Part shown: piece after piece, positions 1 through 64,000 of the stretch
Layout of the letters: every line of letters begins with the position of its first letter
Numbering within the stretch: the stretch's first letter is position 1
NCBI GenBank assembly: GCA_964523705.1
Contig: CAZFYA010000001.1
Coordinates: 185,420-249,419, forward strand
Reading direction: 5' to 3'
Origin: an uncultured Gammaproteobacteria bacterium
GTDB lineage: Bacteria; Patescibacteriota; Microgenomatia; Levybacterales; UBA12049
DNA: 64,000 bases
Made by a program: the position numbers and the translations under genes
Notes under the pieces: model-generated
Database searches by the model: none
What the model was told of the DNA's origin: nothing
Seen by the model: the letters and a program-made list of their open reading frames with translations, nothing else

Positions 1-133
1 GTCCTCTTGGCGCTTCAATAAACCAATATTTTAAAAATACAAAAGGAAGTAATAAATAAAAACTAACCATAATAAAACGGCTACCAATTCTAGTGTAGAA
101 AGTTTTAAACTAAATTGCAATCTTAATTATCTT

Positions 134-2014
134 TTATTTTGGGGTGCAAATAAGAGGGCAAAAATGAATTGATTCTTGATCAGGTGTGCAATTTGGGTCT
201 ACTCTACAATCAAAAAAGGCCATTGGCGTTGGAGTTGGAGTATTTGTTGGTGTTGGCTTTCCTCCTTCAATTGGTGCTGTTGTTGGCGTTGGAGTTGGAG
301 TAAAGGTTGGGGTCGGAGTTTGCGTATCTACAATAGGACCAGTTCCTGAAAGCAACATCCTTACTGTTATTGCCGGATATGATGGCGAAGGACCTATTGA
401 TAAAACTTTACTAAATGGGTAGTTAACTCCATTTATTAGCCAGCTTAAATTATATTCTCCCGCAGTAAGGTTATTAAATTTAAAATATCCACTTGAATTT
501 GTTTGAGTTTTTAAAGCTTGTTGTCCGGTAATTGAAGTTTCCACGTTTGAATAACCTTGATCAATTCCGTCATCAATTTTACCGTTATTGTTTGTGTCTA
601 GATATACTTTTCCGTCAATATAATAATTTTGAGAGGGTAAATTAGGATCTGAAGGATTTGATGGATCTAATGGGTTATCACCTATTGGCTCTGGTTCAAT
701 CGGTGTAAGCCCAGAACATGCATTGAGAGTTTTAAATACATTTAATCTTTTACCAATTGGCCTATCTGTTGAGATAGGGTCTGCATTATCAACTAAACAT
801 GATTTTACCTGACTTGGCGAAAGCCCTGGATTAATTGATAAAAGAAGCGCTGCTGCTCCAACTACGTGAGGCGTTGCCATACTTGTTCCCTGTAATAATC
901 TATATGAACCACCAGGGGACGTAGAAAGAATTACATTTGCAGGTGTTTTTGTTGCAGCACTATTTCCACCGGGTGCTGCAATATCAACAACAGAACCATA
1001 ATTTGAATAATATGCTCGTTCATCGTTTGGGCCTGTTGCGCCAACTGCAATGACTCCATTACATGATGCAGGACTAAAATAAGAAGCATCTGTTTTACTG
1101 TTTCCGGCTGCAACAATTACACTTGCTCCTTTGTTTAAAGCGTAATTTACTACATCTTGTTGAGTTGCCGAACAAGGACTATTTGAACCTAGACTTAAAT
1201 TGATAGCTTTTGCTCCATTATCTACCGCATAAATTATTCCTGAATTTATCGCAGTTGTTGTACCTCTTCCTTGAGAATTCATTACCCTTACAGCAATAAT
1301 ACTAATATTCCAATTAATACCAGGGATTCCAATACTATCGTTTCCTGCTGCTCCTATTGTTCCTGCAACATGGGTTCCGTGATATTGATTATCCACCGCG
1401 CTTGAGGAGACACAATTTCCTGAAAGACAATCCGCTGCTAAAACCACCCTTCCATTAAATTCAGGATGACTCCCATCAACTCCGGTATCAACTACTGCAA
1501 TTTTTGTTTGAGAAGTTCCGGTACCAAGATTCCAGGCGTTTTGCATATCAATTTTTTTAAATGCCCATAATAATGAATAATCCGGATCGCTTGGAATAGC
1601 TTGAGTAGTAAAAATGTAATTTGGCTCTGCTACTTCAATTTCTTCAAACTCTAATAATTGATTAATCAAACCTTTAACATCTGTTCCCTTTTTTAGACTT
1701 AATAAGTAATATCTTGAAAGAACTGGATTATTTGATGTTTCATATACTTTTTCTTGAGAACTTATGCCTAAATCTTTAAGTTTGTTTTGAAATTCTAAAT
1801 TATCATTAAAACCGGTTTTGTATTTTACAATTACCTGATCTTCAACAAATTGAGCTGTAAAATTTTCTGCTTTTTTAGTTCCTTTAGGAAGAAAAATAAC
1901 TAGAAATATTAAAACAACGAGAACAAAAAAGCCAATTGAAAATAATATTTTTTTTCTTTTACTTAGGTTTTTAATCTTCTCAATCAACTTGATTGATGTA
2001 ATTTTTTTCCACAT
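134..2014 (-). CDS. Subtilisin-like serine protease (peptidase S8) with N-terminal membrane anchor, I9-type propeptide and Thr/Pro-rich, Cys-containing C-terminal tail
   Basis: Catalytic triad motifs VVDTGVDGSHPEF (Asp), HGTHVAGTIG (His) and GTSMATPHVVGAAALL (Ser). An N-terminal hydrophobic segment is followed by a propeptide-like region (QVIVKYKTG...AEPNYIF). The C-terminus carries PTPTFTPTPTPT repeats and CRVDPNC...FCPLIC. Confidence 0.85.
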   Translation of the reverse strand: MWKKITSIKLIEKIKNLSKRKKILFSIGFFVLVVLIFLVIFLPKGTKKAENFTAQFVEDQVIVKYKTGFNDNLEFQNKLKDLGISSQEKVYETSNNPVLSRYYLLSLKKGTDVKGLINQLLEFEEIEVAEPNYIFTTQAIPSDPDYSLLWAFKKIDMQNAWNLGTGTSQTKIAVVDTGVDGSHPEFNGRVVLAADCLSGNCVSSSAVDNQYHGTHVAGTIGAAGNDSIGIPGINWNISIIAVRVMNSQGRGTTTAINSGIIYAVDNGAKAINLSLGSNSPCSATQQDVVNYALNKGASVIVAAGNSKTDASYFSPASCNGVIAVGATGPNDERAYYSNYGSVVDIAAPGGNSAATKTPANVILSTSPGGSYRLLQGTSMATPHVVGAAALLLSINPGLSPSQVKSCLVDNADPISTDRPIGKRLNVFKTLNACSGLTPIEPEPIGDNPLDPSNPSDPNLPSQNYYIDGKVYLDTNNNGKIDDGIDQGYSNVETSITGQQALKTQTNSSGYFKFNNLTAGEYNLSWLINGVNYPFSKVLSIGPSPSYPAITVRMLLSGTGPIVDTQTPTPTFTPTPTPTTAPIEGGKPTPTNTPTPTPMAFFDCRVDPNCTPDQESIHFCPLICTPK

Positions 2015-2546
2015 TTTCTATTTCCGGTAATTTTTTTATCTCATCTATCATACTATCTAAATTTACATCTTTTTCAAAATTAATTATATAATAATTTTTA
2101 AGTGCAGAGCTTGACGATTCATACATTTTTTCTTCAGATATCATTCCTAAATCTGCAAGAATTTTATCAATTTCTGTTTTTCTATTAATTGATACCTCAT
2201 CCGGACCCATCCCCTGTTTATACTTAACTATTAATTCTCCTTCTACAACTTCCGGCGTTGGTAAAAGCCCATCAGCAGGGGTTGGTGAATTTGTTAAATT
2301 AGTAGTCGTGGTTGTAGTTGAAATATTAATTTTAATAGATTCCCCTTTTTCTTGATATTTAAAGTATGCAAAAGCAGTAATAGCTACAGTTATTAATAAA
2401 AATAAAATAATTATGGCAAGAAACAAAAGCTTTCGTTTTTTTGGTAAAGGATTTTCCTTATTAACCACTTCTTCATTGGGCCCTTGACTTGGAACTTGTG
2501 GTTGTTGGTTTTCAATTATTGGTGGAACTTGCTGATTATCTTCCAT
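1980..2546 (-). CDS. Membrane-anchored stand-alone subtilisin propeptide / peptidase-inhibitor I9-like protein (paralog of the propeptide of the adjacent subtilase)
   Basis: Gln/Pro-rich N-terminus, one TM helix, Thr-rich stretch, then GELIVKYKQG...LADLGMISEEKMYE...KNYIN. This aligns to VIVKYKTG...LKDLGISSQEKVYE...PNYIF of the subtilase pro-region. The stop overlaps the subtilase start. Confidence 0.5.
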   Translation of the reverse strand: MEDNQQVPPIIENQQPQVPSQGPNEEVVNKENPLPKKRKLLFLAIIILFLLITVAITAFAYFKYQEKGESIKINISTTTTTTNLTNSPTPADGLLPTPEVVEGELIVKYKQGMGPDEVSINRKTEIDKILADLGMISEEKMYESSSSALKNYYIINFEKDVNLDSMIDEIKKLPEIENVEKNYINQVD

Positions 2547-2549
2547 AGT

Positions 2550-5225
2550 TTAATTATTACTTGGTGACATTTGTGTTCCATCATTTCCCATTACCGGTGG
2601 CGAAGTTTGTGGTTCATCTTGAACTACTTGACCGTTAAATGGCTGATTTACATTCTGCTGTCCTGTTTGCTGATTAGGGTTTTCCTCCTGCCCTTGATTT
2701 TGCTGTTGTTGATTTTGTGGTTGCGCTACTTTTGTAAAAGTAAATTGCTCTTTTTGTTTATCATAATCAATTTTTATCTTATCCCCTGAAACAAATGTTT
2801 TATTGATTATTAAAATTGCAATAGGGTTTTCAATTGATGTTTGGATAAGTCTTCTTAAAGGCCTTGCTCCATAAATTGGATCATAACCATCTTTAGCAAG
2901 TATTGCTAATGCTTCAGGTGTTACTTCAATATCAAACCCTTGAGTTTTTAAAAGCTTGCCGGTTGCACTAATTCCTAATTTTGCAACCTCTACCATATTT
3001 TTTTGAGTTAATGGCTCAAAAACAACTACGCCATCAAATCTATTTAAAAGTTCCGGTTTAAAGAATTTCCTAAGTTCCTCAACTAATAACTTATTTAATT
3101 CTTTAAACTTTTTAGCAACCTTATCTTCTGTTGTTTCTTCAGGCTTTACTTCCTGTGCAGGCTTTGTTTTATCACTCTTTTTATCATCTTTTCCAACTCC
3201 TAGTAATTCTTGCTGAATTAAAGCGCTTCCAATATTTGAAGTGGCAATGATAATAGTATTTTTAAAAGAAATTGTATTTCCCTTGTTATCAGTTAGTCTT
3301 CCATCCTCAAGGAGCTGAAGCATTATGTTAAAAACATCCGGATGAGCTTTTTCTATTTCATCAAGAAGCACTATTGAATATGGTTTTGTTCTAACTGCTT
3401 CTGTTAATTGTCCTCCCTCTTCATAACCAACATAACCGGGTGGTGCACCAATAAGTTTTGCAACCTCATGTTTTTCCATGTATTCACTCATATCCAGTCT
3501 TACCATGACATCTTCTCTGCCAAATAAAATCTCTGCTATGGTTTTAGCAAGTTCGGTTTTACCTACCCCCGTTGGACCAAGAAAAATAAAGGAGGAGATT
3601 GGTCGATTCATACTTGATAAACCTATTCTTCCTCTTCTGACTGCTTCTGAAACAACTGAAACAGCATTTTCCTGATTTATCAGTCTTTTATGAATTGTGT
3701 CTTCTAAGTGAAGCAGTTTTTCGCTTTCATTTTCAGTCAGTTTGGTAATTGGAATTCCGGTCCAACTGCTAACCACTTTTTCTATGTCTTCTCTTTTAAT
3801 TTGATTATCTTGTCTTTTCCCCTCGTTTAATTGAAGCCGTACTTCAGCTGCAGCCTCATCTAAAAGGTCTACTGCTTTATCCGGAAGATACCTTTCTCCT
3901 ATATATCTTTTAGAAAGCTTAACAGATTGCTTAATTGCTTCAGGAGTCATTACAACCTTATGAAAAGCTTCATATTTTGGTTTTAAAACATTTAACATTT
4001 CTATTGCATCTTCTTCCGATGGTTCTTCAACTAAAACAGGCTGAAACCGTCTTTCAAACGCCTTATCTTTTTCAAAGTGTTTTCTATATTCAGTAGTTGT
4101 AGTTGTACCAATTATTTGAAGCTGACCCCTGGCTAGAAACGGCTTTATAATATTTGAGGCATCCATTGCACCATCTGTATCACCTGCTCCAATTAAAGTG
4201 TGCACTTCGTCTATAAATAGTATGATTACTCCGCTTGAGGCTTGAGTTTCTTTAATAACACTTCTTAATCTTTCTTCAAATTCACCTCTATGAGAGGCAC
4301 CGGCAACCAAAGAGGATAAATCAAGCTGAATTATTCTTTTATTAGCTAAGTCTTTTGGTGCTTTTCCAGAAACTATATCCATTGCTAAACCCTCTACAAT
4401 AGCTGTTTTCCCAACTCCTGCTTCCCCAATGATAATCGGGTTATTCTTGGTTCTTCTAAGTAAAATGTGGATAAGTCTTTGAACTTCTCTATCTCTTTTG
4501 GTAATTGGATCTAATTTTCCATCCTTTGCCTGTTGAGTTAAGTCAATCCCGAATTGCTCAAGTGATGATTTTTTCCCGTGCATAAAACCTGATGATTTAG
4601 AAAGCTTTTCTTCAATCTTATCCTTACTTAAACCCTGGGACTGAAGCTGACTTGAAATTTGTGAGTTAGCTGAAAAAAGAATAATTAAAACATCTTCAGG
4701 GGAGATAAACTCAACTCCTCTTTTTTTAACCTGTTGATAGGCTTTTTCAAAAATTTGTTTTGAATCTTGACCTAGAGTTGGTTGTCCTGTAAAACTTCCC
4801 ATTACTTCTTTTGCTTGAATTTCTTTTGAAAGCTTTGAAACATCAACTGAAAAATCCGAAAGTAATTTATATACTTCACTGTCAAAAAGAAGAGCAAGTA
4901 ATAATTGCTCAGGCTCAATTGTTGCTTGTTGAATTCTTTTTGTCTCTGCTTGCGCTTGAGTTAAAACTTGAGACATTCTTGTATCCAAGTGGGACATAAC
5001 TGACATGTCTTGTCTTGTTTCAGGATTTATATTTGAGCCAACAATATTTGCCTGTTGAGGTTGCTGGGGTTGTTGCGGTTGTTGAACAGCTGATGGTTGG
5101 TATTGTGGACCAACATTAGGAATAGGCTGTTGGGGAACACCAAAGCTATTAACTGGCATATTAGTAGCTGTATTTTCAGCCACTTTTTCGTCTTGTTTTT
5201 TACTTGAAAATAAATTTCCAAACAT
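2550..5225 (-). CDS. Clp/Hsp100-family AAA+ chaperone with Clp_N domain and two AAA+ modules; no long M-domain (ClpA/ClpC-like architecture). It has Gln-rich low-complexity N- and C-terminal extensions
   Basis: Walker A motifs GEAGVGKTAIVEGLA and GPTGVGKTELAKT, Walker B IILFIDEVH, sensor-2 GARPLRRLIQ. Only about 20 aa separate DEAAAEV from WTGIP, where ClpB has about 125 aa. QPQQPQQPQQ sits at the N-terminus and QNQQQQNQGQ at the C-terminus. Confidence 0.85.
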   Translation of the reverse strand: MFGNLFSSKKQDEKVAENTATNMPVNSFGVPQQPIPNVGPQYQPSAVQQPQQPQQPQQANIVGSNINPETRQDMSVMSHLDTRMSQVLTQAQAETKRIQQATIEPEQLLLALLFDSEVYKLLSDFSVDVSKLSKEIQAKEVMGSFTGQPTLGQDSKQIFEKAYQQVKKRGVEFISPEDVLIILFSANSQISSQLQSQGLSKDKIEEKLSKSSGFMHGKKSSLEQFGIDLTQQAKDGKLDPITKRDREVQRLIHILLRRTKNNPIIIGEAGVGKTAIVEGLAMDIVSGKAPKDLANKRIIQLDLSSLVAGASHRGEFEERLRSVIKETQASSGVIILFIDEVHTLIGAGDTDGAMDASNIIKPFLARGQLQIIGTTTTTEYRKHFEKDKAFERRFQPVLVEEPSEEDAIEMLNVLKPKYEAFHKVVMTPEAIKQSVKLSKRYIGERYLPDKAVDLLDEAAAEVRLQLNEGKRQDNQIKREDIEKVVSSWTGIPITKLTENESEKLLHLEDTIHKRLINQENAVSVVSEAVRRGRIGLSSMNRPISSFIFLGPTGVGKTELAKTIAEILFGREDVMVRLDMSEYMEKHEVAKLIGAPPGYVGYEEGGQLTEAVRTKPYSIVLLDEIEKAHPDVFNIMLQLLEDGRLTDNKGNTISFKNTIIIATSNIGSALIQQELLGVGKDDKKSDKTKPAQEVKPEETTEDKVAKKFKELNKLLVEELRKFFKPELLNRFDGVVVFEPLTQKNMVEVAKLGISATGKLLKTQGFDIEVTPEALAILAKDGYDPIYGARPLRRLIQTSIENPIAILIINKTFVSGDKIKIDYDKQKEQFTFTKVAQPQNQQQQNQGQEENPNQQTGQQNVNQPFNGQVVQDEPQTSPPVMGNDGTQMSPSNN

Positions 5226-5258
5226 ATTTATTAGCGTACCAGTTTTTTTATAAAAATA

Positions 5259-7700
5259 CTAATTTTTTACTGTCTCTTTTTTATCCTCTTTTGGTATCTC
5301 CGCCTTTGCTTCAGCGTGCATTTTTTTAGGCTCCTCATGTTTCCTTCGAGTTGCATCAACCATGGTTTCTTCCTCTTCTTCTTTTTTGCCAAGTTCCGCA
5401 AATACTGTTTTTGCTGCTTCAAGTTTTGCTTTAAGATAAGCAATTACCTCGGTTTGAGAAAATCCTCCGATAAGAAGGAATGGCAAGATTGTTCCAACCT
5501 CCTCCATGCCTTTATTAACATTTTTATTATCAGATGAGGCTAAAAGATTAATTGTTTCATCAATTTTATCCATGTCTTCTTTTACCCATTCTTCTCTACT
5601 TCTTACTTTCCCCTCAAGAGCCTTTGGCACTTCTAGCTCATGATAATTTTCAGTCCAAATCTTTTTAACTGATTCATAGTCATCAATATTTACAGACTGT
5701 ACTCTGTTTACCACCGGGAAGGTTTCATGAGTTTCGCCAAGCTCTGTAATTCCTGCTTGTTGTAAAACCTGACTGGCAATACTACTTCCTCTTTCTTTTG
5801 CTTCTTTAAGTTTTTGCCTTAAATCCTCACTTATTTCTCCATCTCCCTTATCAACTGTTGCCAAAATGGATGTAGCCAGCGTATCCCCATTTGCTTTTGC
5901 TTTTAATAACTCCTCTTTAAGCTCGGTTGCTTTTTGCTTATCATAAGCTGAAGCGATTTTGTCCGGTTTTGCCAACTGGTTAATAACTTCTGTTAGCTTT
6001 GCATTTTCAGCTGCCTGACCAAGAACCTTTGAGGGCGAAGCACCTGAAGCAATGTTTGACGCTGTAATAACTGAATTTGCAAGATTATTTCCCTTAAGTT
6101 TTTCTGCAACCAATTGATTTTTAACCGATGAATATTTCTCTCGCTCGCTACTTGAGCTAATTCCCTTAGGATTAGCTATTTTTTCTAAAGTTTCATGCAT
6201 CTTAGCAACATTTTGTCTCCTGCTAAGGTCATGGGACATTAAAGAAGTTTCATATCTTGCAATATCTGACATTGTTGGAATACTAAGGTTTGATAAATTG
6301 GCAATACGGGCATTTGCCTGGTTTATGTTCATATTAGCTGCTTGAGACATAAAGCTTGCGGCATCTGCCTTAACTTCTGGGATCTCAATTTTTGCACCAA
6401 ACGGAAGTCTTTTAGCAAGCCCTGCACCAAACGGCTTAACTGGCAGTGGCTGCTGCGGAGGAGGAGATGAAGGATTTACTTTTGCCATTAAATTAGAGCC
6501 TCTGGCTGCTAATTGCTTAAACCAATTATCCTCTCCTTCGCTTAAGGAATTAATATAATCGAGAAATATCTGTAAAAGTAAAAAGGGAAGAATTATAACT
6601 ACCCAAAGCATAAGAAGAGCAACAATATATAGAGCAAAAGTATCTTTATTGTTAACACTATTTGTTAAAGATAAGATTTGCTGTGGTCCGCCAAGTAAGA
6701 TATTTATAGCTGTTGGGTAAATAACTTCTGTATTTTTAGGAAAGTTTAGAGGTATATTTGTGTCTGATCGCCATATTTGAACAAGACCGGCTAAAAATAT
6801 TGCAAATAATGGACCGTATAATAACCAGCGGAAAAATTCACCAACCCAAATTTTAGCTGTGTTTCGAATCGGCGAATAAAACAAAAGAAGCGGGAAAATC
6901 GGCGAGATGATAATAAAGAACCATAAGATTATTTTTCTTAAAATTAAAATTCCAGACATTACATAATACGTTAAAGCAGTTAGTTTTACCAAAAGAAGTG
7001 AGATAAAAACAGATTCATCAAATTCCGGTCCGTAAATTCTAAAACCTTGAAAATCCTTGTAATTAAAGCCGATATTTAAAAGGTTTTTTTGAGAAATACA
7101 ACTACTAACATTAGTAGTACTACAAGTTTGACTAGCTCCAGGCACTGTTAAGAAAAAGCCCTGAATAATATCCATTACTTGGTAAATAAACTGAATTAGA
7201 GCAAAGGAAAAAGTAATTAAAAGTACAATTAAAATAAATCTTGGAATAAAACGCATTACCGTAATGTTTTTACCTCTGGTAACAATCAGCACAAATGCTG
7301 TTCCTAGAATGAATAGAATTAAAAAGGCATAAGTAATATTTCTAATATTTGCCCAAAAGGCAGCAATTGGATTTTGTTGTCCTTCTCCTACATAAGACCA
7401 GTTATATCGCTGTAGTGTCCAATCCAAAAACTCTCCTGATCTGGCCCCTGCTTTTCCAACAAAAGTAACATCAGCATCTCTTATCCATTGTCCTTCAGGA
7501 CTTGTTTCATCAGCTAAAACTTCTTTTACAGGTTCTTGTTCTTCTGATAAAACAGGGGATTCAACTAAATCATAAGATTCTTCCTGTTGCTGTATATCTT
7601 GTTGAGGCATTGGTGTTTGAGCAGAAACAGAAAATGAACTAAACAGAAAGATTGTTAAAAATAAAAATGTAGTAAAAACCAGGGCAGTTAGTTTTTTCAT
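5259..7700 (-). CDS. Large polytopic membrane protein: signal peptide, about 100-aa exported domain, at least 7 TM helices, about 400-aa C-terminal charged coiled-coil domain; tentatively VirB6/TrbL-like
   Basis: Signal peptide MKKLTALVFTTFLFLTIFLFSSFSVSAQ. Multiple long hydrophobic helices fall in residues about 120-400. The C-terminal half is rich in K/E/A heptad-like sequence. It lies 5 nt downstream of the small 2-TM protein. Confidence 0.6.
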   Translation of the reverse strand: MKKLTALVFTTFLFLTIFLFSSFSVSAQTPMPQQDIQQQEESYDLVESPVLSEEQEPVKEVLADETSPEGQWIRDADVTFVGKAGARSGEFLDWTLQRYNWSYVGEGQQNPIAAFWANIRNITYAFLILFILGTAFVLIVTRGKNITVMRFIPRFILIVLLITFSFALIQFIYQVMDIIQGFFLTVPGASQTCSTTNVSSCISQKNLLNIGFNYKDFQGFRIYGPEFDESVFISLLLVKLTALTYYVMSGILILRKIILWFFIIISPIFPLLLFYSPIRNTAKIWVGEFFRWLLYGPLFAIFLAGLVQIWRSDTNIPLNFPKNTEVIYPTAINILLGGPQQILSLTNSVNNKDTFALYIVALLMLWVVIILPFLLLQIFLDYINSLSEGEDNWFKQLAARGSNLMAKVNPSSPPPQQPLPVKPFGAGLAKRLPFGAKIEIPEVKADAASFMSQAANMNINQANARIANLSNLSIPTMSDIARYETSLMSHDLSRRQNVAKMHETLEKIANPKGISSSSEREKYSSVKNQLVAEKLKGNNLANSVITASNIASGASPSKVLGQAAENAKLTEVINQLAKPDKIASAYDKQKATELKEELLKAKANGDTLATSILATVDKGDGEISEDLRQKLKEAKERGSSIASQVLQQAGITELGETHETFPVVNRVQSVNIDDYESVKKIWTENYHELEVPKALEGKVRSREEWVKEDMDKIDETINLLASSDNKNVNKGMEEVGTILPFLLIGGFSQTEVIAYLKAKLEAAKTVFAELGKKEEEEETMVDATRRKHEEPKKMHAEAKAEIPKEDKKETVKN

Positions 7701-7705
7701 AAATT

Positions 7706-7999
7706 TTAGCTAAATCCGGGAATTTGCAGTACATCAACTGCAATTACTTCAATAAAAACATAACCAAAAACCGCTAATAATAAGCCAATGATTGCATATA
7801 TAATATAGCTTTTTCCCTCTTTTAATCTATCGGGATTTCCTCTTGAGGTGGTAATTATATAACCACCATAAATAATAAAAATTAAAGCAACTCCACCAAT
7901 TAAGCCTAAGCCAATACCGTAAAACTTGGACACAAAGCCGGGAACTGTGTTTGGAATACAACCAAGCTCTGTCCAAGTCTCATTTACTTGACAGTTCAT
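7706..7999 (-). CDS. Small 97-aa two-TM membrane protein with N-terminal Cys pair; tentatively TrbC/VirB2-type pilin-like
   Basis: MNCQVNETWTELGCIPN, then helix FYGIGLGLIGGVALIFIIYGGYII, a short charged loop RGNPDRLKEGKS, and helix YIIYAIIGLLLAVFGYVFIEVIA. It lies between dnaJ and the 813-aa membrane protein with 26-nt and 5-nt gaps. Confidence 0.55.
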   Translation of the reverse strand: MNCQVNETWTELGCIPNTVPGFVSKFYGIGLGLIGGVALIFIIYGGYIITTSRGNPDRLKEGKSYIIYAIIGLLLAVFGYVFIEVIAVDVLQIPGFS

Positions 8000-8025
8000 A
8001 AATAAATCGTAGCATATTTTAGGGG

Positions 8026-8916
8026 TTAAAACCAGCTTCTTTTTTTGGTGTTTTCTTTGTCAAACTCCTCTAAAATTGACTTTTGTTTTGAGGTTAAATG
8101 TTTTGGAACAGTAACTTTAATTTTTACATAGTGGTCTCCCTTACCAGAACCTCTTACATGTTTTATGCCTTTTTGAGCAAGTCTGATAATGGTTTGCGGT
8201 TGAGTACCCGAGGGGATTCTAATTTTTACAATTCCATCAACTGTTTCAATTTCTTCCTGTCCGCCTAGAGCTGCTTTAGAAAATGGAATTTCTTTTTCCG
8301 AAACTACATCATATCCTTGTCTTTGAAATTTTTTATCCGGTCTAACCCTAACTATTACATCGTAATCTCCAAAACTTATCCTTGAACCATTATCAATGCC
8401 TTGGGGAATTTTTACAGTTTGCTCTCTCCCATCAATTGAAATTCTTTTCTGTACTCCTTTAACCGCTTCCATAAAATCAATAGTTAAAGAATAGGTTGGT
8501 TTTCTTTGTCGTCTGCCAAAAGGTGATGCTCCGCCAAAAAATTGCTCAAAAATCTCAAAAGGATCTGTAAATCCACCAAAATCAAAATCTCCGCCCTGAT
8601 TAGAAGTTGTATAGGTATAAGTAAAAGGACCATATTGTCCACCAAACGGACCGCCACCCCCAAATGGACCTTGTCCTCCTGGCCCTCCCTGTTCAAAAGC
8701 TTGATGCCCAAACTGATCGTAAGTTTGTCTTTTTTGAGGATCTGATAAAACTTCGTATGCTTTAGTTACTTCTTTAAATTTTTGCTCTGCTTCTTTTCCC
8801 TTATTTCTATCCGGATGGTACTGCAAAGCTAATTTTCGATAAGCTTTTTTTATTTCATCAGCCGTTGCTGATTTTGTAAGACCAAGTGTTTGATAATAAT
8901 CTTTTGTAGCTGCCAT
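8026..8916 (-). CDS. dnaJ: DnaJ-family J-domain co-chaperone, class II (CbpA-like; no CxxCxGxG zinc finger)
   Basis: J domain DYYQTLGL...YRKLALQYHPDRNKG with HPD motif, then a Gly/Phe-rich region and a C-terminal substrate-binding domain. It sits last in the hrcA-grpE-dnaK-dnaJ order. A TAA stop was verified. Confidence 0.8.
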   Translation of the reverse strand: MAATKDYYQTLGLTKSATADEIKKAYRKLALQYHPDRNKGKEAEQKFKEVTKAYEVLSDPQKRQTYDQFGHQAFEQGGPGGQGPFGGGGPFGGQYGPFTYTYTTSNQGGDFDFGGFTDPFEIFEQFFGGASPFGRRQRKPTYSLTIDFMEAVKGVQKRISIDGREQTVKIPQGIDNGSRISFGDYDVIVRVRPDKKFQRQGYDVVSEKEIPFSKAALGGQEEIETVDGIVKIRIPSGTQPQTIIRLAQKGIKHVRGSGKGDHYVKIKVTVPKHLTSKQKSILEEFDKENTKKRSWF

Positions 8917-8934
8917 AAACTCTATTATATTATA

Positions 8935-8959
8935 AAAGGCGCATACTCCTTGCGCCTTT
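8935..8959 (-). terminator. Intra-operon hairpin (9-bp perfect stem AAAGGCGCA/TGCGCCTTT, 7-nt loop) between the dnaK tail and dnaJ; possible attenuator/partial terminator
   Basis: The sequence aaaggcgcatactccttgcgccttt can be seen directly. It is flanked by A/T-rich sequence on both strands. Confidence 0.4.
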
Positions 8960-8985
8960 ATTAACTCAATTTTTTAATTTTTTCT

Positions 8986-9201
8986 TTAGTTAACTACTTC
9001 TCCTTCAATTGGCTCGTCTTTATCTTTTTTTGAAGTATCTTCTTTTTTCTCACCGTTTGTTTTATCATCACTTGGTGCTTCTTGTCCTTCTTGTCCTTGA
9101 GCCTGTCCTTGTTTTTGATACATTGCCTGTCCTACTTTTTGCAAAGAATCTGATAATTCTTTAGTTTTTGTTTCAATCTCTTCCTTGCTTCCCGTATCCA
9201 A
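8986..9201 (-). other. dnaK: C-terminal 71 codons of DnaK (lid helices and acidic/Gln-rich tail), in the same frame as dnaK but separated from it by an in-frame TAG plus one codon
   Basis: Translation ILDTGSKEEIETKTKELSDSLQKVGQAMYQKQGQAQGQEG...EGEVVN matches the canonical DnaK C-terminus (cf. E. coli ...[23 protein letters not shown]...). Both ORF end coordinates are congruent mod 3. Confidence 0.7.
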
Positions 9202-9204
9202 AAT

Positions 9205-10902
9205 CTATTTTAGCTCCTCTATCTTTTCTTCGACTTCTTTTTTAAGGTTTTCATCGACTTTTCCTTCTCCTTCTCTTAGGGTTTTTTCAGCGGTAAAAAT
9301 AAGTGAGTCTGCCTGGTTTCTTATCTCTACTTTTTCCTTTTTCTCTAAGTCCTCTGTAGCATGAGCTTCAGCTTCCTTAGTCATTCGGTCAATCTCATCC
9401 TTATTTAAACCTGTTGAGCCGGTAATTTTAATACTTTGTTCTTTTCCGGTTGCCTTATCCTGTGCTTTAACATTTAAAATACCATTAGCATCAATATCAA
9501 AAGTAACTTCAATTTGAGGAACTCCTCTTGGTGCCGGTGGAATTCCGTCTAAAACAAATCTTCCCAAAGACTTATTATCATTTGCCATTGGTCTTTCTCC
9601 TTGTAATACGTTTATTTCAACTTGGGTTTGATTATCCGCAGCTGTTGAAAATACTTGGGATTTTGAAGTAGGAATAGTTGTATTTCTGTTAATTAAAGGT
9701 GTTGAAACACCACCTAGGGTTTCAAGTCCTAAAGTTAGAGGAGTTACATCTAAAAGCAATACGTCTTTTACTTCTCCGCCTAAAACTCCTGCCTGAACTG
9801 CTGCGCCAATTGCTACTACTTCATCAGGATTAACTGACTTATTAGGTTCTTTGCCAAAAAACTTAGTGACTGCTTCAATTACTTTTGGCATTCTGGTCAT
9901 TCCACCGACTAAAATTACCTCATCAATGTCTGAATTTTTCTTTTTTGCGTCTTTTAGAGCAAGTTCAACCGGTTTTAAGGTTTTTTGAATTAAAGGATCA
10001 ACAATTTTTTCAAGATTAGCTCTTGTCATCGTCATGGTTAAATGAAGCGGGCCGTCTTTTCCTTGAGTTATAAAAGGCTGATTAATCTGAGCTTCCTGGG
10101 CAGTTGAAAGCTCAATTTTTGCCTTTTCCGCTGCTTCTCTAAGTCTTTGCAAAGCTTGTGGGTCTTTTCTTAAATCAACATTGTTTTCTTTTTTAAACTC
10201 TTCAGCAAGGTAGTCAATTATTTCCTGGTCAAAATCATCTCCTCCTAAGTGTGTATCTCCATTGGTTGATTTTACTTCATAAACTCCCTCACCTAATTCA
10301 AGAATTGAAATATCAAAGGTTCCACCACCTAAATCATAAACTGCAATTGTGTGGGCGTTTTTTTTGTCTAAACCATAGGCAAGTGCTGCTGCTGTTGGTT
10401 CGTTAATAATTCTTAATACTTCAAGTCCGGCAATTTCTCCTGCTTGTTTAGTTGCTTGTCTTTGTGAGTCATCAAAATATGCAGGAACTGTAATAACAGC
10501 CTGAGTTACTTTTCCACCTAAATAGCTCTCCGCATCGCTTTTAATTTTTTGTAAAATTTTAGCCGATAATTCTTGTGGAGTAAAAGTTCTTCCCTCAACT
10601 TCAACAATTGCCATACCGTCTCTTCCGGATTTAATTGCATAAGGAAGCCACTTAGCATCTCTTTGTACTGATTCATCAGTAAACTTTTTACCCATTAGTC
10701 TTTTTATTGAAAAGATTGTAGTTTTTGGTTTTAAAACCATTTGTCTTTTAGCAACTTCTCCTACAACGTGAGTAATCGGATCAACAACCGATGGAATTAC
10801 ATTTCTACCTTCTCTTGAGTGAATAACCTTAGGATTACCACCCTCCATTACGGCAACACATGAATTTGTTGTACCTAAATCAATTCCTATTATTTTTCCC
10901 AT
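9205..10902 (-). CDS. dnaK: Molecular chaperone DnaK (Hsp70), terminated at residue 565 by TAG
   Basis: [36 protein letters not shown] and the substrate-binding domain. It ends ...[11 protein letters not shown] where full-length DnaK continues. Confidence 0.9.
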
Positions 10903-10979
10903 ATTTTTATTTCTCCTTTTTTAACTTTTAATTAGTTAATAATAAAAAATTAGTCATCTAATTTCAAGTTATTAACAAA

Positions 10980-11438
10980 TTACATTGCTTTTCCAACTAT
11001 AACTTGTGCAACTCTTAAAACTCTATCGTTTAACATATATCCTGCTTTTACTTCCTCAACTACTTTTCCGTCTTCTCCCTCAACCGTTTGGACACATTCC
11101 ATTGTTTCAGGGTTAAAATCTTTTCCTAAAACATCCATTTTTTTAACTCCTTCATTTTCAAATGATAGTAAAAGCTGGTTTATACTCATAATTACTCCTT
11201 CGTCTTGAGTATGTTTTTCAGCCAGCATTAAATTATCAAGAGCAGGTAAGATTCGAAGGAGAAGCTGCTTATTTGCAAGTCTTATCCATTCATTTTTATC
11301 TTTTGCTACTCTTTTTTCTAAATTTTGATAATCTGCCAATGTACGTTTTAATTGATGTCTTAATTTATTTAACTCTTCTTCTGTTTTTTCTGTTTCTTTT
11401 TTTGTTTCTCTTGTCTCTTTTGATTTATCCTTTTTCAT
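10980..11438 (-). CDS. grpE: Nucleotide exchange factor GrpE
   Basis: Lys/Glu-rich N-terminus, coiled-coil (LADYQNLEKRVAKDK) and a C-terminal beta-domain. It sits between hrcA and dnaK. Confidence 0.85.
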   Translation of the reverse strand: MKKDKSKETRETKKETEKTEEELNKLRHQLKRTLADYQNLEKRVAKDKNEWIRLANKQLLLRILPALDNLMLAEKHTQDEGVIMSINQLLLSFENEGVKKMDVLGKDFNPETMECVQTVEGEDGKVVEEVKAGYMLNDRVLRVAQVIVGKAM

Positions 11439-11450
11439 TTGTTTTTTTAT

Positions 11451-12182
11451 TTACCAACCCCTGGCAATTTCTGAAATTAAATTTTTAAAATACCTGACTG
11501 TTGGTATAACGTAATTATAATTTAACCTGTTTGGTCCTAAAACTCCAATCTCCCCTGATAAATGCATTGGTGTTTCATAATGTGTAAACACAAATCCATA
11601 TGGTCCTTGAAGTTTTGGCCCCAGTTCTTCTCCTAAAAGAACATGGACATCTCCATCATCTATTTGACTATTAAATATACTGTTAAAGTACTCAAACTCG
11701 TCTAAAACTGATAATAAGTTTTTTGTTATATCTATGTCAAAAAACTCCGGTAAATCTAAAATATTTGCGTATCCTGAGCAGAAAAAATCTCCTTCATTAG
11801 TCGTTGCAATTGCTAACGATCTGGTTTTTTCTGCCAAAGATCTTGTTAATTGTTTTAAAAACTTATCTTCTCTGTCTCTTAAGTCCCAAACTTTTTCTTT
11901 TAGTAAAACTTCTTCTGCTGTTGAAAGTTCTTTTTCCTTCATCAGCTGGTTTACGTAAAACTTCATCCCCTCTGGCGTTGGAACTCTTCCGGCTGAAATG
12001 TGTGGTTTTTTTAAATATCCAAGTTTAGTTAACTTAACCATCTCATTTCGAATTGTTGCCGGAGAAGCCGACAAATTATGTTTTTTCTCTAAAGTCTCTG
12101 AACCAACTGCTTCTGCAGTTGCAATATATTCCTCAATAAGACTTTTTAAAATTTCTACCTGCCTTTGTGTTAAATCATGCAT
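11451..12182 (-). CDS. hrcA: Heat-inducible transcription repressor HrcA (short form)
   Basis: N-terminal winged-helix region LTQRQVEILKSLIEEYIATAEAVGSETL. It is the first gene of the grpE-dnaK-dnaJ operon, with a CIRCE-like inverted repeat upstream. Confidence 0.8.
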   Translation of the reverse strand: MHDLTQRQVEILKSLIEEYIATAEAVGSETLEKKHNLSASPATIRNEMVKLTKLGYLKKPHISAGRVPTPEGMKFYVNQLMKEKELSTAEEVLLKEKVWDLRDREDKFLKQLTRSLAEKTRSLAIATTNEGDFFCSGYANILDLPEFFDIDITKNLLSVLDEFEYFNSIFNSQIDDGDVHVLLGEELGPKLQGPYGFVFTHYETPMHLSGEIGVLGPNRLNYNYVIPTVRYFKNLISEIARGW

Positions 12183-12223
12183 GATTTAAGTCAAATAAAT
12201 CACAAAATAGTTTAAATTTTGGA

Positions 12224-12250
12224 TTAGCAGTACTATACCACGACTGCCAA
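12224..12250 (-). promoter_or_regulatory. CIRCE-like HrcA operator (minus-strand reading TTGGCAGTC-N9-TACTGCTAA) overlapping a sigma70-type promoter (TTGACA-N18-TATAGT) for hrcA
   Basis: The 9-N9-9 inverted repeat matches the CIRCE consensus TTAGCACTC-N9-GAGTGCTAA at 7/9 in each arm. The -35 TGTCAA is at 12256-12261 (revcomp) and the -10 ACTATA at 12232-12237 (revcomp). Confidence 0.5.
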
Positions 12251-12320
12251 TTTCTTGTCAAGGGGGTAATTTTATGCTTTTTTTATTTAAAAAAATTCTC
12301 TACAATAGGGAAAGATAAAT

Positions 12321-14372
12321 ATGCAAGCTAAGTTTAAAAAAATTAATCTTTTTCTAAAAGAATATCAAGAATTTATTATAACTGCCCTTTGTTTTATTTT
12401 TTCTTATGTTTTTATTTTTACAACTCTTGATACAAGCTTTTTAATAACAAATACCACTGTTACCGGTGGCGATACAGGCTCTCATGTTTATATTCCCTAT
12501 TACTTAAAAGAGATTTTCCCACTAATAAAATGGTGGTCACCGGATTGGTACAGCGGGTTTCCCTTTTTCTACTTTTATCCTCCCTTATTTTACGTATTAA
12601 CAGTTATTTTAAGTTTTGTAATTTCACTTAATATTTCTTTTAAGCTTGTTATCTTTTCTGTTATCCTCCTATACCCTCTTTCTTTTTATTTAACCTTAAA
12701 ATGGCTAGGTTTAAAAACACCAATTCCTCAATTAGGAATGCTTTTTAGTCTATTTATAATTTTTCTTGAAAAGTTTTCAATTTACGGAGGAAATCTTCCA
12801 AGTCTTTTATCAGGGCAGTTTTCGCACACCGCAAGTATTGCTTTTCTGTTTATGTTTTTAGGATTAATGTATAAAGGTTTAAAAGAGAAAAAATATCTTA
12901 TTCTAAATATTCTTTTAGGGTCGGCCATTATTCTTTCTCACCCAACTTCAGGTCTTCTTTTAATTATCCTCTCACCCTTTTTTATTTTTCAAAAAAGAAA
13001 TTTTAAAGAAAATCTATTTTTTGTTTTTTATGTTTATTTGGGGATATTTTTAATTACATCTTTTTGGACATTAAGTCTTGTCTATTATCAAGGATATGCC
13101 GGTGTAATGAGGTGGACAAAAGAAATCCGCTTAGATTATTTATTCCCAAATCATTGGCTTTTGCTAAATGCTTCAGCTTTGTTTGGATTCTTACTGGCAA
13201 TTATTAAAAAAGAGACAAGGTTTTTAGTAGCAATTGCACTTACTGCTATTTGTCTACTTGCTTACTTTTTTCTTGATAATTTTGGGGTTTGGAATACACG
13301 CTTTTTACCCTACATTTTGTTTGCTAATCTTTTATTTGCCGCTTATTTTATCGGGTATCTAATTTTATTTTTTAAAAAGGGCTTTATTATATTTTCCTAT
13401 TTAATTGTGCTTTTGATTATTTTCTTTTCTCTTTTTTCCTTAAAGGAGAATATAAACTACAGTCCTTATTGGTTTAAGTGGAATTTTGAAGGTTATCAGG
13501 CAAAGTCAGTATATAAGGAGTTGGATAATTTATTTTCATATTTAAAAACTTTACCTCAAGGAAGAGTAATGTGGGAATATCATCCTGATTTTAATAAATA
13601 TGGCACCCCAAGGGTTTTAGAAACATTAACAGTGTTTACAAACCATCCAACTTTTGAAGGACTATTAATTGAATCAGGCCTAAGCGGTTCTTTTCACTTT
13701 ATTAATCAAACCGAAACTTCAGAAAACCCAACTGCTGCAATTGCCGGTTTTTCTTATCCTCCTTTTAATTTTGAAAGGGGCATTACTCATCTTCAAATGT
13801 CTGGGGCAAAATATTTTATTGCTTATTCTCAAAAAATTAAAACTGAGGCAGATAAAACCCAAAAAATTATTAAGCTAAAAACAATTACTCCATTTAGCAT
13901 TTATGAAATACCTAACTCTGAACTTGTTGAGAAAATAAATAATTTCTCTATTCAGAAAAAAGGAAAAGATTGGCTAAGTAAATCAATTGAGTGGTATAAG
14001 GGGAATGACTTAGAGCAACCAATTGTTTTTGTAGAAAACGAAGAACAAAAAGAAGAGCTTACAAAAATTCAAAATAGTATAACTAATACAGTAGTTAAAA
14101 ACATAAAAACAACTAATGATTCTATTGAATTTGATGTAGATAAGATTAATCAACCATACATTGTAAAGATTTCCTACTTTCCAACCTGGAAGGCAGAAGG
14201 TGCTAAAGGGCCATTTTTAATTTCTCCTGCTTACATGATGGTTATCCCAAATCAAAATCATGTAAAACTATATTTTTCTTATGGTTTTATTGATTACTTG
14301 GGAATAATATTAACTATTTTTGGAGTCGGATATTTGTTTTTAATTAAGCGGATTTACAAGGAAAAACAATAA
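12321..14372 (+). CDS. 683-aa polytopic membrane protein with large C-terminal soluble domain; GT-C-fold glycosyltransferase-like
   Basis: About 12 hydrophobic helices in the N-terminal 360 residues with Trp/Tyr/Phe-rich loops (GGDTGSHVYIPYY, WWSPDWYSGFPFFYFYPP), then a 300-aa hydrophilic domain. Confidence 0.4.
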   Translation: MQAKFKKINLFLKEYQEFIITALCFIFSYVFIFTTLDTSFLITNTTVTGGDTGSHVYIPYYLKEIFPLIKWWSPDWYSGFPFFYFYPPLFYVLTVILSFVISLNISFKLVIFSVILLYPLSFYLTLKWLGLKTPIPQLGMLFSLFIIFLEKFSIYGGNLPSLLSGQFSHTASIAFLFMFLGLMYKGLKEKKYLILNILLGSAIILSHPTSGLLLIILSPFFIFQKRNFKENLFFVFYVYLGIFLITSFWTLSLVYYQGYAGVMRWTKEIRLDYLFPNHWLLLNASALFGFLLAIIKKETRFLVAIALTAICLLAYFFLDNFGVWNTRFLPYILFANLLFAAYFIGYLILFFKKGFIIFSYLIVLLIIFFSLFSLKENINYSPYWFKWNFEGYQAKSVYKELDNLFSYLKTLPQGRVMWEYHPDFNKYGTPRVLETLTVFTNHPTFEGLLIESGLSGSFHFINQTETSENPTAAIAGFSYPPFNFERGITHLQMSGAKYFIAYSQKIKTEADKTQKIIKLKTITPFSIYEIPNSELVEKINNFSIQKKGKDWLSKSIEWYKGNDLEQPIVFVENEEQKEELTKIQNSITNTVVKNIKTTNDSIEFDVDKINQPYIVKISYFPTWKAEGAKGPFLISPAYMMVIPNQNHVKLYFSYGFIDYLGIILTIFGVGYLFLIKRIYKEKQ

Positions 14373-14374
14373 TC

Positions 14375-14710
14375 ATGAGGAAGAAAAAAACATATTATTG
14401 GTTTTTATTACCAAGTATCTTATCTTTAATAGGAATCGCCTATTTAATTATTTTTACTTCTCCTGAAAAAGGTTTTGATTTTCTAAGCTTTACAATTCCA
14501 AGCTTAATTAGTTTTTTTGCTTTAGTTTTTCTTTTTTTCTTTTCCTTAGTTTCATTTTTGTTTAAGAAAATAAAACATGGAATTTTTACTGGTCTTTTAA
14601 TAACTTCAATTTTACTTTTATTTTTATACAAACTGGCTCATGTTTATTTTATTCTTCTTCTGATTGCCCTTTTTATACTCTTGGAGTTTTTGTTCAAAAA
14701 AGATGTTTAA
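14375..14710 (+). CDS. Small three-TM membrane protein, unknown function
   Basis: Three long hydrophobic segments. It starts 3 nt after the preceding membrane gene. Confidence 0.45.
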   Translation: MRKKKTYYWFLLPSILSLIGIAYLIIFTSPEKGFDFLSFTIPSLISFFALVFLFFFSLVSFLFKKIKHGIFTGLLITSILLLFLYKLAHVYFILLLIALFILLEFLFKKDV

Positions 14711-14715
14711 AATGT

Positions 14716-15192
14716 TTAACTAAAAACAGTTGCTATCCAACTACCTACAAAACGGGTAATTAACACAACGACTAGAGCTATTAGCAAATGTTCTCCTACT
14801 ACTTTCCAGGCTTTTTCTTTGTTTTGCTTAGCAATAAAATAGCTAAAAATACCCAGTATTAAAAATCCCCAGACAACACTTACTAAAATTGCTTCTTGTA
14901 ATTCAAGAAGTAAAATAGGGACTATAAAAGTTGAAGCAAAAATTAATTTTGAGAGAAAAGTTGATATTGTTGATTCCCAAATTGATTTAGCAGAGTGTTT
15001 ACTTTGCGATTCTTGAGAAATATGAATACCTAAGGCATCTGAAAAACTATCAGCAATGGCAATTGTTAAAATTCCACCTATAATTACAAGCTTTGAATGA
15101 GTACTGGCATCAAGTCCTACAATTAAACCAAGAGTAGTAATTATTCCCGAGGTTAATCCAAAACTAAAACCGGTTATTACTGAAAGCTTCAT
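14716..15192 (-). CDS. VIT1/CCC1-family (DUF125)-like small membrane protein, putative Fe/Mn transporter
   Basis: Five TM helices. The G-F-S-F-G-L-T-S-G-I-I-T-T-L-G glycine-rich first helix resembles the VIT family. Confidence 0.35.
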   Translation of the reverse strand: MKLSVITGFSFGLTSGIITTLGLIVGLDASTHSKLVIIGGILTIAIADSFSDALGIHISQESQSKHSAKSIWESTISTFLSKLIFASTFIVPILLLELQEAILVSVVWGFLILGIFSYFIAKQNKEKAWKVVGEHLLIALVVVLITRFVGSWIATVFS

Positions 15193-15250
15193 AAATAAAT
15201 TATAACAAATACACTATTGCTCTAAGGAATAAATGATATTAGAACTTATT

Positions 15251-15697
15251 TTATAAATTTATTTCACTAATTAATTGTTGCTTCAGAGCTTTCAATTCTT
15301 TTCCCCTAGACTTACTATCTTTTCCAAATATAATTTTTTCATCCATCGCCCAAATAGGTTTAGTTGGATTTGGATCATTAAAGTATCTCGGAATTATCCA
15401 CCAGTGCAAATGACAATCCTTATTCCCTAATAATTCATAATTTATTTTTTGAGGCTTAAATGCCTTAAAAACAGACTCTGCTACATCAGCCATTTCTGTT
15501 AAAAAAACATCACGAAATTTTTTATCTAATTCACAAAGCTCCCTTTTGTGAACTTTTGACAAAAAAAGAGTTAATCCTTTATAAAACTGGTTATCTGCAA
15601 GTACAACATAACCCGTAGAAAGCTCTTTAATAAAGTAAGGGTTAGCGTTTTTTTTAATCAGCTGAATACGCTCACAAATGAGACAATTATTTCCCAT
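15251..15697 (-). CDS. HIT (histidine triad) superfamily hydrolase-like protein with variant H-L-H-W-W motif
   Basis: N-terminal CLICERI (CxxC-like). Central ADNQFYKGLTLFLSKVH, and C-terminal NKDCHLHWWIIPRY where canonical HIT has HxHxHxx. Confidence 0.5.
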   Translation of the reverse strand: MGNNCLICERIQLIKKNANPYFIKELSTGYVVLADNQFYKGLTLFLSKVHKRELCELDKKFRDVFLTEMADVAESVFKAFKPQKINYELLGNKDCHLHWWIIPRYFNDPNPTKPIWAMDEKIIFGKDSKSRGKELKALKQQLISEINL

Positions 15698-15836
15698 GCC
15701 ACCTAATTATATCAGACTTTTGAACCTAAATACCGTGTTTCGGGGAGTGTTGAGCGCTAGCGAAATCCTGAAGTTTTTTGAAGGGGATGCTCGAGTCTAC
15801 TTTAGGAAAAATTATTAGATATGTTATTATTATTTA

Positions 15837-16118
15837 ATGAGACCTAATCCTATTTATTATGTTTACATCGTTGAATGTTCGGACGGAAGCTATTACATTG
15901 GTCAAACTAATAATTTAAAATTAAGACTACAAGAACATAATACAGACACCCCAAAAGATGGAGCAAAATATACAAGAGCTAAAAGACCGGTAACCCTTCA
16001 ACATTTTGAAACCTTTCAAACCAGAAGTGAAGCAATGAAAAGAGAATATGAGCTAAAACAATTAAAACATATTGAGAAAAAAGTTATTTGCGCTAATGGA
16101 AATAAAATTGGTTATTAA
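15837..16118 (+). CDS. GIY-YIG nuclease superfamily protein (YhbQ/UPF0213-like)
   Basis: YYVYIVECSDGSYYIGQTNNLKLRLQEHN gives the GIY-YIG core. Confidence 0.8.
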   Translation: MRPNPIYYVYIVECSDGSYYIGQTNNLKLRLQEHNTDTPKDGAKYTRAKRPVTLQHFETFQTRSEAMKREYELKQLKHIEKKVICANGNKIGY

Positions 16119-16531
16119 ACTATCTTAAACAAGTTATTTTTTAATTTTCCGATGTTTTCCGGGGTTTTATCTGCATATTCCCTGCCGACCACTTGGCAGA
16201 ACCCAAAATAAAAATCTATATTTCCATCCTTTTTGAGTAAATTAACAAATCTTTCGTTAAATTTCTTTTCCTTAATTGTCTTTTGTATGAAACGATTTTT
16301 GATCTTTGGCATTATTTCTAAATTATTGTTTAGCTTTGCAATATAAGTTTCTTTTGCAATATTTAAGCCGATATTTAAAATTTCATAAATATCTTCTTTA
16401 AGAATTTTATCTCTAGAGGCTTCTAATAAGTAAGTTAAATCTTCTACCTCTTTATTTATGCTTGTTTGAATATTCGCATTTATCTTCTTGTCAAATTTAT
16501 TAGCAAATTTCTTAAGTAAATTATTATTCAT
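16115..16531 (-). CDS. Hypothetical protein, 138 aa, Lys/Asn-rich
   Basis: Open frame only; no recognisable motif. Confidence 0.4.
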   Translation of the reverse strand: MNNNLLKKFANKFDKKINANIQTSINKEVEDLTYLLEASRDKILKEDIYEILNIGLNIAKETYIAKLNNNLEIMPKIKNRFIQKTIKEKKFNERFVNLLKKDGNIDFYFGFCQVVGREYADKTPENIGKLKNNLFKIV

Positions 16532-16618
16532 AAAGAGATTATAACAAACTTACTCTTATTAGTTACTTTATAATAGTCTGGGAGATGGCTTGAAGCTTAA
16601 GGGAGTTGCGAGAAACTA

Positions 16619-16646
16619 CCGAGGATTTTCCCGCCCCTCGGTTTTT
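16619..16646 (+). terminator. Rho-independent terminator-like hairpin (ACCGAGG-loop-CCTCGGT followed by TTTTT)
   Basis: A 7-bp GC-rich stem with an 11-nt loop and a T-run, in the 16532-16663 spacer. Confidence 0.4.
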
Positions 16647-16663
16647 GTGTTTATAATGTAATT

Positions 16664-16930
16664 ATGAAGTTATATAACTTTGAAAAACATTATCTTTACC
16701 TTGCAAGATATAAAGGTTTTATGTTTTTGAAAAAAGTTTTAAGCACTGATGCTGGAGTATTTATTTTTGCAATCGTATTATTCTTCATATTACTATTCAT
16801 TATCTGTTTTATCTTAGATTATTTTCTAATAGGCGTGGATGTATTTTTAATAAAAACCCACTTAAAAGAACCGTTGATGCAAAAAGTTTCTCTTATAAAA
16901 CCCTATATAGATTCTTTTATCGCTGAATAA
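16664..16930 (+). CDS. Hypothetical 88-aa membrane protein
   Basis: One long hydrophobic segment (VFIFAIVLFFILLFIICFILDYFLIGV). Confidence 0.4.
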   Translation: MKLYNFEKHYLYLARYKGFMFLKKVLSTDAGVFIFAIVLFFILLFIICFILDYFLIGVDVFLIKTHLKEPLMQKVSLIKPYIDSFIAE

Positions 16931-17067
16931 TTTTTGTTACCCAATATGACTGTTTTTTTTCGTCAATAAGTTTTAATTTAAAATTGTAATTTGCCTTATC
17001 ACCCTTATATTTCAAACTAATTACACCAAAACCTATAACTTTTTGCTTGAAATTTCCATAATTCTCT

Positions 17068-17247
17068 TTTTTATATCCCTTAAGCGAAAATGTCTTCTCG
17101 TCTTTAGAAAATTTAAGAGAATACTGTATGAAATTTAATCATAAATACAATTACCAAAGACTACATAAAGCGCTTGATTACAAGACACCCAAAGAAGCTA
17201 TATTAGAATACCTTAAAGAGAAAGGAGAAACTGTACGGTATCTATAG
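17068..17247 (+). mobile_element. Degraded insertion-sequence relic: C-terminal fragment of a DDE/rve-type transposase
   Basis: The frame reads ...MKFNHKYNYQRLHKALDYKTPKEAILEYLKEKGETVRYL*, matching the conserved integrase-core C-terminal motif YNxxRxHxALxYKTPxE of IS3/IS481/IS30-type transposases. There is no intact upstream ORF. Confidence 0.5.
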
Positions 17248-17261
17248 GTCCCACACAATGT

Positions 17262-17290
17262 TTGACAAATTATTAAGGTAGACTTATAAT
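17262..17290 (+). promoter_or_regulatory. Consensus sigma70 promoter TTGACA-N17-TATAAT, followed by strong RBS GGAGGGAGGTG, for the RiPP precursor gene
   Basis: TTGACA is at 17262-17267, a 17-nt spacer follows, and TATAAT is at 17285-17290. The RBS is at 17303-17313, 7 nt before the ATG at 17321. Confidence 0.6.
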
Positions 17291-17320
17291 CACCCAAAGT
17301 ACGGAGGGAGGTGAATAAGA

Positions 17321-17506
17321 ATGTCAAATTTAGAAATTCAAAGAAACGCAAGGAACTTAATGGCTGACTCTAAAGAGTTTACAGCTTATTCCAGAAACAA
17401 GAAAGACAAGACTGATTTAACTCCGAATTGTTCAGTTCCGAATTGCGCATTGCCTTGTAAACCACCACCATCACCACCTGGTTGTAAGGCATGTAGAAAA
17501 TCATAG
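17321..17506 (+). CDS. TOMM/LAP-type RiPP precursor peptide (61 aa): hydrophilic leader plus Cys/Ser/Thr/Pro-rich core TPNCSVPNCALPCKPPPSPPGCKACRKS
   Basis: Small ORF with a perfect promoter and RBS, immediately upstream of the YcaO, SagB-dehydrogenase and M16-peptidase genes. It has 5 Cys and 5 Ser/Thr in its last 28 residues. Confidence 0.7.
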   Translation: MSNLEIQRNARNLMADSKEFTAYSRNKKDKTDLTPNCSVPNCALPCKPPPSPPGCKACRKS

Positions 17507-17520
17507 GTTACAAATCTAGA

Positions 17521-17543
17521 TAAGTAATAATTTTTATTACTTA
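17521..17543 (+). terminator. AT-rich perfect hairpin (TAAGTAATAA-TTT-TTATTACTTA) between precursor and modification genes; likely partial terminator/attenuator
   Basis: A 10-bp perfect inverted repeat, 14 nt after the precursor stop and 16 nt before the YcaO start. Confidence 0.4.
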
Positions 17544-17558
17544 GTATTCAATTGATGT

Positions 17559-18884
17559 TTGTTACATATGAAAAACTCTAAATTAGAGAAAGATATGTTG
17601 GCAAATTCTCTAGAAAGAGCTGCTAAATTTGCAAACAATAGTAATTTTATTACAAATATTTATAAGGTTCCCCTATATAATGATGACCCTAAAATATTCG
17701 CCTATTCAGCAACGTACAAACTTAAGTATAAAAATAACGAAGATGTAGCGAATGGATTTTCTTTCTTTAAAAATATTGCCTTGATGAGAGTACTGGGAGA
17801 AGGAGTAGAACGCTATTGCCTAGATCATTTTTCTCCTAAAAACACCTGTTTTTGTAAGGAAAGTGAAGTTAAAACCTATCATTTAAACCCACTTAAAATA
17901 ATTGCTTTTTCATCTAAGCAACTTAAGAACAATAATTTTAATAAGTTTAGAATAGATGATACGTCTCTGTTTGGATGGACTAAAGGAGTATCTCTTACTA
18001 AGAAAAAAGATGTCCTTGTACCTTCTCAACTAGTTATCTTTAACTATGTAACGTTAAAAAATGAACCAAGAATCTTATCCTCAATCTCTACAGGCGCTGC
18101 ATCTGGATTATCGCTAGAAGATGCTTTATATAGGGCAATCTGTGAAATCGTTGAAAGGGATGCATTTATGATAAGCTACCTCAATAAACTTAATTCTCCA
18201 CGATTAGATCTGTTATCAATTGGTGATCCTGCAATCAATAAAATTCTTAATACCTATGCTCGGTATAAACTAGAACTGGCTGTAATTGACATTACAACTA
18301 ATTTACAAATTCCAGCATTTGTCGCCATCACTTTGGACAGAACCGGTATAGGACCTGCTACATCCGTAGGACTTAAAGCAGGATTTAATATTAAAGATGC
18401 TATAATTGGAGCAATTGAAGAATCTCTAATGACTAGGTCTTGGCAACGAGACAACCATACATATAATAATCTTAGGGAACGAAAGCAAAAAAAAGAGATC
18501 CTTCAAGAATTAACAGAAAAAGCTTGTTTCTGGTTTTCTATAGATAAAATCAAGCACCTTGATTTTTGGCTAAATAATAAAAATGTTAAAAAAATTAATA
18601 TCAAAAAATATAAATACTCGAATAGCAATCTAAAAAAAGCGGTTCAAAAATTAACAGCAAAAAAAATGGAAATTATATATGTAGATATAACAACTGATAA
18701 GATTAAACAGTATGGCTTTACTACGGTAAAGGTAATTATCCCTGGATTACATCCTCTACATTTGGACGAAAAACATCCTTATTGGGGAGGAGAACGATTA
18801 TATAATGCTCCTATTGAGATGGGCTTGTTAAAAACAACTAAACATGAAAATGAATTAAATAAAATTCCTCACCCATTCTTATGA
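17559..18884 (+). CDS. YcaO-domain cyclodehydratase (SagD-like, TOMM D-protein)
   Basis: YcaO signature SISTGAASGLSLEDALYRAICEIVERDAF (GxAxG...ExxERD), 441 aa. It has a TTG start with an ATG 3 codons later, and a 4-nt ATGA overlap with the next gene. Confidence 0.8.
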   Translation: MLHMKNSKLEKDMLANSLERAAKFANNSNFITNIYKVPLYNDDPKIFAYSATYKLKYKNNEDVANGFSFFKNIALMRVLGEGVERYCLDHFSPKNTCFCKESEVKTYHLNPLKIIAFSSKQLKNNNFNKFRIDDTSLFGWTKGVSLTKKKDVLVPSQLVIFNYVTLKNEPRILSSISTGAASGLSLEDALYRAICEIVERDAFMISYLNKLNSPRLDLLSIGDPAINKILNTYARYKLELAVIDITTNLQIPAFVAITLDRTGIGPATSVGLKAGFNIKDAIIGAIEESLMTRSWQRDNHTYNNLRERKQKKEILQELTEKACFWFSIDKIKHLDFWLNNKNVKKINIKKYKYSNSNLKKAVQKLTAKKMEIIYVDITTDKIKQYGFTTVKVIIPGLHPLHLDEKHPYWGGERLYNAPIEMGLLKTTKHENELNKIPHPFL

Positions 18885-19666
18885 AAACAAATAACACTAA
18901 GATATTATTGGAAAAAATTGAAGGCAAACAATCTGTTTCAGACAAATTTCATTCTTTTACAAATAACAAAATTTTAGGTGTTAAAATAAACAGAAAATAC
19001 GCTCCCCCTCAATCATGGATAAAAATTCATTTTAAGACTTATCCCCGTCTAAACAGAATTAAACTTAATAGTAAGATAGAAAAAAATAAAACAGGTAAAT
19101 TATCCAACATAATTGAGCAAAGAAAATCTTTTAGAAAGTTTTCAGGTCTATCTATCACAAAAAACGATCTTTCTTATCTATTACTTTATTCATGCGGATT
19201 GATAAGGTTGGGAAAATCATTCGATGATTCCAGAAGGCCTTATCCATCTGCAGGGGCGAGATACCCTTTGGAAATATACCCACTTATACTAAAGTGTGAA
19301 GAAATAGAAAATGGTCTATATCATTACAATGTTAAGGAACATTCATTAGAATTATTGTTAAAAGAAAACTTAAGCAATTGGCTTCTCAAAACTACTGGCG
19401 GAGAAAATTGGATGACAAAAGCTTCTGTGATATTTATAATTACAGGCGTTCTAGATAGAACAAGAGTAAAATATGGAGACCGAGGATATAGATATGTTTT
19501 AATTGAAGCAGGTCATGTGGGACAAAATATTTGTCTTTTATCAACAGACTTGGGATTAGGAAGTTGCGCCATAGGAGGATATATAGATCAGGAGGTAAAT
19601 AAACTATTAGATATTAATTTACAAAAAGAAAATACGTTATATATGTTTGCTGTTGGTAAATTATGA
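18881..19666 (+). CDS. SagB-type FMN-dependent dehydrogenase (McbC-like, nitroreductase fold) for azoline-to-azole oxidation
   Basis: RRPYPSAGARYPLEIYP, GLYHYN, and KYGDRGYRYVLIEAGHVGQNICLLSTDLGLGSCAIGGY. There are ATGA overlaps on both sides. Confidence 0.8.
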   Translation: MKTNNTKILLEKIEGKQSVSDKFHSFTNNKILGVKINRKYAPPQSWIKIHFKTYPRLNRIKLNSKIEKNKTGKLSNIIEQRKSFRKFSGLSITKNDLSYLLLYSCGLIRLGKSFDDSRRPYPSAGARYPLEIYPLILKCEEIENGLYHYNVKEHSLELLLKENLSNWLLKTTGGENWMTKASVIFIITGVLDRTRVKYGDRGYRYVLIEAGHVGQNICLLSTDLGLGSCAIGGYIDQEVNKLLDINLQKENTLYMFAVGKL

Positions 19667-20955
19667 AAATTTCTTATAATAAATACAATCTTCCAAACGG
19701 ACTTACTGTGATTCTTCAGCCCATGCCCTTTGTAAATTCAGTAGTTGTAAATGTTGTAGTGGGAGCAGGTCCACGTTTTGAAACTAAAAAATCTGCTGGT
19801 CTTGCTCATTTTCTCGAACACATGCTTTTTGAAGGGACAAAAAGGTTTCCTACAGCAAAGGACGTTGCCAGAAGAATAGAAAAAATCGGAGGCACTAGCA
19901 GGGCTTTTACTGAAAAGGAATACGTCTCCTATTATACAAAAATCCCAAAACAACATCTTAATGTAGCATTTGATTATTTGTCTGATATTCTATTCAATTC
20001 CTTATTAGAAAGCGACGTAATTGAAAAGGAAAAAAGAATTGTAATAGAGGAGTTGAGAAGATCTGAAGATAATCCAGAAGTAAATATATGGAATTTATGG
20101 CTAGAGTGGATATGGGGCAAGAATCAATCACTTGGTCGTTCTACTATGGGCGACGAAGTAACAATAAAAAAAATAACTAAACAAAAACTGCAAGATTATC
20201 TAGATATGCTTTATCATCCCTCAAATATGGCAATCGTAGTTACAGGAAACTTTTCCATAAAAGAAGCAAAAGAATATATTTTGAAATACTTTGGGAAAAC
20301 TCGATCAAAAAGTGTTCCACTCTTTAAAAGAGTAAGGTTTAATCACAAAAAAATACATACTAAAATTGTCCAATCAGATACAAAACAGGCACAACTGATT
20401 CTTGGATTTGTAACAGATATTTCTTATCATCACAAAGATCGTTTCTCAATACGGGCTATTGCAGATGTTTTAAGTGGAGGAATAAGCTCGCGACTTTCCA
20501 ATAAGCTTATTTATGAATTGGGAATCGCATATTCAGCGTGGGCATACACGTGGATTTTTTCTGATAACGGATTATTCTGTATTTCTGGTGGGTTTTCTCC
20601 TCGAAACTTAAAAAATGCAATAAAAGTGATCTTGGAAGAATTAAATAAATTAAAAAAGCGAAAGGTTGCAGAAACAGAATTAAAAGAAGCAAAAGAAAAA
20701 AACATAGCAGAACTCTTTTTTTCTTTGGAAACACCAGATGCAATGGCAAGTTTATATTCATCACAACAAATTACAGAAAAACAAATCATGACTCCAGAAA
20801 AAATTTCAACAAAAATAGATAAGGTAACAACAGAAGATATGTTGAGAGTGGCTAGAAAATATTTTAATCTTGAAAATTTAAGATTAATAATACATGGTCC
20901 TTTAAAAGAAAAGGAGATAATTTCTATAGAAAAGTTATTAAAACAAATGTCTTAA
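19663..20955 (+). CDS. M16-family (pitrilysin/insulinase-like) zinc metallopeptidase, candidate leader peptidase
   Basis: Inverted zinc motif HFLEHMLFEGT plus the downstream Glu in SRAFTEKEYVSYY, 430 aa. Confidence 0.8.
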   Translation: MKISYNKYNLPNGLTVILQPMPFVNSVVVNVVVGAGPRFETKKSAGLAHFLEHMLFEGTKRFPTAKDVARRIEKIGGTSRAFTEKEYVSYYTKIPKQHLNVAFDYLSDILFNSLLESDVIEKEKRIVIEELRRSEDNPEVNIWNLWLEWIWGKNQSLGRSTMGDEVTIKKITKQKLQDYLDMLYHPSNMAIVVTGNFSIKEAKEYILKYFGKTRSKSVPLFKRVRFNHKKIHTKIVQSDTKQAQLILGFVTDISYHHKDRFSIRAIADVLSGGISSRLSNKLIYELGIAYSAWAYTWIFSDNGLFCISGGFSPRNLKNAIKVILEELNKLKKRKVAETELKEAKEKNIAELFFSLETPDAMASLYSSQQITEKQIMTPEKISTKIDKVTTEDMLRVARKYFNLENLRLIIHGPLKEKEIISIEKLLKQMS

Positions 20956-21104
20956 GTCGTGGTTTTTTTGAAAATAATCTTAAATTACAATGGCGTCTTA
21001 CTAGACATTTGACCATTATGCAAAGACTAAACTGGGCTCCCCCGCGAGGACTCGAGCTAATTATTGTCCTATTTATCCAGCTTTGGTAAAATTGCCTTAG
21101 CTTT

Positions 21105-22517
21105 ATGAATAAATTCTATATTACTACTGCGATTGATTATGTAAACGACACTATTCACCTTGGACATGCATTCCAAAAAATAGCGGCGGATGTTCTAACG
21201 CGTTTTAAAAGAGAAAACTTGGGAAAAGAAAATGTTTTTTTTCTAACCGGAACTGATGAATATGGACAAAAAGCAGAGAAAGCTGCCAAAGAAGCAAAAA
21301 TATTCCCTTTAGAATTTGTTGAAAAAATATCTAAATCTGACCAAAAAGAACAGGATAGTTTAAATATTTCATATAACCGTTTTATTAGAACAACCGATAA
21401 AGACCATGCAAAAACAGTTTTTGAAATCTGGCAAAGAGTTAATAAATCAGGAGATATTTATAAAAGTAATTATTCCGGTCTTTATTGTGAAGGATGTGAA
21501 GCATACTATACTGAAAACGATTTAGAAAACGGCAAGTGTCCCCTTCATCCAAATTTAGAAATTAAAAAAATAACCGAAGAAAATTATTTTTTCAAATGGA
21601 GCAAATATAAAGATTTTTTAATTGATCACATTAAAAACAATCCTGATTTTATTTTTCCAAAACACCGTAGTCATGAAATGCTTGAATTTGCAAAAAACAT
21701 AAAAGATATTCCAATCTCAAGAACTAATTTTTCCTGGGGAATTCCTGTGCCAAATGACAAAAACCAAGTGATTTATGTCTGGTTTGATGCATTAATTAAT
21801 TACTTAACCGGAATTGGTTTTTCAAACGATAAAAAACTTTTTGAAAAATTCTGGCCAGCTGATGTACATATTTTAGGAAAAGATAATCTTCGTTGGCATG
21901 CTCTTTTATGGCCGGCAATATTAAAATCCGCGGGAATTCCCTTACCAAAAACAATTTTAGTTAATGGATTTTTAACAATAAACGGAGAAAAAATAAGTAA
22001 GTCCCAAGGAAATATTATTAGACCAACTGACTGGGTTGAAAAATATGGAGCAGATGCCGTTAGATATTATTTACTTCGCTATGCCGGTTTAACCGAAGAT
22101 TCTGATATTTCCGAAGAGAAACTAAAACAAGCATATAATTCAGATTTAGCAAATGGACTTGGAAACTTAATTTCAAGAGTTGCAAAACTTTGCGAGAGGG
22201 TATCGTTAGGAAAAATTAATTCTCCAAATAATTTTTCAGAAAAGTTTTCTAATCTTGTTAATAAATATTATTTCGATGAAGCGTTAATCAACGTATGGAC
22301 AAGAATTTATCATTTAAATCAACAAATAAATAAAGTTGAACCATGGAAAATTGAAGATAAAGATAAACTTGAGAAATTTTTAAAAAATATTGCTCAAGAA
22401 ATTCTAAAAATAGCATTTGACTTAAAACCTTTTCTGCCGAAAACTGCGGAAAAAATTCTTAATCAATTTTCAAAACCGGAAATTAAAAGTGAGCCACCAT
22501 TATTCCCAAGAATTTAA
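21105..22517 (+). CDS. metG: Methionyl-tRNA synthetase (short form)
   Basis: YITTAIDYVNDTIHLGHAFQKIAADVLTRFKR (HIGH-class motif HLGH), a zinc knuckle CEGCE...CPLH, and KMSKS-like KISKSQGN. Confidence 0.85.
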   Translation: MNKFYITTAIDYVNDTIHLGHAFQKIAADVLTRFKRENLGKENVFFLTGTDEYGQKAEKAAKEAKIFPLEFVEKISKSDQKEQDSLNISYNRFIRTTDKDHAKTVFEIWQRVNKSGDIYKSNYSGLYCEGCEAYYTENDLENGKCPLHPNLEIKKITEENYFFKWSKYKDFLIDHIKNNPDFIFPKHRSHEMLEFAKNIKDIPISRTNFSWGIPVPNDKNQVIYVWFDALINYLTGIGFSNDKKLFEKFWPADVHILGKDNLRWHALLWPAILKSAGIPLPKTILVNGFLTINGEKISKSQGNIIRPTDWVEKYGADAVRYYLLRYAGLTEDSDISEEKLKQAYNSDLANGLGNLISRVAKLCERVSLGKINSPNNFSEKFSNLVNKYYFDEALINVWTRIYHLNQQINKVEPWKIEDKDKLEKFLKNIAQEILKIAFDLKPFLPKTAEKILNQFSKPEIKSEPPLFPRI

Positions 22518-22520
22518 TTT

Positions 22521-23315
22521 ATGGTAGATGTACATTGTCACTTAAATTTTAAAGCTTTTGAAGAAGACTTAGATGAAGTTATAAAACGGGCTTTAAAAAA
22601 TGGTGTTGAAAAAATATTAAATGTTGGATCAAGTATTGAAACAAGTATTGCTGCTGTTAAACTTTCTGAAAAATATAATAATCTTTTTGCAACTGTTGGA
22701 ATTCATCCTCATCATGCGGATAAACTTGAAAAAAACTGGGATGAAAAATTAGAAAATTTAGCAAAGAGTAAAAAAGTAGTTGCAATTGGTGAAACGGGAA
22801 TGGATTTTTATCCTTATGAATCAAATGGAATAACAGATGAAAAATTACAAAAAGAACTTTTTATAAAACAAATTGAAATTGCCAACAAATTAAAACTTCC
22901 ACTTCAAATACACAACAGACAAGCAGGAGAAAAAATATTAGATATTTTAAAAGCAAATAAAAATTTATTAAAAAACCCTCCTGGTCTTTTTCATTGTTTT
23001 TCAGGCGATATTGATTTTTTAAAAAAAGTTTTAGAACTTAATTTTTATGTAGGCTTTGACGGAAACATTTCATATAAAGGAATTGCTAAAGGAGAAAATA
23101 CATTGCTTTCTGATTTAGTAAACTATGCTCCGCTTGACAGAATTATCACCGAAACTGATGCTCCTTATCTAACTCCTGTTCCTCACAGAGGTAGCAGAAA
23201 TGAACCCTCTTATGTTATAATTGTGGCTGAATTTATTGCTAAAATTAAGAAAGAAAAATTAGAAACAGTTATTAAAAAAACTACTAAGAATGCTCATACT
23301 GTTTTTAACTTCTAA
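22521..23315 (+). CDS. tatD: TatD-family metal-dependent DNase/hydrolase
   Basis: MVDVHCHLNF, GIHPHHA, GETGMDFY, FHCFSGD, ETDAPYL. Confidence 0.8.
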   Translation: MVDVHCHLNFKAFEEDLDEVIKRALKNGVEKILNVGSSIETSIAAVKLSEKYNNLFATVGIHPHHADKLEKNWDEKLENLAKSKKVVAIGETGMDFYPYESNGITDEKLQKELFIKQIEIANKLKLPLQIHNRQAGEKILDILKANKNLLKNPPGLFHCFSGDIDFLKKVLELNFYVGFDGNISYKGIAKGENTLLSDLVNYAPLDRIITETDAPYLTPVPHRGSRNEPSYVIIVAEFIAKIKKEKLETVIKKTTKNAHTVFNF

Positions 23316-23346
23316 TTCTTGATTTTATTTTTTTATTAAGAGCATT

Positions 23347-24843
23347 ATGCAAAAATTTTTAGATAAAATTTTTACACGCTATCCTGTTAAGACCAAAAGG
23401 GCTTTAGAAATCTTACCGGGTTTTTTCTCGTGGTCTTTAATTACATTTCCCGTCTGGGGTTCTTTTATCGTTCCTTATCAACTTGCCTACTTTATTTTAT
23501 TTTTTGATATTTACTGGTTCTATAAATCTTTTTCCCTAGCAATAACTTCATATATTTCCTCAAGAAAAATTAATAAAACTGAAAAAATAGATTGGAATAA
23601 AAAAGCTAAAGAGCTTAAAAACTATGAAAAAATGACTCATATCGCCATAATCCCAAACTATACAGAAAGAGTGGATAAACTAAGAATAACCGTTGATTCT
23701 ATCGCTAAGCAAACTTTTCCAACTAAAAGAATTTTTGTAGTTTTAGCAATGGAAAAAAGAGAAAAAGATGCTAAGAAAAAAGCAAATGAATTAATAAATG
23801 AGTTTAAAAATGTCTTTGGAGGAATCTTTGCTGCCTATCATCCGGATATTGAAGGAGAAGTAAAAGGAAAATCATCTAATGAAGCGTTTGCCGGAAAATT
23901 AGCTTATAAAAAATTAGTGGGTGAAGGAATTATTGATCCTAATTTTGCAACAATTTCATCTGTTGATGCTGATTCAATTTTTGATAAACAATATTTTGCT
24001 TATCTTACCAACAGTTTTTTATCTGATGAGAAAAAATATAATAAGTTTTGGCAATCAGCAAATGTTTATTATTCAAACATTTGGAAAGTTCCTGCACCAA
24101 CCAGAGTTGTTTCTTTTTTTGGGAGCCTTTGGAATACTGCGGTTTTAATTCATAAAAATAGACTGATTACAAATGCAACATATTCTACCTCTTTAAAATT
24201 AATGAAAGAAATTGGATTTTGGGATACAGATGTAATTCCTGAAGACTACAGAATTTTCTTTAAAGCATTTTATAAAAAAAGCGGTAATGTCTGGGCAGAT
24301 CCGATCTTTTTAAGAACATCCATGGATGCTGCACAATCTCCAGGTTATATAAACAGTTTAAAAAATAAATATGAGCAGGAAAAACGCTGGGCATGGGGAG
24401 CAAGTGATGATTATTTGTTTATCAAGTGGTGGTTAACAGTTCCAAATGTTCCATTTATTAGAAAAACTTTAATGCTTTTTCCGGTTGTAAGAGATCATTT
24501 TCTTTGGCCGACAAATTGGTTTATAATAACAATAGCAGCAAACATTATGCCTTTAATTAATCCGGTTTTCTCAAGAACAACACTTGGCTACAACTTACCT
24601 AAATTAGCAGGATTTATTTTAACTTCATGCATGCTTTCTCTTTTAGCAATGCTTATTGTTGACATTAAAAATAGACCAAAAAATCTTCCGGGTCCAAGCA
24701 AAAAAACTCAGGCTCTTTTCCCAATTGAGTTTGTTTTGCTTCCAATTGTAGGCTTTTTCTTCTCTTCCTTACCTGCTCTTGTTTCACATACTCAACTTTT
24801 ACTCGGAAAAAGGTTAGAATATAAAGTAACGGAAAAAATATGA
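23347..24843 (+). CDS. Membrane-embedded family-2 glycosyltransferase of the processive (cellulose/chitin-synthase-like) type
   Basis: N- and C-terminal TM helices. IIPNYTE, a DAD (DxD) motif in SSVDADSIF, and QEKRW (QxxRW). Confidence 0.6.
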   Translation: MQKFLDKIFTRYPVKTKRALEILPGFFSWSLITFPVWGSFIVPYQLAYFILFFDIYWFYKSFSLAITSYISSRKINKTEKIDWNKKAKELKNYEKMTHIAIIPNYTERVDKLRITVDSIAKQTFPTKRIFVVLAMEKREKDAKKKANELINEFKNVFGGIFAAYHPDIEGEVKGKSSNEAFAGKLAYKKLVGEGIIDPNFATISSVDADSIFDKQYFAYLTNSFLSDEKKYNKFWQSANVYYSNIWKVPAPTRVVSFFGSLWNTAVLIHKNRLITNATYSTSLKLMKEIGFWDTDVIPEDYRIFFKAFYKKSGNVWADPIFLRTSMDAAQSPGYINSLKNKYEQEKRWAWGASDDYLFIKWWLTVPNVPFIRKTLMLFPVVRDHFLWPTNWFIITIAANIMPLINPVFSRTTLGYNLPKLAGFILTSCMLSLLAMLIVDIKNRPKNLPGPSKKTQALFPIEFVLLPIVGFFFSSLPALVSHTQLLLGKRLEYKVTEKI

Positions 24844-26312
24844 AGACCTTAAAGGTTCTTGAAAAAAGCAAGAGTTTTTGGCTTCTCTTAAGTAGTCTTG
24901 TCTTATTCTTCTTTTTAAGACTTCCTTCTCTTTTTGAACCCTATTGGTATGGAGATGAGGGTATATATCAAACACTTGGAATGGGAATAAATAAAGGAAG
25001 AATTTTATATCAGGGAATTTTTGATAACAAACCTCCTCTTTTATATGTTTTTTATAGTCTTTTTAACGGTGATCAATTTTATTTAAGACTTTTCTCCTTA
25101 ATTTTTGGTCTTTTAGCAATTGCTACTTTTTTCTATCTTGCAAAAAAGCTTTTTAAAAAAAACACGGCTATTTATGTCTCTACTTTTATTTTTGCAATTA
25201 TTTTTGGCCTGCCAATAATTGAGGGAAACATAGCTAATGCTGAAAACTTTATGCTCTTTTTTATTCTTTCGGCGTTTTACTTAGCAATTGATCATTTTAA
25301 AACAAAATGGGAAAACAAAATGTTTTTTTGGGCCGGAATAGTTTTGGGGATTGCTTTTCTTTTTAAAATTGTAGCAATTTTTGATTTTGCAGCATTAGTG
25401 GCATTTCTTTTTGTTGTTAAAACTCCAAAAGATTTTTCAGGAAATCTTTATAAAAAACTAACAAGTGGGCTTAAAGATTTATATTGGCTTATTGTTGGTT
25501 TTATAATTCCTATTTTAGCAACTGCCACTTTTTTCTTTACTCAAGGAGCGTTTCAGGAATTTATAACAGCAACTTTTTACTCAAACGTTGGCTACGTTGG
25601 CTATCATAATAAATTAATAATTCCGCAAGGATTTTTAATTCTAAAACTAGTTTTACTTTTTCTTTTTATTGCTTTTATTTATCTAAGAAGACATAAATTA
25701 ACTACGCAAACTATTTTAATCTGGGTTTGGCTTTCCTTTTCGGTTTTTAACGCTCTTTTTTCGCAGCGCCCCTATACTCACTACCTTCTTGTTTTACTTC
25801 CAAGCTTTTGTCTTTTAATTGGTCTTTTCTTTGAAGAGAAAAAGCTTAGAATAATTAATCTTTTATTTATTGTACTTTTATTAATTATGTCATTTAAGTG
25901 TTTTTGGATTTATACAAAAGTTATTCCTTACTACGAAAACTTTATTAATTTTGCAACAAATAACAAAAGCGTTGCTGATTACCAAAGATTTTTTGATAAA
26001 AAGACACCAATTGATTATCAAATTGCTCAATATATAAATAAAAATACGACTGAAGAGGATAATATTTTTATCTGGGGAAATAATTCTCAACTTTATAAAC
26101 TAACAGGCAAACTTCCCCCCGGTAGATATACTGTTGCTTATCATATGAATAATTATAAAAATGGGCTTAAGGAAACTGCTGAAGCAATTGAAAAAACAAA
26201 ACCTAAGTATATTATTATGATGTCTTATATGAATAACTATCCGTTTCCGCTTTTACACTACAAGCCCACGGTAGTAATTGATAAGATTTCAATTTATGAA
26301 AGAGTTCTTTAA
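24840..26312 (+). CDS. GT-C-fold glycosyltransferase, PMT/ArnT (GT39/GT83)-like polytopic membrane protein
   Basis: First extracytoplasmic loop EPYWYGDEGIYQTLGMGINKG (DE motif). At least 11 TM helices and a hydrophilic C-terminal domain. Confidence 0.5.
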   Translation: MKTLKVLEKSKSFWLLLSSLVLFFFLRLPSLFEPYWYGDEGIYQTLGMGINKGRILYQGIFDNKPPLLYVFYSLFNGDQFYLRLFSLIFGLLAIATFFYLAKKLFKKNTAIYVSTFIFAIIFGLPIIEGNIANAENFMLFFILSAFYLAIDHFKTKWENKMFFWAGIVLGIAFLFKIVAIFDFAALVAFLFVVKTPKDFSGNLYKKLTSGLKDLYWLIVGFIIPILATATFFFTQGAFQEFITATFYSNVGYVGYHNKLIIPQGFLILKLVLLFLFIAFIYLRRHKLTTQTILIWVWLSFSVFNALFSQRPYTHYLLVLLPSFCLLIGLFFEEKKLRIINLLFIVLLLIMSFKCFWIYTKVIPYYENFINFATNNKSVADYQRFFDKKTPIDYQIAQYINKNTTEEDNIFIWGNNSQLYKLTGKLPPGRYTVAYHMNNYKNGLKETAEAIEKTKPKYIIMMSYMNNYPFPLLHYKPTVVIDKISIYERVL

Positions 26313-26649
26313 GGATTTAAAAAATGACCGTATTATTTCAAGAGGGTATCTACTTTCTTTTCTGTTTTTAATAATAACTGTTGTTTATATATTTTTATAT
26401 TATTCAAGCTTACCCCCGTTTATTCCTCTTTTTAATCAACTACCATGGGGAGAAATGCGCTTAGTTGAAACTATTGGAATTTTTTTACCAATTAGTATTG
26501 CTATTGCTATTACGATTTTTAACTTTTTCCTTTCCGCATCAATTTACAAAAGAAATCCCTTGGTACCAAGAATTTTAACTTTAACTAATTTATTAATTTC
26601 ACTTTTAACACTTCTTTTTATAATAAGAACTATTCAAATTGTTTTATAA
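26278..26649 (+). CDS. Small membrane protein (3-4 TM), unknown; possible accessory subunit of neighbouring glycosyltransferases
   Basis: Hydrophobic helices throughout. It abuts the next gene. Confidence 0.4.
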   Translation: MIRFQFMKEFFKDLKNDRIISRGYLLSFLFLIITVVYIFLYYSSLPPFIPLFNQLPWGEMRLVETIGIFLPISIAIAITIFNFFLSASIYKRNPLVPRILTLTNLLISLLTLLFIIRTIQIVL

Positions 26650-27717
26650 ATGTTAAATATTTTAAATTCCATATTTTTTCCTTTTTTAACTGCTTTTTTA
26701 GCAACTATTGTTTTTGTTCCCCTATCTTTAATTCTTATTAAAAAATACAAATTAATCGATGATCCTAAAAAAAGAAAACACCCGGCAATACTGCATAAAA
26801 AACCTATTCCAAGAGGCGGAGGAATTCCTTTATTTTTAGGTTGTCTTTTAGCCGGAATTTTTTTTCTTCCTTTAACTAAAATAACAATTGTTTTGTTTCT
26901 AGCTTCTTTTGTCTCTCTTGTTATAGGAGTAATGGATGATAAATTTGACATCTCTCCTTACTTTAGATTTTTAATAAACATCGTTGTTGCAGTTGCTGTT
27001 GTTTATGCAGGAGTAAACATTGCCTTTATTACTAATCCCTTAGGAGGAATTCTGCACTTAGATAAAATCGCAATTCCTTTTTTAGATACTTCTCTTTCCT
27101 ATATTATTGCTGTTATCTGGATTGTTTGGATTATGAACATGCTTAATTGGAGTAAAGGCGTTGATGGACAAATGCCGGGTATTGTTGCAATTTCTGCCAT
27201 TATAATCGGCCTTTTAAGTCTTCGCTTTAATGCAACTGATCCATCAACAATGATTAGCACCACTCTTTCTTTTATTGTTGCCGGGGCGTCGCTAGGATTT
27301 TTAATTTTTAATTTTTATCCTGCAAAAATATTTCCAGGATATGGAGCAACATCAATTTATCTTTTGCTTGCTGTTGCTTCAATTCTGTCTTCTGCAAAAT
27401 TAGCAACTGCAATTTTGGTTATGGGAATTCCAATGATTGATGGTTTATTTACCATTTTTAGAAGAATAATAAGTGGAAAATCTCCTTTTAGACATGATAA
27501 CAAACACCTTCATCACCTACTTTTGAAAAGGCACTGGGGACAGCGAAGAATTGCGTTGTTTTATTGGTTAATTTCTGCTATGCTTGGAGCAATTTCTTTG
27601 CTTCTGTCTAGCAAGGGTAAAATATTTGCCATAATAATGCTAGCAATTATTGTAGGAGGAGGAATTTTATTTCTTCAGCTTACAATAAAGCATAATGAAG
27701 ATGAAAATGGCGTTTAA
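26650..27717 (+). CDS. Polyprenyl-phosphate N-acetylhexosamine-1-phosphate transferase (WecA/MraY family, GT4-like PNPT)
   Basis: VIGVMDDKFDISP (DDxxD), NMLNWSKGVDGQMPG, and 10-11 TM helices. Confidence 0.7.
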   Translation: MLNILNSIFFPFLTAFLATIVFVPLSLILIKKYKLIDDPKKRKHPAILHKKPIPRGGGIPLFLGCLLAGIFFLPLTKITIVLFLASFVSLVIGVMDDKFDISPYFRFLINIVVAVAVVYAGVNIAFITNPLGGILHLDKIAIPFLDTSLSYIIAVIWIVWIMNMLNWSKGVDGQMPGIVAISAIIIGLLSLRFNATDPSTMISTTLSFIVAGASLGFLIFNFYPAKIFPGYGATSIYLLLAVASILSSAKLATAILVMGIPMIDGLFTIFRRIISGKSPFRHDNKHLHHLLLKRHWGQRRIALFYWLISAMLGAISLLLSSKGKIFAIIMLAIIVGGGILFLQLTIKHNEDENGV

Positions 27718-28642
27718 TATTTTAAGGCTCTTAAGACCAAGACAATGGATTAAAAACTTGGCAATTTTTACAGCAATTATTTTTGCCGGTGTACTTTTTG
27801 AAAAATCCATATTTGATAAAGTTTTTTTAGGCTTTATTGCCTTTTGTGGTTTATCTTCAGCAACCTATGTAATTAATGATTTATTTGATATTAAAAAAGA
27901 TAGACTTCACCCTTTTAAAAAATTTCGACCTTTAGCAAAAGGCGATGTTCCAATTCCGCTTGCAGTTATTATTGCAGTAATTTTAATTGTTGGCTCATTT
28001 TTATTAAGTCTTTCCATTACCCCAACATTTACCATAGTTGCTGTTGTTTATCTTGCACTTCAATTTCTTTATTCGCTTAAGTTTAAAATGGTTGCGGCCT
28101 TAGATATTTTAATAATTGCTCTAGGTTATATTTTAAGAGTATACGCAGGAGAGTTTGCCAGCGGATACCATATTTCCGTATGGATGTTATTAACTACTGT
28201 TTCTTTTTCTCTGTTTTTAGCTGTTGGTAAAAGAAGATCTGAGCTTACTCTTCTTTCCAATAGTAAAGTCTCAAATATTACAACTGTTAGACAATCGCTT
28301 TCTCGTTATTCAGAAAAGCTTTTAGATATTTATGCTTCTATGTTTGCTACATCAACTTTTATTACTTATTCTCTTTTTACTTTCTTAGAAAATCCAAAAG
28401 GAATAAAATTAGCACTTGGCGTTTTTATGCCGGATTTCCTACCTGTTTTTTTCCAGCGAAAATGGTTAATGATAACCATAATTCCTGTTATTTATGGAAT
28501 AATGCGTTATCTTCAAGATATTTATGAAAAAAATGAAGGAGAAAGTCCAGATAGAGTTTTGCTTTCCGATAAACCACTTTTAACAACAGTTATTATTTGG
28601 TTATTGCTGGTTATTTTTATAATCTACCTTATCGGCCCTTAG
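27695..28642 (+). CDS. UbiA-superfamily prenyl-phosphate phosphoribosyltransferase homolog (decaprenyl-phosphate 5-phosphoribosyltransferase-like)
   Basis: N-terminal RPRQWIKNLAIFTA, Asp-rich NDLFDIKKDRLHP, a second motif at YILRVYAGE, and 8-9 TM helices. A TAG stop was verified. Confidence 0.55.
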   Translation: MKMKMAFNILRLLRPRQWIKNLAIFTAIIFAGVLFEKSIFDKVFLGFIAFCGLSSATYVINDLFDIKKDRLHPFKKFRPLAKGDVPIPLAVIIAVILIVGSFLLSLSITPTFTIVAVVYLALQFLYSLKFKMVAALDILIIALGYILRVYAGEFASGYHISVWMLLTTVSFSLFLAVGKRRSELTLLSNSKVSNITTVRQSLSRYSEKLLDIYASMFATSTFITYSLFTFLENPKGIKLALGVFMPDFLPVFFQRKWLMITIIPVIYGIMRYLQDIYEKNEGESPDRVLLSDKPLLTTVIIWLLLVIFIIYLIGP

Positions 28643-28695
28643 TTTTTTATTCCGAGGGAGTGGAGGAATTTCAAATTTATTTTCTTTAAAAAAGA

Positions 28696-28944
28696 CTACT
28701 TATATACAGCTTGCCGATGGGCAATCTTAAGAACCTCTACTCGCTTTTCCTTCTCATTTATTTCATAAAGAATTCTATATGGCCATACACGAAGTGAATA
28801 GATGCCTTTTAACTCTCCTGTGAGTTTTTTTCCAGAATATGGAAACTTTTCTAAAGCATAGAGTTTTTTGCGAAGCTTTATTTGTTCATTTTTTGGAATT
28901 CTTTTATATTGCCTCTGAGAATCTTTAGAAAGAATAACATGCAT
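28696..28944 (-). CDS. Type II toxin, RelE/ParE superfamily
   Basis: 82 aa. ...LRVWPYRILYEINEKEKRVEVLKIAHRQ; begins 3 nt after the antitoxin gene. Confidence 0.7.
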   Translation of the reverse strand: MHVILSKDSQRQYKRIPKNEQIKLRKKLYALEKFPYSGKKLTGELKGIYSLRVWPYRILYEINEKEKRVEVLKIAHRQAVYK

Positions 28945-28947
28945 AGA

Positions 28948-29232
28948 TTATTTAAGATCAGCAAGAGGAACGAATTCTCCTTTTTTAATTTGTCTTTTGC
29001 TTTTTATGATATCTTTTTTAATTCCAGAAATAGTAAGCACCTCTGCGGTTTCTTCTAAAGACTCTAGTTCCTCCATGCTTACCATTACTACTTTTGGCTT
29101 CCCATTAACAGTGATAACCACCCTTTCGAGGTTTTCGTTTACTTGATCAACTAAATCTGGTAGAGTTGCTCTGACATCTGATATAGAAATAAGATTACTC
29201 ATAATGTAAATATTGTACAATAACTTGTACAT
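28948..29232 (-). CDS. Type II antitoxin, Phd/YefM family
   Basis: ISISDVRATLPDLVDQVNENLERVVITVNGKPKVVMVSMEELESLEETAEVL. Confidence 0.7.
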   Translation of the reverse strand: MYKLLYNIYIMSNLISISDVRATLPDLVDQVNENLERVVITVNGKPKVVMVSMEELESLEETAEVLTISGIKKDIIKSKRQIKKGEFVPLADLK

Positions 29233-29288
29233 CTTGTCAATATTTTGAGGCTAAGAATGGAGCTTCGAGGGGTAGACGATACTAGAAC

Positions 29289-30143
29289 CTATTCTTTAGT
29301 AGTGTATTGTCCGCTAACCCAACCTTCTTCACTATCATTTAGCTTAATTTTATACCAACCGTTTTTCTCATCTAAAAACTCATATTCTTCTCCAGGATTA
29401 ACCCTTGTAATTTCAGTTGATGCTGTAGTTGCATCTTCTCTTACCCTTAGAAAACCTGTTGGAGTTTGAAGTATAGTTACTTTAGCAGATGGACTTGCCT
29501 CCTCAACTGGTGTTTCAGTTGGGGAAATTTCAGGAAAGGCAGAGCTTGATGAAACATCAGGGAGTACTGAAAGAGTAACTGTTGCTTCAAGCCTATATCC
29601 TTTAATAGTTCTAATTCTTAAAACCTTATCAATATATCCCTCTTTTGAAACTTTTAATTCATGATCTGACTCTGTTAAGTCTTTTAATAAAAGCGGACTA
29701 ACTCCGGATGGGGATTGACTGTTATCCAAAGTTAAAATTGCTTTATCAGGAAAAGTAACTACGGAAAGCTCTGTTTCATCTTTTTCATTTAATTTAACTA
29801 AGCTAATAATGCTTCCTGAAGAAAATGCTCCTTCACCAAAAGTTCTATCAACTACTGTTAAAACAGATGAAGAAATAGTAATTTTTTCCTCAAAGCTCCT
29901 AAAGTTTCCCTGTACTGGAATTAGTTTTATTGTATAAGACCCTGCTTGAATTGTCTGATCCGCATCACACTTACAAAGAGGAGTTTCTCCGATTAATTTA
30001 CCGTCTAAATATACCTTGCTTTTTGGATTTGAAGTAACCTGAAGCGCACCTCTTCCCGCATCTTTACTGAAAAAATAGACTATTAAAATAAAAATGCCAA
30101 TTGTTGTTATTAATAGACCTAAAATAAAAAGAAATCTTTTCAT
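29289..30143 (-). CDS. Membrane-anchored PEGA-domain protein with C-terminal SH3b-like domain
   Basis: N-terminal TM helix. PEGA motif KVYLDGKLIGETP, and C-terminal GWYKIKLNDSEEGWVSGQY. Confidence 0.5.
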   Translation of the reverse strand: MKRFLFILGLLITTIGIFILIVYFFSKDAGRGALQVTSNPKSKVYLDGKLIGETPLCKCDADQTIQAGSYTIKLIPVQGNFRSFEEKITISSSVLTVVDRTFGEGAFSSGSIISLVKLNEKDETELSVVTFPDKAILTLDNSQSPSGVSPLLLKDLTESDHELKVSKEGYIDKVLRIRTIKGYRLEATVTLSVLPDVSSSSAFPEISPTETPVEEASPSAKVTILQTPTGFLRVREDATTASTEITRVNPGEEYEFLDEKNGWYKIKLNDSEEGWVSGQYTTKE

Positions 30144-30232
30144 AAAACTTATTGCGATTATACATTATACTTTAAAATTAATTATTTTGACACAAAAAAA
30201 CCGTTTTTTAAGTAGATTAATAATAAATTCTT

Positions 30233-32189
<1,957 letters not shown>

Positions 32190-32204
32190 AAAATTAGTCA
32201 AAAA

Positions 32205-32231
32205 ATATCACTTGACATAAGTGATTGCTAA
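32205..32231 (-). promoter_or_regulatory. CIRCE-like operator upstream of groES (minus-strand TTAGCAATC-N9-AAGTGATAT; core perfect IR ATCACTT-N5-AAGTGAT)
   Basis: An inverted repeat can be seen directly. It matches the CIRCE consensus at 8/9 and 6/9. Confidence 0.45.
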
Positions 32232-32232
32232 A

Positions 32233-32261
32233 TTTATACACCAAAAGTATTTTTCTGTCAA
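32233..32261 (-). promoter_or_regulatory. Sigma70-type promoter for groESL (minus-strand TTGACA-N17-TATAAA) immediately upstream of the CIRCE-like element
   Basis: The revcomp of 32233-32261 reads TTGACAgaaaaatacttttggtgTATAAA. Confidence 0.45.
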
Positions 32262-32341
32262 GTAGTTTTTTACGAAAAAATATAGGATTAATACTTGACA
32301 CACGCCTATTTATTCTCTACGATTAAACTTAGATTTCATTT

Positions 32342-33457
32342 ATGTTTTCTGGTAAAAAACTCTTACTGCTTGGCTTTATTATTGTACTTTTGGTTGCTAT
32401 TCCAATAACTGTTTATTTAGTGCAACAGCAACAAAAAACTGAAATTAAAGCAGCTCCCTCAACTATTCTTTCTGTTGTTGATGCTGATACCGGAAATTCC
32501 TCAAAAACAATGTCTGTTGGAGAAAGTGCAACTTTTAAAGTAATGGTAAATCCTGGAAGTAATCAGATTTCTTTTGTTAAATTTACCCTAACTTATGACT
32601 CAACCAAATTAGACGTACAGGCAAACGGCTTTACTCCAAATGAGTCAACTTTTCCCTCAATCCTTCAGGGGCCAACCTATGCTGCGGGAACCGTATCAGT
32701 GACAATGTCTATTGGCGGAAGTTTAGATAAGGTTATTCAAACACCTAAAGAAGCAGGAACAATAACCGTAACTGCAATTGCCTCAACAAACGGAGCAACC
32801 ACAAAAATAGATTTTGGAACACCTCAAGTCTTATCAGTTGGAGCAACAGATACTTTTAATGAAAACGTTTTCTCCTCATCTGTCCCGGCCATAATTACAA
32901 TTGGCGGAGAAGAAACAACAACTACTACAACAACCGTTCCGCCAACAGCAACACCAACACCAGGGCCAACAGCAACCCCAACGGTTACCCCAGGACCAAC
33001 CGGAACACCATCTGCTAATCAATTACCAACCTGTGAAAGCTTAGCGCTTGATAATTCTTCAACTGGGACAGCACCATATGCCTTAATGTTTACTGCAAAC
33101 GGAAGCGATAGTGATGGAACAATTACTAAAGTTACTTTTAATTTTGGTGATGGACAAGTTCAGGATGTTACTGATGGATTAAATACCGGAAGTGTTAGTG
33201 CACAAACATCTCACACCTATGCCAGTGCCGGAACATTTACAGCAACTGCTGCTATGACTGATAATAGTGGTGGAGTAAGTAGTACCGAATCCTGTACACA
33301 AGTAATAAATATTAGTGGAGCAGCAGTAACAGCTGCACCAACAAATACTCCAACTCCAACCTTAGCGCCAACCGGTCCCGGAAGCACAATAATGACTTTT
33401 GGAGCAATAGGAGCTATTCTTTCGGTTGTTGGAATCTTACTTTTCCTCGCTCTTTAA
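32342..33457 (+). CDS. Secreted cell-surface protein with PKD domain, Thr/Pro-rich linkers and a C-terminal LAPTG + hydrophobic anchor
   Basis: N-terminal TM/signal, PKD signature VTFNFGDGQVQDV, TTTTTTTVPPTATPTPGPTATPTVTPGPTGTP, and C-terminus TLAPTGPGSTIMTFGAIGAILSVVGILLFLAL. Confidence 0.6.
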   Translation: MFSGKKLLLLGFIIVLLVAIPITVYLVQQQQKTEIKAAPSTILSVVDADTGNSSKTMSVGESATFKVMVNPGSNQISFVKFTLTYDSTKLDVQANGFTPNESTFPSILQGPTYAAGTVSVTMSIGGSLDKVIQTPKEAGTITVTAIASTNGATTKIDFGTPQVLSVGATDTFNENVFSSSVPAIITIGGEETTTTTTTVPPTATPTPGPTATPTVTPGPTGTPSANQLPTCESLALDNSSTGTAPYALMFTANGSDSDGTITKVTFNFGDGQVQDVTDGLNTGSVSAQTSHTYASAGTFTATAAMTDNSGGVSSTESCTQVINISGAAVTAAPTNTPTPTLAPTGPGSTIMTFGAIGAILSVVGILLFLAL

Positions 33458-35184
33458 TTCTTTGAAATCAAAGAGATTAATGAATCTTCAGGAAGAATTA
33501 TTTTAGCTTTAACTAAAAGCTTACCTTTTCCCTTTTTTTGTTTTTCCAAAAGCTTATCTTTTCTAGTTCTGTCTCCTCCTGACATTTTTTGCAATACGTC
33601 TTTTCTAAAGGGTGGAATCTCTGTTCTGGCCAAAACCCGTTGATTGATTTTTGCCTGAATTATTTGCCTGAATTGCTGACGAGGAAGCACTTCTTTAAGC
33701 TTATTAGTTTTTTCTCTTGCAACATAATCTGCCTCTTCCTTGTATACCAGTTCCGATAAGACATCTACTTCATAATCATTAATAACTATGTCTAGTTTCT
33801 CAAGGTCTGCTTTTTTGTATTCGGTTAATTCATAATCAAGACTGGCAAAACCTGAAGAAATAGATTTAACCTCTGAAGCAAGTCCTCTAATAAACATGCT
33901 GTAAGGCATTTCATATTTTAAAACTGCGTTATTTTCATGATAAGAAACATCTACCATTTTTCCTTTTCTTTTTTGACACAAAGTCATAATCCCTCCGACG
34001 TAATTTGAGGGAGTATATATTGTTAAATTCATATATGGTTCAAGAAAAAAACCGTCTTTATCTTTTTTGTATAAAACCTTTGGCATGGTTAGAATCGGAC
34101 TTACTTTTTCTTCTTGCTTTAGTTTTTCTTTAATAATTTCAGCGTGTAAAAGGCCTAAAAAACCGACCCTAAAACCACTGCCAAGATAGGCTGAATATTC
34201 TTCCTCAATACTTAATGATGAATCATTCAAGCTTATCTTGTTTAAGGCTTCTTTTAGATGTATTAATTCATTTTTATTGTGTGGATATATTCCAAAAAAG
34301 ACCATTGGTTTGGGCGGATTGTATCCTGAAAGCGGAGTAATTTTTTTATTTACATTTGTAATCGTATCACCAACTCGACAATCCTTAATATTTTTAATTC
34401 CGGTAACTACATAGCCGATTTCCCCTGCTTCTAAACTATCAAGTGGAGTTAAAAACGGAGAGAAAAAACCAACCTCTCCAGCTTCAGATTCAACAGAGCT
34501 TTGAAAAAGCTTTATTTTATCTCCCTTTTTAATTTTTCCATCAATTATTCTTACAAAAGCAATAACGCCCCTGTGCTGATCATAAACTGCATCAAAAATT
34601 AAAGCTTTAAGTGCTAAGTTTAAATCTCCTTTTGGAGGAGGAATTTTTTTTATAACTTCATCTAAAAGTTCTTTTACGTTTTCTCCGTTTTTAGCAGAAA
34701 TATATATTATTTCTTCTTTTGAAAAACCAAAAAAATCATAAAGTTCGCTTACTACTGAATCCACTTTTGCGGTTTGTAAATCAATTTTGTTGATAACCGG
34801 TATTATTTTAAGATTTTGTTTCTTAGCAACGTTTAAATGAGCAACTGTTTGTGCCTGAACACCTTGAGTTGCATCAACTAATAATATTGCGCCTTCACAA
34901 GCAGCCAGCGTTCTTGATACTTCGTAGGAAAAATCAATATGCCCAGGAGTATCAATGAGGTTTAAAATATGTGAATTATTATCTAATTCATATTTCATCC
35001 TAACCGGCGCAAGCTTAATGGTTATCCCTCTTTCCCTGCTGATTGGACTTTGATCTAAAAATTGCTCTTTTAACTTATCCTTTGGAATAGTTTTTGTTAT
35101 TTCCAAAAACCTATCCGCTAAGGTTGATTTTCCGTGGTCAATATGGGCAATAATTGCAAAGTTTCGAATGTTTTTATTTTGCAT
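33454..35184 (-). CDS. lepA: Translation elongation factor 4 (LepA)
   Basis: IRNFAIIAHIDHGKSTLADRFLE, DTPGHIDFSYEVSR, NKIDL; 576 aa. Confidence 0.9.
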   Translation of the reverse strand: MQNKNIRNFAIIAHIDHGKSTLADRFLEITKTIPKDKLKEQFLDQSPISRERGITIKLAPVRMKYELDNNSHILNLIDTPGHIDFSYEVSRTLAACEGAILLVDATQGVQAQTVAHLNVAKKQNLKIIPVINKIDLQTAKVDSVVSELYDFFGFSKEEIIYISAKNGENVKELLDEVIKKIPPPKGDLNLALKALIFDAVYDQHRGVIAFVRIIDGKIKKGDKIKLFQSSVESEAGEVGFFSPFLTPLDSLEAGEIGYVVTGIKNIKDCRVGDTITNVNKKITPLSGYNPPKPMVFFGIYPHNKNELIHLKEALNKISLNDSSLSIEEEYSAYLGSGFRVGFLGLLHAEIIKEKLKQEEKVSPILTMPKVLYKKDKDGFFLEPYMNLTIYTPSNYVGGIMTLCQKRKGKMVDVSYHENNAVLKYEMPYSMFIRGLASEVKSISSGFASLDYELTEYKKADLEKLDIVINDYEVDVLSELVYKEEADYVAREKTNKLKEVLPRQQFRQIIQAKINQRVLARTEIPPFRKDVLQKMSGGDRTRKDKLLEKQKKGKGKLLVKAKIILPEDSLISLISKN

Positions 35185-35231
35185 AACACTTACGAAGTAT
35201 ACGTGGAATCAAGGCTAAAAGCAACTTACCT

Positions 35232-35540
35232 TTATAATACTGGTTCTAATCTTCTTTTACCGGAAGCAATAAAAATAGTTTCTTCTCCTGTTAAGCCTTT
35301 AAAAGGAACCCCTAGCTCTTCATCTTTCCCTTTAACTATGGCTACGGGAATTTCTTCTGAATTTCTTCCTTTAATAACTCCTTCACAAACTACATGATAA
35401 ATCACTGCATCTCTTTTTCTAAGAGGTCTTTCCGAGGCTAGCGAACATGACTTGGGCAGAGGGTATCCTATTTTATTTTGTATATCACAGCTTGCTCCTG
35501 GTGCTAATCTTCCTATTGCTTCAACTATACTCCCAGCCAT
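35232..35540 (-). CDS. Hypothetical 102-aa protein
   Basis: Open frame with a reasonable codon pattern; no recognised motif. Confidence 0.35.
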   Translation of the reverse strand: MAGSIVEAIGRLAPGASCDIQNKIGYPLPKSCSLASERPLRKRDAVIYHVVCEGVIKGRNSEEIPVAIVKGKDEELGVPFKGLTGEETIFIASGKRRLEPVL

Positions 35541-35602
35541 AGTAAATTACTATATAACTCTATATAAAACCTTTTTTCTTTTTTTGTCAAATTTAATAAA
35601 AT

Positions 35603-37285
35603 TTAAACTTTTGTTGTTGTTCCGTCAATTGTCTCTTCACTGGTTTTAAGTATTTGTCTCCAGTCACCTACTTTTTTGAAAAGCATAATAAACATTGATG
35701 CTTCTTTAACATTAAAAAGCCAGGTAAGAAAAATATAAAGCGATAATCCTGCAAAGGATGAAATTCCGGTTAAGAATAAAAGGTTTATTGTTCTGGTAGT
35801 ATCAAAAACCAACTGGTCTAATAATTTAATTGGAACATATAAGGCAAAACCGGTAAAAACTGTAGCCACTACAATTTTTAATAACGAATAACTTAGATGA
35901 AGTTTTTCAAAACCACCAACTTTTCTATCCAAACAGATAAATAAAATAAAGATATTAACAATGCTGGCAATGGAAAACGAGGCGGCAATTGCCCAGATTT
36001 TTAAATCTAATACAAAAATTGCAACTACTCCTAAAGCAACCATTAAGGCAGTAGTTAAAATACCAACAACAAGTGGTGTTTTAGTATCGTGAAGTGCATA
36101 AAACCCTCTTGAAAGTAAATAGTTTAATGCTTGAGAGAAAATTGAAATACTAAAAAAAGCTAGAGTTGTTCCGGTTAAAACTGTTGCCTGCCAGTCAAAT
36201 TGCGCTGCTCCATAAATTAAACGTACGATTGGAATTCGAAGCACTATAAATAAAACAGAAAATGGTAAAACTAAATAAATCATCTGTTTTAAGCTTGTAA
36301 TTATGGTTATTTTAAAATCATTTAATCTATCCTTTTCTCTTGCTAGAACAGGAAACGCTGCTTGGGCAATTGCTTGTCCAAAAAGAACAACCGGCGCAAA
36401 AAATAATGTTTGTGCATAGTCAAAAATTACGTAATTTCTACCAGGGGATGGCAAAAAGGAAATAAGCGTAATTGTAATTATCCCGCCAAGTTGAAAAACA
36501 GCAATTGAAATAGTTCTTGGCCACATTAATTTTAAAACCTGAATAACACCACTGTTTTTTATCGCAACCGAGGGCCTAAAATTAAAGCCAAGTTTTTTAG
36601 TAAGCGGGAGTTGTGCAATTATAAAAATAAAAGCGCCCATAATTACTCCATAAGCAGCTGAGTAAATGCCAAAATAAGGAGAAAGGAAGAAAATTCCGGC
36701 AATAATCCCCAAGTTATATAAGGCTGCGGCAAAACCGGGGACAAAAAAATGATTGTAAGATTGAAGAACTGATGATAAAAAGCTTCCGATTATAAAAAGA
36801 ATTTCGCCAAAAACAATTATTCTCATTAAGCTTGCCATTAAAACAATTTGTTGCTGTGAAAATCCCGGGGCGATTAAGCTTGAAGCTTGCTCTGCAAAAA
36901 TAAATAGAAAAACAGAAAGACCACAAAAAATAATTAAGCTAACTGTAAGAAGCGTTGAGCCTAAAAAGTGCGCTTCTTTTTCCTTATTTTTACCTAAGTA
37001 ATCGGAAAAAATAGGAATAAAAGCAGAAGATAAAGCTCCGGCAATAATTAATTGAAATAAAAAGTCAGGCAGCTTTGAAGAGGCAAGATACACTCCAAGG
37101 GTATCTGATGCTCCAAATATTGACACTAAAAGTCTTTGTCTTACCAAGCCTAAGACTTGAGAAAAAATTACTGTTCCCATGATTACGAAGGCTGCGGACA
37201 AGATGTTTGTTTGGCGCTTTAGCAAAAGACTAAGCCCCCTTTGAAAAAGCTTCTTGGGCATATGTTGTTTTTTACAGTATAGCAT
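35603..37285 (-). CDS. murJ: Lipid II flippase MurJ (MviN)
   Basis: N-terminus ...LSAAFVIMGTVIFSQVLGLVRQRLLVSIFGASDTLGVYLASSKLPDFLFQLIIAGALSSAFIPIFS; 14 TM helices; 560 aa. Confidence 0.8.
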   Translation of the reverse strand: MLYCKKQHMPKKLFQRGLSLLLKRQTNILSAAFVIMGTVIFSQVLGLVRQRLLVSIFGASDTLGVYLASSKLPDFLFQLIIAGALSSAFIPIFSDYLGKNKEKEAHFLGSTLLTVSLIIFCGLSVFLFIFAEQASSLIAPGFSQQQIVLMASLMRIIVFGEILFIIGSFLSSVLQSYNHFFVPGFAAALYNLGIIAGIFFLSPYFGIYSAAYGVIMGAFIFIIAQLPLTKKLGFNFRPSVAIKNSGVIQVLKLMWPRTISIAVFQLGGIITITLISFLPSPGRNYVIFDYAQTLFFAPVVLFGQAIAQAAFPVLAREKDRLNDFKITIITSLKQMIYLVLPFSVLFIVLRIPIVRLIYGAAQFDWQATVLTGTTLAFFSISIFSQALNYLLSRGFYALHDTKTPLVVGILTTALMVALGVVAIFVLDLKIWAIAASFSIASIVNIFILFICLDRKVGGFEKLHLSYSLLKIVVATVFTGFALYVPIKLLDQLVFDTTRTINLLFLTGISSFAGLSLYIFLTWLFNVKEASMFIMLFKKVGDWRQILKTSEETIDGTTTKV

Positions 37286-37299
37286 GCTAAAATAGCCAG

Positions 37300-37611
37300 A
37301 TGCCAGTAATAAAATCAGCCAAGAAAAAACTAAGAAAAGATAAAAAACGAACTGCCCAAAATGACAGTCTAAAAAAGGAGTTTAAAAAACTTTTAAAAGA
37401 GGCTTCTAAAAAACCATCTGTTGATAATATAAAAAAAGCTACCAAAGCTATTGATAAAGCTGCTAAAAAAGGTATTCTTCATAAAAATAAAGCTGCAAGA
37501 TTAAAATCAAAATTAGCAAAAATAGCTTTAGGAAAATTAAAAGTTGTAAAAGTAAAAAAAGCCACAAAAAAGGCAAAGGCAAAGACCTCAAAAAGAAAAA
37601 CAAAAAAATAA
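37300..37611 (+). CDS. rpsT: Ribosomal protein bS20 with Lys-rich C-terminal extension
   Basis: MPVIKSAKKKLRKDKKRTAQNDSLKKEFKKLLKEA... Confidence 0.8.
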   Translation: MPVIKSAKKKLRKDKKRTAQNDSLKKEFKKLLKEASKKPSVDNIKKATKAIDKAAKKGILHKNKAARLKSKLAKIALGKLKVVKVKKATKKAKAKTSKRKTKK

Positions 37612-37668
37612 AATTTGCCTCAAATATCCTTTGACAAAAATACCAAAAAACCCTAGACTAAGTTTAGT

Positions 37669-38223
37669 ATGGCAAAGAAAACGCCTGATATAAATTTATT
37701 GAAAACAGGTAAGGTTAATGTTGTTGATGAAGTTATTAAATGGTCTATAACTATTGGCAGGGTACTTATTATAGCAGTTGAGGTTATTGCCCTATCTGCC
37801 TTTTTATATAGATTTACTCTAGACAGACAACTTATTGACTTACATTCAAAAATTAAACAAGAACAGGCAATTGTAGATTTTTTCAAAGAAAATGAGCAAA
37901 TGTATCTTAATCTTCAAGACCGCCTAGACGTTGCTTCAACTTACTCTAATCAATCCAGTGAAAAATTTAAAATATTTAACGACATTATTGGCTTTGCGCC
38001 CTCTGGAATTATCTTTAATAATTTCTCTCTTTACGAAGATAAAATCAGAATTAATGCCACTACGGATTCCATAAGCGCATTAAGCACTTTTGTTAATGAG
38101 CTTAAAAACTATTCTTTAATTAGTACTTTAAGCGTAGATAAAATAGAAAATAAACCATCAACTTCGCTTATTACTTTTGGAATTTCAGCAGGCATAAAAC
38201 AAGAAAAAACTAAAAAGAAATAA
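37669..38223 (+). CDS. Type IV pilus assembly protein PilN-like
   Basis: N-terminal cytoplasmic INLL motif (TPDINLLKTGK), a single TM helix, then a coiled-coil/periplasmic-type domain; 184 aa. Confidence 0.5.
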   Translation: MAKKTPDINLLKTGKVNVVDEVIKWSITIGRVLIIAVEVIALSAFLYRFTLDRQLIDLHSKIKQEQAIVDFFKENEQMYLNLQDRLDVASTYSNQSSEKFKIFNDIIGFAPSGIIFNNFSLYEDKIRINATTDSISALSTFVNELKNYSLISTLSVDKIENKPSTSLITFGISAGIKQEKTKKK

Positions 38224-38224
38224 T

Positions 38225-38848
38225 ATGCAATTACTTAAAAAAGATTGGCTTAAAAACTTACAGAAAAATAAATACTTACAGCTTTTACCTGATTTTAAAG
38301 AAGAAAAAAATAAAAGATTTATTACCCTTGCCTTAACGTTGTTTGCTCTTTGTTTCTTTGGGCTTTTTGCAATAGGTCCTACTTTATCAACTATTTCTAA
38401 GCTTCAAAAGGAATTAAAAGATAATCAAAAAATAGAAGATCAATTAAAACAAAAAATTAATAATCTTTCTATACTTCAGGATAAATATGCCAATCTTCAA
38501 GGAGATTTACCTGATGTTTACGCTGCTGTTCCTAAAACCCCTGAAACCGCAGTACTTATGGGTCAAATTGAAGCACTTGCAAGAAATAGCGGTGTAAATA
38601 TAACCAGCGCACAGACTCTTCAAGTTGAGGCGGTATCTGAAAGCAAAACTACTAAGAAAAATTCAAGCTTTAATTTTAGTATAGCTATTGAAGGAGATTA
38701 TGCTAATATTGCTAAATTTATAAACTCTTTAACTAATATGCAAAGAATTGTCTCGCTTGATGTAATAACAATTAATAATGTTACCAGTCGTCAAAAAGGA
38801 AACATTTTAAAATTAAGTATAAAAGGGACAGCGTATTTTAAAAGTTAA
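38225..38848 (+). CDS. Type IV pilus assembly protein PilO-like
   Basis: Short cytoplasmic N-terminus, one TM helix, coiled coil (LQKELKDNQKIEDQLKQKINNLS), 207 aa. It starts 2 nt after the pilN-like gene. Confidence 0.45.
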   Translation: MQLLKKDWLKNLQKNKYLQLLPDFKEEKNKRFITLALTLFALCFFGLFAIGPTLSTISKLQKELKDNQKIEDQLKQKINNLSILQDKYANLQGDLPDVYAAVPKTPETAVLMGQIEALARNSGVNITSAQTLQVEAVSESKTTKKNSSFNFSIAIEGDYANIAKFINSLTNMQRIVSLDVITINNVTSRQKGNILKLSIKGTAYFKS

Positions 38849-38849
38849 T

Positions 38850-39167
38850 ATGAAACAAAAGGATATTATTTTTATTTTAGGTTCATCGTTTTTTGTAATT
38901 TTTGCCTGGATTGTTTTTAATATTTATCATGGTTCAGTACAGTCAACTATTCCTGAAAAAACAATTCGAAAAATTACTCCAATAAAAGCGGAGTTTGATT
39001 TAAAAACTGTTGAGAATATAAAAGGAAGAAATAAGATAGAACCCTTGTATAATATAACGAGTGAACCATCTAGCCCTTCAACAACCCCAAGTGCTATTCC
39101 TACTCCAACAATTGGGCAACAAACAGAAGAAGGTCAAGCTTCAGCGGGAGGAGCGCTATCGCTGTGA
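38850..39167 (+). CDS. Small membrane-anchored Pro/Thr/Ser-rich protein (PilP-like position)
   Basis: One TM helix; C-terminus SEPSSPSTTPSAIPTPTIGQQTEEGQ. Confidence 0.35.
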   Translation: MKQKDIIFILGSSFFVIFAWIVFNIYHGSVQSTIPEKTIRKITPIKAEFDLKTVENIKGRNKIEPLYNITSEPSSPSTTPSAIPTPTIGQQTEEGQASAGGALSL

Positions 39168-40624
39168 AAAAAGGTTTTTGGAATAAAAGAATACCAACTA
39201 TTTTAGGGCTGCTTCTTATAACAATTGGAATTGGAGTAACATCGTACTTTGTTAATCAGGGAGTTTTTTACATTATAAAAGCAACTCCAACTGACAATCC
39301 TCAAGAGGTTAGAATCACCAATATTACCGACTCAACTGCAACTGTTTCTTTTTCAACAAACGGAGAAGCAATTGGCTCTATAAATCTTGGTGAAAACAAG
39401 GAGGCTTTGCAAAAAATTCTTGATGATAAAGACCAAGCTTCAGGAGAAATTAATCCAAAAAAAATTCATAGTATTACAGCTAGAAACTTAAAACCTCAAA
39501 CAAAATATTATTTTTCAATTACCAGCGGTGAGGAAACTTATTTAAATGAAGAGTCTTTTTATGAACTAACCACAGGAGCAGAAATTATTAGTGAACCACC
39601 AAAACAAGAACCAATTACCGGAAAAATTCTTTTACCAGATGGTGAGAAACCAAATGAAGCAATTATTTATGCAACCATAAATGACGCACAAATAATTTCA
39701 ACCGTTGTAAAAGAGGACGGAACATATATTCTTCCTCTTAATTCATTAAGAAACAAAGATTTGTCTTCATATTTTGAATTTAAAGAAAATACAAATATAA
39801 AAATGACTATTACAGGAGACGGTTACTCATCAAATGTTTTACTTTCTATTGGACAAATTAATCCTGTTCCGCCAATTACTCTTTCAAAAGATTATGATTT
39901 CACAACCAGTCTTGAACCTGAAGCATCTTCTTCTGCAAAACTTGAAAAACTCCCTTCATTTCCAGCAAGCTCTACTGGTAAAAGTGTCACTTCTTCTCTT
40001 TCAATAACCTCGCCTGAAGATGATCAAACTTTTTCCGATTTAAAACCTGAATTTAAAGGAAAAGCACTGCCTGATGAAAAAGTTAAAATAATTATAAATT
40101 CTGAAAATCAAATCGAAACAGAAGTAACTACTGATAAATATGGAAATTGGTCTTATCGACCGGATATTGAATTATCACCCGGAGAACATACGATTACTAT
40201 AATTTCAACAGATACTCAAGGAATCCTTAGAACAATTACAAAATCTTTTACTGTTTATGCTTCAGGAAGTTTGTTTTCTGATACCTTATCCCCCACACCA
40301 ACAATAACTTCTTCAATTACACCAACTATTACCCAATCACCAACTATTACACCAACTCCAACAACAGAGCCGGAAACTACTATTAGCCCAACTATTACCA
40401 TTACTCCAACAATTGCTCTTTCGCCTACAATTACTCCCGCGCCCACTCAAATTGTTATTCAAACTCCTACTCCAACTGTAATAAACGCTACTCCTTCTGC
40501 AATTCCGGCTCCGCCTGATGTAGGAAGCTCTTCCTTGCTAAATCTTTTAATTATTGGTATAACAACAACAATTCTGGGCGTAATTTTACTTCTATTAAGC
40601 CGCGGAAGCATGTCATTCTTATGA
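39164..40624 (+). CDS. Cell-surface protein with fibronectin-III-like and Ig-like domains, Thr/Pro/Ile-rich linker and C-terminal TM anchor
   Basis: N-terminal TM, VRITNITDSTATVSFSTNGEA, KGKALPDEKVKIII (Big-like), TPTITSSITPTITQSPTITPTPTTEPETTISPTITITPTIALSPTITPAPT, and a C-terminal hydrophobic helix. Confidence 0.5.
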   Translation: MKKGFWNKRIPTILGLLLITIGIGVTSYFVNQGVFYIIKATPTDNPQEVRITNITDSTATVSFSTNGEAIGSINLGENKEALQKILDDKDQASGEINPKKIHSITARNLKPQTKYYFSITSGEETYLNEESFYELTTGAEIISEPPKQEPITGKILLPDGEKPNEAIIYATINDAQIISTVVKEDGTYILPLNSLRNKDLSSYFEFKENTNIKMTITGDGYSSNVLLSIGQINPVPPITLSKDYDFTTSLEPEASSSAKLEKLPSFPASSTGKSVTSSLSITSPEDDQTFSDLKPEFKGKALPDEKVKIIINSENQIETEVTTDKYGNWSYRPDIELSPGEHTITIISTDTQGILRTITKSFTVYASGSLFSDTLSPTPTITSSITPTITQSPTITPTPTTEPETTISPTITITPTIALSPTITPAPTQIVIQTPTPTVINATPSAIPAPPDVGSSSLLNLLIIGITTTILGVILLLLSRGSMSFL

Positions 40625-41901
40625 GAATTGCAGTTTTAGGCGCAGGTTTTACAGGACTTTCAGCTGCTTATGAACTTACTAAAAGCGGTCATGAAGTTGT
40701 GCTTTTTGAAAAAAAATCTTTCCTGGGTGGACTTGCTTCAGGTTTTAAAGAAAGCAATTGGCAATGGCCATTAGAAAAATACTATCACCATTGTTTTGCA
40801 AATGATGACTCAATTCTTAAATTAGCAAAAGAGATTAACTTTCAGTTTTTAAAAACTAGACCAAAAACCTCAACGTATATAAAGGGGAAGTCATACCAGT
40901 TAGACTCTCCCTTAACGCTTTTATTTTTCCCACTACTTTCAATTTCACAAAGGCTTCGAATGGGCTTTGTAATTTTATACTTAAAATTAAATTCTAATTG
41001 GAAAAATTTAGAAAAAACAAAAGCCTCTGAATTTTTACCAAAGTTTATGGGCAAAAAAGCTTATAAAATGGTATGGGAACCTCTTTTTAAAAATAAATTT
41101 GGTGTTTATGCAAAAGAGATATCTTTAACCTGGTTTTGGGCCAGAATAAAAAAAAGAACTTCCTTTTTAACTTATCCTAAGGGAGGATTTCAAAACTTTA
41201 TTAATCACCTTTCTTCTGAAATTAAAAAAAACAAAGGTATTGTTTTTTTAGAAAATGAAGTCATTGAAATAAAGGAAAATAAAAAAGTATTGATTAAAGT
41301 AAAAGATAAATCTAGAAGGCAAAAAAATTATGAATTTGACAAGGTAATTTGCACAATTCCCTCAAGATCTTTTCTTAAAATTTCTACCTCATTACCAAAA
41401 GCTTATAAAGAGAAAATTTTAAAATTTAAGTATTTATGCGTACATAATCTCATTTTAAGACTAAAAAAACCATTATTAAAAAATGGTGTTTATTGGTTAA
41501 ATATTTGTGATTCAAAATCTCCAATTACTGGAATTGTTGAGCACACAAATTTTATAGATAAGAAGCACTATAATAATGAGCATATTGTCTACTTATTAAA
41601 CTATCTTAAAAAAGATGATAAAAAATATCAGATGGATGAAGAATTACTTCTTAAATTTTATGATCCATATTTAAAAAAAATAAAAAAAGACTATAAAAAT
41701 GATTTAATTAATACAAAATTATTTAAAGATGAGTTTGTGCAAACGATAATTTCTACAAATTATTCAAAAAATATCTTGCCATTCAAAACTCCTTTTAAGA
41801 ATGTTTTTTTGGCAAACATGGATCAAGTTTATCCTTGGGATAGAGGTACAAATTACGCAGTTGAGTTAGGAAAAAAAGTTGCAAAAATTTGCTGTGAATA
41901 A
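40621..41901 (+). CDS. FAD/NAD(P)-binding oxidoreductase (amine-oxidase / UDP-galactopyranose-mutase-like Rossmann fold)
   Basis: MRIAVLGAGFTGLSAAYELTKSGHEVVLFEKKSFLGGLASGF gives a dinucleotide-binding GxGxxG...E...GG pattern. Confidence 0.55.
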   Translation: MRIAVLGAGFTGLSAAYELTKSGHEVVLFEKKSFLGGLASGFKESNWQWPLEKYYHHCFANDDSILKLAKEINFQFLKTRPKTSTYIKGKSYQLDSPLTLLFFPLLSISQRLRMGFVILYLKLNSNWKNLEKTKASEFLPKFMGKKAYKMVWEPLFKNKFGVYAKEISLTWFWARIKKRTSFLTYPKGGFQNFINHLSSEIKKNKGIVFLENEVIEIKENKKVLIKVKDKSRRQKNYEFDKVICTIPSRSFLKISTSLPKAYKEKILKFKYLCVHNLILRLKKPLLKNGVYWLNICDSKSPITGIVEHTNFIDKKHYNNEHIVYLLNYLKKDDKKYQMDEELLLKFYDPYLKKIKKDYKNDLINTKLFKDEFVQTIISTNYSKNILPFKTPFKNVFLANMDQVYPWDRGTNYAVELGKKVAKICCE

Positions 41902-43549
41902 TTTATTTAAAAAATTATTAAAAATTATTAAAAAAAATAAAGTTGAAACTGTTCTTTTATTATTCTCATTAATTTTTAGCTCCTGGTTAATGTTTTCTTC
42001 TTTTTCCTATAAAGATGGCTCAATGTTGATATCAACTAAATCCTGGAGTGATTTTGCAAGTCATATTCCGCTTATTCGCTCTTTTTCTTTTGGCTGTAAT
42101 TTCTTACTACCTGAGTACCCACTTTTTTCAGGGGAACCAATTAGATATCATTTTCTTTTTTATTTATTTTCCGGACTCTTAGAAAAAATGGGTCTTAGAA
42201 TTGATTATGCTTTAAATATCCCCTCAATTATTGGTTTTTTAGGATTAATAATAGCTATCTATTTACTTGCTAAGCTTATTTTTAAATCAAAAGCTGTTGG
42301 AGTTTTAAGCGCTTTATTTTTTCTTTTTAATGGAAGCTTAAGTTTTATTTATTTTTTTAAAAACCATCTTCCTTTTTCAAATAATATTTTACTTGATATT
42401 ATTTCTAATAAAAACTTCTCCTCTTTTGCTCCCTACTATGGAGATGGCATAGTTTCTGCTTTTTGGAATTTAAACATTTATACAAACCAAAGACATTTAG
42501 CGTTTTCTTACGCCCTGTCGTTATTTTTAATTTATGTCTTGCTTAAAAAAATCTTAAATAATAAAAAGATTTCACTAAAACTTAGCATTACTCTTGGATT
42601 TGTTTTGGGAATTTCTTTCCTTTTGAATATGGCCGTATACGCCATGACATTGCTAATAGCAATTATCTTTTTAGTGTTGTTTAAAAAAAATCGAAGCTCA
42701 TTATTAACTTTTATTATTACCGGAGGAGTTATCGCCCTACCTTTTTATTTATATTTACAATCAAACTCTTTTTCCTCAAGCTTTATATTTAATCCTGGTT
42801 ATTTAATCTCTGATAATTTAAGCTTTTATTCAATTTTTCATTATTGGTTTTATAATCTAGGCTTCCATATTATTTTAATTCCACTTGGATTCTTAATTGC
42901 TTCAAAACCACAAAGAAAAATATTTTTATCTTTTTTTATCTTATTTATACTCGCTAATTTTTTTCAATTTTCAGTTGAAATGGCTGCTAATCATAAATTT
43001 ATTAATTTTTTTATGATTATCGGCGCTATGTTTTCATCATATTTTTTAGTATGGCTTTGGAAAAAAAGAAAAGCTTTAAAACCAATTGTCTTAATTTTTG
43101 TTTTTCTTTTAATCTTTTCAGGAATAATTGACTTTTTCCCAATTTATAATGATGGGAAAATTAAATTGGCTGATTATCCAATTAACAAAGATATAAATTG
43201 GATTATGAAAAATACCAAAAGTAAAGATGTTTTTCTTAATTCTTCCTATTTATATAATCCTGCCTCTCTTGCCGGAAGAAAAATATTTTTAGGCTGGCCC
43301 TACTTTGCTTGGTCACAGGGTTATGACACAACTAAAAGAGATGGAATTAGAAAAGAAATTTTAGAAGGTTCAAATCTTAATGATGTGTGTACAAAATTAA
43401 AAAAGTATAATTTAAAATACATTGAATTTATTAAAGATAACGATAGTAAAAATTTTAATTTTGGCTTTTTTGACTCAAACTTTGAAAAGGTTTATGAAAA
43501 TAATTTAAATCAATATTATATTTATGAAATTAGTAGCTCTTGTAAATAA
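41879..43549 (+). CDS. 556-aa polytopic membrane protein, GT-C-fold glycosyltransferase-like
   Basis: About 12 TM helices and a hydrophilic C-terminal domain. It overlaps the preceding gene by 23 nt. Confidence 0.4.
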   Translation: MQKFAVNNLFKKLLKIIKKNKVETVLLLFSLIFSSWLMFSSFSYKDGSMLISTKSWSDFASHIPLIRSFSFGCNFLLPEYPLFSGEPIRYHFLFYLFSGLLEKMGLRIDYALNIPSIIGFLGLIIAIYLLAKLIFKSKAVGVLSALFFLFNGSLSFIYFFKNHLPFSNNILLDIISNKNFSSFAPYYGDGIVSAFWNLNIYTNQRHLAFSYALSLFLIYVLLKKILNNKKISLKLSITLGFVLGISFLLNMAVYAMTLLIAIIFLVLFKKNRSSLLTFIITGGVIALPFYLYLQSNSFSSSFIFNPGYLISDNLSFYSIFHYWFYNLGFHIILIPLGFLIASKPQRKIFLSFFILFILANFFQFSVEMAANHKFINFFMIIGAMFSSYFLVWLWKKRKALKPIVLIFVFLLIFSGIIDFFPIYNDGKIKLADYPINKDINWIMKNTKSKDVFLNSSYLYNPASLAGRKIFLGWPYFAWSQGYDTTKRDGIRKEILEGSNLNDVCTKLKKYNLKYIEFIKDNDSKNFNFGFFDSNFEKVYENNLNQYYIYEISSSCK

Positions 43550-43569
43550 AGTGTTTAAAAAGTAATATA

Positions 43570-45762
43570 ATGCAGTTTATGTTATCTGATTTATCTTATA
43601 TTTTTCTTTGGTGGATAATAATTTTTATTAGCGGTATTATTTTTTTACCCCTAACTACTTCTATTTTTAAAAGTTTTTTTGATAAGGGTTATGTTTTTTC
43701 TAAAATTTTAAGCATAATAATAATTTCCTACGCTTTATTGGTCCTTGGAACAATAAAAATTCTACTATTTACACAAATTGGTATTATTTTTCTTTTAATT
43801 GTTGCTTTTGTTGCAAATTATTTTTTTGTTATAAAAAATAAAAAAGCTCTTACAGTAAAAATAATTGGGAAGTTTTTTAAGACTTTTTTAAAACCAAATT
43901 GGAAAATTTATTTAATCGAAGAGGTTCTTTTTTTAGCTACATTTGTTTTTTGGTCATACGTAAAAATGTTTCAGCCAAGTATTAATGGGCTTGAGAAGTT
44001 CATGGATTTTGGCATAATAAATTCTATTTTAAGAACTGATTATTTTCCTGCAAAAGATATTTGGTTTACTCCGTTAAATATTAACTACTATTACTTTGGC
44101 CATTTAACAACTGCCATGTTAACAAAACTCTCATCAATTCCCTCAAGTATTACTTTTAACTTAATGCAAGCATTGATCTTTGCTTTTTGTTTTGTATCTT
44201 CTTTTTCTATCGGGTCAAATTTATATTTTTTAACCAAAGATAAGCTTAAAAAGAAAATAAGTTATCTTCGCTTAATAATTGCAGGTTTATTAACTTCTTT
44301 TCTGGTAACTCTTTCGGGAAACTTACATATTCTTTATTCATTTTTTAAAGCTTATCCAAACGAAAGCCCAGTTCCCTTATGGCAACTTGCCTTTTTACCT
44401 TTTTCTTTTCCTAATTCATATTGGTACCCAAATGCAACCAGATTTATCTACAACACTATTCATGAATTTCCAATGTACTCTTGGGTAGTATCTGATTTAC
44501 ATGGTCATGTTTTAGATATTCCTTTTGTGCTTTTAACAATTGCAGTTTTACTACTAATTACTGTAAGCAAAAAATTAAATATCATAAAAATTATTTTACT
44601 TTCGTTTTTAACTTCTGTCCTTTATATGACAAATGCCTGGGATGGAATAATCTATTTAATTCTTTCAATAATTTTAATTTTTTATATTACTTTTTCCAAC
44701 AAAAAAACTAAAGAAAATAGATTTTATAAAGCTGGGTTTTTCTCTATAATACTTTTTCTTGGTTATTTTATTTTTTCCCTTCCTTTTAATTTGTTTTTTA
44801 AGCCCTTTGTTTCAGGAATTGGTCTTATCTGCTCACCAAAAGTCTTAGTAAATATTGAAAAAATTGGGCCTTTTTTATTTGAGGAGAATCATTGTCAAAG
44901 ATCACCTTTCTGGCAACTTTTAGTTCTGCATGGCTTTTTTTATTTTTGGGTAATTTCTTTTTTTATATTTTTATTTAGAAAAATTAAACAAAAAGTTTTT
45001 AACTTTTTAGAGGTAGATAAATTTATCATTATTTTAATAATATTTTCCACCATTTTAATTATTGTTCCCGAGTTTTTATACATGAAAGATATTTATCCGG
45101 CGCATTACAGAGCAAATACAATGTTTAAACTTGTTTACCAAGCATTTATTATGCTTTCAATTTGTTCTTCTTATATTGTTATTCGTGTCTTTTCAGGGCT
45201 TAGAAAAAGCCTGGATAGTTTTATAAAGCGAATTTTATTTATATTTTATTTTATTGTTTCCTTGTGCTTAATATCTGTTGTTTTAATCTATCCCTATCTT
45301 TCAATCACCTCATATTATGGCAATTTTACAAACATACAGGAACTTAACGGAATTAAATACTTAAAAAGTTCTTATCCAGATGACTATAATGCAATTCTCT
45401 ATTTAAACAAAAATATAAAAAACCAAATTGTGATTTTGGAAGCACAAGGAGATTCCTATACAGATTATGCTCGGGTTTCTTCAAACACCGGTCTTTCAAC
45501 AATTTTAGGTTGGACTGTTCATGAGTGGCTTTGGAGAGGAACTTATGATATACCGGCTCCAAGAATTAATGAAGTTAAAACGCTTTATGAAACAAATGAT
45601 TTAACAAAAACAAAAGAATTGATAAAAAAATATGATATAGAACTGGTTTTTATTGGAAGCTTGGAAAGGGAGAAATATAAAGAAATCAATGAGGAAAAAT
45701 TTGAAACAATTGGAGAAATTATTTACCAAAGTAATGACACAAAAATATATAAAATAAATTAA
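43570..45762 (+). CDS. 730-aa polytopic membrane protein, GT-C-fold glycosyltransferase-like (YfhO/DUF2298-like)
   Basis: At least 14 TM helices, a loop motif HEFPMYSWVVSDLHGHVLDIP, and a C-terminal soluble domain. Confidence 0.4.
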   Translation: MQFMLSDLSYIFLWWIIIFISGIIFLPLTTSIFKSFFDKGYVFSKILSIIIISYALLVLGTIKILLFTQIGIIFLLIVAFVANYFFVIKNKKALTVKIIGKFFKTFLKPNWKIYLIEEVLFLATFVFWSYVKMFQPSINGLEKFMDFGIINSILRTDYFPAKDIWFTPLNINYYYFGHLTTAMLTKLSSIPSSITFNLMQALIFAFCFVSSFSIGSNLYFLTKDKLKKKISYLRLIIAGLLTSFLVTLSGNLHILYSFFKAYPNESPVPLWQLAFLPFSFPNSYWYPNATRFIYNTIHEFPMYSWVVSDLHGHVLDIPFVLLTIAVLLLITVSKKLNIIKIILLSFLTSVLYMTNAWDGIIYLILSIILIFYITFSNKKTKENRFYKAGFFSIILFLGYFIFSLPFNLFFKPFVSGIGLICSPKVLVNIEKIGPFLFEENHCQRSPFWQLLVLHGFFYFWVISFFIFLFRKIKQKVFNFLEVDKFIIILIIFSTILIIVPEFLYMKDIYPAHYRANTMFKLVYQAFIMLSICSSYIVIRVFSGLRKSLDSFIKRILFIFYFIVSLCLISVVLIYPYLSITSYYGNFTNIQELNGIKYLKSSYPDDYNAILYLNKNIKNQIVILEAQGDSYTDYARVSSNTGLSTILGWTVHEWLWRGTYDIPAPRINEVKTLYETNDLTKTKELIKKYDIELVFIGSLEREKYKEINEEKFETIGEIIYQSNDTKIYKIN

Positions 45763-46847
45763 GGATTTTTGGGAATCTTACAATCTCCTTTGGTAAGCTC
45801 ACAGTTTATATAATTTTTAATTTCTTCGTAATTACCATTTCCTGCTTTTGGAATAACTACCCATTTAAAATCGTATTCCTCACTTATTTCAGGATTTATT
45901 AAAAGTCCTTCTCTTTCTTTTGTTTCATCTCCTACATCAATTGCTATACTTATTATTTCTGCTTTTTGAAGTTTTTGCATAAGCCTTATAAAATCATCAA
46001 ACTCATCCTCTTTTATATTTGTATCTATGCTTTCTTTCAAAACATCATAAAGGTCTAAAAACTTTCCAGGGTTTAAAAACATCTGAAGAGAAAAAGCTTT
46101 ATCTTTAAACGCTTTTATTACTTTTTCCTGTCTTTTACTTCTGGCAAAATCAGAACCTTCATCTCCCTTAGCATGTCTTGACCTAACAAACTTTAAGGCT
46201 GTTGAACCATCCATATGTTGAATACCTTTATCAAAATGAATGTGTTCGTACCTACAAGGAAATGCTTCAAGTTGTGATGAAGCAGTAGCTAAGGCTTCTA
46301 ATTCTTCTTCCTCATGTCCACATGGATCGTTTTCCATGCCGTCAATGGGGTATTCATAATCATCAAAGGCTTTTTCAACATCTACATCAAGCCCCCCTAA
46401 TAAATCAACTGCCTGAACAAATCCTGAAAAATCAATTTTTAAAGTATAATCAATTGGTAAACCGGTAATTTTTTTTATAACTGCTTGAATAAGAGTTATT
46501 CCTCCTCCTTCTTTTTTCTCTTCACCATAAGTGTAGGCGGTGTTTATTCTTGCTCTTAAGTCAGGAACCCAAAAATCCCTTGGTAGAGAAATTAAAGTTA
46601 CTTTATCGTTTTGAGGACTTATACTGGCAACAATAATTGTATCTGTTAAGTTTGGTCCATCATGGTTTTCACCACCAACGCCTAAAAGAAGGATATTTAA
46701 TCTTTTATTTTCCGTTTTAACTTTTATATCTTTTTTAAAAGTAAGTTCATATAAAAAGGGGATAAAATTTGCGATTCTTAAGGCATTTCTACCAACAAAA
46801 ATAACAACTATTAATAAGATGATAACTGGAATTATTTTTTTATACAT
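45759..46847 (-). CDS. LytR-CpsA-Psr (LCP) family cell-wall glycopolymer phosphotransferase
   Basis: N-terminal TM. LNILLLGVGGENHDGPNLTDTIIVASISPQNDKVTLISLPRDFWVP. Confidence 0.8.
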   Translation of the reverse strand: MYKKIIPVIILLIVVIFVGRNALRIANFIPFLYELTFKKDIKVKTENKRLNILLLGVGGENHDGPNLTDTIIVASISPQNDKVTLISLPRDFWVPDLRARINTAYTYGEEKKEGGGITLIQAVIKKITGLPIDYTLKIDFSGFVQAVDLLGGLDVDVEKAFDDYEYPIDGMENDPCGHEEEELEALATASSQLEAFPCRYEHIHFDKGIQHMDGSTALKFVRSRHAKGDEGSDFARSKRQEKVIKAFKDKAFSLQMFLNPGKFLDLYDVLKESIDTNIKEDEFDDFIRLMQKLQKAEIISIAIDVGDETKEREGLLINPEISEEYDFKWVVIPKAGNGNYEEIKNYINCELTKGDCKIPKNP

Positions 46848-47511
46848 TGTTTATTATTTTAATAAATTCCCGGGGATCAAGACTTGCTCCTCCAACTAAC
46901 ACTCCGCTTATCATATCTTTTTTTGTAAAACTATTAACATTTTCCGAGTTAACACTTCCACCATAAATTACTTTTTCTACATTACTATTCTTTTCCATTA
47001 TTTTTTCTGCTACTTCATTAGCGTTTTTAGGAGTATCGGGTTTCCCGCTTCCGATTGCAAAAACAGGTTCATAAGCAACTATCTTTACCTCTTTTGGAAC
47101 AAAATCCTGTGCATCTTGAACGCAAAATATTGGTTTAAGACTATTTTTAATCGCCTTTTCTACTTTTTGCAAAAGAGCATCATCTTCTTCACCAAAGTTT
47201 TCTCTTCTTTCCGAATGACCAATAATGACAAATTCTGCAAATTCTCTAATTTGCTCCGCATTAATTTCTCCCGTATATGCTCCTTTATCAAACTGGGAAA
47301 CATTTTGTGCCCCTAGTTTAAATGGAAAATTATTTTTCTCCAAAGATGATTTAAAGCATGACAAAAGCGTAAAAGAGGGACAAATAATTATTTCTTTGTC
47401 TTTTAAACCCTCAAGCTCTTTCTTAAAATCAAAAACGTCTTTAAGCCAGTTATTGGCTTCTTTTTTTGTTTTGTTTGATTTCCAATTAGCTATAATTAAT
47501 AATTGCCCCAT
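46840..47511 (-). CDS. tpiA: Triosephosphate isomerase
   Basis: IIANWKSN, VIIGHSERR, AYEPVFAIGSG, GGSV. Confidence 0.85.
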   Translation of the reverse strand: MGQLLIIANWKSNKTKKEANNWLKDVFDFKKELEGLKDKEIIICPSFTLLSCFKSSLEKNNFPFKLGAQNVSQFDKGAYTGEINAEQIREFAEFVIIGHSERRENFGEEDDALLQKVEKAIKNSLKPIFCVQDAQDFVPKEVKIVAYEPVFAIGSGKPDTPKNANEVAEKIMEKNSNVEKVIYGGSVNSENVNSFTKKDMISGVLVGGASLDPREFIKIINNV

Positions 47512-49380
47512 GTGATATCATTATACGGTATGAATAAAGACTTTCTCAACAACCTAAATCAAGAGCAAAAACAAGCAGTTTTAAATACAACCGGCCCAAT
47601 GATTATACTCGCAGGAGCCGGATCCGGAAAAACAAGAGTTTTAACTTATAAAGTTGTTTGGTTAATTTCTCAAAACATCACCAACCCTGAAAACATTCTT
47701 ATGATAACTTTTACCAATAAAGCTGCTAATGAAATGAAAGAAAGAGTTGAAAAATTTCTTAATAAAAACAGTTTAAGCGTAAGATCAAAGCCACTAATCT
47801 CAACCTTTCATTCCCTTTGTGCAAAGTTGCTTAGAATTGAAGGAAAATATGTTGGTCTTGATTCAAATTATTTAATTTATGATGAGCAAGATCAAAAAGA
47901 AGCAATAAAAGAAGTACTAAATTTATTAAACATTTCAAATAAAGAATTTAAGCCTGCTTCAATTTTAGCAACAATTTCACAAGCTAAAAATGAGCTGATT
48001 TCAGAAAACGAGTATCCAAATTATGCCAGAGGACATTTTCAACAAATAGTTGCTAAGGTTTATCATGCTTATCAAAACCTTTTAAAAGAAAACAATGCTT
48101 TAGATTTTGACGATTTACTTTTAAAAACAATTGAGCTTTTTAAAAATAACCCTGATGTTTTGGAAAAATATCAAAATAAATTTAAGTATATTTTAGTTGA
48201 TGAATACCAAGATACTAATCATGCTCAATACGTGCTAACAAAAATGCTGTCTTTGAAATGGAACAATCTTTGTGTTGTCGGTGATTTTTCTCAAAGCATA
48301 TATAGCTGGAGAGGGGCTGATTTTCAAAACTTAGTAAAATTTAATAAAGATTTTAAAAACGTTAAAACTTTTAACCTATCACAAAACTATCGCTCCACAC
48401 AAAAAATACTGGATGCATCTTTTTCAGTAATTTCTAAAAACAGCAGTCACCCGATTCTAAAGCTTTGGACCGAAAACAAAAGCGGAGATGAAATTATGCT
48501 TTTTGAAGCAAGAAATGAACATAATGAAGCAGAATTTATTATTGAACAAGTTGCTTACTTAAAATATCAGCAAAAAGAACTTAAGTTTTCAGATATCGCA
48601 ATTCTTTACAGAACAAATGCTCAATCAAGAGTTATTGAGGAGGTTTTTTTGCATCATGGAATTCCTTACGTTTTAATTGGAGGAACAAGATTTTATGAAA
48701 GAAAGGAAATTAAAGATATACTTGCTTATTTAAGATTAATAGCAAATCCAAAAGATTCAGTTTCAAAAAAAAGAATTGAAAAACTAGGTAAAAAAAGATT
48801 TGATAAATTCTTAGAATTTAAAGATAAAAATTATGAAATGGATGAAACTATAAAAATTATGGATAAAGTAATTAAAGCAACTGATTATTTATCTTTTTAT
48901 GACGAAAAAGATGAGGAAGACTTACAAAGATTGGAAAATATTAAAGAATTAAGATCAGTAGCAATTGAATTTCCCAAAATTAATGAATTTTTAGAAAACG
49001 TTTCACTAGTTGAACAAGAACAACTTCCAGATCATCCTCAAAAAGATAAAAAGAAAAAAAATGCCGTAAATTTAATGACACTTCACGCGGCAAAAGGATT
49101 AGAGTTTTCAATTGTTTTTATAATCGGAATGGAAGAAGGACTTTTTCCGCACAGTAGATCCTTAATGAATAAGGACGAACTTGAAGAAGAAAGAAGACTT
49201 TGTTATGTTGGAATGACAAGAGCAAAACAAAAACTCTATTTAACTTATTCTAAAAAGAGATTGTTTTTTGGACAAAGAACAAATAATATGGTTTCAAGGT
49301 TTATTTTTGACTTACCGGAAGAAATTCTATCAAATAATCTTTCCTTTTCGCAAAAGGAAGATGTTCCTGAATTTTTATGA
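47503..49380 (+). CDS. UvrD/PcrA-family ATP-dependent DNA helicase
   Basis: Walker A AGAGSGKTRVLTYKV, motif II VDEYQDTN, and C-terminal helicase motifs (LHAAKGLEF, VGMTRAK). Confidence 0.85.
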   Translation: MPHVISLYGMNKDFLNNLNQEQKQAVLNTTGPMIILAGAGSGKTRVLTYKVVWLISQNITNPENILMITFTNKAANEMKERVEKFLNKNSLSVRSKPLISTFHSLCAKLLRIEGKYVGLDSNYLIYDEQDQKEAIKEVLNLLNISNKEFKPASILATISQAKNELISENEYPNYARGHFQQIVAKVYHAYQNLLKENNALDFDDLLLKTIELFKNNPDVLEKYQNKFKYILVDEYQDTNHAQYVLTKMLSLKWNNLCVVGDFSQSIYSWRGADFQNLVKFNKDFKNVKTFNLSQNYRSTQKILDASFSVISKNSSHPILKLWTENKSGDEIMLFEARNEHNEAEFIIEQVAYLKYQQKELKFSDIAILYRTNAQSRVIEEVFLHHGIPYVLIGGTRFYERKEIKDILAYLRLIANPKDSVSKKRIEKLGKKRFDKFLEFKDKNYEMDETIKIMDKVIKATDYLSFYDEKDEEDLQRLENIKELRSVAIEFPKINEFLENVSLVEQEQLPDHPQKDKKKKNAVNLMTLHAAKGLEFSIVFIIGMEEGLFPHSRSLMNKDELEEERRLCYVGMTRAKQKLYLTYSKKRLFFGQRTNNMVSRFIFDLPEEILSNNLSFSQKEDVPEFL

Positions 49381-50348
49381 AGAAGAATAATTTAAATAAT
49401 TTTGCCACTCACCCACTTCAGTCATTTGAATGGGGAGAATTTAGAGAAAAAAGCGGTATTAGAGTAATAAGAGAAGACGGTTTTCAACTAACAATTCATA
49501 AAATTCCAAAAACTAATTGGACAATAGGATATTTGCCAAAAGGCGAAATGCCCAATGAAAAACTTCTTAAAAATTTAAAAACAATTGCTAAAAAAGAAAA
49601 ATGCGTATTTATCCAACTGGAGCCAAATGTTGAAAAAAATGAACAAAGCGAGAAAAAACTAAAAAATTTAGGACTTATTCCATCAACACATCCGCTTTTT
49701 ACCCGTTTTACTTTTCAGCTTGATCTCACTAAAAACGAAGACGAACTTTTAAAAAACATGCATCATAAAACAAGATACAACATAAGAGTTGCTCAAAAAC
49801 ATAATGTTAAAGTTGTTGAGGATAATTCAGATAAGGCTTTTGAAAAATATTTAAAATTAACAAGAGAAACAACAACTAGGCAAAAGTTTTATGCGCATAC
49901 TGAAAAATACCATCGTTTAATGTGGCAGTGTTTAAAAGATAAAAAAGATCAAAAAGATGGTTTATCCTTGCACTTGCTGTTAGCAAAACACAATAATGAT
50001 GTTTTGGCTACCTGGGTGCTGTTTGTTTTTAAAGACACTCTTTATTATCCATATGGGGCTTCAAGCACTAAAAACCGTGAGTTAATGGCCTCTAATTTAA
50101 TGATGTGGGAAGCAATTCGTTTAGGTAAAAAATTAGGTCTTAAAAAATTTGACATGTGGGGTGCGCTTGGTCCAAACCCCAACCCAAAAGACCCCTGGTT
50201 TGGTTTTCATCGTTTTAAACAAGGCTATGGAGCAAGACTGGTAGAATTTGTAGGAAGTTATGATTTAGTTACTAATCCTTTTCTTTATAAGCTTTACGTT
50301 TTAGCCGATAAGGTTCGCTGGGCATATTTAAAGCTTAAATTTTTTTAA
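49377..50348 (+). CDS. FemAB-family peptidoglycan interpeptide aminoacyltransferase-like protein
   Basis: N-terminal QSFEWGEFREKSG, 323 aa. It has a 4-nt overlap with the helicase gene. Confidence 0.55.
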   Translation: MKKNNLNNFATHPLQSFEWGEFREKSGIRVIREDGFQLTIHKIPKTNWTIGYLPKGEMPNEKLLKNLKTIAKKEKCVFIQLEPNVEKNEQSEKKLKNLGLIPSTHPLFTRFTFQLDLTKNEDELLKNMHHKTRYNIRVAQKHNVKVVEDNSDKAFEKYLKLTRETTTRQKFYAHTEKYHRLMWQCLKDKKDQKDGLSLHLLLAKHNNDVLATWVLFVFKDTLYYPYGASSTKNRELMASNLMMWEAIRLGKKLGLKKFDMWGALGPNPNPKDPWFGFHRFKQGYGARLVEFVGSYDLVTNPFLYKLYVLADKVRWAYLKLKFF

Positions 50349-50394
50349 ACTTTTATTGTATTCATAAGCTTATTCTGCTAATATCGAACTTAAG

Positions 50395-51384
50395 ATGAAC
50401 AATTCTTTTTTGAAGTATTTTTGGCAAAACCATTTTTTAGCCACAATAATTTTCTTATTTGCTGTGTATTTTATTTTTCTTGTCAAAGACGTACTTATCT
50501 TAGTTTTTATTTCGTTCATAATTATGGCCACACTCTCTCCGGCAGTAAATTTTTTGCAAAAGAGAAAAATCCCTAAAGTAATAGCAGCTTTAATTTCGTA
50601 TCTTGTTGTTTTATTAATTTTGTTTTCTTTAATTTTCCCAATTGTCCCATTCTTTGTTTCACAAATACAAGCTCTTTTTAGTAGTTTCCCTAAATACTTA
50701 GATCAAGTAGCCAGAATTTTATATTTACCAACTGATATTAATCAAATTAATCAATTCTTAGGAAATGAATTAAGTTCAATTGGGGAAAATGCTTACTCTT
50801 TAACAAGCAAACTGTTTGGTGGGCTTTTTTCAACACTTACTGTTTTTGTTGTTAGTTTTTACATGTTAATTGATAAAGAAAGAATAAAAAGAGGTTTTGT
50901 TTCTCTTTTTCCAAAAAATAATCAAGAAAAAGCAAAAGAAACCCTAACACTTGTTGAAGAAAAATTAGGAGCATGGTTTAGAGGACAAGTTTTACTTTGT
51001 TTTTCAATTGGTCTTTTAACCTGGATTGTTCTAACAATTTTAGGCTTAAAGTTTGCCCTACCTTTAGCTGTAGTTGCAGGACTTTTAGAAATTATCCCAA
51101 CTATTGGACCAATAATCTCTGCTATTCCTGCTATTATTGTTGCTCTGGCTATTTCCCCGACAATGGCAATTATTGTTGCTCTTTCCTATGTTGTAATTCA
51201 GGCCTTAGAGAATAATCTTTTGGTTCCAAAAATTATGCAAAAAGCAGTTGGACTAAATCCGATTATAATTATTCTAGCTGTTGTAACCGGCGCAAGATTA
51301 ATTGGAATAATTGGAGCACTTTTGGCAATTCCTTTTATTTCTATGTTGATAATAATTTTTAGAAGCCTTAAAACACAAAATTAA
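50395..51384 (+). CDS. AI-2E family transporter (PerM/UPF0118)
   Basis: 8 TM helices; LAVVAGLLEIIPTIGPIISAIPAIIVAL. Confidence 0.7.
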   Translation: MNNSFLKYFWQNHFLATIIFLFAVYFIFLVKDVLILVFISFIIMATLSPAVNFLQKRKIPKVIAALISYLVVLLILFSLIFPIVPFFVSQIQALFSSFPKYLDQVARILYLPTDINQINQFLGNELSSIGENAYSLTSKLFGGLFSTLTVFVVSFYMLIDKERIKRGFVSLFPKNNQEKAKETLTLVEEKLGAWFRGQVLLCFSIGLLTWIVLTILGLKFALPLAVVAGLLEIIPTIGPIISAIPAIIVALAISPTMAIIVALSYVVIQALENNLLVPKIMQKAVGLNPIIIILAVVTGARLIGIIGALLAIPFISMLIIIFRSLKTQN

Positions 51385-51385
51385 A

Positions 51386-51877
51386 ATGTATAAATATATT
51401 TTACCGTTAATTATTGTTGTTGGCTTAGTAGTAATTATTATTTATCCTAAAATAACTGAAAATCAAAGCGAAAACAAAAATTTAACCTCAACTACTACCA
51501 CTTCCTCTACTCCCTTACCAAAAGAGGAAGATCTTATTAATACTTTTTTTAATTTAATTAATGAAAAAAGAATTCCTGATGCAATTAACATGATGACTTT
51601 GGAAATGATTGGCAGCGAATCTGAAAAACAAACTTGGGGTGTCCATTTTAATAATATTGATAAAATTATTGTTAAAAATATTGAGCCTTCTTTAGAAAAA
51701 GATTGGACAAAGTCTAAGAAGAGCTATAAAGTTCTCCTAGATGTTAAAATGAACCCTAGTTCCTTAAACGCTCCTATTCCTTATTATGGATGGGATAATG
51801 GAGAAAACTTACGCTTTGTAGAAATCAGAAAGATAAATGAGGTTTGGCAAATAGCCTCGTTAAACACCGGTCCTTAA
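51386..51877 (+). CDS. Hypothetical membrane-anchored protein, 163 aa
   Basis: N-terminal TM and a Thr-rich linker. Confidence 0.4.
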   Translation: MYKYILPLIIVVGLVVIIIYPKITENQSENKNLTSTTTTSSTPLPKEEDLINTFFNLINEKRIPDAINMMTLEMIGSESEKQTWGVHFNNIDKIIVKNIEPSLEKDWTKSKKSYKVLLDVKMNPSSLNAPIPYYGWDNGENLRFVEIRKINEVWQIASLNTGP

Positions 51878-51878
51878 T

Positions 51879-53354
51879 TTATTTAAAAATAAGCCTTTGC
51901 TTAAAATCGCCAATAATGTTTTGATGATTTCTAAAATATTCTTCTAAAACATCTTGTCCTGAAGTTGATATCACTTTATGCTCTCCGCTTTTTTTAAGTT
52001 CTTTATCAGTTAAACTAAGATATGCTTTAGCGTTATTTGCATGATATCCCTGCATACAAACTCTGTATAATTTTTCATCTGAAACTTCTTCTTCTCTTAT
52101 CTTCAAAGAGGTTAATTTTTTATTTTTCTCACTATATATAACCTCAACTTCTTTATTAATTTGATAACATTCTCCTTCCCCTGTTCTGTTTTCTTTTCTT
52201 AGAATATAAGAAAAAACTTTTCTTAAATCTTTTCCTGTTATTTGGTATCTAACCAAAATATCATCATATGGAAAACAGGCCATTAAGTCTCCTAGAGTTA
52301 CTTTTGGGCCAATTTCTTTTACTCTTATTGATCCTGAACCAACCAGCATCACATCACATTCTGAAGCTTCTGCAAAAATATCTGCAATTAAGTTTCCAAG
52401 CGGTGTTGATATTTCTCTTTTTGGATGAATTAATTTTTTATTAATTTTTGTAATTTGAGTATTATACTTTTGATCAATTATTTTTTTGTAATCATCTATA
52501 TATTTTAAAAGTTCTATATCCGGCTTTGCTATTTTTTCGTTAATATCAACAGTTTTCCATTTGTATTCAATAATCGAATTTGTGTCATCGTCAACAACAA
52601 TATCAAATCTTCCAATTTGATCTGTTCCTACTCCTGCTTGAGCAATTAAAATATTATTTTCTTTAACTGGTTTTTTTAAATATGAATGAGAGTGACCACC
52701 GATTATTAAATCCACTCCCCATTCAGGCTTTAACATTTTGGCAAGCTTAATATCTGAATCAAGACCAATGTGAGTTAAAAGAATTGTTAAATCGATATCA
52801 TCCTTTTTATATGCATTAGTTATTTTCCCAACTTCTTTGCTTGCCTCCTCAAGAGTTACAAAACTTCCGATTAATTTATCTTGAGATAGGGCATCCATTA
52901 TCTTTTCTGTAATTATTCCCGTAAACAAAATATCCATTCCTGCCATTTTTTTAATATAAAAGGGTCGCATTAGTCTTTTATAATATTTTTTAATATATAA
53001 ATTAGCATTTACAATTGGAAAGTTAGCCATTTTTTCTAAAAATAAAAGGTGTGGAAGTCCGTAATCAAATTCATGGTTTCCTAAAGCCACAACATCAGGA
53101 GCTAAATAATTAATTATCTCAATTGTTGAAATCCCTTTATATTCTGAATCTATTAATGAACCCTGAAGCATGTCTCCTGCAATAATAAATAAAACATTTT
53201 CCTCTTCTTTTCTTACTTTGTTTATATATCCTGATAAAAGCGCAAGTCCTCCAATTAATTCTTTTTTTCCTTCTCTAACTTCTGCTAGAAAATCTCCGTG
53301 CATGTCATTTGAATGAAGAATTGTAAATTTTTTCGTTTTTTTTGAAGTAGTCAT
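51879..53354 (-). CDS. Bifunctional metallophosphoesterase / 5'-nucleotidase (UshA/CpdB-like)
   Basis: ILHSNDMHGDF, GNHEFDYG, and a C-terminal 5'-nucleotidase substrate domain. Confidence 0.75.
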   Translation of the reverse strand: MTTSKKTKKFTILHSNDMHGDFLAEVREGKKELIGGLALLSGYINKVRKEEENVLFIIAGDMLQGSLIDSEYKGISTIEIINYLAPDVVALGNHEFDYGLPHLLFLEKMANFPIVNANLYIKKYYKRLMRPFYIKKMAGMDILFTGIITEKIMDALSQDKLIGSFVTLEEASKEVGKITNAYKKDDIDLTILLTHIGLDSDIKLAKMLKPEWGVDLIIGGHSHSYLKKPVKENNILIAQAGVGTDQIGRFDIVVDDDTNSIIEYKWKTVDINEKIAKPDIELLKYIDDYKKIIDQKYNTQITKINKKLIHPKREISTPLGNLIADIFAEASECDVMLVGSGSIRVKEIGPKVTLGDLMACFPYDDILVRYQITGKDLRKVFSYILRKENRTGEGECYQINKEVEVIYSEKNKKLTSLKIREEEVSDEKLYRVCMQGYHANNAKAYLSLTDKELKKSGEHKVISTSGQDVLEEYFRNHQNIIGDFKQRLIFK

Positions 53355-53380
53355 TTAAGAGGTAACAAAATTTTTTATTT

Positions 53381-53959
53381 TTATTCTTCCTCAACAGGCA
53401 TTTCAGGAAGACCGGTAATACCGTCTAATCCTTTCATCATTTCTTCTTGAAGATTGTTTAGGTTTCTAAAACTAACATCTGAAGGTGGATTAAACATTGA
53501 GTCTTGTACAACCGCTGCTGAACATTTATCTTTGTATTGCTCTAGTTCATCAATTACCTCTTCTTTATTTGCTTGATTGGGCATTTCTTCTTGCTCACTT
53601 GCACTTTGCTCATCTATTTCAAATATGTATCCTTCTTTTTCTCCGTTGTTCCAAATCCACATTTTATTATCTTTAAAGATTAAGTTTGCAATTGTGGCTT
53701 CTGTTCCTGTTGTTTCGGTTATTACCCTAACCTTTTCTCCTTTAACATAAGTTATAGTTTTACCCTCAACACTTTGATATTCACACTTTAGACTTAAAGA
53801 CTTTGACATTGCATCTTTAATTGAGGAGAAAACATTGTTACCCCCTGTTTTCACCTGTTCTGTTGAACCACCTTGTTTACTCGAATTATTAAAATAAACA
53901 AAGGCTCCAATAACAACTAATACTATGATTACTATAATTATGGATAAATATTTCTTCAT
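53381..53959 (-). CDS. Hypothetical membrane-anchored secreted protein, 192 aa
   Basis: N-terminal TM helix and an acidic C-terminus. Confidence 0.4.
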   Translation of the reverse strand: MKKYLSIIIVIIVLVVIGAFVYFNNSSKQGGSTEQVKTGGNNVFSSIKDAMSKSLSLKCEYQSVEGKTITYVKGEKVRVITETTGTEATIANLIFKDNKMWIWNNGEKEGYIFEIDEQSASEQEEMPNQANKEEVIDELEQYKDKCSAAVVQDSMFNPPSDVSFRNLNNLQEEMMKGLDGITGLPEMPVEEE

Positions 53960-54061
53960 AAACTATTTCTTTATATAAGTATACTACTTTTTATTAATAT
54001 TACAAGTTTTTGTTGTTGACAGATTAAACATATCCTTTTACCATAAAAATAGCAAGGGTTT

Positions 54062-55819
54062 ATGAGTACAGTAAAGAGAGTAAACATTAATGAAAAAACA
54101 TCCACTAAAATAAAGAGAGTAAGAATTCCGCCCCCAATATACGCAGGAATAAAATTTGAAAAAAATAAGCTAACAATTGCTGAAATTTGTAAAAACATCT
54201 CATTAACAAACAAAGAGGTATTTAATGAATTAGATATTAATAAAGATCTAATTAAATATTTAAAAGATAAAAGCGTTGATAAAAAATGTAAATTTATTGC
54301 CCTGTCCCTTGCCGGTAAAATCAAAAACACTTGGGAGATTACTTCAAGAGCCTGGCTTGAAGAAGACATTGTTTGTTTTGCTAATCAACAGGAAAACTTA
54401 AATGCTCAAACATTAGCCCAAAATACATTTAAGAAATTTGATGACAACAACATTGCCATTGAAAGCTTGTCAAAAAAAAACGAAGTTATAACACCTCATT
54501 TGGTTACTTTAGATGATTATAAAAAAATCACTCCTCCAGAAGACTTTTCCACCCTTTTAAAGCTTGTTAAAAAGTTTAGGAGAAAAAAGATAGTCTTTAT
54601 TAATGCAACTTCTAAAGGCGGGGGCGTTGCCTTAATGAGACATGCACTATTAAGATTTTTTAAGCTTTTAAATGTTAATGCTCACTGGTTTGTAATGAAA
54701 CCAAGAGATGATATTTTTCAAATAACAAAAACGAAATTTCATAATGTCTTACAAGACGTAGTTGGAAAAGATACAAAACTAACTACAAAAGACAAGAAAC
54801 TTTATAACGCCTGGATAAAAAATAATTTTGAAAGCTTAAGAGATGAATTAAAAGATGCCAGTATTGTTGTTATTGACGATCCTCAACCATCCGGATTAAT
54901 TCCTCATATTAAAAAACTAAATCCTGAAATTAAAATTGTCTTTAGATCTCATATTCATCTTTGCAAAAATTTATTAGAAAAAAAGGGCTCTTCGCAAAAA
55001 GAAACCTGGGATTTTATTTGGGAAAACATAAAACTAGCTGATAAATTTGTCAGTCATCCAACAATGGAATTTGTTCCTGATTGCCTAAATCAGGAAAAAT
55101 TGGTTTTCATGCCTGCTTCAACTGATTTACTTGATGGCTTAAATAAAAACTTAACAAAACAGCAAACAAATTATTATTTTAAACTTTTTAATAGCTTTTT
55201 AGCTGAGACTAAGCAAACGCCCCTAGATTTAAAAAGGCCTTATTTAATTCAAGTCTCAAGATTTGACCCATCTAAAGGCATACCTGATTTAATTGAAGCA
55301 TTTTGTCTTTTAAGAGAAAAATTAGGCAAAAAAGTCCGGCCGCAATTAGTTATTGTTGGTAATGGATCTATTGATGATCCGGATGGATTGCCTGTATTAA
55401 GTCTTATTGTAGAAATGCTTAAAAAAGAAAAATATAAAAAATATAAAGATGATATAAAAACAATTAGAATCCCACATGTTGATCAACTTTTAAATACGCT
55501 TTTAAGAAAAAGCAAGATTTGTCTTCAGCTTTCAATAAAAGAGGGATTTGAAATAAAAGTTACAGAAGCTCTGCTTAAAGGAATTCCTGTAATTGCCTAT
55601 AACACGGGTGGTATTCCACTTCAAATAAAACATGGACTAACCGGTTATCTGGTAAAAACAGGAGACATTAAAAAAGTTTCGGATTATCTTTATTATCTTT
55701 TCAACAAAAAAGAGGCATATAAAGGCTTAAGCAGTAACGCCTTATTTCATGCGGATAAAAGATATACCACTTTTTACAATGCTTTAAATTGGCTTTCTTT
55801 AGGAATTGAAATTACTTAA
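54062..55819 (+). CDS. GT4-family retaining glycosyltransferase (trehalose-synthase TreT-like core) with about 150-aa N-terminal extension
   Basis: IVFINATSKGGGVALMRHALL (cf. TreT NSTAFGGGVAEIL). C-terminal EGFEIKVTEALLKGIPVIAYNTGGIPLQI gives the GT4 E-x7-E region. Confidence 0.6.
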   Translation: MSTVKRVNINEKTSTKIKRVRIPPPIYAGIKFEKNKLTIAEICKNISLTNKEVFNELDINKDLIKYLKDKSVDKKCKFIALSLAGKIKNTWEITSRAWLEEDIVCFANQQENLNAQTLAQNTFKKFDDNNIAIESLSKKNEVITPHLVTLDDYKKITPPEDFSTLLKLVKKFRRKKIVFINATSKGGGVALMRHALLRFFKLLNVNAHWFVMKPRDDIFQITKTKFHNVLQDVVGKDTKLTTKDKKLYNAWIKNNFESLRDELKDASIVVIDDPQPSGLIPHIKKLNPEIKIVFRSHIHLCKNLLEKKGSSQKETWDFIWENIKLADKFVSHPTMEFVPDCLNQEKLVFMPASTDLLDGLNKNLTKQQTNYYFKLFNSFLAETKQTPLDLKRPYLIQVSRFDPSKGIPDLIEAFCLLREKLGKKVRPQLVIVGNGSIDDPDGLPVLSLIVEMLKKEKYKKYKDDIKTIRIPHVDQLLNTLLRKSKICLQLSIKEGFEIKVTEALLKGIPVIAYNTGGIPLQIKHGLTGYLVKTGDIKKVSDYLYYLFNKKEAYKGLSSNALFHADKRYTTFYNALNWLSLGIEIT

Positions 55820-57372
55820 TCTTTTCTCTCAAATAACAAAACCTCGTCTTCTCTTATTTTAATTGGCGGAAATTGTCTGTTGAAAATATCGATATCGTTT
55901 ACTACTCTGGTATCTTCTTTAAAATTTAGTTTTACTAATTTATAATTTTTTTCTAAATCTTTTAGGTTTTTAAAGCCTATGCAGGGAAAATTATAATTTT
56001 TATCGCCAAATGGAAAAATTAATATCCAACGGATTTTATCTTTATTGGTAATTTCCCTTGGCCCTAAAAATTTATTATTCTTGCTATCACAAATCCTTGA
56101 AATTGATGGCACGTTTGAGTAAAGGTAAATAGTCCAGGGATAACCGTTACTTAAAAATAAATCTCCTTTTTTGTATCGATTATTTAAATATTGGCCAAGT
56201 TGGGGCATTATAGTGTCATATTTTTTAGTTAATTCTAAATAATATTTTTGCGGATAAAAATCAAAAACTACTTTTTCTTTAGAAATTAAAGAATAAGGTA
56301 ATACATTTAATATGTTTGTAAAACAAATAAAGAAAAACAAAAGAAAAAAGCAAATTACATTTTTCTTTGTTAAAAGATAATCATAAAAATAACCTATGAT
56401 TAAAATGAAAACTGCAAATAAATCAATTAAATACCTTCCGTGTGGAATAAGAAAAATTGAATAAATACAAACTTTTATTGCAATTAAAAGAAAAAAAATT
56501 AAAAGAAATTTTTTGTTTATTTTTTTGAATAAAAACAAAAAAGGTATAAGAATTAAAGGAAAAATAAAAGCATTAAGATAAGATAAATTTTTTAAGATAT
56601 TAATTGGTAAATTTTGCAATTGATTAAAAAATAAAACGTTTTGGGAGTACGGTTTAAAAATCAAAAACCATATAAGCGCTATAAATATTTGAAAAATTGA
56701 AATATAAAAAATAAACTTGTTTTTCTTAAAAAGAAGCGTAATTAAAACAAAGATTGTACTTGTTAACCAAACAAGATAATTACTGAAAAATAATAATAAA
56801 TTAATAAAGAAAAAAACCACACTATGGTTTTTGGTCCATTTATTTTTAAGATTTAAGATTATTAGATAAAGTATAAAAATAGAAAAAAACGAAGAAGGAG
56901 AATAATATCTGGCGGTTCTTGCATAAAGAAAAAATGGTAATAAAAAAATTAACTGAAAAGAAATAATAAATGGAATAAACTTACTTTTAAATAATTCTTT
57001 GCTTGTAAAAAAACAAAGTAATATTGTTCCAATTCCTAATAAGGCAAAGAAAAACCTTTGGCCAAAAATATTATCACCAAAAATATTTATTCCAAAAAAC
57101 ACTAAGTAATGCTGAAGCCATGGTTGCCATTGCCAAAAATAATTACCGTTTAAAAGAATAACATCTTTTCCATTGTTTGTAGTTACTAAATTTTGCCCAT
57201 CAAAGGGGGATGGAAAACCATATTTAAAAATTGATTTTGATAAAACTATAGTTTCCGGTTCGTCTAAAGAATAATCTTGTCCAGAAAGATTGGTGAAAAA
57301 AACTATTGAGGAAATAAGTATTATAAGGATTAATAAAAAATGTTTTTTTATAAAAAAACTAAACTTTTTCAT
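55816..57372 (-). CDS. 518-aa polytopic membrane protein, GT-C-fold PMT/ArnT-like glycosyltransferase
   Basis: First loop SGQDYSLDEPETIV (DE motif) and at least 11 TM helices. Confidence 0.45.
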   Translation of the reverse strand: MKKFSFFIKKHFLLILIILISSIVFFTNLSGQDYSLDEPETIVLSKSIFKYGFPSPFDGQNLVTTNNGKDVILLNGNYFWQWQPWLQHYLVFFGINIFGDNIFGQRFFFALLGIGTILLCFFTSKELFKSKFIPFIISFQLIFLLPFFLYARTARYYSPSSFFSIFILYLIILNLKNKWTKNHSVVFFFINLLLFFSNYLVWLTSTIFVLITLLFKKNKFIFYISIFQIFIALIWFLIFKPYSQNVLFFNQLQNLPINILKNLSYLNAFIFPLILIPFLFLFKKINKKFLLIFFLLIAIKVCIYSIFLIPHGRYLIDLFAVFILIIGYFYDYLLTKKNVICFFLLFFFICFTNILNVLPYSLISKEKVVFDFYPQKYYLELTKKYDTIMPQLGQYLNNRYKKGDLFLSNGYPWTIYLYSNVPSISRICDSKNNKFLGPREITNKDKIRWILIFPFGDKNYNFPCIGFKNLKDLEKNYKLVKLNFKEDTRVVNDIDIFNRQFPPIKIREDEVLLFERKD

Positions 57373-57424
57373 CTTAGAAGAAATTATAATAAATTATTAA
57401 TTAAAAAAGAAGTTTTTTAAAAAA

Positions 57425-57931
57425 TTAATTTAATAAGACGATAGATAGGTTTAAAATCGTGGCAAAACTTACCCATAATATATATGGAATCAAAAGATAA
57501 CCTGCTGTTTTTGATATTTTCAAAAACCTAAGAATTGTTATCAGCAAAACTACCCAAAGAGCAACCAGCTCTAAAAAGGCAAGGCTGGGGTTTTTAAATC
57601 CGAAAAATATAAAAGACCAAAGAAAATTTAAGCCTAATTGAATTAAAAATAAATTTATTGCTTCTTTATTTTTCTTAATTTTTGTTCCTTTTGTCCAAAC
57701 TAAATACAAAGAAATTCCCATTAATATATAAAGAGTTGTCCAAACAGGTGCAAAAAGCCAATTAGGAGGACTAAAGGGAGGCTTATTTAAAGTTGCATAC
57801 CAGGTTGGAATCGCAGGAGTAGTGGCAAAAGAGCCAATATAACCAACCATTAAACAAAGAATAACTGCTACTATTAATTTCCACCAATCTTTCACTTCCT
57901 TAATAATGACAATTTTAAAATTAATTGTCAA
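57425..57931 (-). CDS. TspO/MBR-family tryptophan-rich sensory protein
   Basis: WYATLNKPPFSPPNWLFAPVWTTLYILMGISLYLVW; five TM helices. Confidence 0.8.
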   Translation of the reverse strand: MTINFKIVIIKEVKDWWKLIVAVILCLMVGYIGSFATTPAIPTWYATLNKPPFSPPNWLFAPVWTTLYILMGISLYLVWTKGTKIKKNKEAINLFLIQLGLNFLWSFIFFGFKNPSLAFLELVALWVVLLITILRFLKISKTAGYLLIPYILWVSFATILNLSIVLLN

Positions 57932-58338
57932 TTATATAAATCATCGCTTCTCCAAAAAACACCAGTTATGTTTGTTCCTCCTTCACAGAGAGCTATTGCT
58001 TTTTTAAGTTCATATTGGCTAATCATTTTATTAAGCGGTTCTCTTTCAGGAATATTGCCTGTATAGTATTTTTTCAAAACTGGTAGTGCTTTTCTATCTC
58101 CAAGTTCACCAAGTGCCCAAATTGCTGAATTTCTTTCCCTAAAAGAATTATTTTCATCATCTAAAAGAGCACTTAATGCATAAACGCAATTCCCGCCATA
58201 TTTAGCTGTTGCATCTTTGCATTGTGCTTTTACATCATGTCCTATCCAAGTTACACCAATAAGAAATAAAAAAACAATAATACTTATTCCGATAACAACA
58301 ACATAAAATATTTTGTTTTTAATTTTATTAACTTTCAT
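57928..58338 (-). CDS. Membrane-anchored HEAT/PBS-lyase-like repeat protein
   Basis: N-terminal TM. ERNSAIWALGELGDRKALPVLKKY. Confidence 0.5.
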   Translation of the reverse strand: MKVNKIKNKIFYVVVIGISIIVFLFLIGVTWIGHDVKAQCKDATAKYGGNCVYALSALLDDENNSFRERNSAIWALGELGDRKALPVLKKYYTGNIPEREPLNKMISQYELKKAIALCEGGTNITGVFWRSDDLYN

Positions 58339-58551
58339 TTACAAGTCTTCACCCCCGTTTTCTTCGTAAATAAAGATTTTATCTATGTCCTCCTTAAAAA
58401 GCTTAGCAATTTTAAAAGCTAATCCTAATGATGGAAGGTATTTATTGCTCTCAATGGCAATAACAGTTTGCCTTGTGACTCCGATTTTATCTGCTAATTC
58501 TTCTTGTGTTAAATCATGCATGGCTCGATAAACTTTTAATTTATTCTTCAT
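58339..58551 (-). CDS. XRE-family helix-turn-helix transcriptional regulator
   Basis: MKNKLKVYRAMHDLTQEELADKIGVTRQTVIAIESNKYLPSLGLAFKIAKLF. The start is assigned to the internal ATG; the track ORF extends to 58608. Confidence 0.7.
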   Translation of the reverse strand: MKNKLKVYRAMHDLTQEELADKIGVTRQTVIAIESNKYLPSLGLAFKIAKLFKEDIDKIFIYEENGGEDL

Positions 58552-58963
58552 TATTACCGCCCCCAAGCTCTCTATTGAAAAAATGATAGGAGATGGCATA
58601 AACAACAATTAAAAATAAAGCGAAATAGGCCAATATCATTCCCAAGGCTTCGGTAAACAACCATTCGCCGTTTCTAAATACAAAAAATCCGCTCTTAGAA
58701 GGAAGAAGTAGAAAAAAAGCCGTAATTCCGATGGTCGGAGCAAAAATTGCATATGCCATCCTGGCTGCTTTTTCCTGAATTGTTGATTCTCGCTCATCTG
58801 TTCTTATCTTAGCTTTTGAACGAACAAATATCATAAAAATCATTCCTGTTAAAACAGCAACTGTTGCTAAGACAAAACTGCCAATTTCAACTGAAACACC
58901 AACAATTGCAGCAATAAAAAGAGCTATAACTATTCTTATCTTCCTATAACTTTTCCTGTTCAT
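58541..58963 (-). CDS. Four-TM membrane protein paired with the XRE regulator (DUF2178-like arrangement)
   Basis: Hydrophobic helices; an 11-nt overlap with the regulator start. Confidence 0.5.
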   Translation of the reverse strand: MNRKSYRKIRIVIALFIAAIVGVSVEIGSFVLATVAVLTGMIFMIFVRSKAKIRTDERESTIQEKAARMAYAIFAPTIGITAFFLLLPSKSGFFVFRNGEWLFTEALGMILAYFALFLIVVYAISYHFFNRELGGGNNEE

Positions 58964-59077
58964 AAAAAGACTGTATCATATACTTTACAAAATGTCAAGT
59001 TTTATATACTTTTTGTGGGTAAGGTTTTGTCTCATAAACTTATTTTAGATATGCTAAAATAAACTAAAGGAGGTATT

Positions 59078-59164
59078 ATGGCAAAATCCAAAAGAAAAAG
59101 ACTTGGTAAAGGAAACGTTGCAAAAAGAAAAAAGGGCTTAAGACGCGGAACCCAACATAATTAA
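59078..59164 (+). CDS. Candidate 27-aa highly basic small protein MAKSKRKRLGKGNVAKRKKGLRRGTQHN
   Basis: A perfect Shine-Dalgarno AAAGGAGGT lies 5 nt upstream of the ATG. It is not in the ORF track because of length. Confidence 0.3.
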   Translation: MAKSKRKRLGKGNVAKRKKGLRRGTQHN

Positions 59165-59211
59165 TTTTCTTTTTAAACTTATCGACATAAAGCTTATTTA
59201 TATGCTATAAC

Positions 59212-60168
59212 TTGCATGATATGGCTTTAGAAACTAGTTTTTATTCAAGAAGAAAAGAAAAAAGAAACAGAAAAACAAAATTATTTCTTTTTATTGTTTT
59301 TCTGTTAATTATTATTTATTTTTTACTTTCCAATTTTGTTTTTAAATCTTTAAAAAATAACGATATTATTCTTAGTCCCCTTTCAAACAGCATTGACATG
59401 ATAAAAGAAAGTATGAAAAGCCCACTTTATGAAATATCGGAAAAAGAATTATTTATGGATAATACTACTTATGGAATTTATATTAAAAACTTAAAAACAG
59501 GAGAAGCTTTCTCTTATAATGGAAATCAAAAATTTCCAACAGCAAGTCTATATAAACTCTGGGCAATGGTAGCTGCTTTTGAAAAAATTGAAGAAGGAAA
59601 ACTAAAAGAAAATGAAGTTTTAGAAGAAGAAATTGCTGTTCTTAATGAAAAATTTGAAATCGCATCAGAAGAGGCTGAACTAACAGAAGGGGTGGCTAAA
59701 AAAACAGTAAAAGAAGCAATTGAGAAAATGATTACTATTTCAGATAATTACTCCGCCTATCTTCTTATTTCAAGAATCGGCATTTCCAGTTTAAACAATT
59801 TCCTAAAAGAATATGGCTTAAGTGATTCAAAAACAGGTTCTCCTCCTCAAACAACCGCTAAAGATACTGCACTTTTTTTTGAAAAATTATATAACAAGGA
59901 ATTTATTAATGAAAAATATTCTGATGAAATGCTTGCTTTGTTAAAATTACAAACTTTAAATGATAGAATTCCTAAATTCCTGCCGGAAAACACTCAAGTA
60001 GCACATAAAACAGGAGAACTGGAAGGAGTAAAACACGACGTCGGAATTGTCTTTGGGAAAAACCAAGATTACATAATTGTTATTTTATCTGAAGGACAAA
60101 ACCCCGCTATTACAGCTGAGAAAATCGCTAGCTTCTCAAAAGCAGTTTTTGATTATTTTAATAAATAA
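59212..60168 (+). CDS. Membrane-anchored class A beta-lactamase-family serine hydrolase
   Basis: SLYK (SxxK), ISDNYSAYLL (SDN), HKTGEL (KTG); N-terminal TM. Confidence 0.7.
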   Translation: MHDMALETSFYSRRKEKRNRKTKLFLFIVFLLIIIYFLLSNFVFKSLKNNDIILSPLSNSIDMIKESMKSPLYEISEKELFMDNTTYGIYIKNLKTGEAFSYNGNQKFPTASLYKLWAMVAAFEKIEEGKLKENEVLEEEIAVLNEKFEIASEEAELTEGVAKKTVKEAIEKMITISDNYSAYLLISRIGISSLNNFLKEYGLSDSKTGSPPQTTAKDTALFFEKLYNKEFINEKYSDEMLALLKLQTLNDRIPKFLPENTQVAHKTGELEGVKHDVGIVFGKNQDYIIVILSEGQNPAITAEKIASFSKAVFDYFNK

Positions 60169-60169
60169 G

Positions 60170-60568
60170 CTATTTTTGAGGAAGAGCTTCGCAGGCTATG
60201 CCATCTTTATCGCCATCAAGTCTATATAAATCGTTTTCTACTCCACCAACTTTTGTAAAAAAGTTTTGTGCCTCTGTCTGGGTTTTAAAATCATCACAAT
60301 TATAATCTCCTGCTTTTTTACCCTCTGTAGAATTAGTTACAATATTTCCCAATTTATCGTAAAGCACATTACCCTTTTCATCTCTTAAAACTTTAGATTC
60401 CTGAAGCGAAGAACCGCTGAACAATTTACCAAGATCAAAATCATTATTTGATGCTTCAAGGCCGAACGCTCCAAGTAAAATAACAATTATTCCGATTAAA
60501 ACGGGTTTTAAAACCTTTTTTGTACCGCTACTTGCTTCTGCTAATGGTTTAAGTTTTGGAATTGCCAT
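60170..60568 (-). CDS. Secreted Excalibur calcium-binding domain protein
   Basis: DYNCDDF...[15 protein letters not shown] (DxDxDGxxCE). Confidence 0.7.
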
Positions 60569-60707
60569 AATTTACCAAATAGAATAAAGTAAATAAACTG
60601 CTATTAAAATAAGGACGATAATAATAACCAAACGAAATATTTTATTTCCTCTTAATTTCATTATATATTTAGTATAGCATTTAGTTATTTAAAGACAAGT
60701 AATTTAA

Positions 60708-61163
60708 TTAGATTGTTTTTACCCATAAAGAAATCAAATAAATAGATACTATTATTGAAATTATCAATATACACTGCCATAAAACCTGATACATAAACCA
60801 AATAGAATCTTTTTTAATATATCTATACCCTACTAGTTTTTCCGCAGGATTTCTAATAATTAGTGAAAACTGCTGATTAAACCAGTAAGTTGCTTCTCCA
60901 TAACTTCTTACAGTCCAAAAAACAGCTATTATTAATAAAAATAATAAAAAATCATTAAGTAATAAGGAAATAATTGACGAGATTGTCCAAAATGCTCCGA
61001 TAATTATTCCGTCTCCCCAAACAAAAATTCCCAAAGGGTATAAAAAATGAGTATCGCCGTATGAATTTTTATTATTTTTAATTGACTCAAAAAGACTTCT
61101 TAAAAAAACAATAAAAGAAACAACAGCGTATATTATAATTATAATTAGTTGAATAAAAGTCAT
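60708..61163 (-). CDS. Hypothetical four-TM membrane protein
   Basis: Hydrophobic helices only. Confidence 0.4.
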   Translation of the reverse strand: MTFIQLIIIIIYAVVSFIVFLRSLFESIKNNKNSYGDTHFLYPLGIFVWGDGIIIGAFWTISSIISLLLNDFLLFLLIIAVFWTVRSYGEATYWFNQQFSLIIRNPAEKLVGYRYIKKDSIWFMYQVLWQCILIISIIVSIYLISLWVKTI

Positions 61164-61173
61164 AATTTAATTT

Positions 61174-61473
61174 TTATGCTTTCTTTTTATCCAGTTTATC
61201 AAGTTTTAACCACTTAACTCCAAAATATACCACTAGAGCAACAATTAGAAAATCAATTAATACGCTTATAAAATCTCCCCACATAAATTTAGTCCCGGAA
61301 ACTTCTAGATAAGCTTTTTTAAGATTTAATCCTCCGATTAATATTCCAATAAAAGGATTAATAATATCAGTAACTAAAGCTGCTACTGTTTTTGAAACAG
61401 CACCTCCTAAAATAAAACCGACTGCTAAACCGACTACCCCTTGTTCTCTTACAAAATTAATAAAACCTTTCAT
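61174..61473 (-). CDS. mscL: Large-conductance mechanosensitive channel MscL (short, 99 aa)
   Basis: FINFVREQGVVGLAVGFILGGAVSKTVAALVTDIINPFIGILIGG. Confidence 0.8.
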   Translation of the reverse strand: MKGFINFVREQGVVGLAVGFILGGAVSKTVAALVTDIINPFIGILIGGLNLKKAYLEVSGTKFMWGDFISVLIDFLIVALVVYFGVKWLKLDKLDKKKA

Positions 61474-61490
61474 GCTATCACCTCCTTTTT

Positions 61491-62054
61491 TTATTTAATA
61501 AAAGTGATTGTATTTTCTCTTCGTGATTTTCGCTCTCTTAAGCCAGTTTTATCTTCATATCCAATTGCTAAAGCATAAAGAGGCGTATAATTTTTGGGAA
61601 TTTTTAATTCATCTAAAAGATAATGACCTGATGGATCATCTAAAAAAACCTTGAAAGAGGCAAGATAACAACTGCCAAGTCCTAAAGAATATGCGGCAAT
61701 TGCCATGTTTTCAACCGCATTTGCACAATCTGCTAAAGCGTATTTTGCGTTATTTTCTCCTGAAACTATAATTGCCATTGGCGCTCCCCTGAAGTTATCA
61801 AAATCTTTTTCGCTAGCAATTTTTTTCTCTTTTTCACTTTCTGATTTAAGTAGTATTCTTTTATTTTCAGCTGAAATCTTATCCAATACTTTTCTATTTG
61901 TAACAACTGTAAAATGCCAAGGCTGACAATTCATGCCTGATGGAGCATATTGACCACACTTTAAAATTAAATCAATTTTTTTCCTCTCAATTGGTGTTTT
62001 TTTATAACACCTAACACTTCTTCTTTTTAAAATGCTTTTTATTGTTTCGTTCAT
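61491..62054 (-). CDS. Nitroreductase-family oxidoreductase
   Basis: RRSVRCYKKTPIERKKIDLILKCGQYAPSGMNCQPWHFTVV. Confidence 0.8.
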   Translation of the reverse strand: MNETIKSILKRRSVRCYKKTPIERKKIDLILKCGQYAPSGMNCQPWHFTVVTNRKVLDKISAENKRILLKSESEKEKKIASEKDFDNFRGAPMAIIVSGENNAKYALADCANAVENMAIAAYSLGLGSCYLASFKVFLDDPSGHYLLDELKIPKNYTPLYALAIGYEDKTGLRERKSRRENTITFIK

Positions 62055-62081
62055 ACAGTAATTAAATTATAAATAAAATAT

Positions 62082-63032
62082 TTAAACAAATCCTCTCCAA
62101 AGTTCATATACTACGAAAAGAAAGTAAAGAAATAAAAGAGTATAACCTTCTTTTACAGAAATATCTTTTTTTGATTGAGAAAAATAAAAGAATAATCCAA
62201 GACCTAAAACAACAAAGATAAACATCGGAAGAAAATTATTTATAGTTAAAACTTCTCCTCCATTTGTTAGAGTTAGTAAACCAAACAGCAACACATTGGC
62301 TGCTCCTGAACCTAAATAATCACCAAAAGCAACGTCTTTTTTATTTGACAAAACTGCTCTTATCGCAATTGACATTTCAGGTAAATTTGTTCCAAGTCCT
62401 AAAGCAAGAAGACTGATATAAAAAGGTGGCATATTTAAAAGATTTGAGAAGACAAGTGTTTGTTCAAAAATAAAATTGCTGGATATAAAAACAACCACAA
62501 GCCCAAAGATTACTTTTAGTAAATCTATAAAAGAATATGCCTTAAGCTGCATCAGCTCGACATTTTCCTTGTCAAATATACCGTGTTTTTTTTGAATAAC
62601 GTAGAACAACACGAGATAAAAAAATATTAAAAGTAATCCTTCTATATTTGTAATCCTATGATCAATTACCAATAAACTTGGAAGAGTTATAATACTTAAG
62701 GCAAGTAAAAGTGTTTTTTTATCTAAATCGTGGTTTATTTTTATTCCTTTTCCCAAAATTGCTAAGATAGGAATAATAAAAAGAAAAATAACCACAATTC
62801 CTCCTAATAAATTTCCTACAAAAATAGACGGTTTGTTTTCAGATATTGCTCTTATACCAACTGCCATTTCAGGAATGGTAGTTAAAATTCCAAGCACAAA
62901 AAAAGACATTGCAAAAGAGGATAACTTTAGTCTTCTTGCTGCTTTATCAATTGCTTTAACAATTAATCCGGCTCCCCACCAAATTGCAATAAAAGAGGCA
63001 ATGTATAGTAATATGTTTGCAATAATTCCCAT
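62082..63032 (-). CDS. Ca2+/cation antiporter (CaCA family, YrbG-like)
   Basis: Two alpha-repeat regions (GNLLGGIVVIF; GDYLGSGAANVLLFG); 10 TM helices. Confidence 0.7.
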   Translation of the reverse strand: MGIIANILLYIASFIAIWWGAGLIVKAIDKAARRLKLSSFAMSFFVLGILTTIPEMAVGIRAISENKPSIFVGNLLGGIVVIFLFIIPILAILGKGIKINHDLDKKTLLLALSIITLPSLLVIDHRITNIEGLLLIFFYLVLFYVIQKKHGIFDKENVELMQLKAYSFIDLLKVIFGLVVVFISSNFIFEQTLVFSNLLNMPPFYISLLALGLGTNLPEMSIAIRAVLSNKKDVAFGDYLGSGAANVLLFGLLTLTNGGEVLTINNFLPMFIFVVLGLGLFFYFSQSKKDISVKEGYTLLFLYFLFVVYELWRGFV

Positions 63033-63088
63033 TTTTTCCCTTTAAAAGATACTTTTATAATATCGGCTTTCAGCCTGATAAGCAATTT

Positions 63089-64000
63089 TTAGCCCAAAGC
63101 AAAGAATCTATCGTAAACAACGTAGGCACTAAACCCTCCGTAGAAAAGAAAGGCCAAAAGCATAATCCCAATTCTTAAAAAAGAAGGCCTGATTTTTTTA
63201 TCAAGAGAGGATAAATTAAGATAAAGAGTAAGACCGGTATGCACAAACATTGCAACTGCATTTAATACCGCTGCTATGATTACTAATTGTAAAGGTTCTG
63301 TAAAACCCAAAAGCATTATTAAAATACCAGCCAGTATTTGAAGCCATAAGACAAGATAATAAAACAAGCGGATGTTTTTTTCTTTTAGCTTCCCAAAAGA
63401 ACTTAAAATAACGTTTTCAGATAAAATTCTACTGGTTGCATCAAAAACACCAAGTTGTGTTCCAAATAAGGTAAGACTGACTATTATTAAAAAAAGCGTA
63501 CCAACAAATGGAAAAATCATTTGTCCAATGTGTTTTGCTTCTTTAATAACAAAAATTACCCCCTGTTCATTTCCGCTCTGACCAAAAATCGAAGAATAAG
63601 AAAGAAGAGATAAAAGAAGTATTGTAATGGAGCCTGTTAACCAAAAAACAATAAAATGCTCAAGGTTAATGTTTTTCCACCATTTTTTAAAAATAAAAAC
63701 ATTTTCATCGGTTGGCAAAAACTTACTTCCTGTAATTGAAACATTCTCTGCTTTTCCTGTTAAAAGACTTGTAATTTTTCCGGCATATTTTCCCATCCCA
63801 TAACCTTTTTCTTTAATATAAAAAGATTGAGCTAAATTAAGGTTTCCTCCTGCACCTGCATATGCTAAAGCGGCTAAGAATGAAGCAATAGCAATCCCCT
63901 CGGGAAGAAACATAAATCCTTCTCCAATTCCAACAGTTCCTTTAAAAAGAGCTGTCCAGTCATTCTGCTTTGCTAATAAAATACTTAGAAGAAAAATAAC
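63089..64000 (-). CDS. Nramp-family (NRMT-like) cation transporter, N-terminus beyond window edge
   Basis: The reading frame stays open through position 64000 (...VIFLLSILLAKQNDWTALFKGTVGIGEGFMFLPEG...). The TM6-like segment ALAYAGAGGNLNLAQS resembles Nramp GAxxMPHNLYLHS but lacks Met-Pro-His. Confidence 0.4.
   Translation of the reverse strand, partial: VIFLLSILLAKQNDWTALFKGTVGIGEGFMFLPEGIAIASFLAALAYAGAGGNLNLAQSFYIKEKGYGMGKYAGKITSLLTGKAENVSITGSKFLPTDENVFIFKKWWKNINLEHFIVFWLTGSITILLLSLLSYSSIFGQSGNEQGVIFVIKEAKHIGQMIFPFVGTLFLIIVSLTLFGTQLGVFDATSRILSENVILSSFGKLKEKNIRLFYYLVLWLQILAGILIMLLGFTEPLQLVIIAAVLNAVAMFVHTGLTLYLNLSSLDKKIRPSFLRIGIMLLAFLFYGGFSAYVVYDRFFALG

Follow-up and report, generated by a model that had tools for sequence, protein, structure and literature searches.

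The extracytoplasmic addition of pentofuranose residues has been described as a three-component process that requires a polyprenyl-phosphate 5-phosphoribosyltransferase (PPPRS), a flippase and a GT-C glycosyltransferase, while epimerases are optional and decide which sugar is added (PMC11127046). In Citrobacter youngae O1/O2, these components are ORF15 (PPPRS-PRP), ORF14 (a MATE flippase) and ORF12 (a GT-C of the GT136 type) (Kelly et al., PNAS 2024, PMC11127046). The mycobacterial decaprenyl-phosphoarabinose/arabinogalactan set comprises the UbiA-family enzyme Rv3806c, Rv3807c, DprE1/DprE2, Rv3789, the Emb/Aft GT-Cs, WecA and Lcp1 (structure paper PMC10994848). In Pseudomonas aeruginosa Pa5196, pilin D-arabinofuranosylation relies on the GT-C TfpW, a PPPRS and DprE1/E2 homologues (bioRxiv 10.1101/2020.04.19.049825; PMC11127046).

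The window analyzed here is a 64-kb chromosome piece from a tiny-genome Levybacteria bacterium (Patescibacteria/candidate phyla radiation, CPR). At positions 23347-28642 it contains five closely packed genes on the + strand with overlapping or abutting ORFs, encoding in this order a GT2 glycosyltransferase, a PMT_2/PMT-type GT-C, a 117-aa protein with three transmembrane (TM) segments, a WecA-like enzyme and a UbiA-family PPPRS. The coordinates and ORF boundaries given for this run in the original prediction were reproduced exactly upon re-examination, and chance ORFs can be excluded, as high-scoring orthologues of every cluster protein are found in 73-84 of the 84 related loci. Together with an upstream TatD gene and a PEGA gene on the opposite strand, the operon forms a block (TatD-GT2-GT-C-small protein-WecA-UbiA-PEGA) that is retained in about 80 Levybacteria species-level genomes, whose PPPRS proteins are 60-90% identical to the copy in the window, while the flanking genes vary. 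The published three-component paradigm already fits this operon (PMC11127046), and it is probable, although far from certain, that we are dealing with a CPR version of the pentofuranose glycosylation systems composed of a PPPRS, a flippase and a GT-C, building an envelope glycan.

The PPPRS gene (27695..28642, + strand) encodes a homologue of the DPPR synthase Rv3806c. Both UbiA-family motifs on which the gene was originally recognized are present, RPRQWIKN at residues 14-21 and NDLFDIKKD (NDxxDxxxD) at residues 61-69. Against the NCBIfam model NF008978, 'decaprenyl-phosphate phosphoribosyltransferase' (cut-off 207), the protein reaches 230 bits, and its whole sequence can be aligned with Rv3806c (PDB 8j8j, E=1e-41), while the next family, DGGGP synthase, follows at only 1.9e-5. 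The protein thus sides with the DPPR synthases, as had been proposed, and not with menaquinone or archaeal-lipid prenyltransferases. All 11 PRPP-, Mg- and lipid-binding residues of Rv3806c defined in the structure paper (PMC10994848), i.e. R22, K28, Y70, N73, D77, K87, R90, Q135, Y138, K143 and Y157, are conserved in the window PPPRS and invariant in 20 homologues. By these sequence criteria the gene is a polyprenyl-phosphate 5-phosphoribosyltransferase, an identity that is already known, since NCBI annotation names these CPR proteins DPPR synthases. Very probably, PRPP is converted by the operon into a ribose-type sugar donor bound to a lipid, much as happens in cell-wall synthesis of the tuberculosis bacillus. 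As in Citrobacter youngae, a PRPP-using, Rv3806c-like PPPRS is encoded beside a GT-C, and the logic of extracytoplasmic pentofuranose addition from a polyprenyl-phosphate-linked donor would be the same, but the Levybacteria operon lacks the HAD-type phosphoribose phosphatase, both as a domain and as a gene.

The GT-C of the operon (24840..26312, + strand) matches PMT_2 (1.2e-10) and PMT (2.8e-10), both above the Pfam cut-offs. Its D39-E40 pair, located in 'EPYWYGDEGIY' immediately past TM1, is invariant, which bears out the earlier description as a PMT/ArnT-like GT-C with a DE motif. The alignment further shows the invariant loops EPxWYGDEGxY, DNKPP and EGNIANxENF, and the DE and NKP motifs align, weakly (E=0.042), with DE and EKP of Escherichia coli ArnT, with which the enzyme has the Pfam family PMT_2 in common. 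It is predicted to be the extracytoplasmic transferase that uses the lipid-linked sugar; by family it is a PMT_2-type GT-C, and its Citrobacter youngae counterpart is a GT-C/GT136. The small membrane protein noted between the GT-C and the phosphotransferase is likewise present (26296..26649, + strand) and conserved in 78 of the 84 related loci; its ORF spans 26278-26649, with the conserved start at M7 (26296) giving 117 aa and three predicted TM segments. The protein has an invariant loop, LPPxxPxFNQxPWGxxR, and belongs to no known family in Pfam and NCBIfam searches. Citrobacter youngae has a MATE flippase, instead of which the operon has this small protein; it may serve as a flippase or as an accessory subunit, although it has three TM segments instead of four and no likeness to a known flippase. 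The GtrA/GtrB/GtrV, CsbB/GtcA/YfhO and ArnC/ArnEF/ArnT systems follow the same logic of synthesis of a lipid-linked monosaccharide inside, flipping by a small membrane protein and GT-C transfer outside. However, the Levybacteria donor synthase is a PRPP-dependent enzyme of the UbiA-fold rather than a GT2 such as GtrB or ArnC, the GT2 profile of the operon does not resemble ArnC, nor does the small protein resemble ArnE.

The GT2 itself (23347..24843, + strand; Pfam Glyco_trans_2_3, E=7e-9) is membrane-embedded, with TM segments at the N-terminus and two or more, probably about four, at the C-terminus. The QxxRW motif, from which a GT2 synthase had been proposed, is confirmed as part of a processive-synthase signature (D, DxD, ED, QxxRW), of which D207/D209 (DxD), E299-D300 and Q344/R347/W348 (QEKRW) are invariant in 30 homologues. 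In hhalign, E. coli PgaC aligns end to end over 338 columns (E=5.6e-5), with DxD, TED and QxxRW matched as well as the TM region at the C-terminus, and the motifs of BcsA align likewise. The sequence therefore marks it as a PgaC/BcsA-type, synthase-like enzyme, in contrast to the GlfT2-like GT2 of mycobacteria. A role as a GtrB/Ppm1-type polyprenyl-phosphate-hexose synthase was considered and rejected on the basis of this alignment and the lack of an ArnC match. Since the GT2 is not of the GtrB/Ppm1-type, the polyprenyl-phosphate-mannose precedent invoked earlier for the PMT-type GT-C finds no support.

The fourth gene (26650..27717, + strand; PF00953, 1.2e-23) encodes a WecA/TagO-like polyprenyl-phosphate HexNAc-1-phosphate transferase of the PNPT superfamily, with conserved DDxxD, NxxNxxxGxDGxxxG and HLHH motifs, in agreement with its initial placement in the WecA/MraY-family. 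The WecA model TIGR02380 (1.4e-31) stays under its cut-off, yet outscores the mraY models, and PDB searches return MraY matches. Wall polymers are commonly primed by the polyprenyl-PP-HexNAc that WecA/TagO makes, before LCP enzymes, which ligate polyprenyl-PP-linked polymers, attach them to peptidoglycan. An LCP ligase is found with MurJ and FemAB in the same 64-kb window as the operon. Compared to Citrobacter youngae, the operon thus additionally has a WecA-like primer enzyme and a synthase-like GT2, and the CPR host has a peptidoglycan/LCP-type envelope and, judging by the window, no LPS O antigen.

Whether these neighbours act together has to be weighed against their shared ancestry. Across Levybacteria, the stretch between MetRS and PilO keeps broad synteny, and common descent alone may account for part of the gene linkage. 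The gene for a TatD-family metal-dependent hydrolase (22521..23315, + strand; PF01026, 2.9e-79) opens the conserved block and remains beside the GT2 in 69 loci, including those from which MetRS is split off; linked just as tightly as the others, it could nevertheless be a housekeeping gene with no part in the pathway. Enzymes of the GT2 synthase type usually work without a WecA primer and without a GT-C partner, and the GT2 and small protein are not seen adjoining PPPRS homologues outside the lineage. The genes might then stay together through inheritance and co-transcription yet lack a common pathway, with WecA priming a wall polymer, the GT2 making an exopolysaccharide and at most the UbiA enzyme and GT-C cooperating. 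We consider this quite unlikely, as the core from TatD to PEGA never breaks across species, whereas the genes outside it differ, and start and stop codons of the operon genes overlap: the GT-C ORF runs 4 nt over the GT2 stop, and the WecA-like and PPPRS ORFs overlap by 23 nt. In addition, the gene pairs recur at 30-49% identity, with PPPRS beside a PMT-type GT-C in the distant loci L122 (43%) and L126 (30%), and the WecA-PPPRS-PEGA/SH3 arrangement in L098 and L117 (47-49%). The PEGA gene (29289..30143, - strand), encoding a secreted or anchored protein with PEGA and SH3_3 domains and a short S/T/P/E linker, invariably runs convergently to the operon. It occurs in 83 of the 84 loci, as well as in the more distant L098, L117 and L185; its product is possibly an acceptor or wall-binding partner.

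The mycobacterial pathway resembles the locus in a full-length PPPRS homologue with all substrate-binding residues kept, several GT-Cs, a WecA-type primer enzyme, an LCP ligase and a GT2. This set of parts recalls the arabinogalactan locus of M. tuberculosis, five GT-C genes per 64 kb parallel the multiplicity of Emb/Aft, and epimerase genes need no linkage to the PPPRS gene. DprE1/DprE2 homologues encoded elsewhere in the genome could epimerize the dephosphorylated phosphoribosyl lipid to polyprenyl-phosphate-D-arabinofuranose, which the GT-Cs would then build up into an arabinan carried by a polymer that WecA primes and LCP attaches. However, neither the window nor the roughly 10 kb around the PPPRS gene in the 84 related loci (54 of which are at least 15 kb long) contains a DprE1/DprE2-like gene. 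Window ORFs of at least 100 aa include no FAD_binding_4/ALO (DprE1) or SDR (DprE2) protein, and phmmer searches of six-frame ORFs from the window and the 84 loci with DprE1/DprE2-like queries gave only one marginal SDR match at a contig edge. In unrelated PPPRS loci with at least 3 kb of flank, on the other hand, a DprE1-like gene is present in 16/64 and an SDR in 15/64. Moreover, no GT-C in the window matches the Pfam families Arabinose_trans or GT87, and in place of Emb/Aft they belong to PMT_2, DUF2298 and PTPS_related. A mycobacterial-type arabinan is therefore very unlikely in our view, and arabinose, which was not claimed outright when the decaprenyl-phosphate-arabinose precedent was cited earlier, is unsupported. 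Because no epimerase was detected in the window or the 84 loci, ribofuranose is, as far as gene content can tell, more likely than arabinofuranose as the transferred sugar. Neither a phosphatase (HAD-PRP or PAP2) nor a recognizable flippase (GtrA, SMR or MATE, including an equivalent of the GtrA/SMR-like Rv3789) was found in the window or these loci.

The four further large polytopic proteins in the window are all GT-C by family or fold and hit no transporter families, as anticipated, but the term 'giant' was overstated: all five measure 490-730 aa, a normal size for GT-C enzymes. The 683-aa protein at 12321..14372 (+ strand), with about 10 TM segments and a C-terminal soluble domain, has no direct Pfam match; it has 2801 representative homologues, and PF10131 (PTPS_related) occurs in 48/55 sampled, two of which are fused to DUF2079. 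The 556-aa protein at 41879..43549 (+ strand) is predicted from its AF2 model (pLDDT 86.7) to have a GT-C fold and to be a divergent DUF2298 paralogue: the top 20 Foldseek matches in the PDB are all GT-C enzymes (DPY19, STT3/PglB/AglB, AftA with TM 0.55, ArnT), its homologue P0229 matches PF10060, and its C-terminal domain is similar to that of the neighbouring 730-aa DUF2298/chlor_Arch_YYY protein (43570..45762, + strand; PF10060, 3.4e-93; TIGR03662, 478 bits). The 518-aa protein at 55816..57372 (- strand) is predicted to be a divergent PMT_2/ArnT-like GT-C, with PF13231 in 11/30 homologues and ArnT (TM 0.55-0.58), PglB, STT3 and ALG9/12 as best Foldseek matches of its AF2 model (pLDDT 91.5). 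The FAD oxidoreductase, LCP, GT4 and FemAB genes are found as named. The oxidoreductase (40621..41901, + strand; amine-oxidase/phytoene-desaturase-like, PRK07233 type; Amino_oxidase, 2.9e-32; NF005560, 414 bits), whose nearest structure is the uncharacterized PF1083, overlaps the GT-C gene downstream, and the oxidoreductase-DUF2298 pair recurs in L085 as well as in L159, an unrelated locus of high GC content. The LCP gene (45759..46847, - strand; PF03816, 2.5e-33) is convergent with the DUF2298 gene here and in L085, and the GT4-type (GT-B fold) enzyme lies at 54062..55819 (+ strand; TreT_GT1, 8.7e-35; Glycos_transf_1, 2.4e-25). The four distant GT-C genes are units separate from the operon, whose enzymes may share its lipid-linked donor or depend on different ones.

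The unit of the oxidoreductase and two DUF2298-type GT-Cs lies behind pilN/pilO and the gene for a surface protein (39164..40624, + strand), a candidate O-glycosylation substrate. This protein combines fn3 and Big_13 domains with a long stalk rich in Thr, Pro and Ser and is anchored by a TM segment at its C-terminus; full-length homologues from L018 and L085 share the T/P-rich stalk. The context of the unit points to surface-protein glycosylation and recalls Pa5196, where a GT-C uses a PPPRS-derived lipid-linked pentofuranose on a surface protein. The operon GT-C, which matches the protein O-mannosyltransferase families PMT and PMT_2, could in the same way O-link the pentofuranose to a surface protein or pilin, with WecA and the GT2 serving other pathways. 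In L122 the PPPRS is flanked by a type IV pilin gene (N_methyl motif) on one side and the PMT-type GT-C on the other, all in a pilus cluster that includes PilB, and the linker-bearing PEGA/SH3 protein always adjoins the Levybacteria operon. Unlike Pa5196, however, the window contains no pilin gene and no epimerases, the operon neighbours are WecA and GT2 instead of pilus genes, and a motif scan of the window and the Levybacteria loci revealed no pilin-like N-terminal methylation motif. The overlap of the WecA-like and PPPRS genes and their joint travel in L098 and L117 suggest a shared polymer pathway, and ArnT-type PMT_2 enzymes act on lipids and glycans too. A protein acceptor is therefore doubtful, though worth keeping in mind.

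In the preferred glycan-building pathway, the PPPRS would, by homology, transfer ribose-5-phosphate from PRPP to polyprenyl phosphate at the cytoplasmic face, the WecA-like enzyme would make polyprenyl-PP-HexNAc, and the PMT_2-type GT-C would have its catalytic DE loop facing outward. The phosphoribosyl lipid would lose its phosphate via a phosphatase and be flipped across the membrane, possibly by the 117-aa three-helix protein, after which the GT-C would add the pentofuranose, most likely ribofuranose, outside the membrane. Of the lipid-linked pentose or hexose donor and multiple GT-Cs originally envisaged for a surface glycan or protein O-glycosylation, the pentose donor pathway with several GT-Cs is upheld by the PPPRS identity and the GT-C families, while the polyprenyl-phosphate-mannose route is not. 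The acceptor in these Levybacteria would most likely be a glycopolymer, for which the synthase-like GT2 would make or export the backbone and/or the WecA-like enzyme would provide the primer.

The UbiA homologue encoded at 27695-28642 (+) carries the motifs RPRQWIKN and NDLFDIKKD, scores 230.4 bits against the NCBIfam model NF008978, 'decaprenyl-phosphate phosphoribosyltransferase' (cut-off 207), and aligns with Mycobacterium tuberculosis Rv3806c (PDB 8j8j) over residues 7-306 at E=1.1e-41. The next PDB family is DGGGP synthase at E=1.9e-5, and the models for MenA, UbiA, CyoE and ChlG all match at 1e-5 or weaker, generic UbiA-family models excepted. In Rv3806c, Mg2+ is coordinated by N73 and D77, the pyrophosphate is contacted by R22, K87, R90, K143 and Y138, the ribose by Q135 and the 5-phosphate by K28, Y70 and Y157, and other UbiA enzymes do not conserve this phosphoribose site (PMC10994848). 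In a HMMER alignment, all 11 of these PRPP-, Mg2+- and lipid-phosphate-binding residues are identical in the window protein (R22 corresponding to R14, K28 to K20, Y70 to Y58, N73 to N61, D77 to D65, K87 to K75, R90 to R78, Q135 to Q123, Y138 to Y126, K143 to K131 and Y157 to Y145), and all 11 are invariant in 20 CPR homologues. On these grounds the protein sides with the DPPR synthases, as the original prediction had proposed, and the alternative outcome of a prenyltransferase did not occur. Judged by its sequence, it is a phosphoribosyltransferase that would convert PRPP and polyprenyl phosphate to polyprenyl-phosphate-ribose-5-phosphate (a polyprenyl-phosphate 5-phosphoribosyltransferase, PPPRS). 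It has 315 aa and bears no extra domain, such as a fused HAD-PRP.

The PPPRS gene ends a run of genes on the + strand that begins with MetRS (21105) and a TatD-family hydrolase (22521) and continues with a GT2 (23347), a GT-C (24840-26312), a small membrane protein (26278, conserved start 26296) and a WecA-like enzyme (26650). Gaps in the run measure 0-31 nt and three junctions overlap, namely GT2/GT-C by 4 nt, GT-C/small protein, and WecA/UbiA by 23 nt, the WecA-like gene being translationally coupled to the PPPRS gene. Each family assignment in the run was confirmed with Pfam and NCBIfam. Every ORF boundary in the original prediction is exact, and the motifs it named in the GT2, the GT-C and the UbiA homologue are present and invariant in homologues. 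A promoter and terminator scan of 20900-29400 was dropped as evidence, since its result was no better than that for shuffled sequence.

A scan of GTDB species genomes returned 189 relatives, of which the best 80 loci, with UbiA proteins 60-90% identical, were analysed together with four look-up loci (84 in total). The cluster proteins were found in 73-84 of the 84 loci, absences falling mostly where the contig stops within the block, and the cluster GT-C is kept in 76. The order TatD, GT2, GT-C, small protein, WecA and UbiA, all on the same strand, followed by a PEGA/SH3 gene on the opposite strand (29289-30143 (-) in the window), is unbroken, the exception being one locus (L023) without a GT-C match. 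On either side of the block, before TatD and beyond the PEGA gene, gene content differs widely among Levybacteria species. Part of the gene linkage may be inherited synteny without a common pathway. In the window, a ParE toxin/Phd-YefM antitoxin pair (28696-29232 (-)) is inserted between the UbiA and PEGA/SH3 genes; because ParE has one weak match only among the 84 related loci, the insertion looks specific to this genome. At the borders of the block, a fused OMP decarboxylase-phosphoribosyltransferase (PyrF-PyrE-like, another PRPP user) adjoins the PEGA gene in L060 (4216-5811) and 17 similar loci, and in L029 (2577-4058) and about 10 similar loci TatD is closely preceded by another GT-C (DUF2079).

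The window has a G+C content of ~30% and is part of the chromosome of a Levybacteria-type CPR bacterium, because it encodes housekeeping proteins (DnaK/GrpE/HrcA, GroEL/ES, LepA, MetRS, MurJ, UvrD and TIM by Pfam) and because its proteins are 60-100% identical to MAG proteins labelled Candidatus Levybacteria/Levyibacteriota, Microgenomates or 'Patescibacteria group'. Many of the closest genomes carry the record title 'uncultured Gammaproteobacteria bacterium', yet their sequences are plainly Levybacteria-like (~30-40% G+C, 63-90% identical proteins, same synteny), which makes the titles look like placeholders or taxonomic errors. ARAGORN detected no tRNA genes in the 64 kb (1-64000). Within the gene for the UvrD-type helicase, the Rfam family RF03531 (n00280, 'C. 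difficile sRNA included into helicase gene') scores above gathering at 49159-49256 (+), most likely reflecting conserved coding sequence and not a separate RNA gene. A candidate RiPP cluster for a thiazole/oxazole-modified peptide lies at 17321-20955 (+), in which a 61-aa ORF with a Cys/Ser/Pro-rich C-terminus (TPNCSVPNCALPCKPPPSPPGCKACRKS) directly precedes a YcaO cyclodehydratase and is accompanied by a SagB-like nitroreductase-family dehydrogenase and an M16 peptidase, all on the + strand. None of these RiPP genes was found in the 84 related Levybacteria loci, which reach only ~10 kb from the UbiA gene. Inspection of the gene-poor stretch before the YcaO cluster also revealed a small GIY-YIG-like ORF (15837-16118).

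The GT2 of the operon contains the full synthase-type motif set (D, DxD, (T)ED and QxxRW) with flanking TM helices, and QEKRW (Q344, R347, W348), DxD (D207, D209) and ED (E299, D300) are invariant in the homologue alignment. Its profile aligns with Escherichia coli PgaC almost end-to-end (E=5.6e-5, probability 66%), with matching DxD, TED, QxxRW and C-terminal TM region, and the BcsA motifs align as well (E=0.05), whereas hhalign found no similarity to the lipid-sugar synthase ArnC. For these reasons, assignment to the GtrB/ArnC (GtrB/Ppm1) type of lipid-sugar synthase was dropped, and the protein is best described as a divergent, membrane-embedded and synthase-like enzyme. Searching the PDB by sequence gave nothing useful for either the GT2 or the cluster GT-C, whether the query was a single sequence or a profile of 30 sequences, and revealed no relative of the GT2. 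The cluster GT-C matches PMT_2/PMT, and its D39-E40 pair, located in 'EPYWYGDEGIY' right after TM1, is invariant in homologues. The small protein encoded between the GT-C and WecA genes has 117 aa with three predicted TM segments, and its LPPxxPxFNQxPWGxxR loop is invariant. It matches no family in Pfam or NCBIfam, and its candidacy as an SMR-type flippase was dropped as hhalign detected no similarity to E. coli ArnE. The WecA-like enzyme matches PF00953 and contains DDxxD, NxxNxxxGxDG and HLHH; TIGR02380 (WecA) is its best model at 110 bits, far below the equivalog cut-off of 326. Homology supports the enzyme families, the conserved catalytic residues and the gene linkage of the operon.

Epimerases, phosphatases and flippases were sought in the window by a Pfam scan of its ORFs of at least 100 aa (except a few overlapping annotated genes) and of the two toxin-antitoxin ORFs. 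The scanned ORFs contain no DprE1-type flavoenzyme, SDR, PAP2, HAD, GtrA or SMR, and the only MATE-related match is MurJ. Among ten recurrent or cluster-adjacent unmatched neighbour ORFs scanned from the 84 loci, no phosphatase was found. The TatD-family hydrolase as the missing 5-phosphatase was rejected as more than speculation, the argument being linkage alone. Adjacency of metG and tatD is common in bacteria. With DprE1-like and DprE2-like proteins of a metagenomic locus as queries, neither the window nor the 84 Levybacteria loci yielded a relative, save one marginal SDR match at a contig edge; the same queries match 22 and 21, respectively, of 120 unrelated PPPRS loci. These 120 diverse loci came from a metagenome scan with a pattern that excluded a Levybacteria-specific lysine; among the 64 with at least 3 kb of flank, 16 have a DprE1-like and 15 an SDR neighbour. 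HAD is the most frequent neighbour family of the unrelated loci, and FAD_binding_4, adh_short, Acyl_transf_3, GtrA and PMT_2 are also among the commonest. Since the unrelated loci have HAD, DprE1-like, SDR and GtrA neighbours and the searches in the window and the 84 loci were negative, the Levybacteria cluster stands apart, at the level of the loci, from typical PPPRS loci by being linked to no epimerase, no phosphatase and no known flippase. Some variant features of the window system rest on absence of evidence. The decaprenyl-phosphoarabinose (DPA) pathway employs a pair of DprE1 (FAD_binding_4/ALO) and DprE2 (SDR), which the window and the 84 loci lack, the marginal SDR excepted; an arabinan-type pathway with DprE1 and DprE2 encoded elsewhere is possible but unsupported.

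Outside Levybacteria, two metagenomic relatives (L098 and L117, 47-49% identity) keep the arrangement WecA-PPPRS-PEGA/SH3, and in a third (L126, 30% identity) a PMT_2 GT-C directly precedes the PPPRS gene. In a fourth (L122, 272-9971 of contig Ga0213870_1001648), a type IV pilin gene with an N_methyl motif, a PPPRS gene (43% identical protein) and a PMT/TMEM260-like GT-C gene lie in a row downstream of PilB, within a pilus cluster; this looks like a TfpW-style module for pilin pentofuranosylation in an uncultured lineage. These four loci take the PPPRS-GT-C and PPPRS-WecA pairings beyond Levybacteria. Outside the Levybacteria-type cluster, neither the GT2 nor the small protein was seen.

The window encodes four large membrane proteins besides the cluster GT-C. 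The protein at 43570-45762 is a clear DUF2298/chlor_Arch_YYY protein. Its neighbour (41879-43549) has no Pfam match of its own, but one of its homologues matches DUF2298 and its C-terminal domain resembles that of the DUF2298 protein; a profile comparison of the two showed a shared C-terminal domain only. The AlphaFold2 model of this neighbour (pLDDT 86.7) finds GT-C enzymes in all of its top 20 PDB matches with Foldseek (DPY19, STT3/PglB/AglB, AftA and ArnT), and the predicted GT-C fold of this paralogue lends indirect support to DUF2298 as a GT-C family. The protein at 55816-57372 has PMT_2 matches in 11 of 30 homologues and a model (pLDDT 91.5) with ArnT as best match (TM 0.55-0.58). The large family of the protein at 12321-14372 has 2801 representatives; of 55 sampled homologues, 48 match PF10131 (PTPS_related) and two are fused to DUF2079. 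DUF2298 and PTPS_related are both members of the Pfam GT-C clan. Because of the GT-C Pfam matches (PMT_2/PMT, DUF2298 and PTPS_related, own or in homologues) and the predicted folds, all five large membrane proteins can be assigned to the GT-C type with none resembling transporters, in line with what had been expected of them. A 111-aa three-TM protein of no known family is encoded 2 nt after the PTPS_related GT-C gene (14375-14710 (+)), which makes it the second case of a small membrane protein beside a GT-C; in several loci it has weak homologues next to the cluster, upstream of MetRS.

The two DUF2298-type GT-Cs end a tightly overlapping run on the + strand (37669-45762) of genes for PilN, PilO, a 105-aa protein, an fn3/Big_13 protein, a PRK07233-type FAD oxidoreductase and the GT-Cs. 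The run from PilN to the GT-Cs is conserved in another Levybacteria genome (L085, 5824-13734). The fn3/Big_13 surface protein, which precedes the FAD oxidoreductase and both GT-Cs, has a long Thr/Pro-rich stalk and a C-terminal anchor, and the arrangement hints at pilus-associated or surface proteins as the glycosylation substrates of these GT-Cs. A regex search found no N-terminal pilin methylation motifs in the window or the Levybacteria loci. The FAD oxidoreductase gene is as originally described, as are the LCP, GT4 and FemAB genes; its product is amine-oxidase/CrtI-like with an uncharacterised archaeal protein as closest structure, and was considered as a DprE1 analogue or a UDP-galactopyranose-mutase-like enzyme. 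In L159 (719-8664 of metagenome contig Ga0208940_1006121, 66% G+C), the PPPRS gene is convergent with an operon holding the same pairing, a PRK07233-like FAD oxidoreductase and a DUF2298 protein scoring 398 bits against the window protein, together with two GT2s that look GtrB-like (judged by TM layout and N-terminal sequence), one more 10-TM protein and a 120-aa protein with four TM segments. This single case is no more than a hint that, in an unrelated lineage too, DUF2298 GT-Cs and their flavoprotein partner take part in lipid-linked glycosylation close to PPPRS genes, where the flavoprotein could modify the lipid carrier or the sugar.

In the three-component pentofuranose system, a PPPRS and a phosphatase produce polyprenyl-phosphate-ribofuranose from PRPP, a flippase exports it and a GT-C adds the sugar outside the membrane, while optional epimerases turn ribose into arabinose or xylose (PMC11127046). 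The window operon shares with this system (PMC11127046) a PPPRS encoded beside a GT-C, a pairing that recurs in L122 and L126. No MATE, GtrA or SMR match was found, the 117-aa 3-TM protein of no matched family lies between the GT-C and WecA genes, and no phosphatase domain is present on the PPPRS or among the scanned window ORFs. As the PPPRS and GT-C are confidently recognised and a conserved small membrane protein stands where a flippase would be expected, the operon is probably a CPR member of this type of system. Around its enzymes we infer a dephosphorylation step, a flipping step, a sugar, an acceptor and a role for the GT2. The lipid-linked sugar would by default be ribofuranose, since no epimerase is in sight. 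The coupling of the WecA-like gene to the PPPRS gene and the presence of an LCP ligase, MurJ and FemAB in the window suggest a polyprenyl-PP-HexNAc-primed wall polymer as the acceptor, whose backbone the synthase-like GT2 may supply or extend.

A protein acceptor for the sugar is a serious alternative to the wall polymer. The cluster GT-C belongs to protein O-mannosyltransferase families, the relative in L122 has a pilin gene on one side and a GT-C on the other, the operon is always flanked by the gene of a PEGA/SH3 surface protein that has an S/T/P linker, and the second GT-C unit sits in a PilN-PilO run with a Thr/Pro-rich stalk protein that is kept in L085. A broader proposal, which leaves the choice between wall polymer and surface proteins open and which we hold to be rather improbable as a whole, is that Levybacteria, and perhaps other Microgenomates, decorate either with PRPP-derived ribofuranose by a self-contained operon, in which a previously undescribed three-helix protein stands in for the GtrA/MATE flippases, neither a phosphatase nor an epimerase is dedicated to the pathway, and the synthase-type GT2 supplies a backbone that is modified outside by the GT-C. 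Under the same proposal, the pairing of a PRK07233-type FAD oxidoreductase with DUF2298, found in the window and, next to PPPRS, in L159, could represent a new step modifying the lipid carrier or the sugar.

Neither the enzyme family nor the pathway logic is new, PGAP already has a product name for these CPR proteins, and the system does not amount to a new principle. No relevant paper on this system in CPR emerged from literature searches that paired CPR/Patescibacteria with DPPR synthase, arabinosyltransferase, GT-C or decaprenyl, and DUF2298 was found only in unrelated work. To our knowledge, almost nothing is known experimentally about the envelope chemistry of CPR/Patescibacteria, whose episymbiotic lifestyle depends on surface contact. 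The strictly conserved operon leads to a concrete hypothesis on CPR surface display, in which a PRPP-derived, lipid-linked pentofuranose would serve as donor. It would carry the Rv3806c/three-component pentofuranose paradigm into a genome-reduced lineage at great evolutionary distance, offers a new candidate for an accessory membrane protein and suggests a part in lipid-linked glycosylation for the uncharacterised GT-C families DUF2298 and PTPS_related. This hypothesis on CPR surface chemistry is testable and overturns nothing; if the broader proposal of a self-contained operon is true, an organism with very little nucleotide-sugar metabolism could build a surface glycan from a central metabolite.
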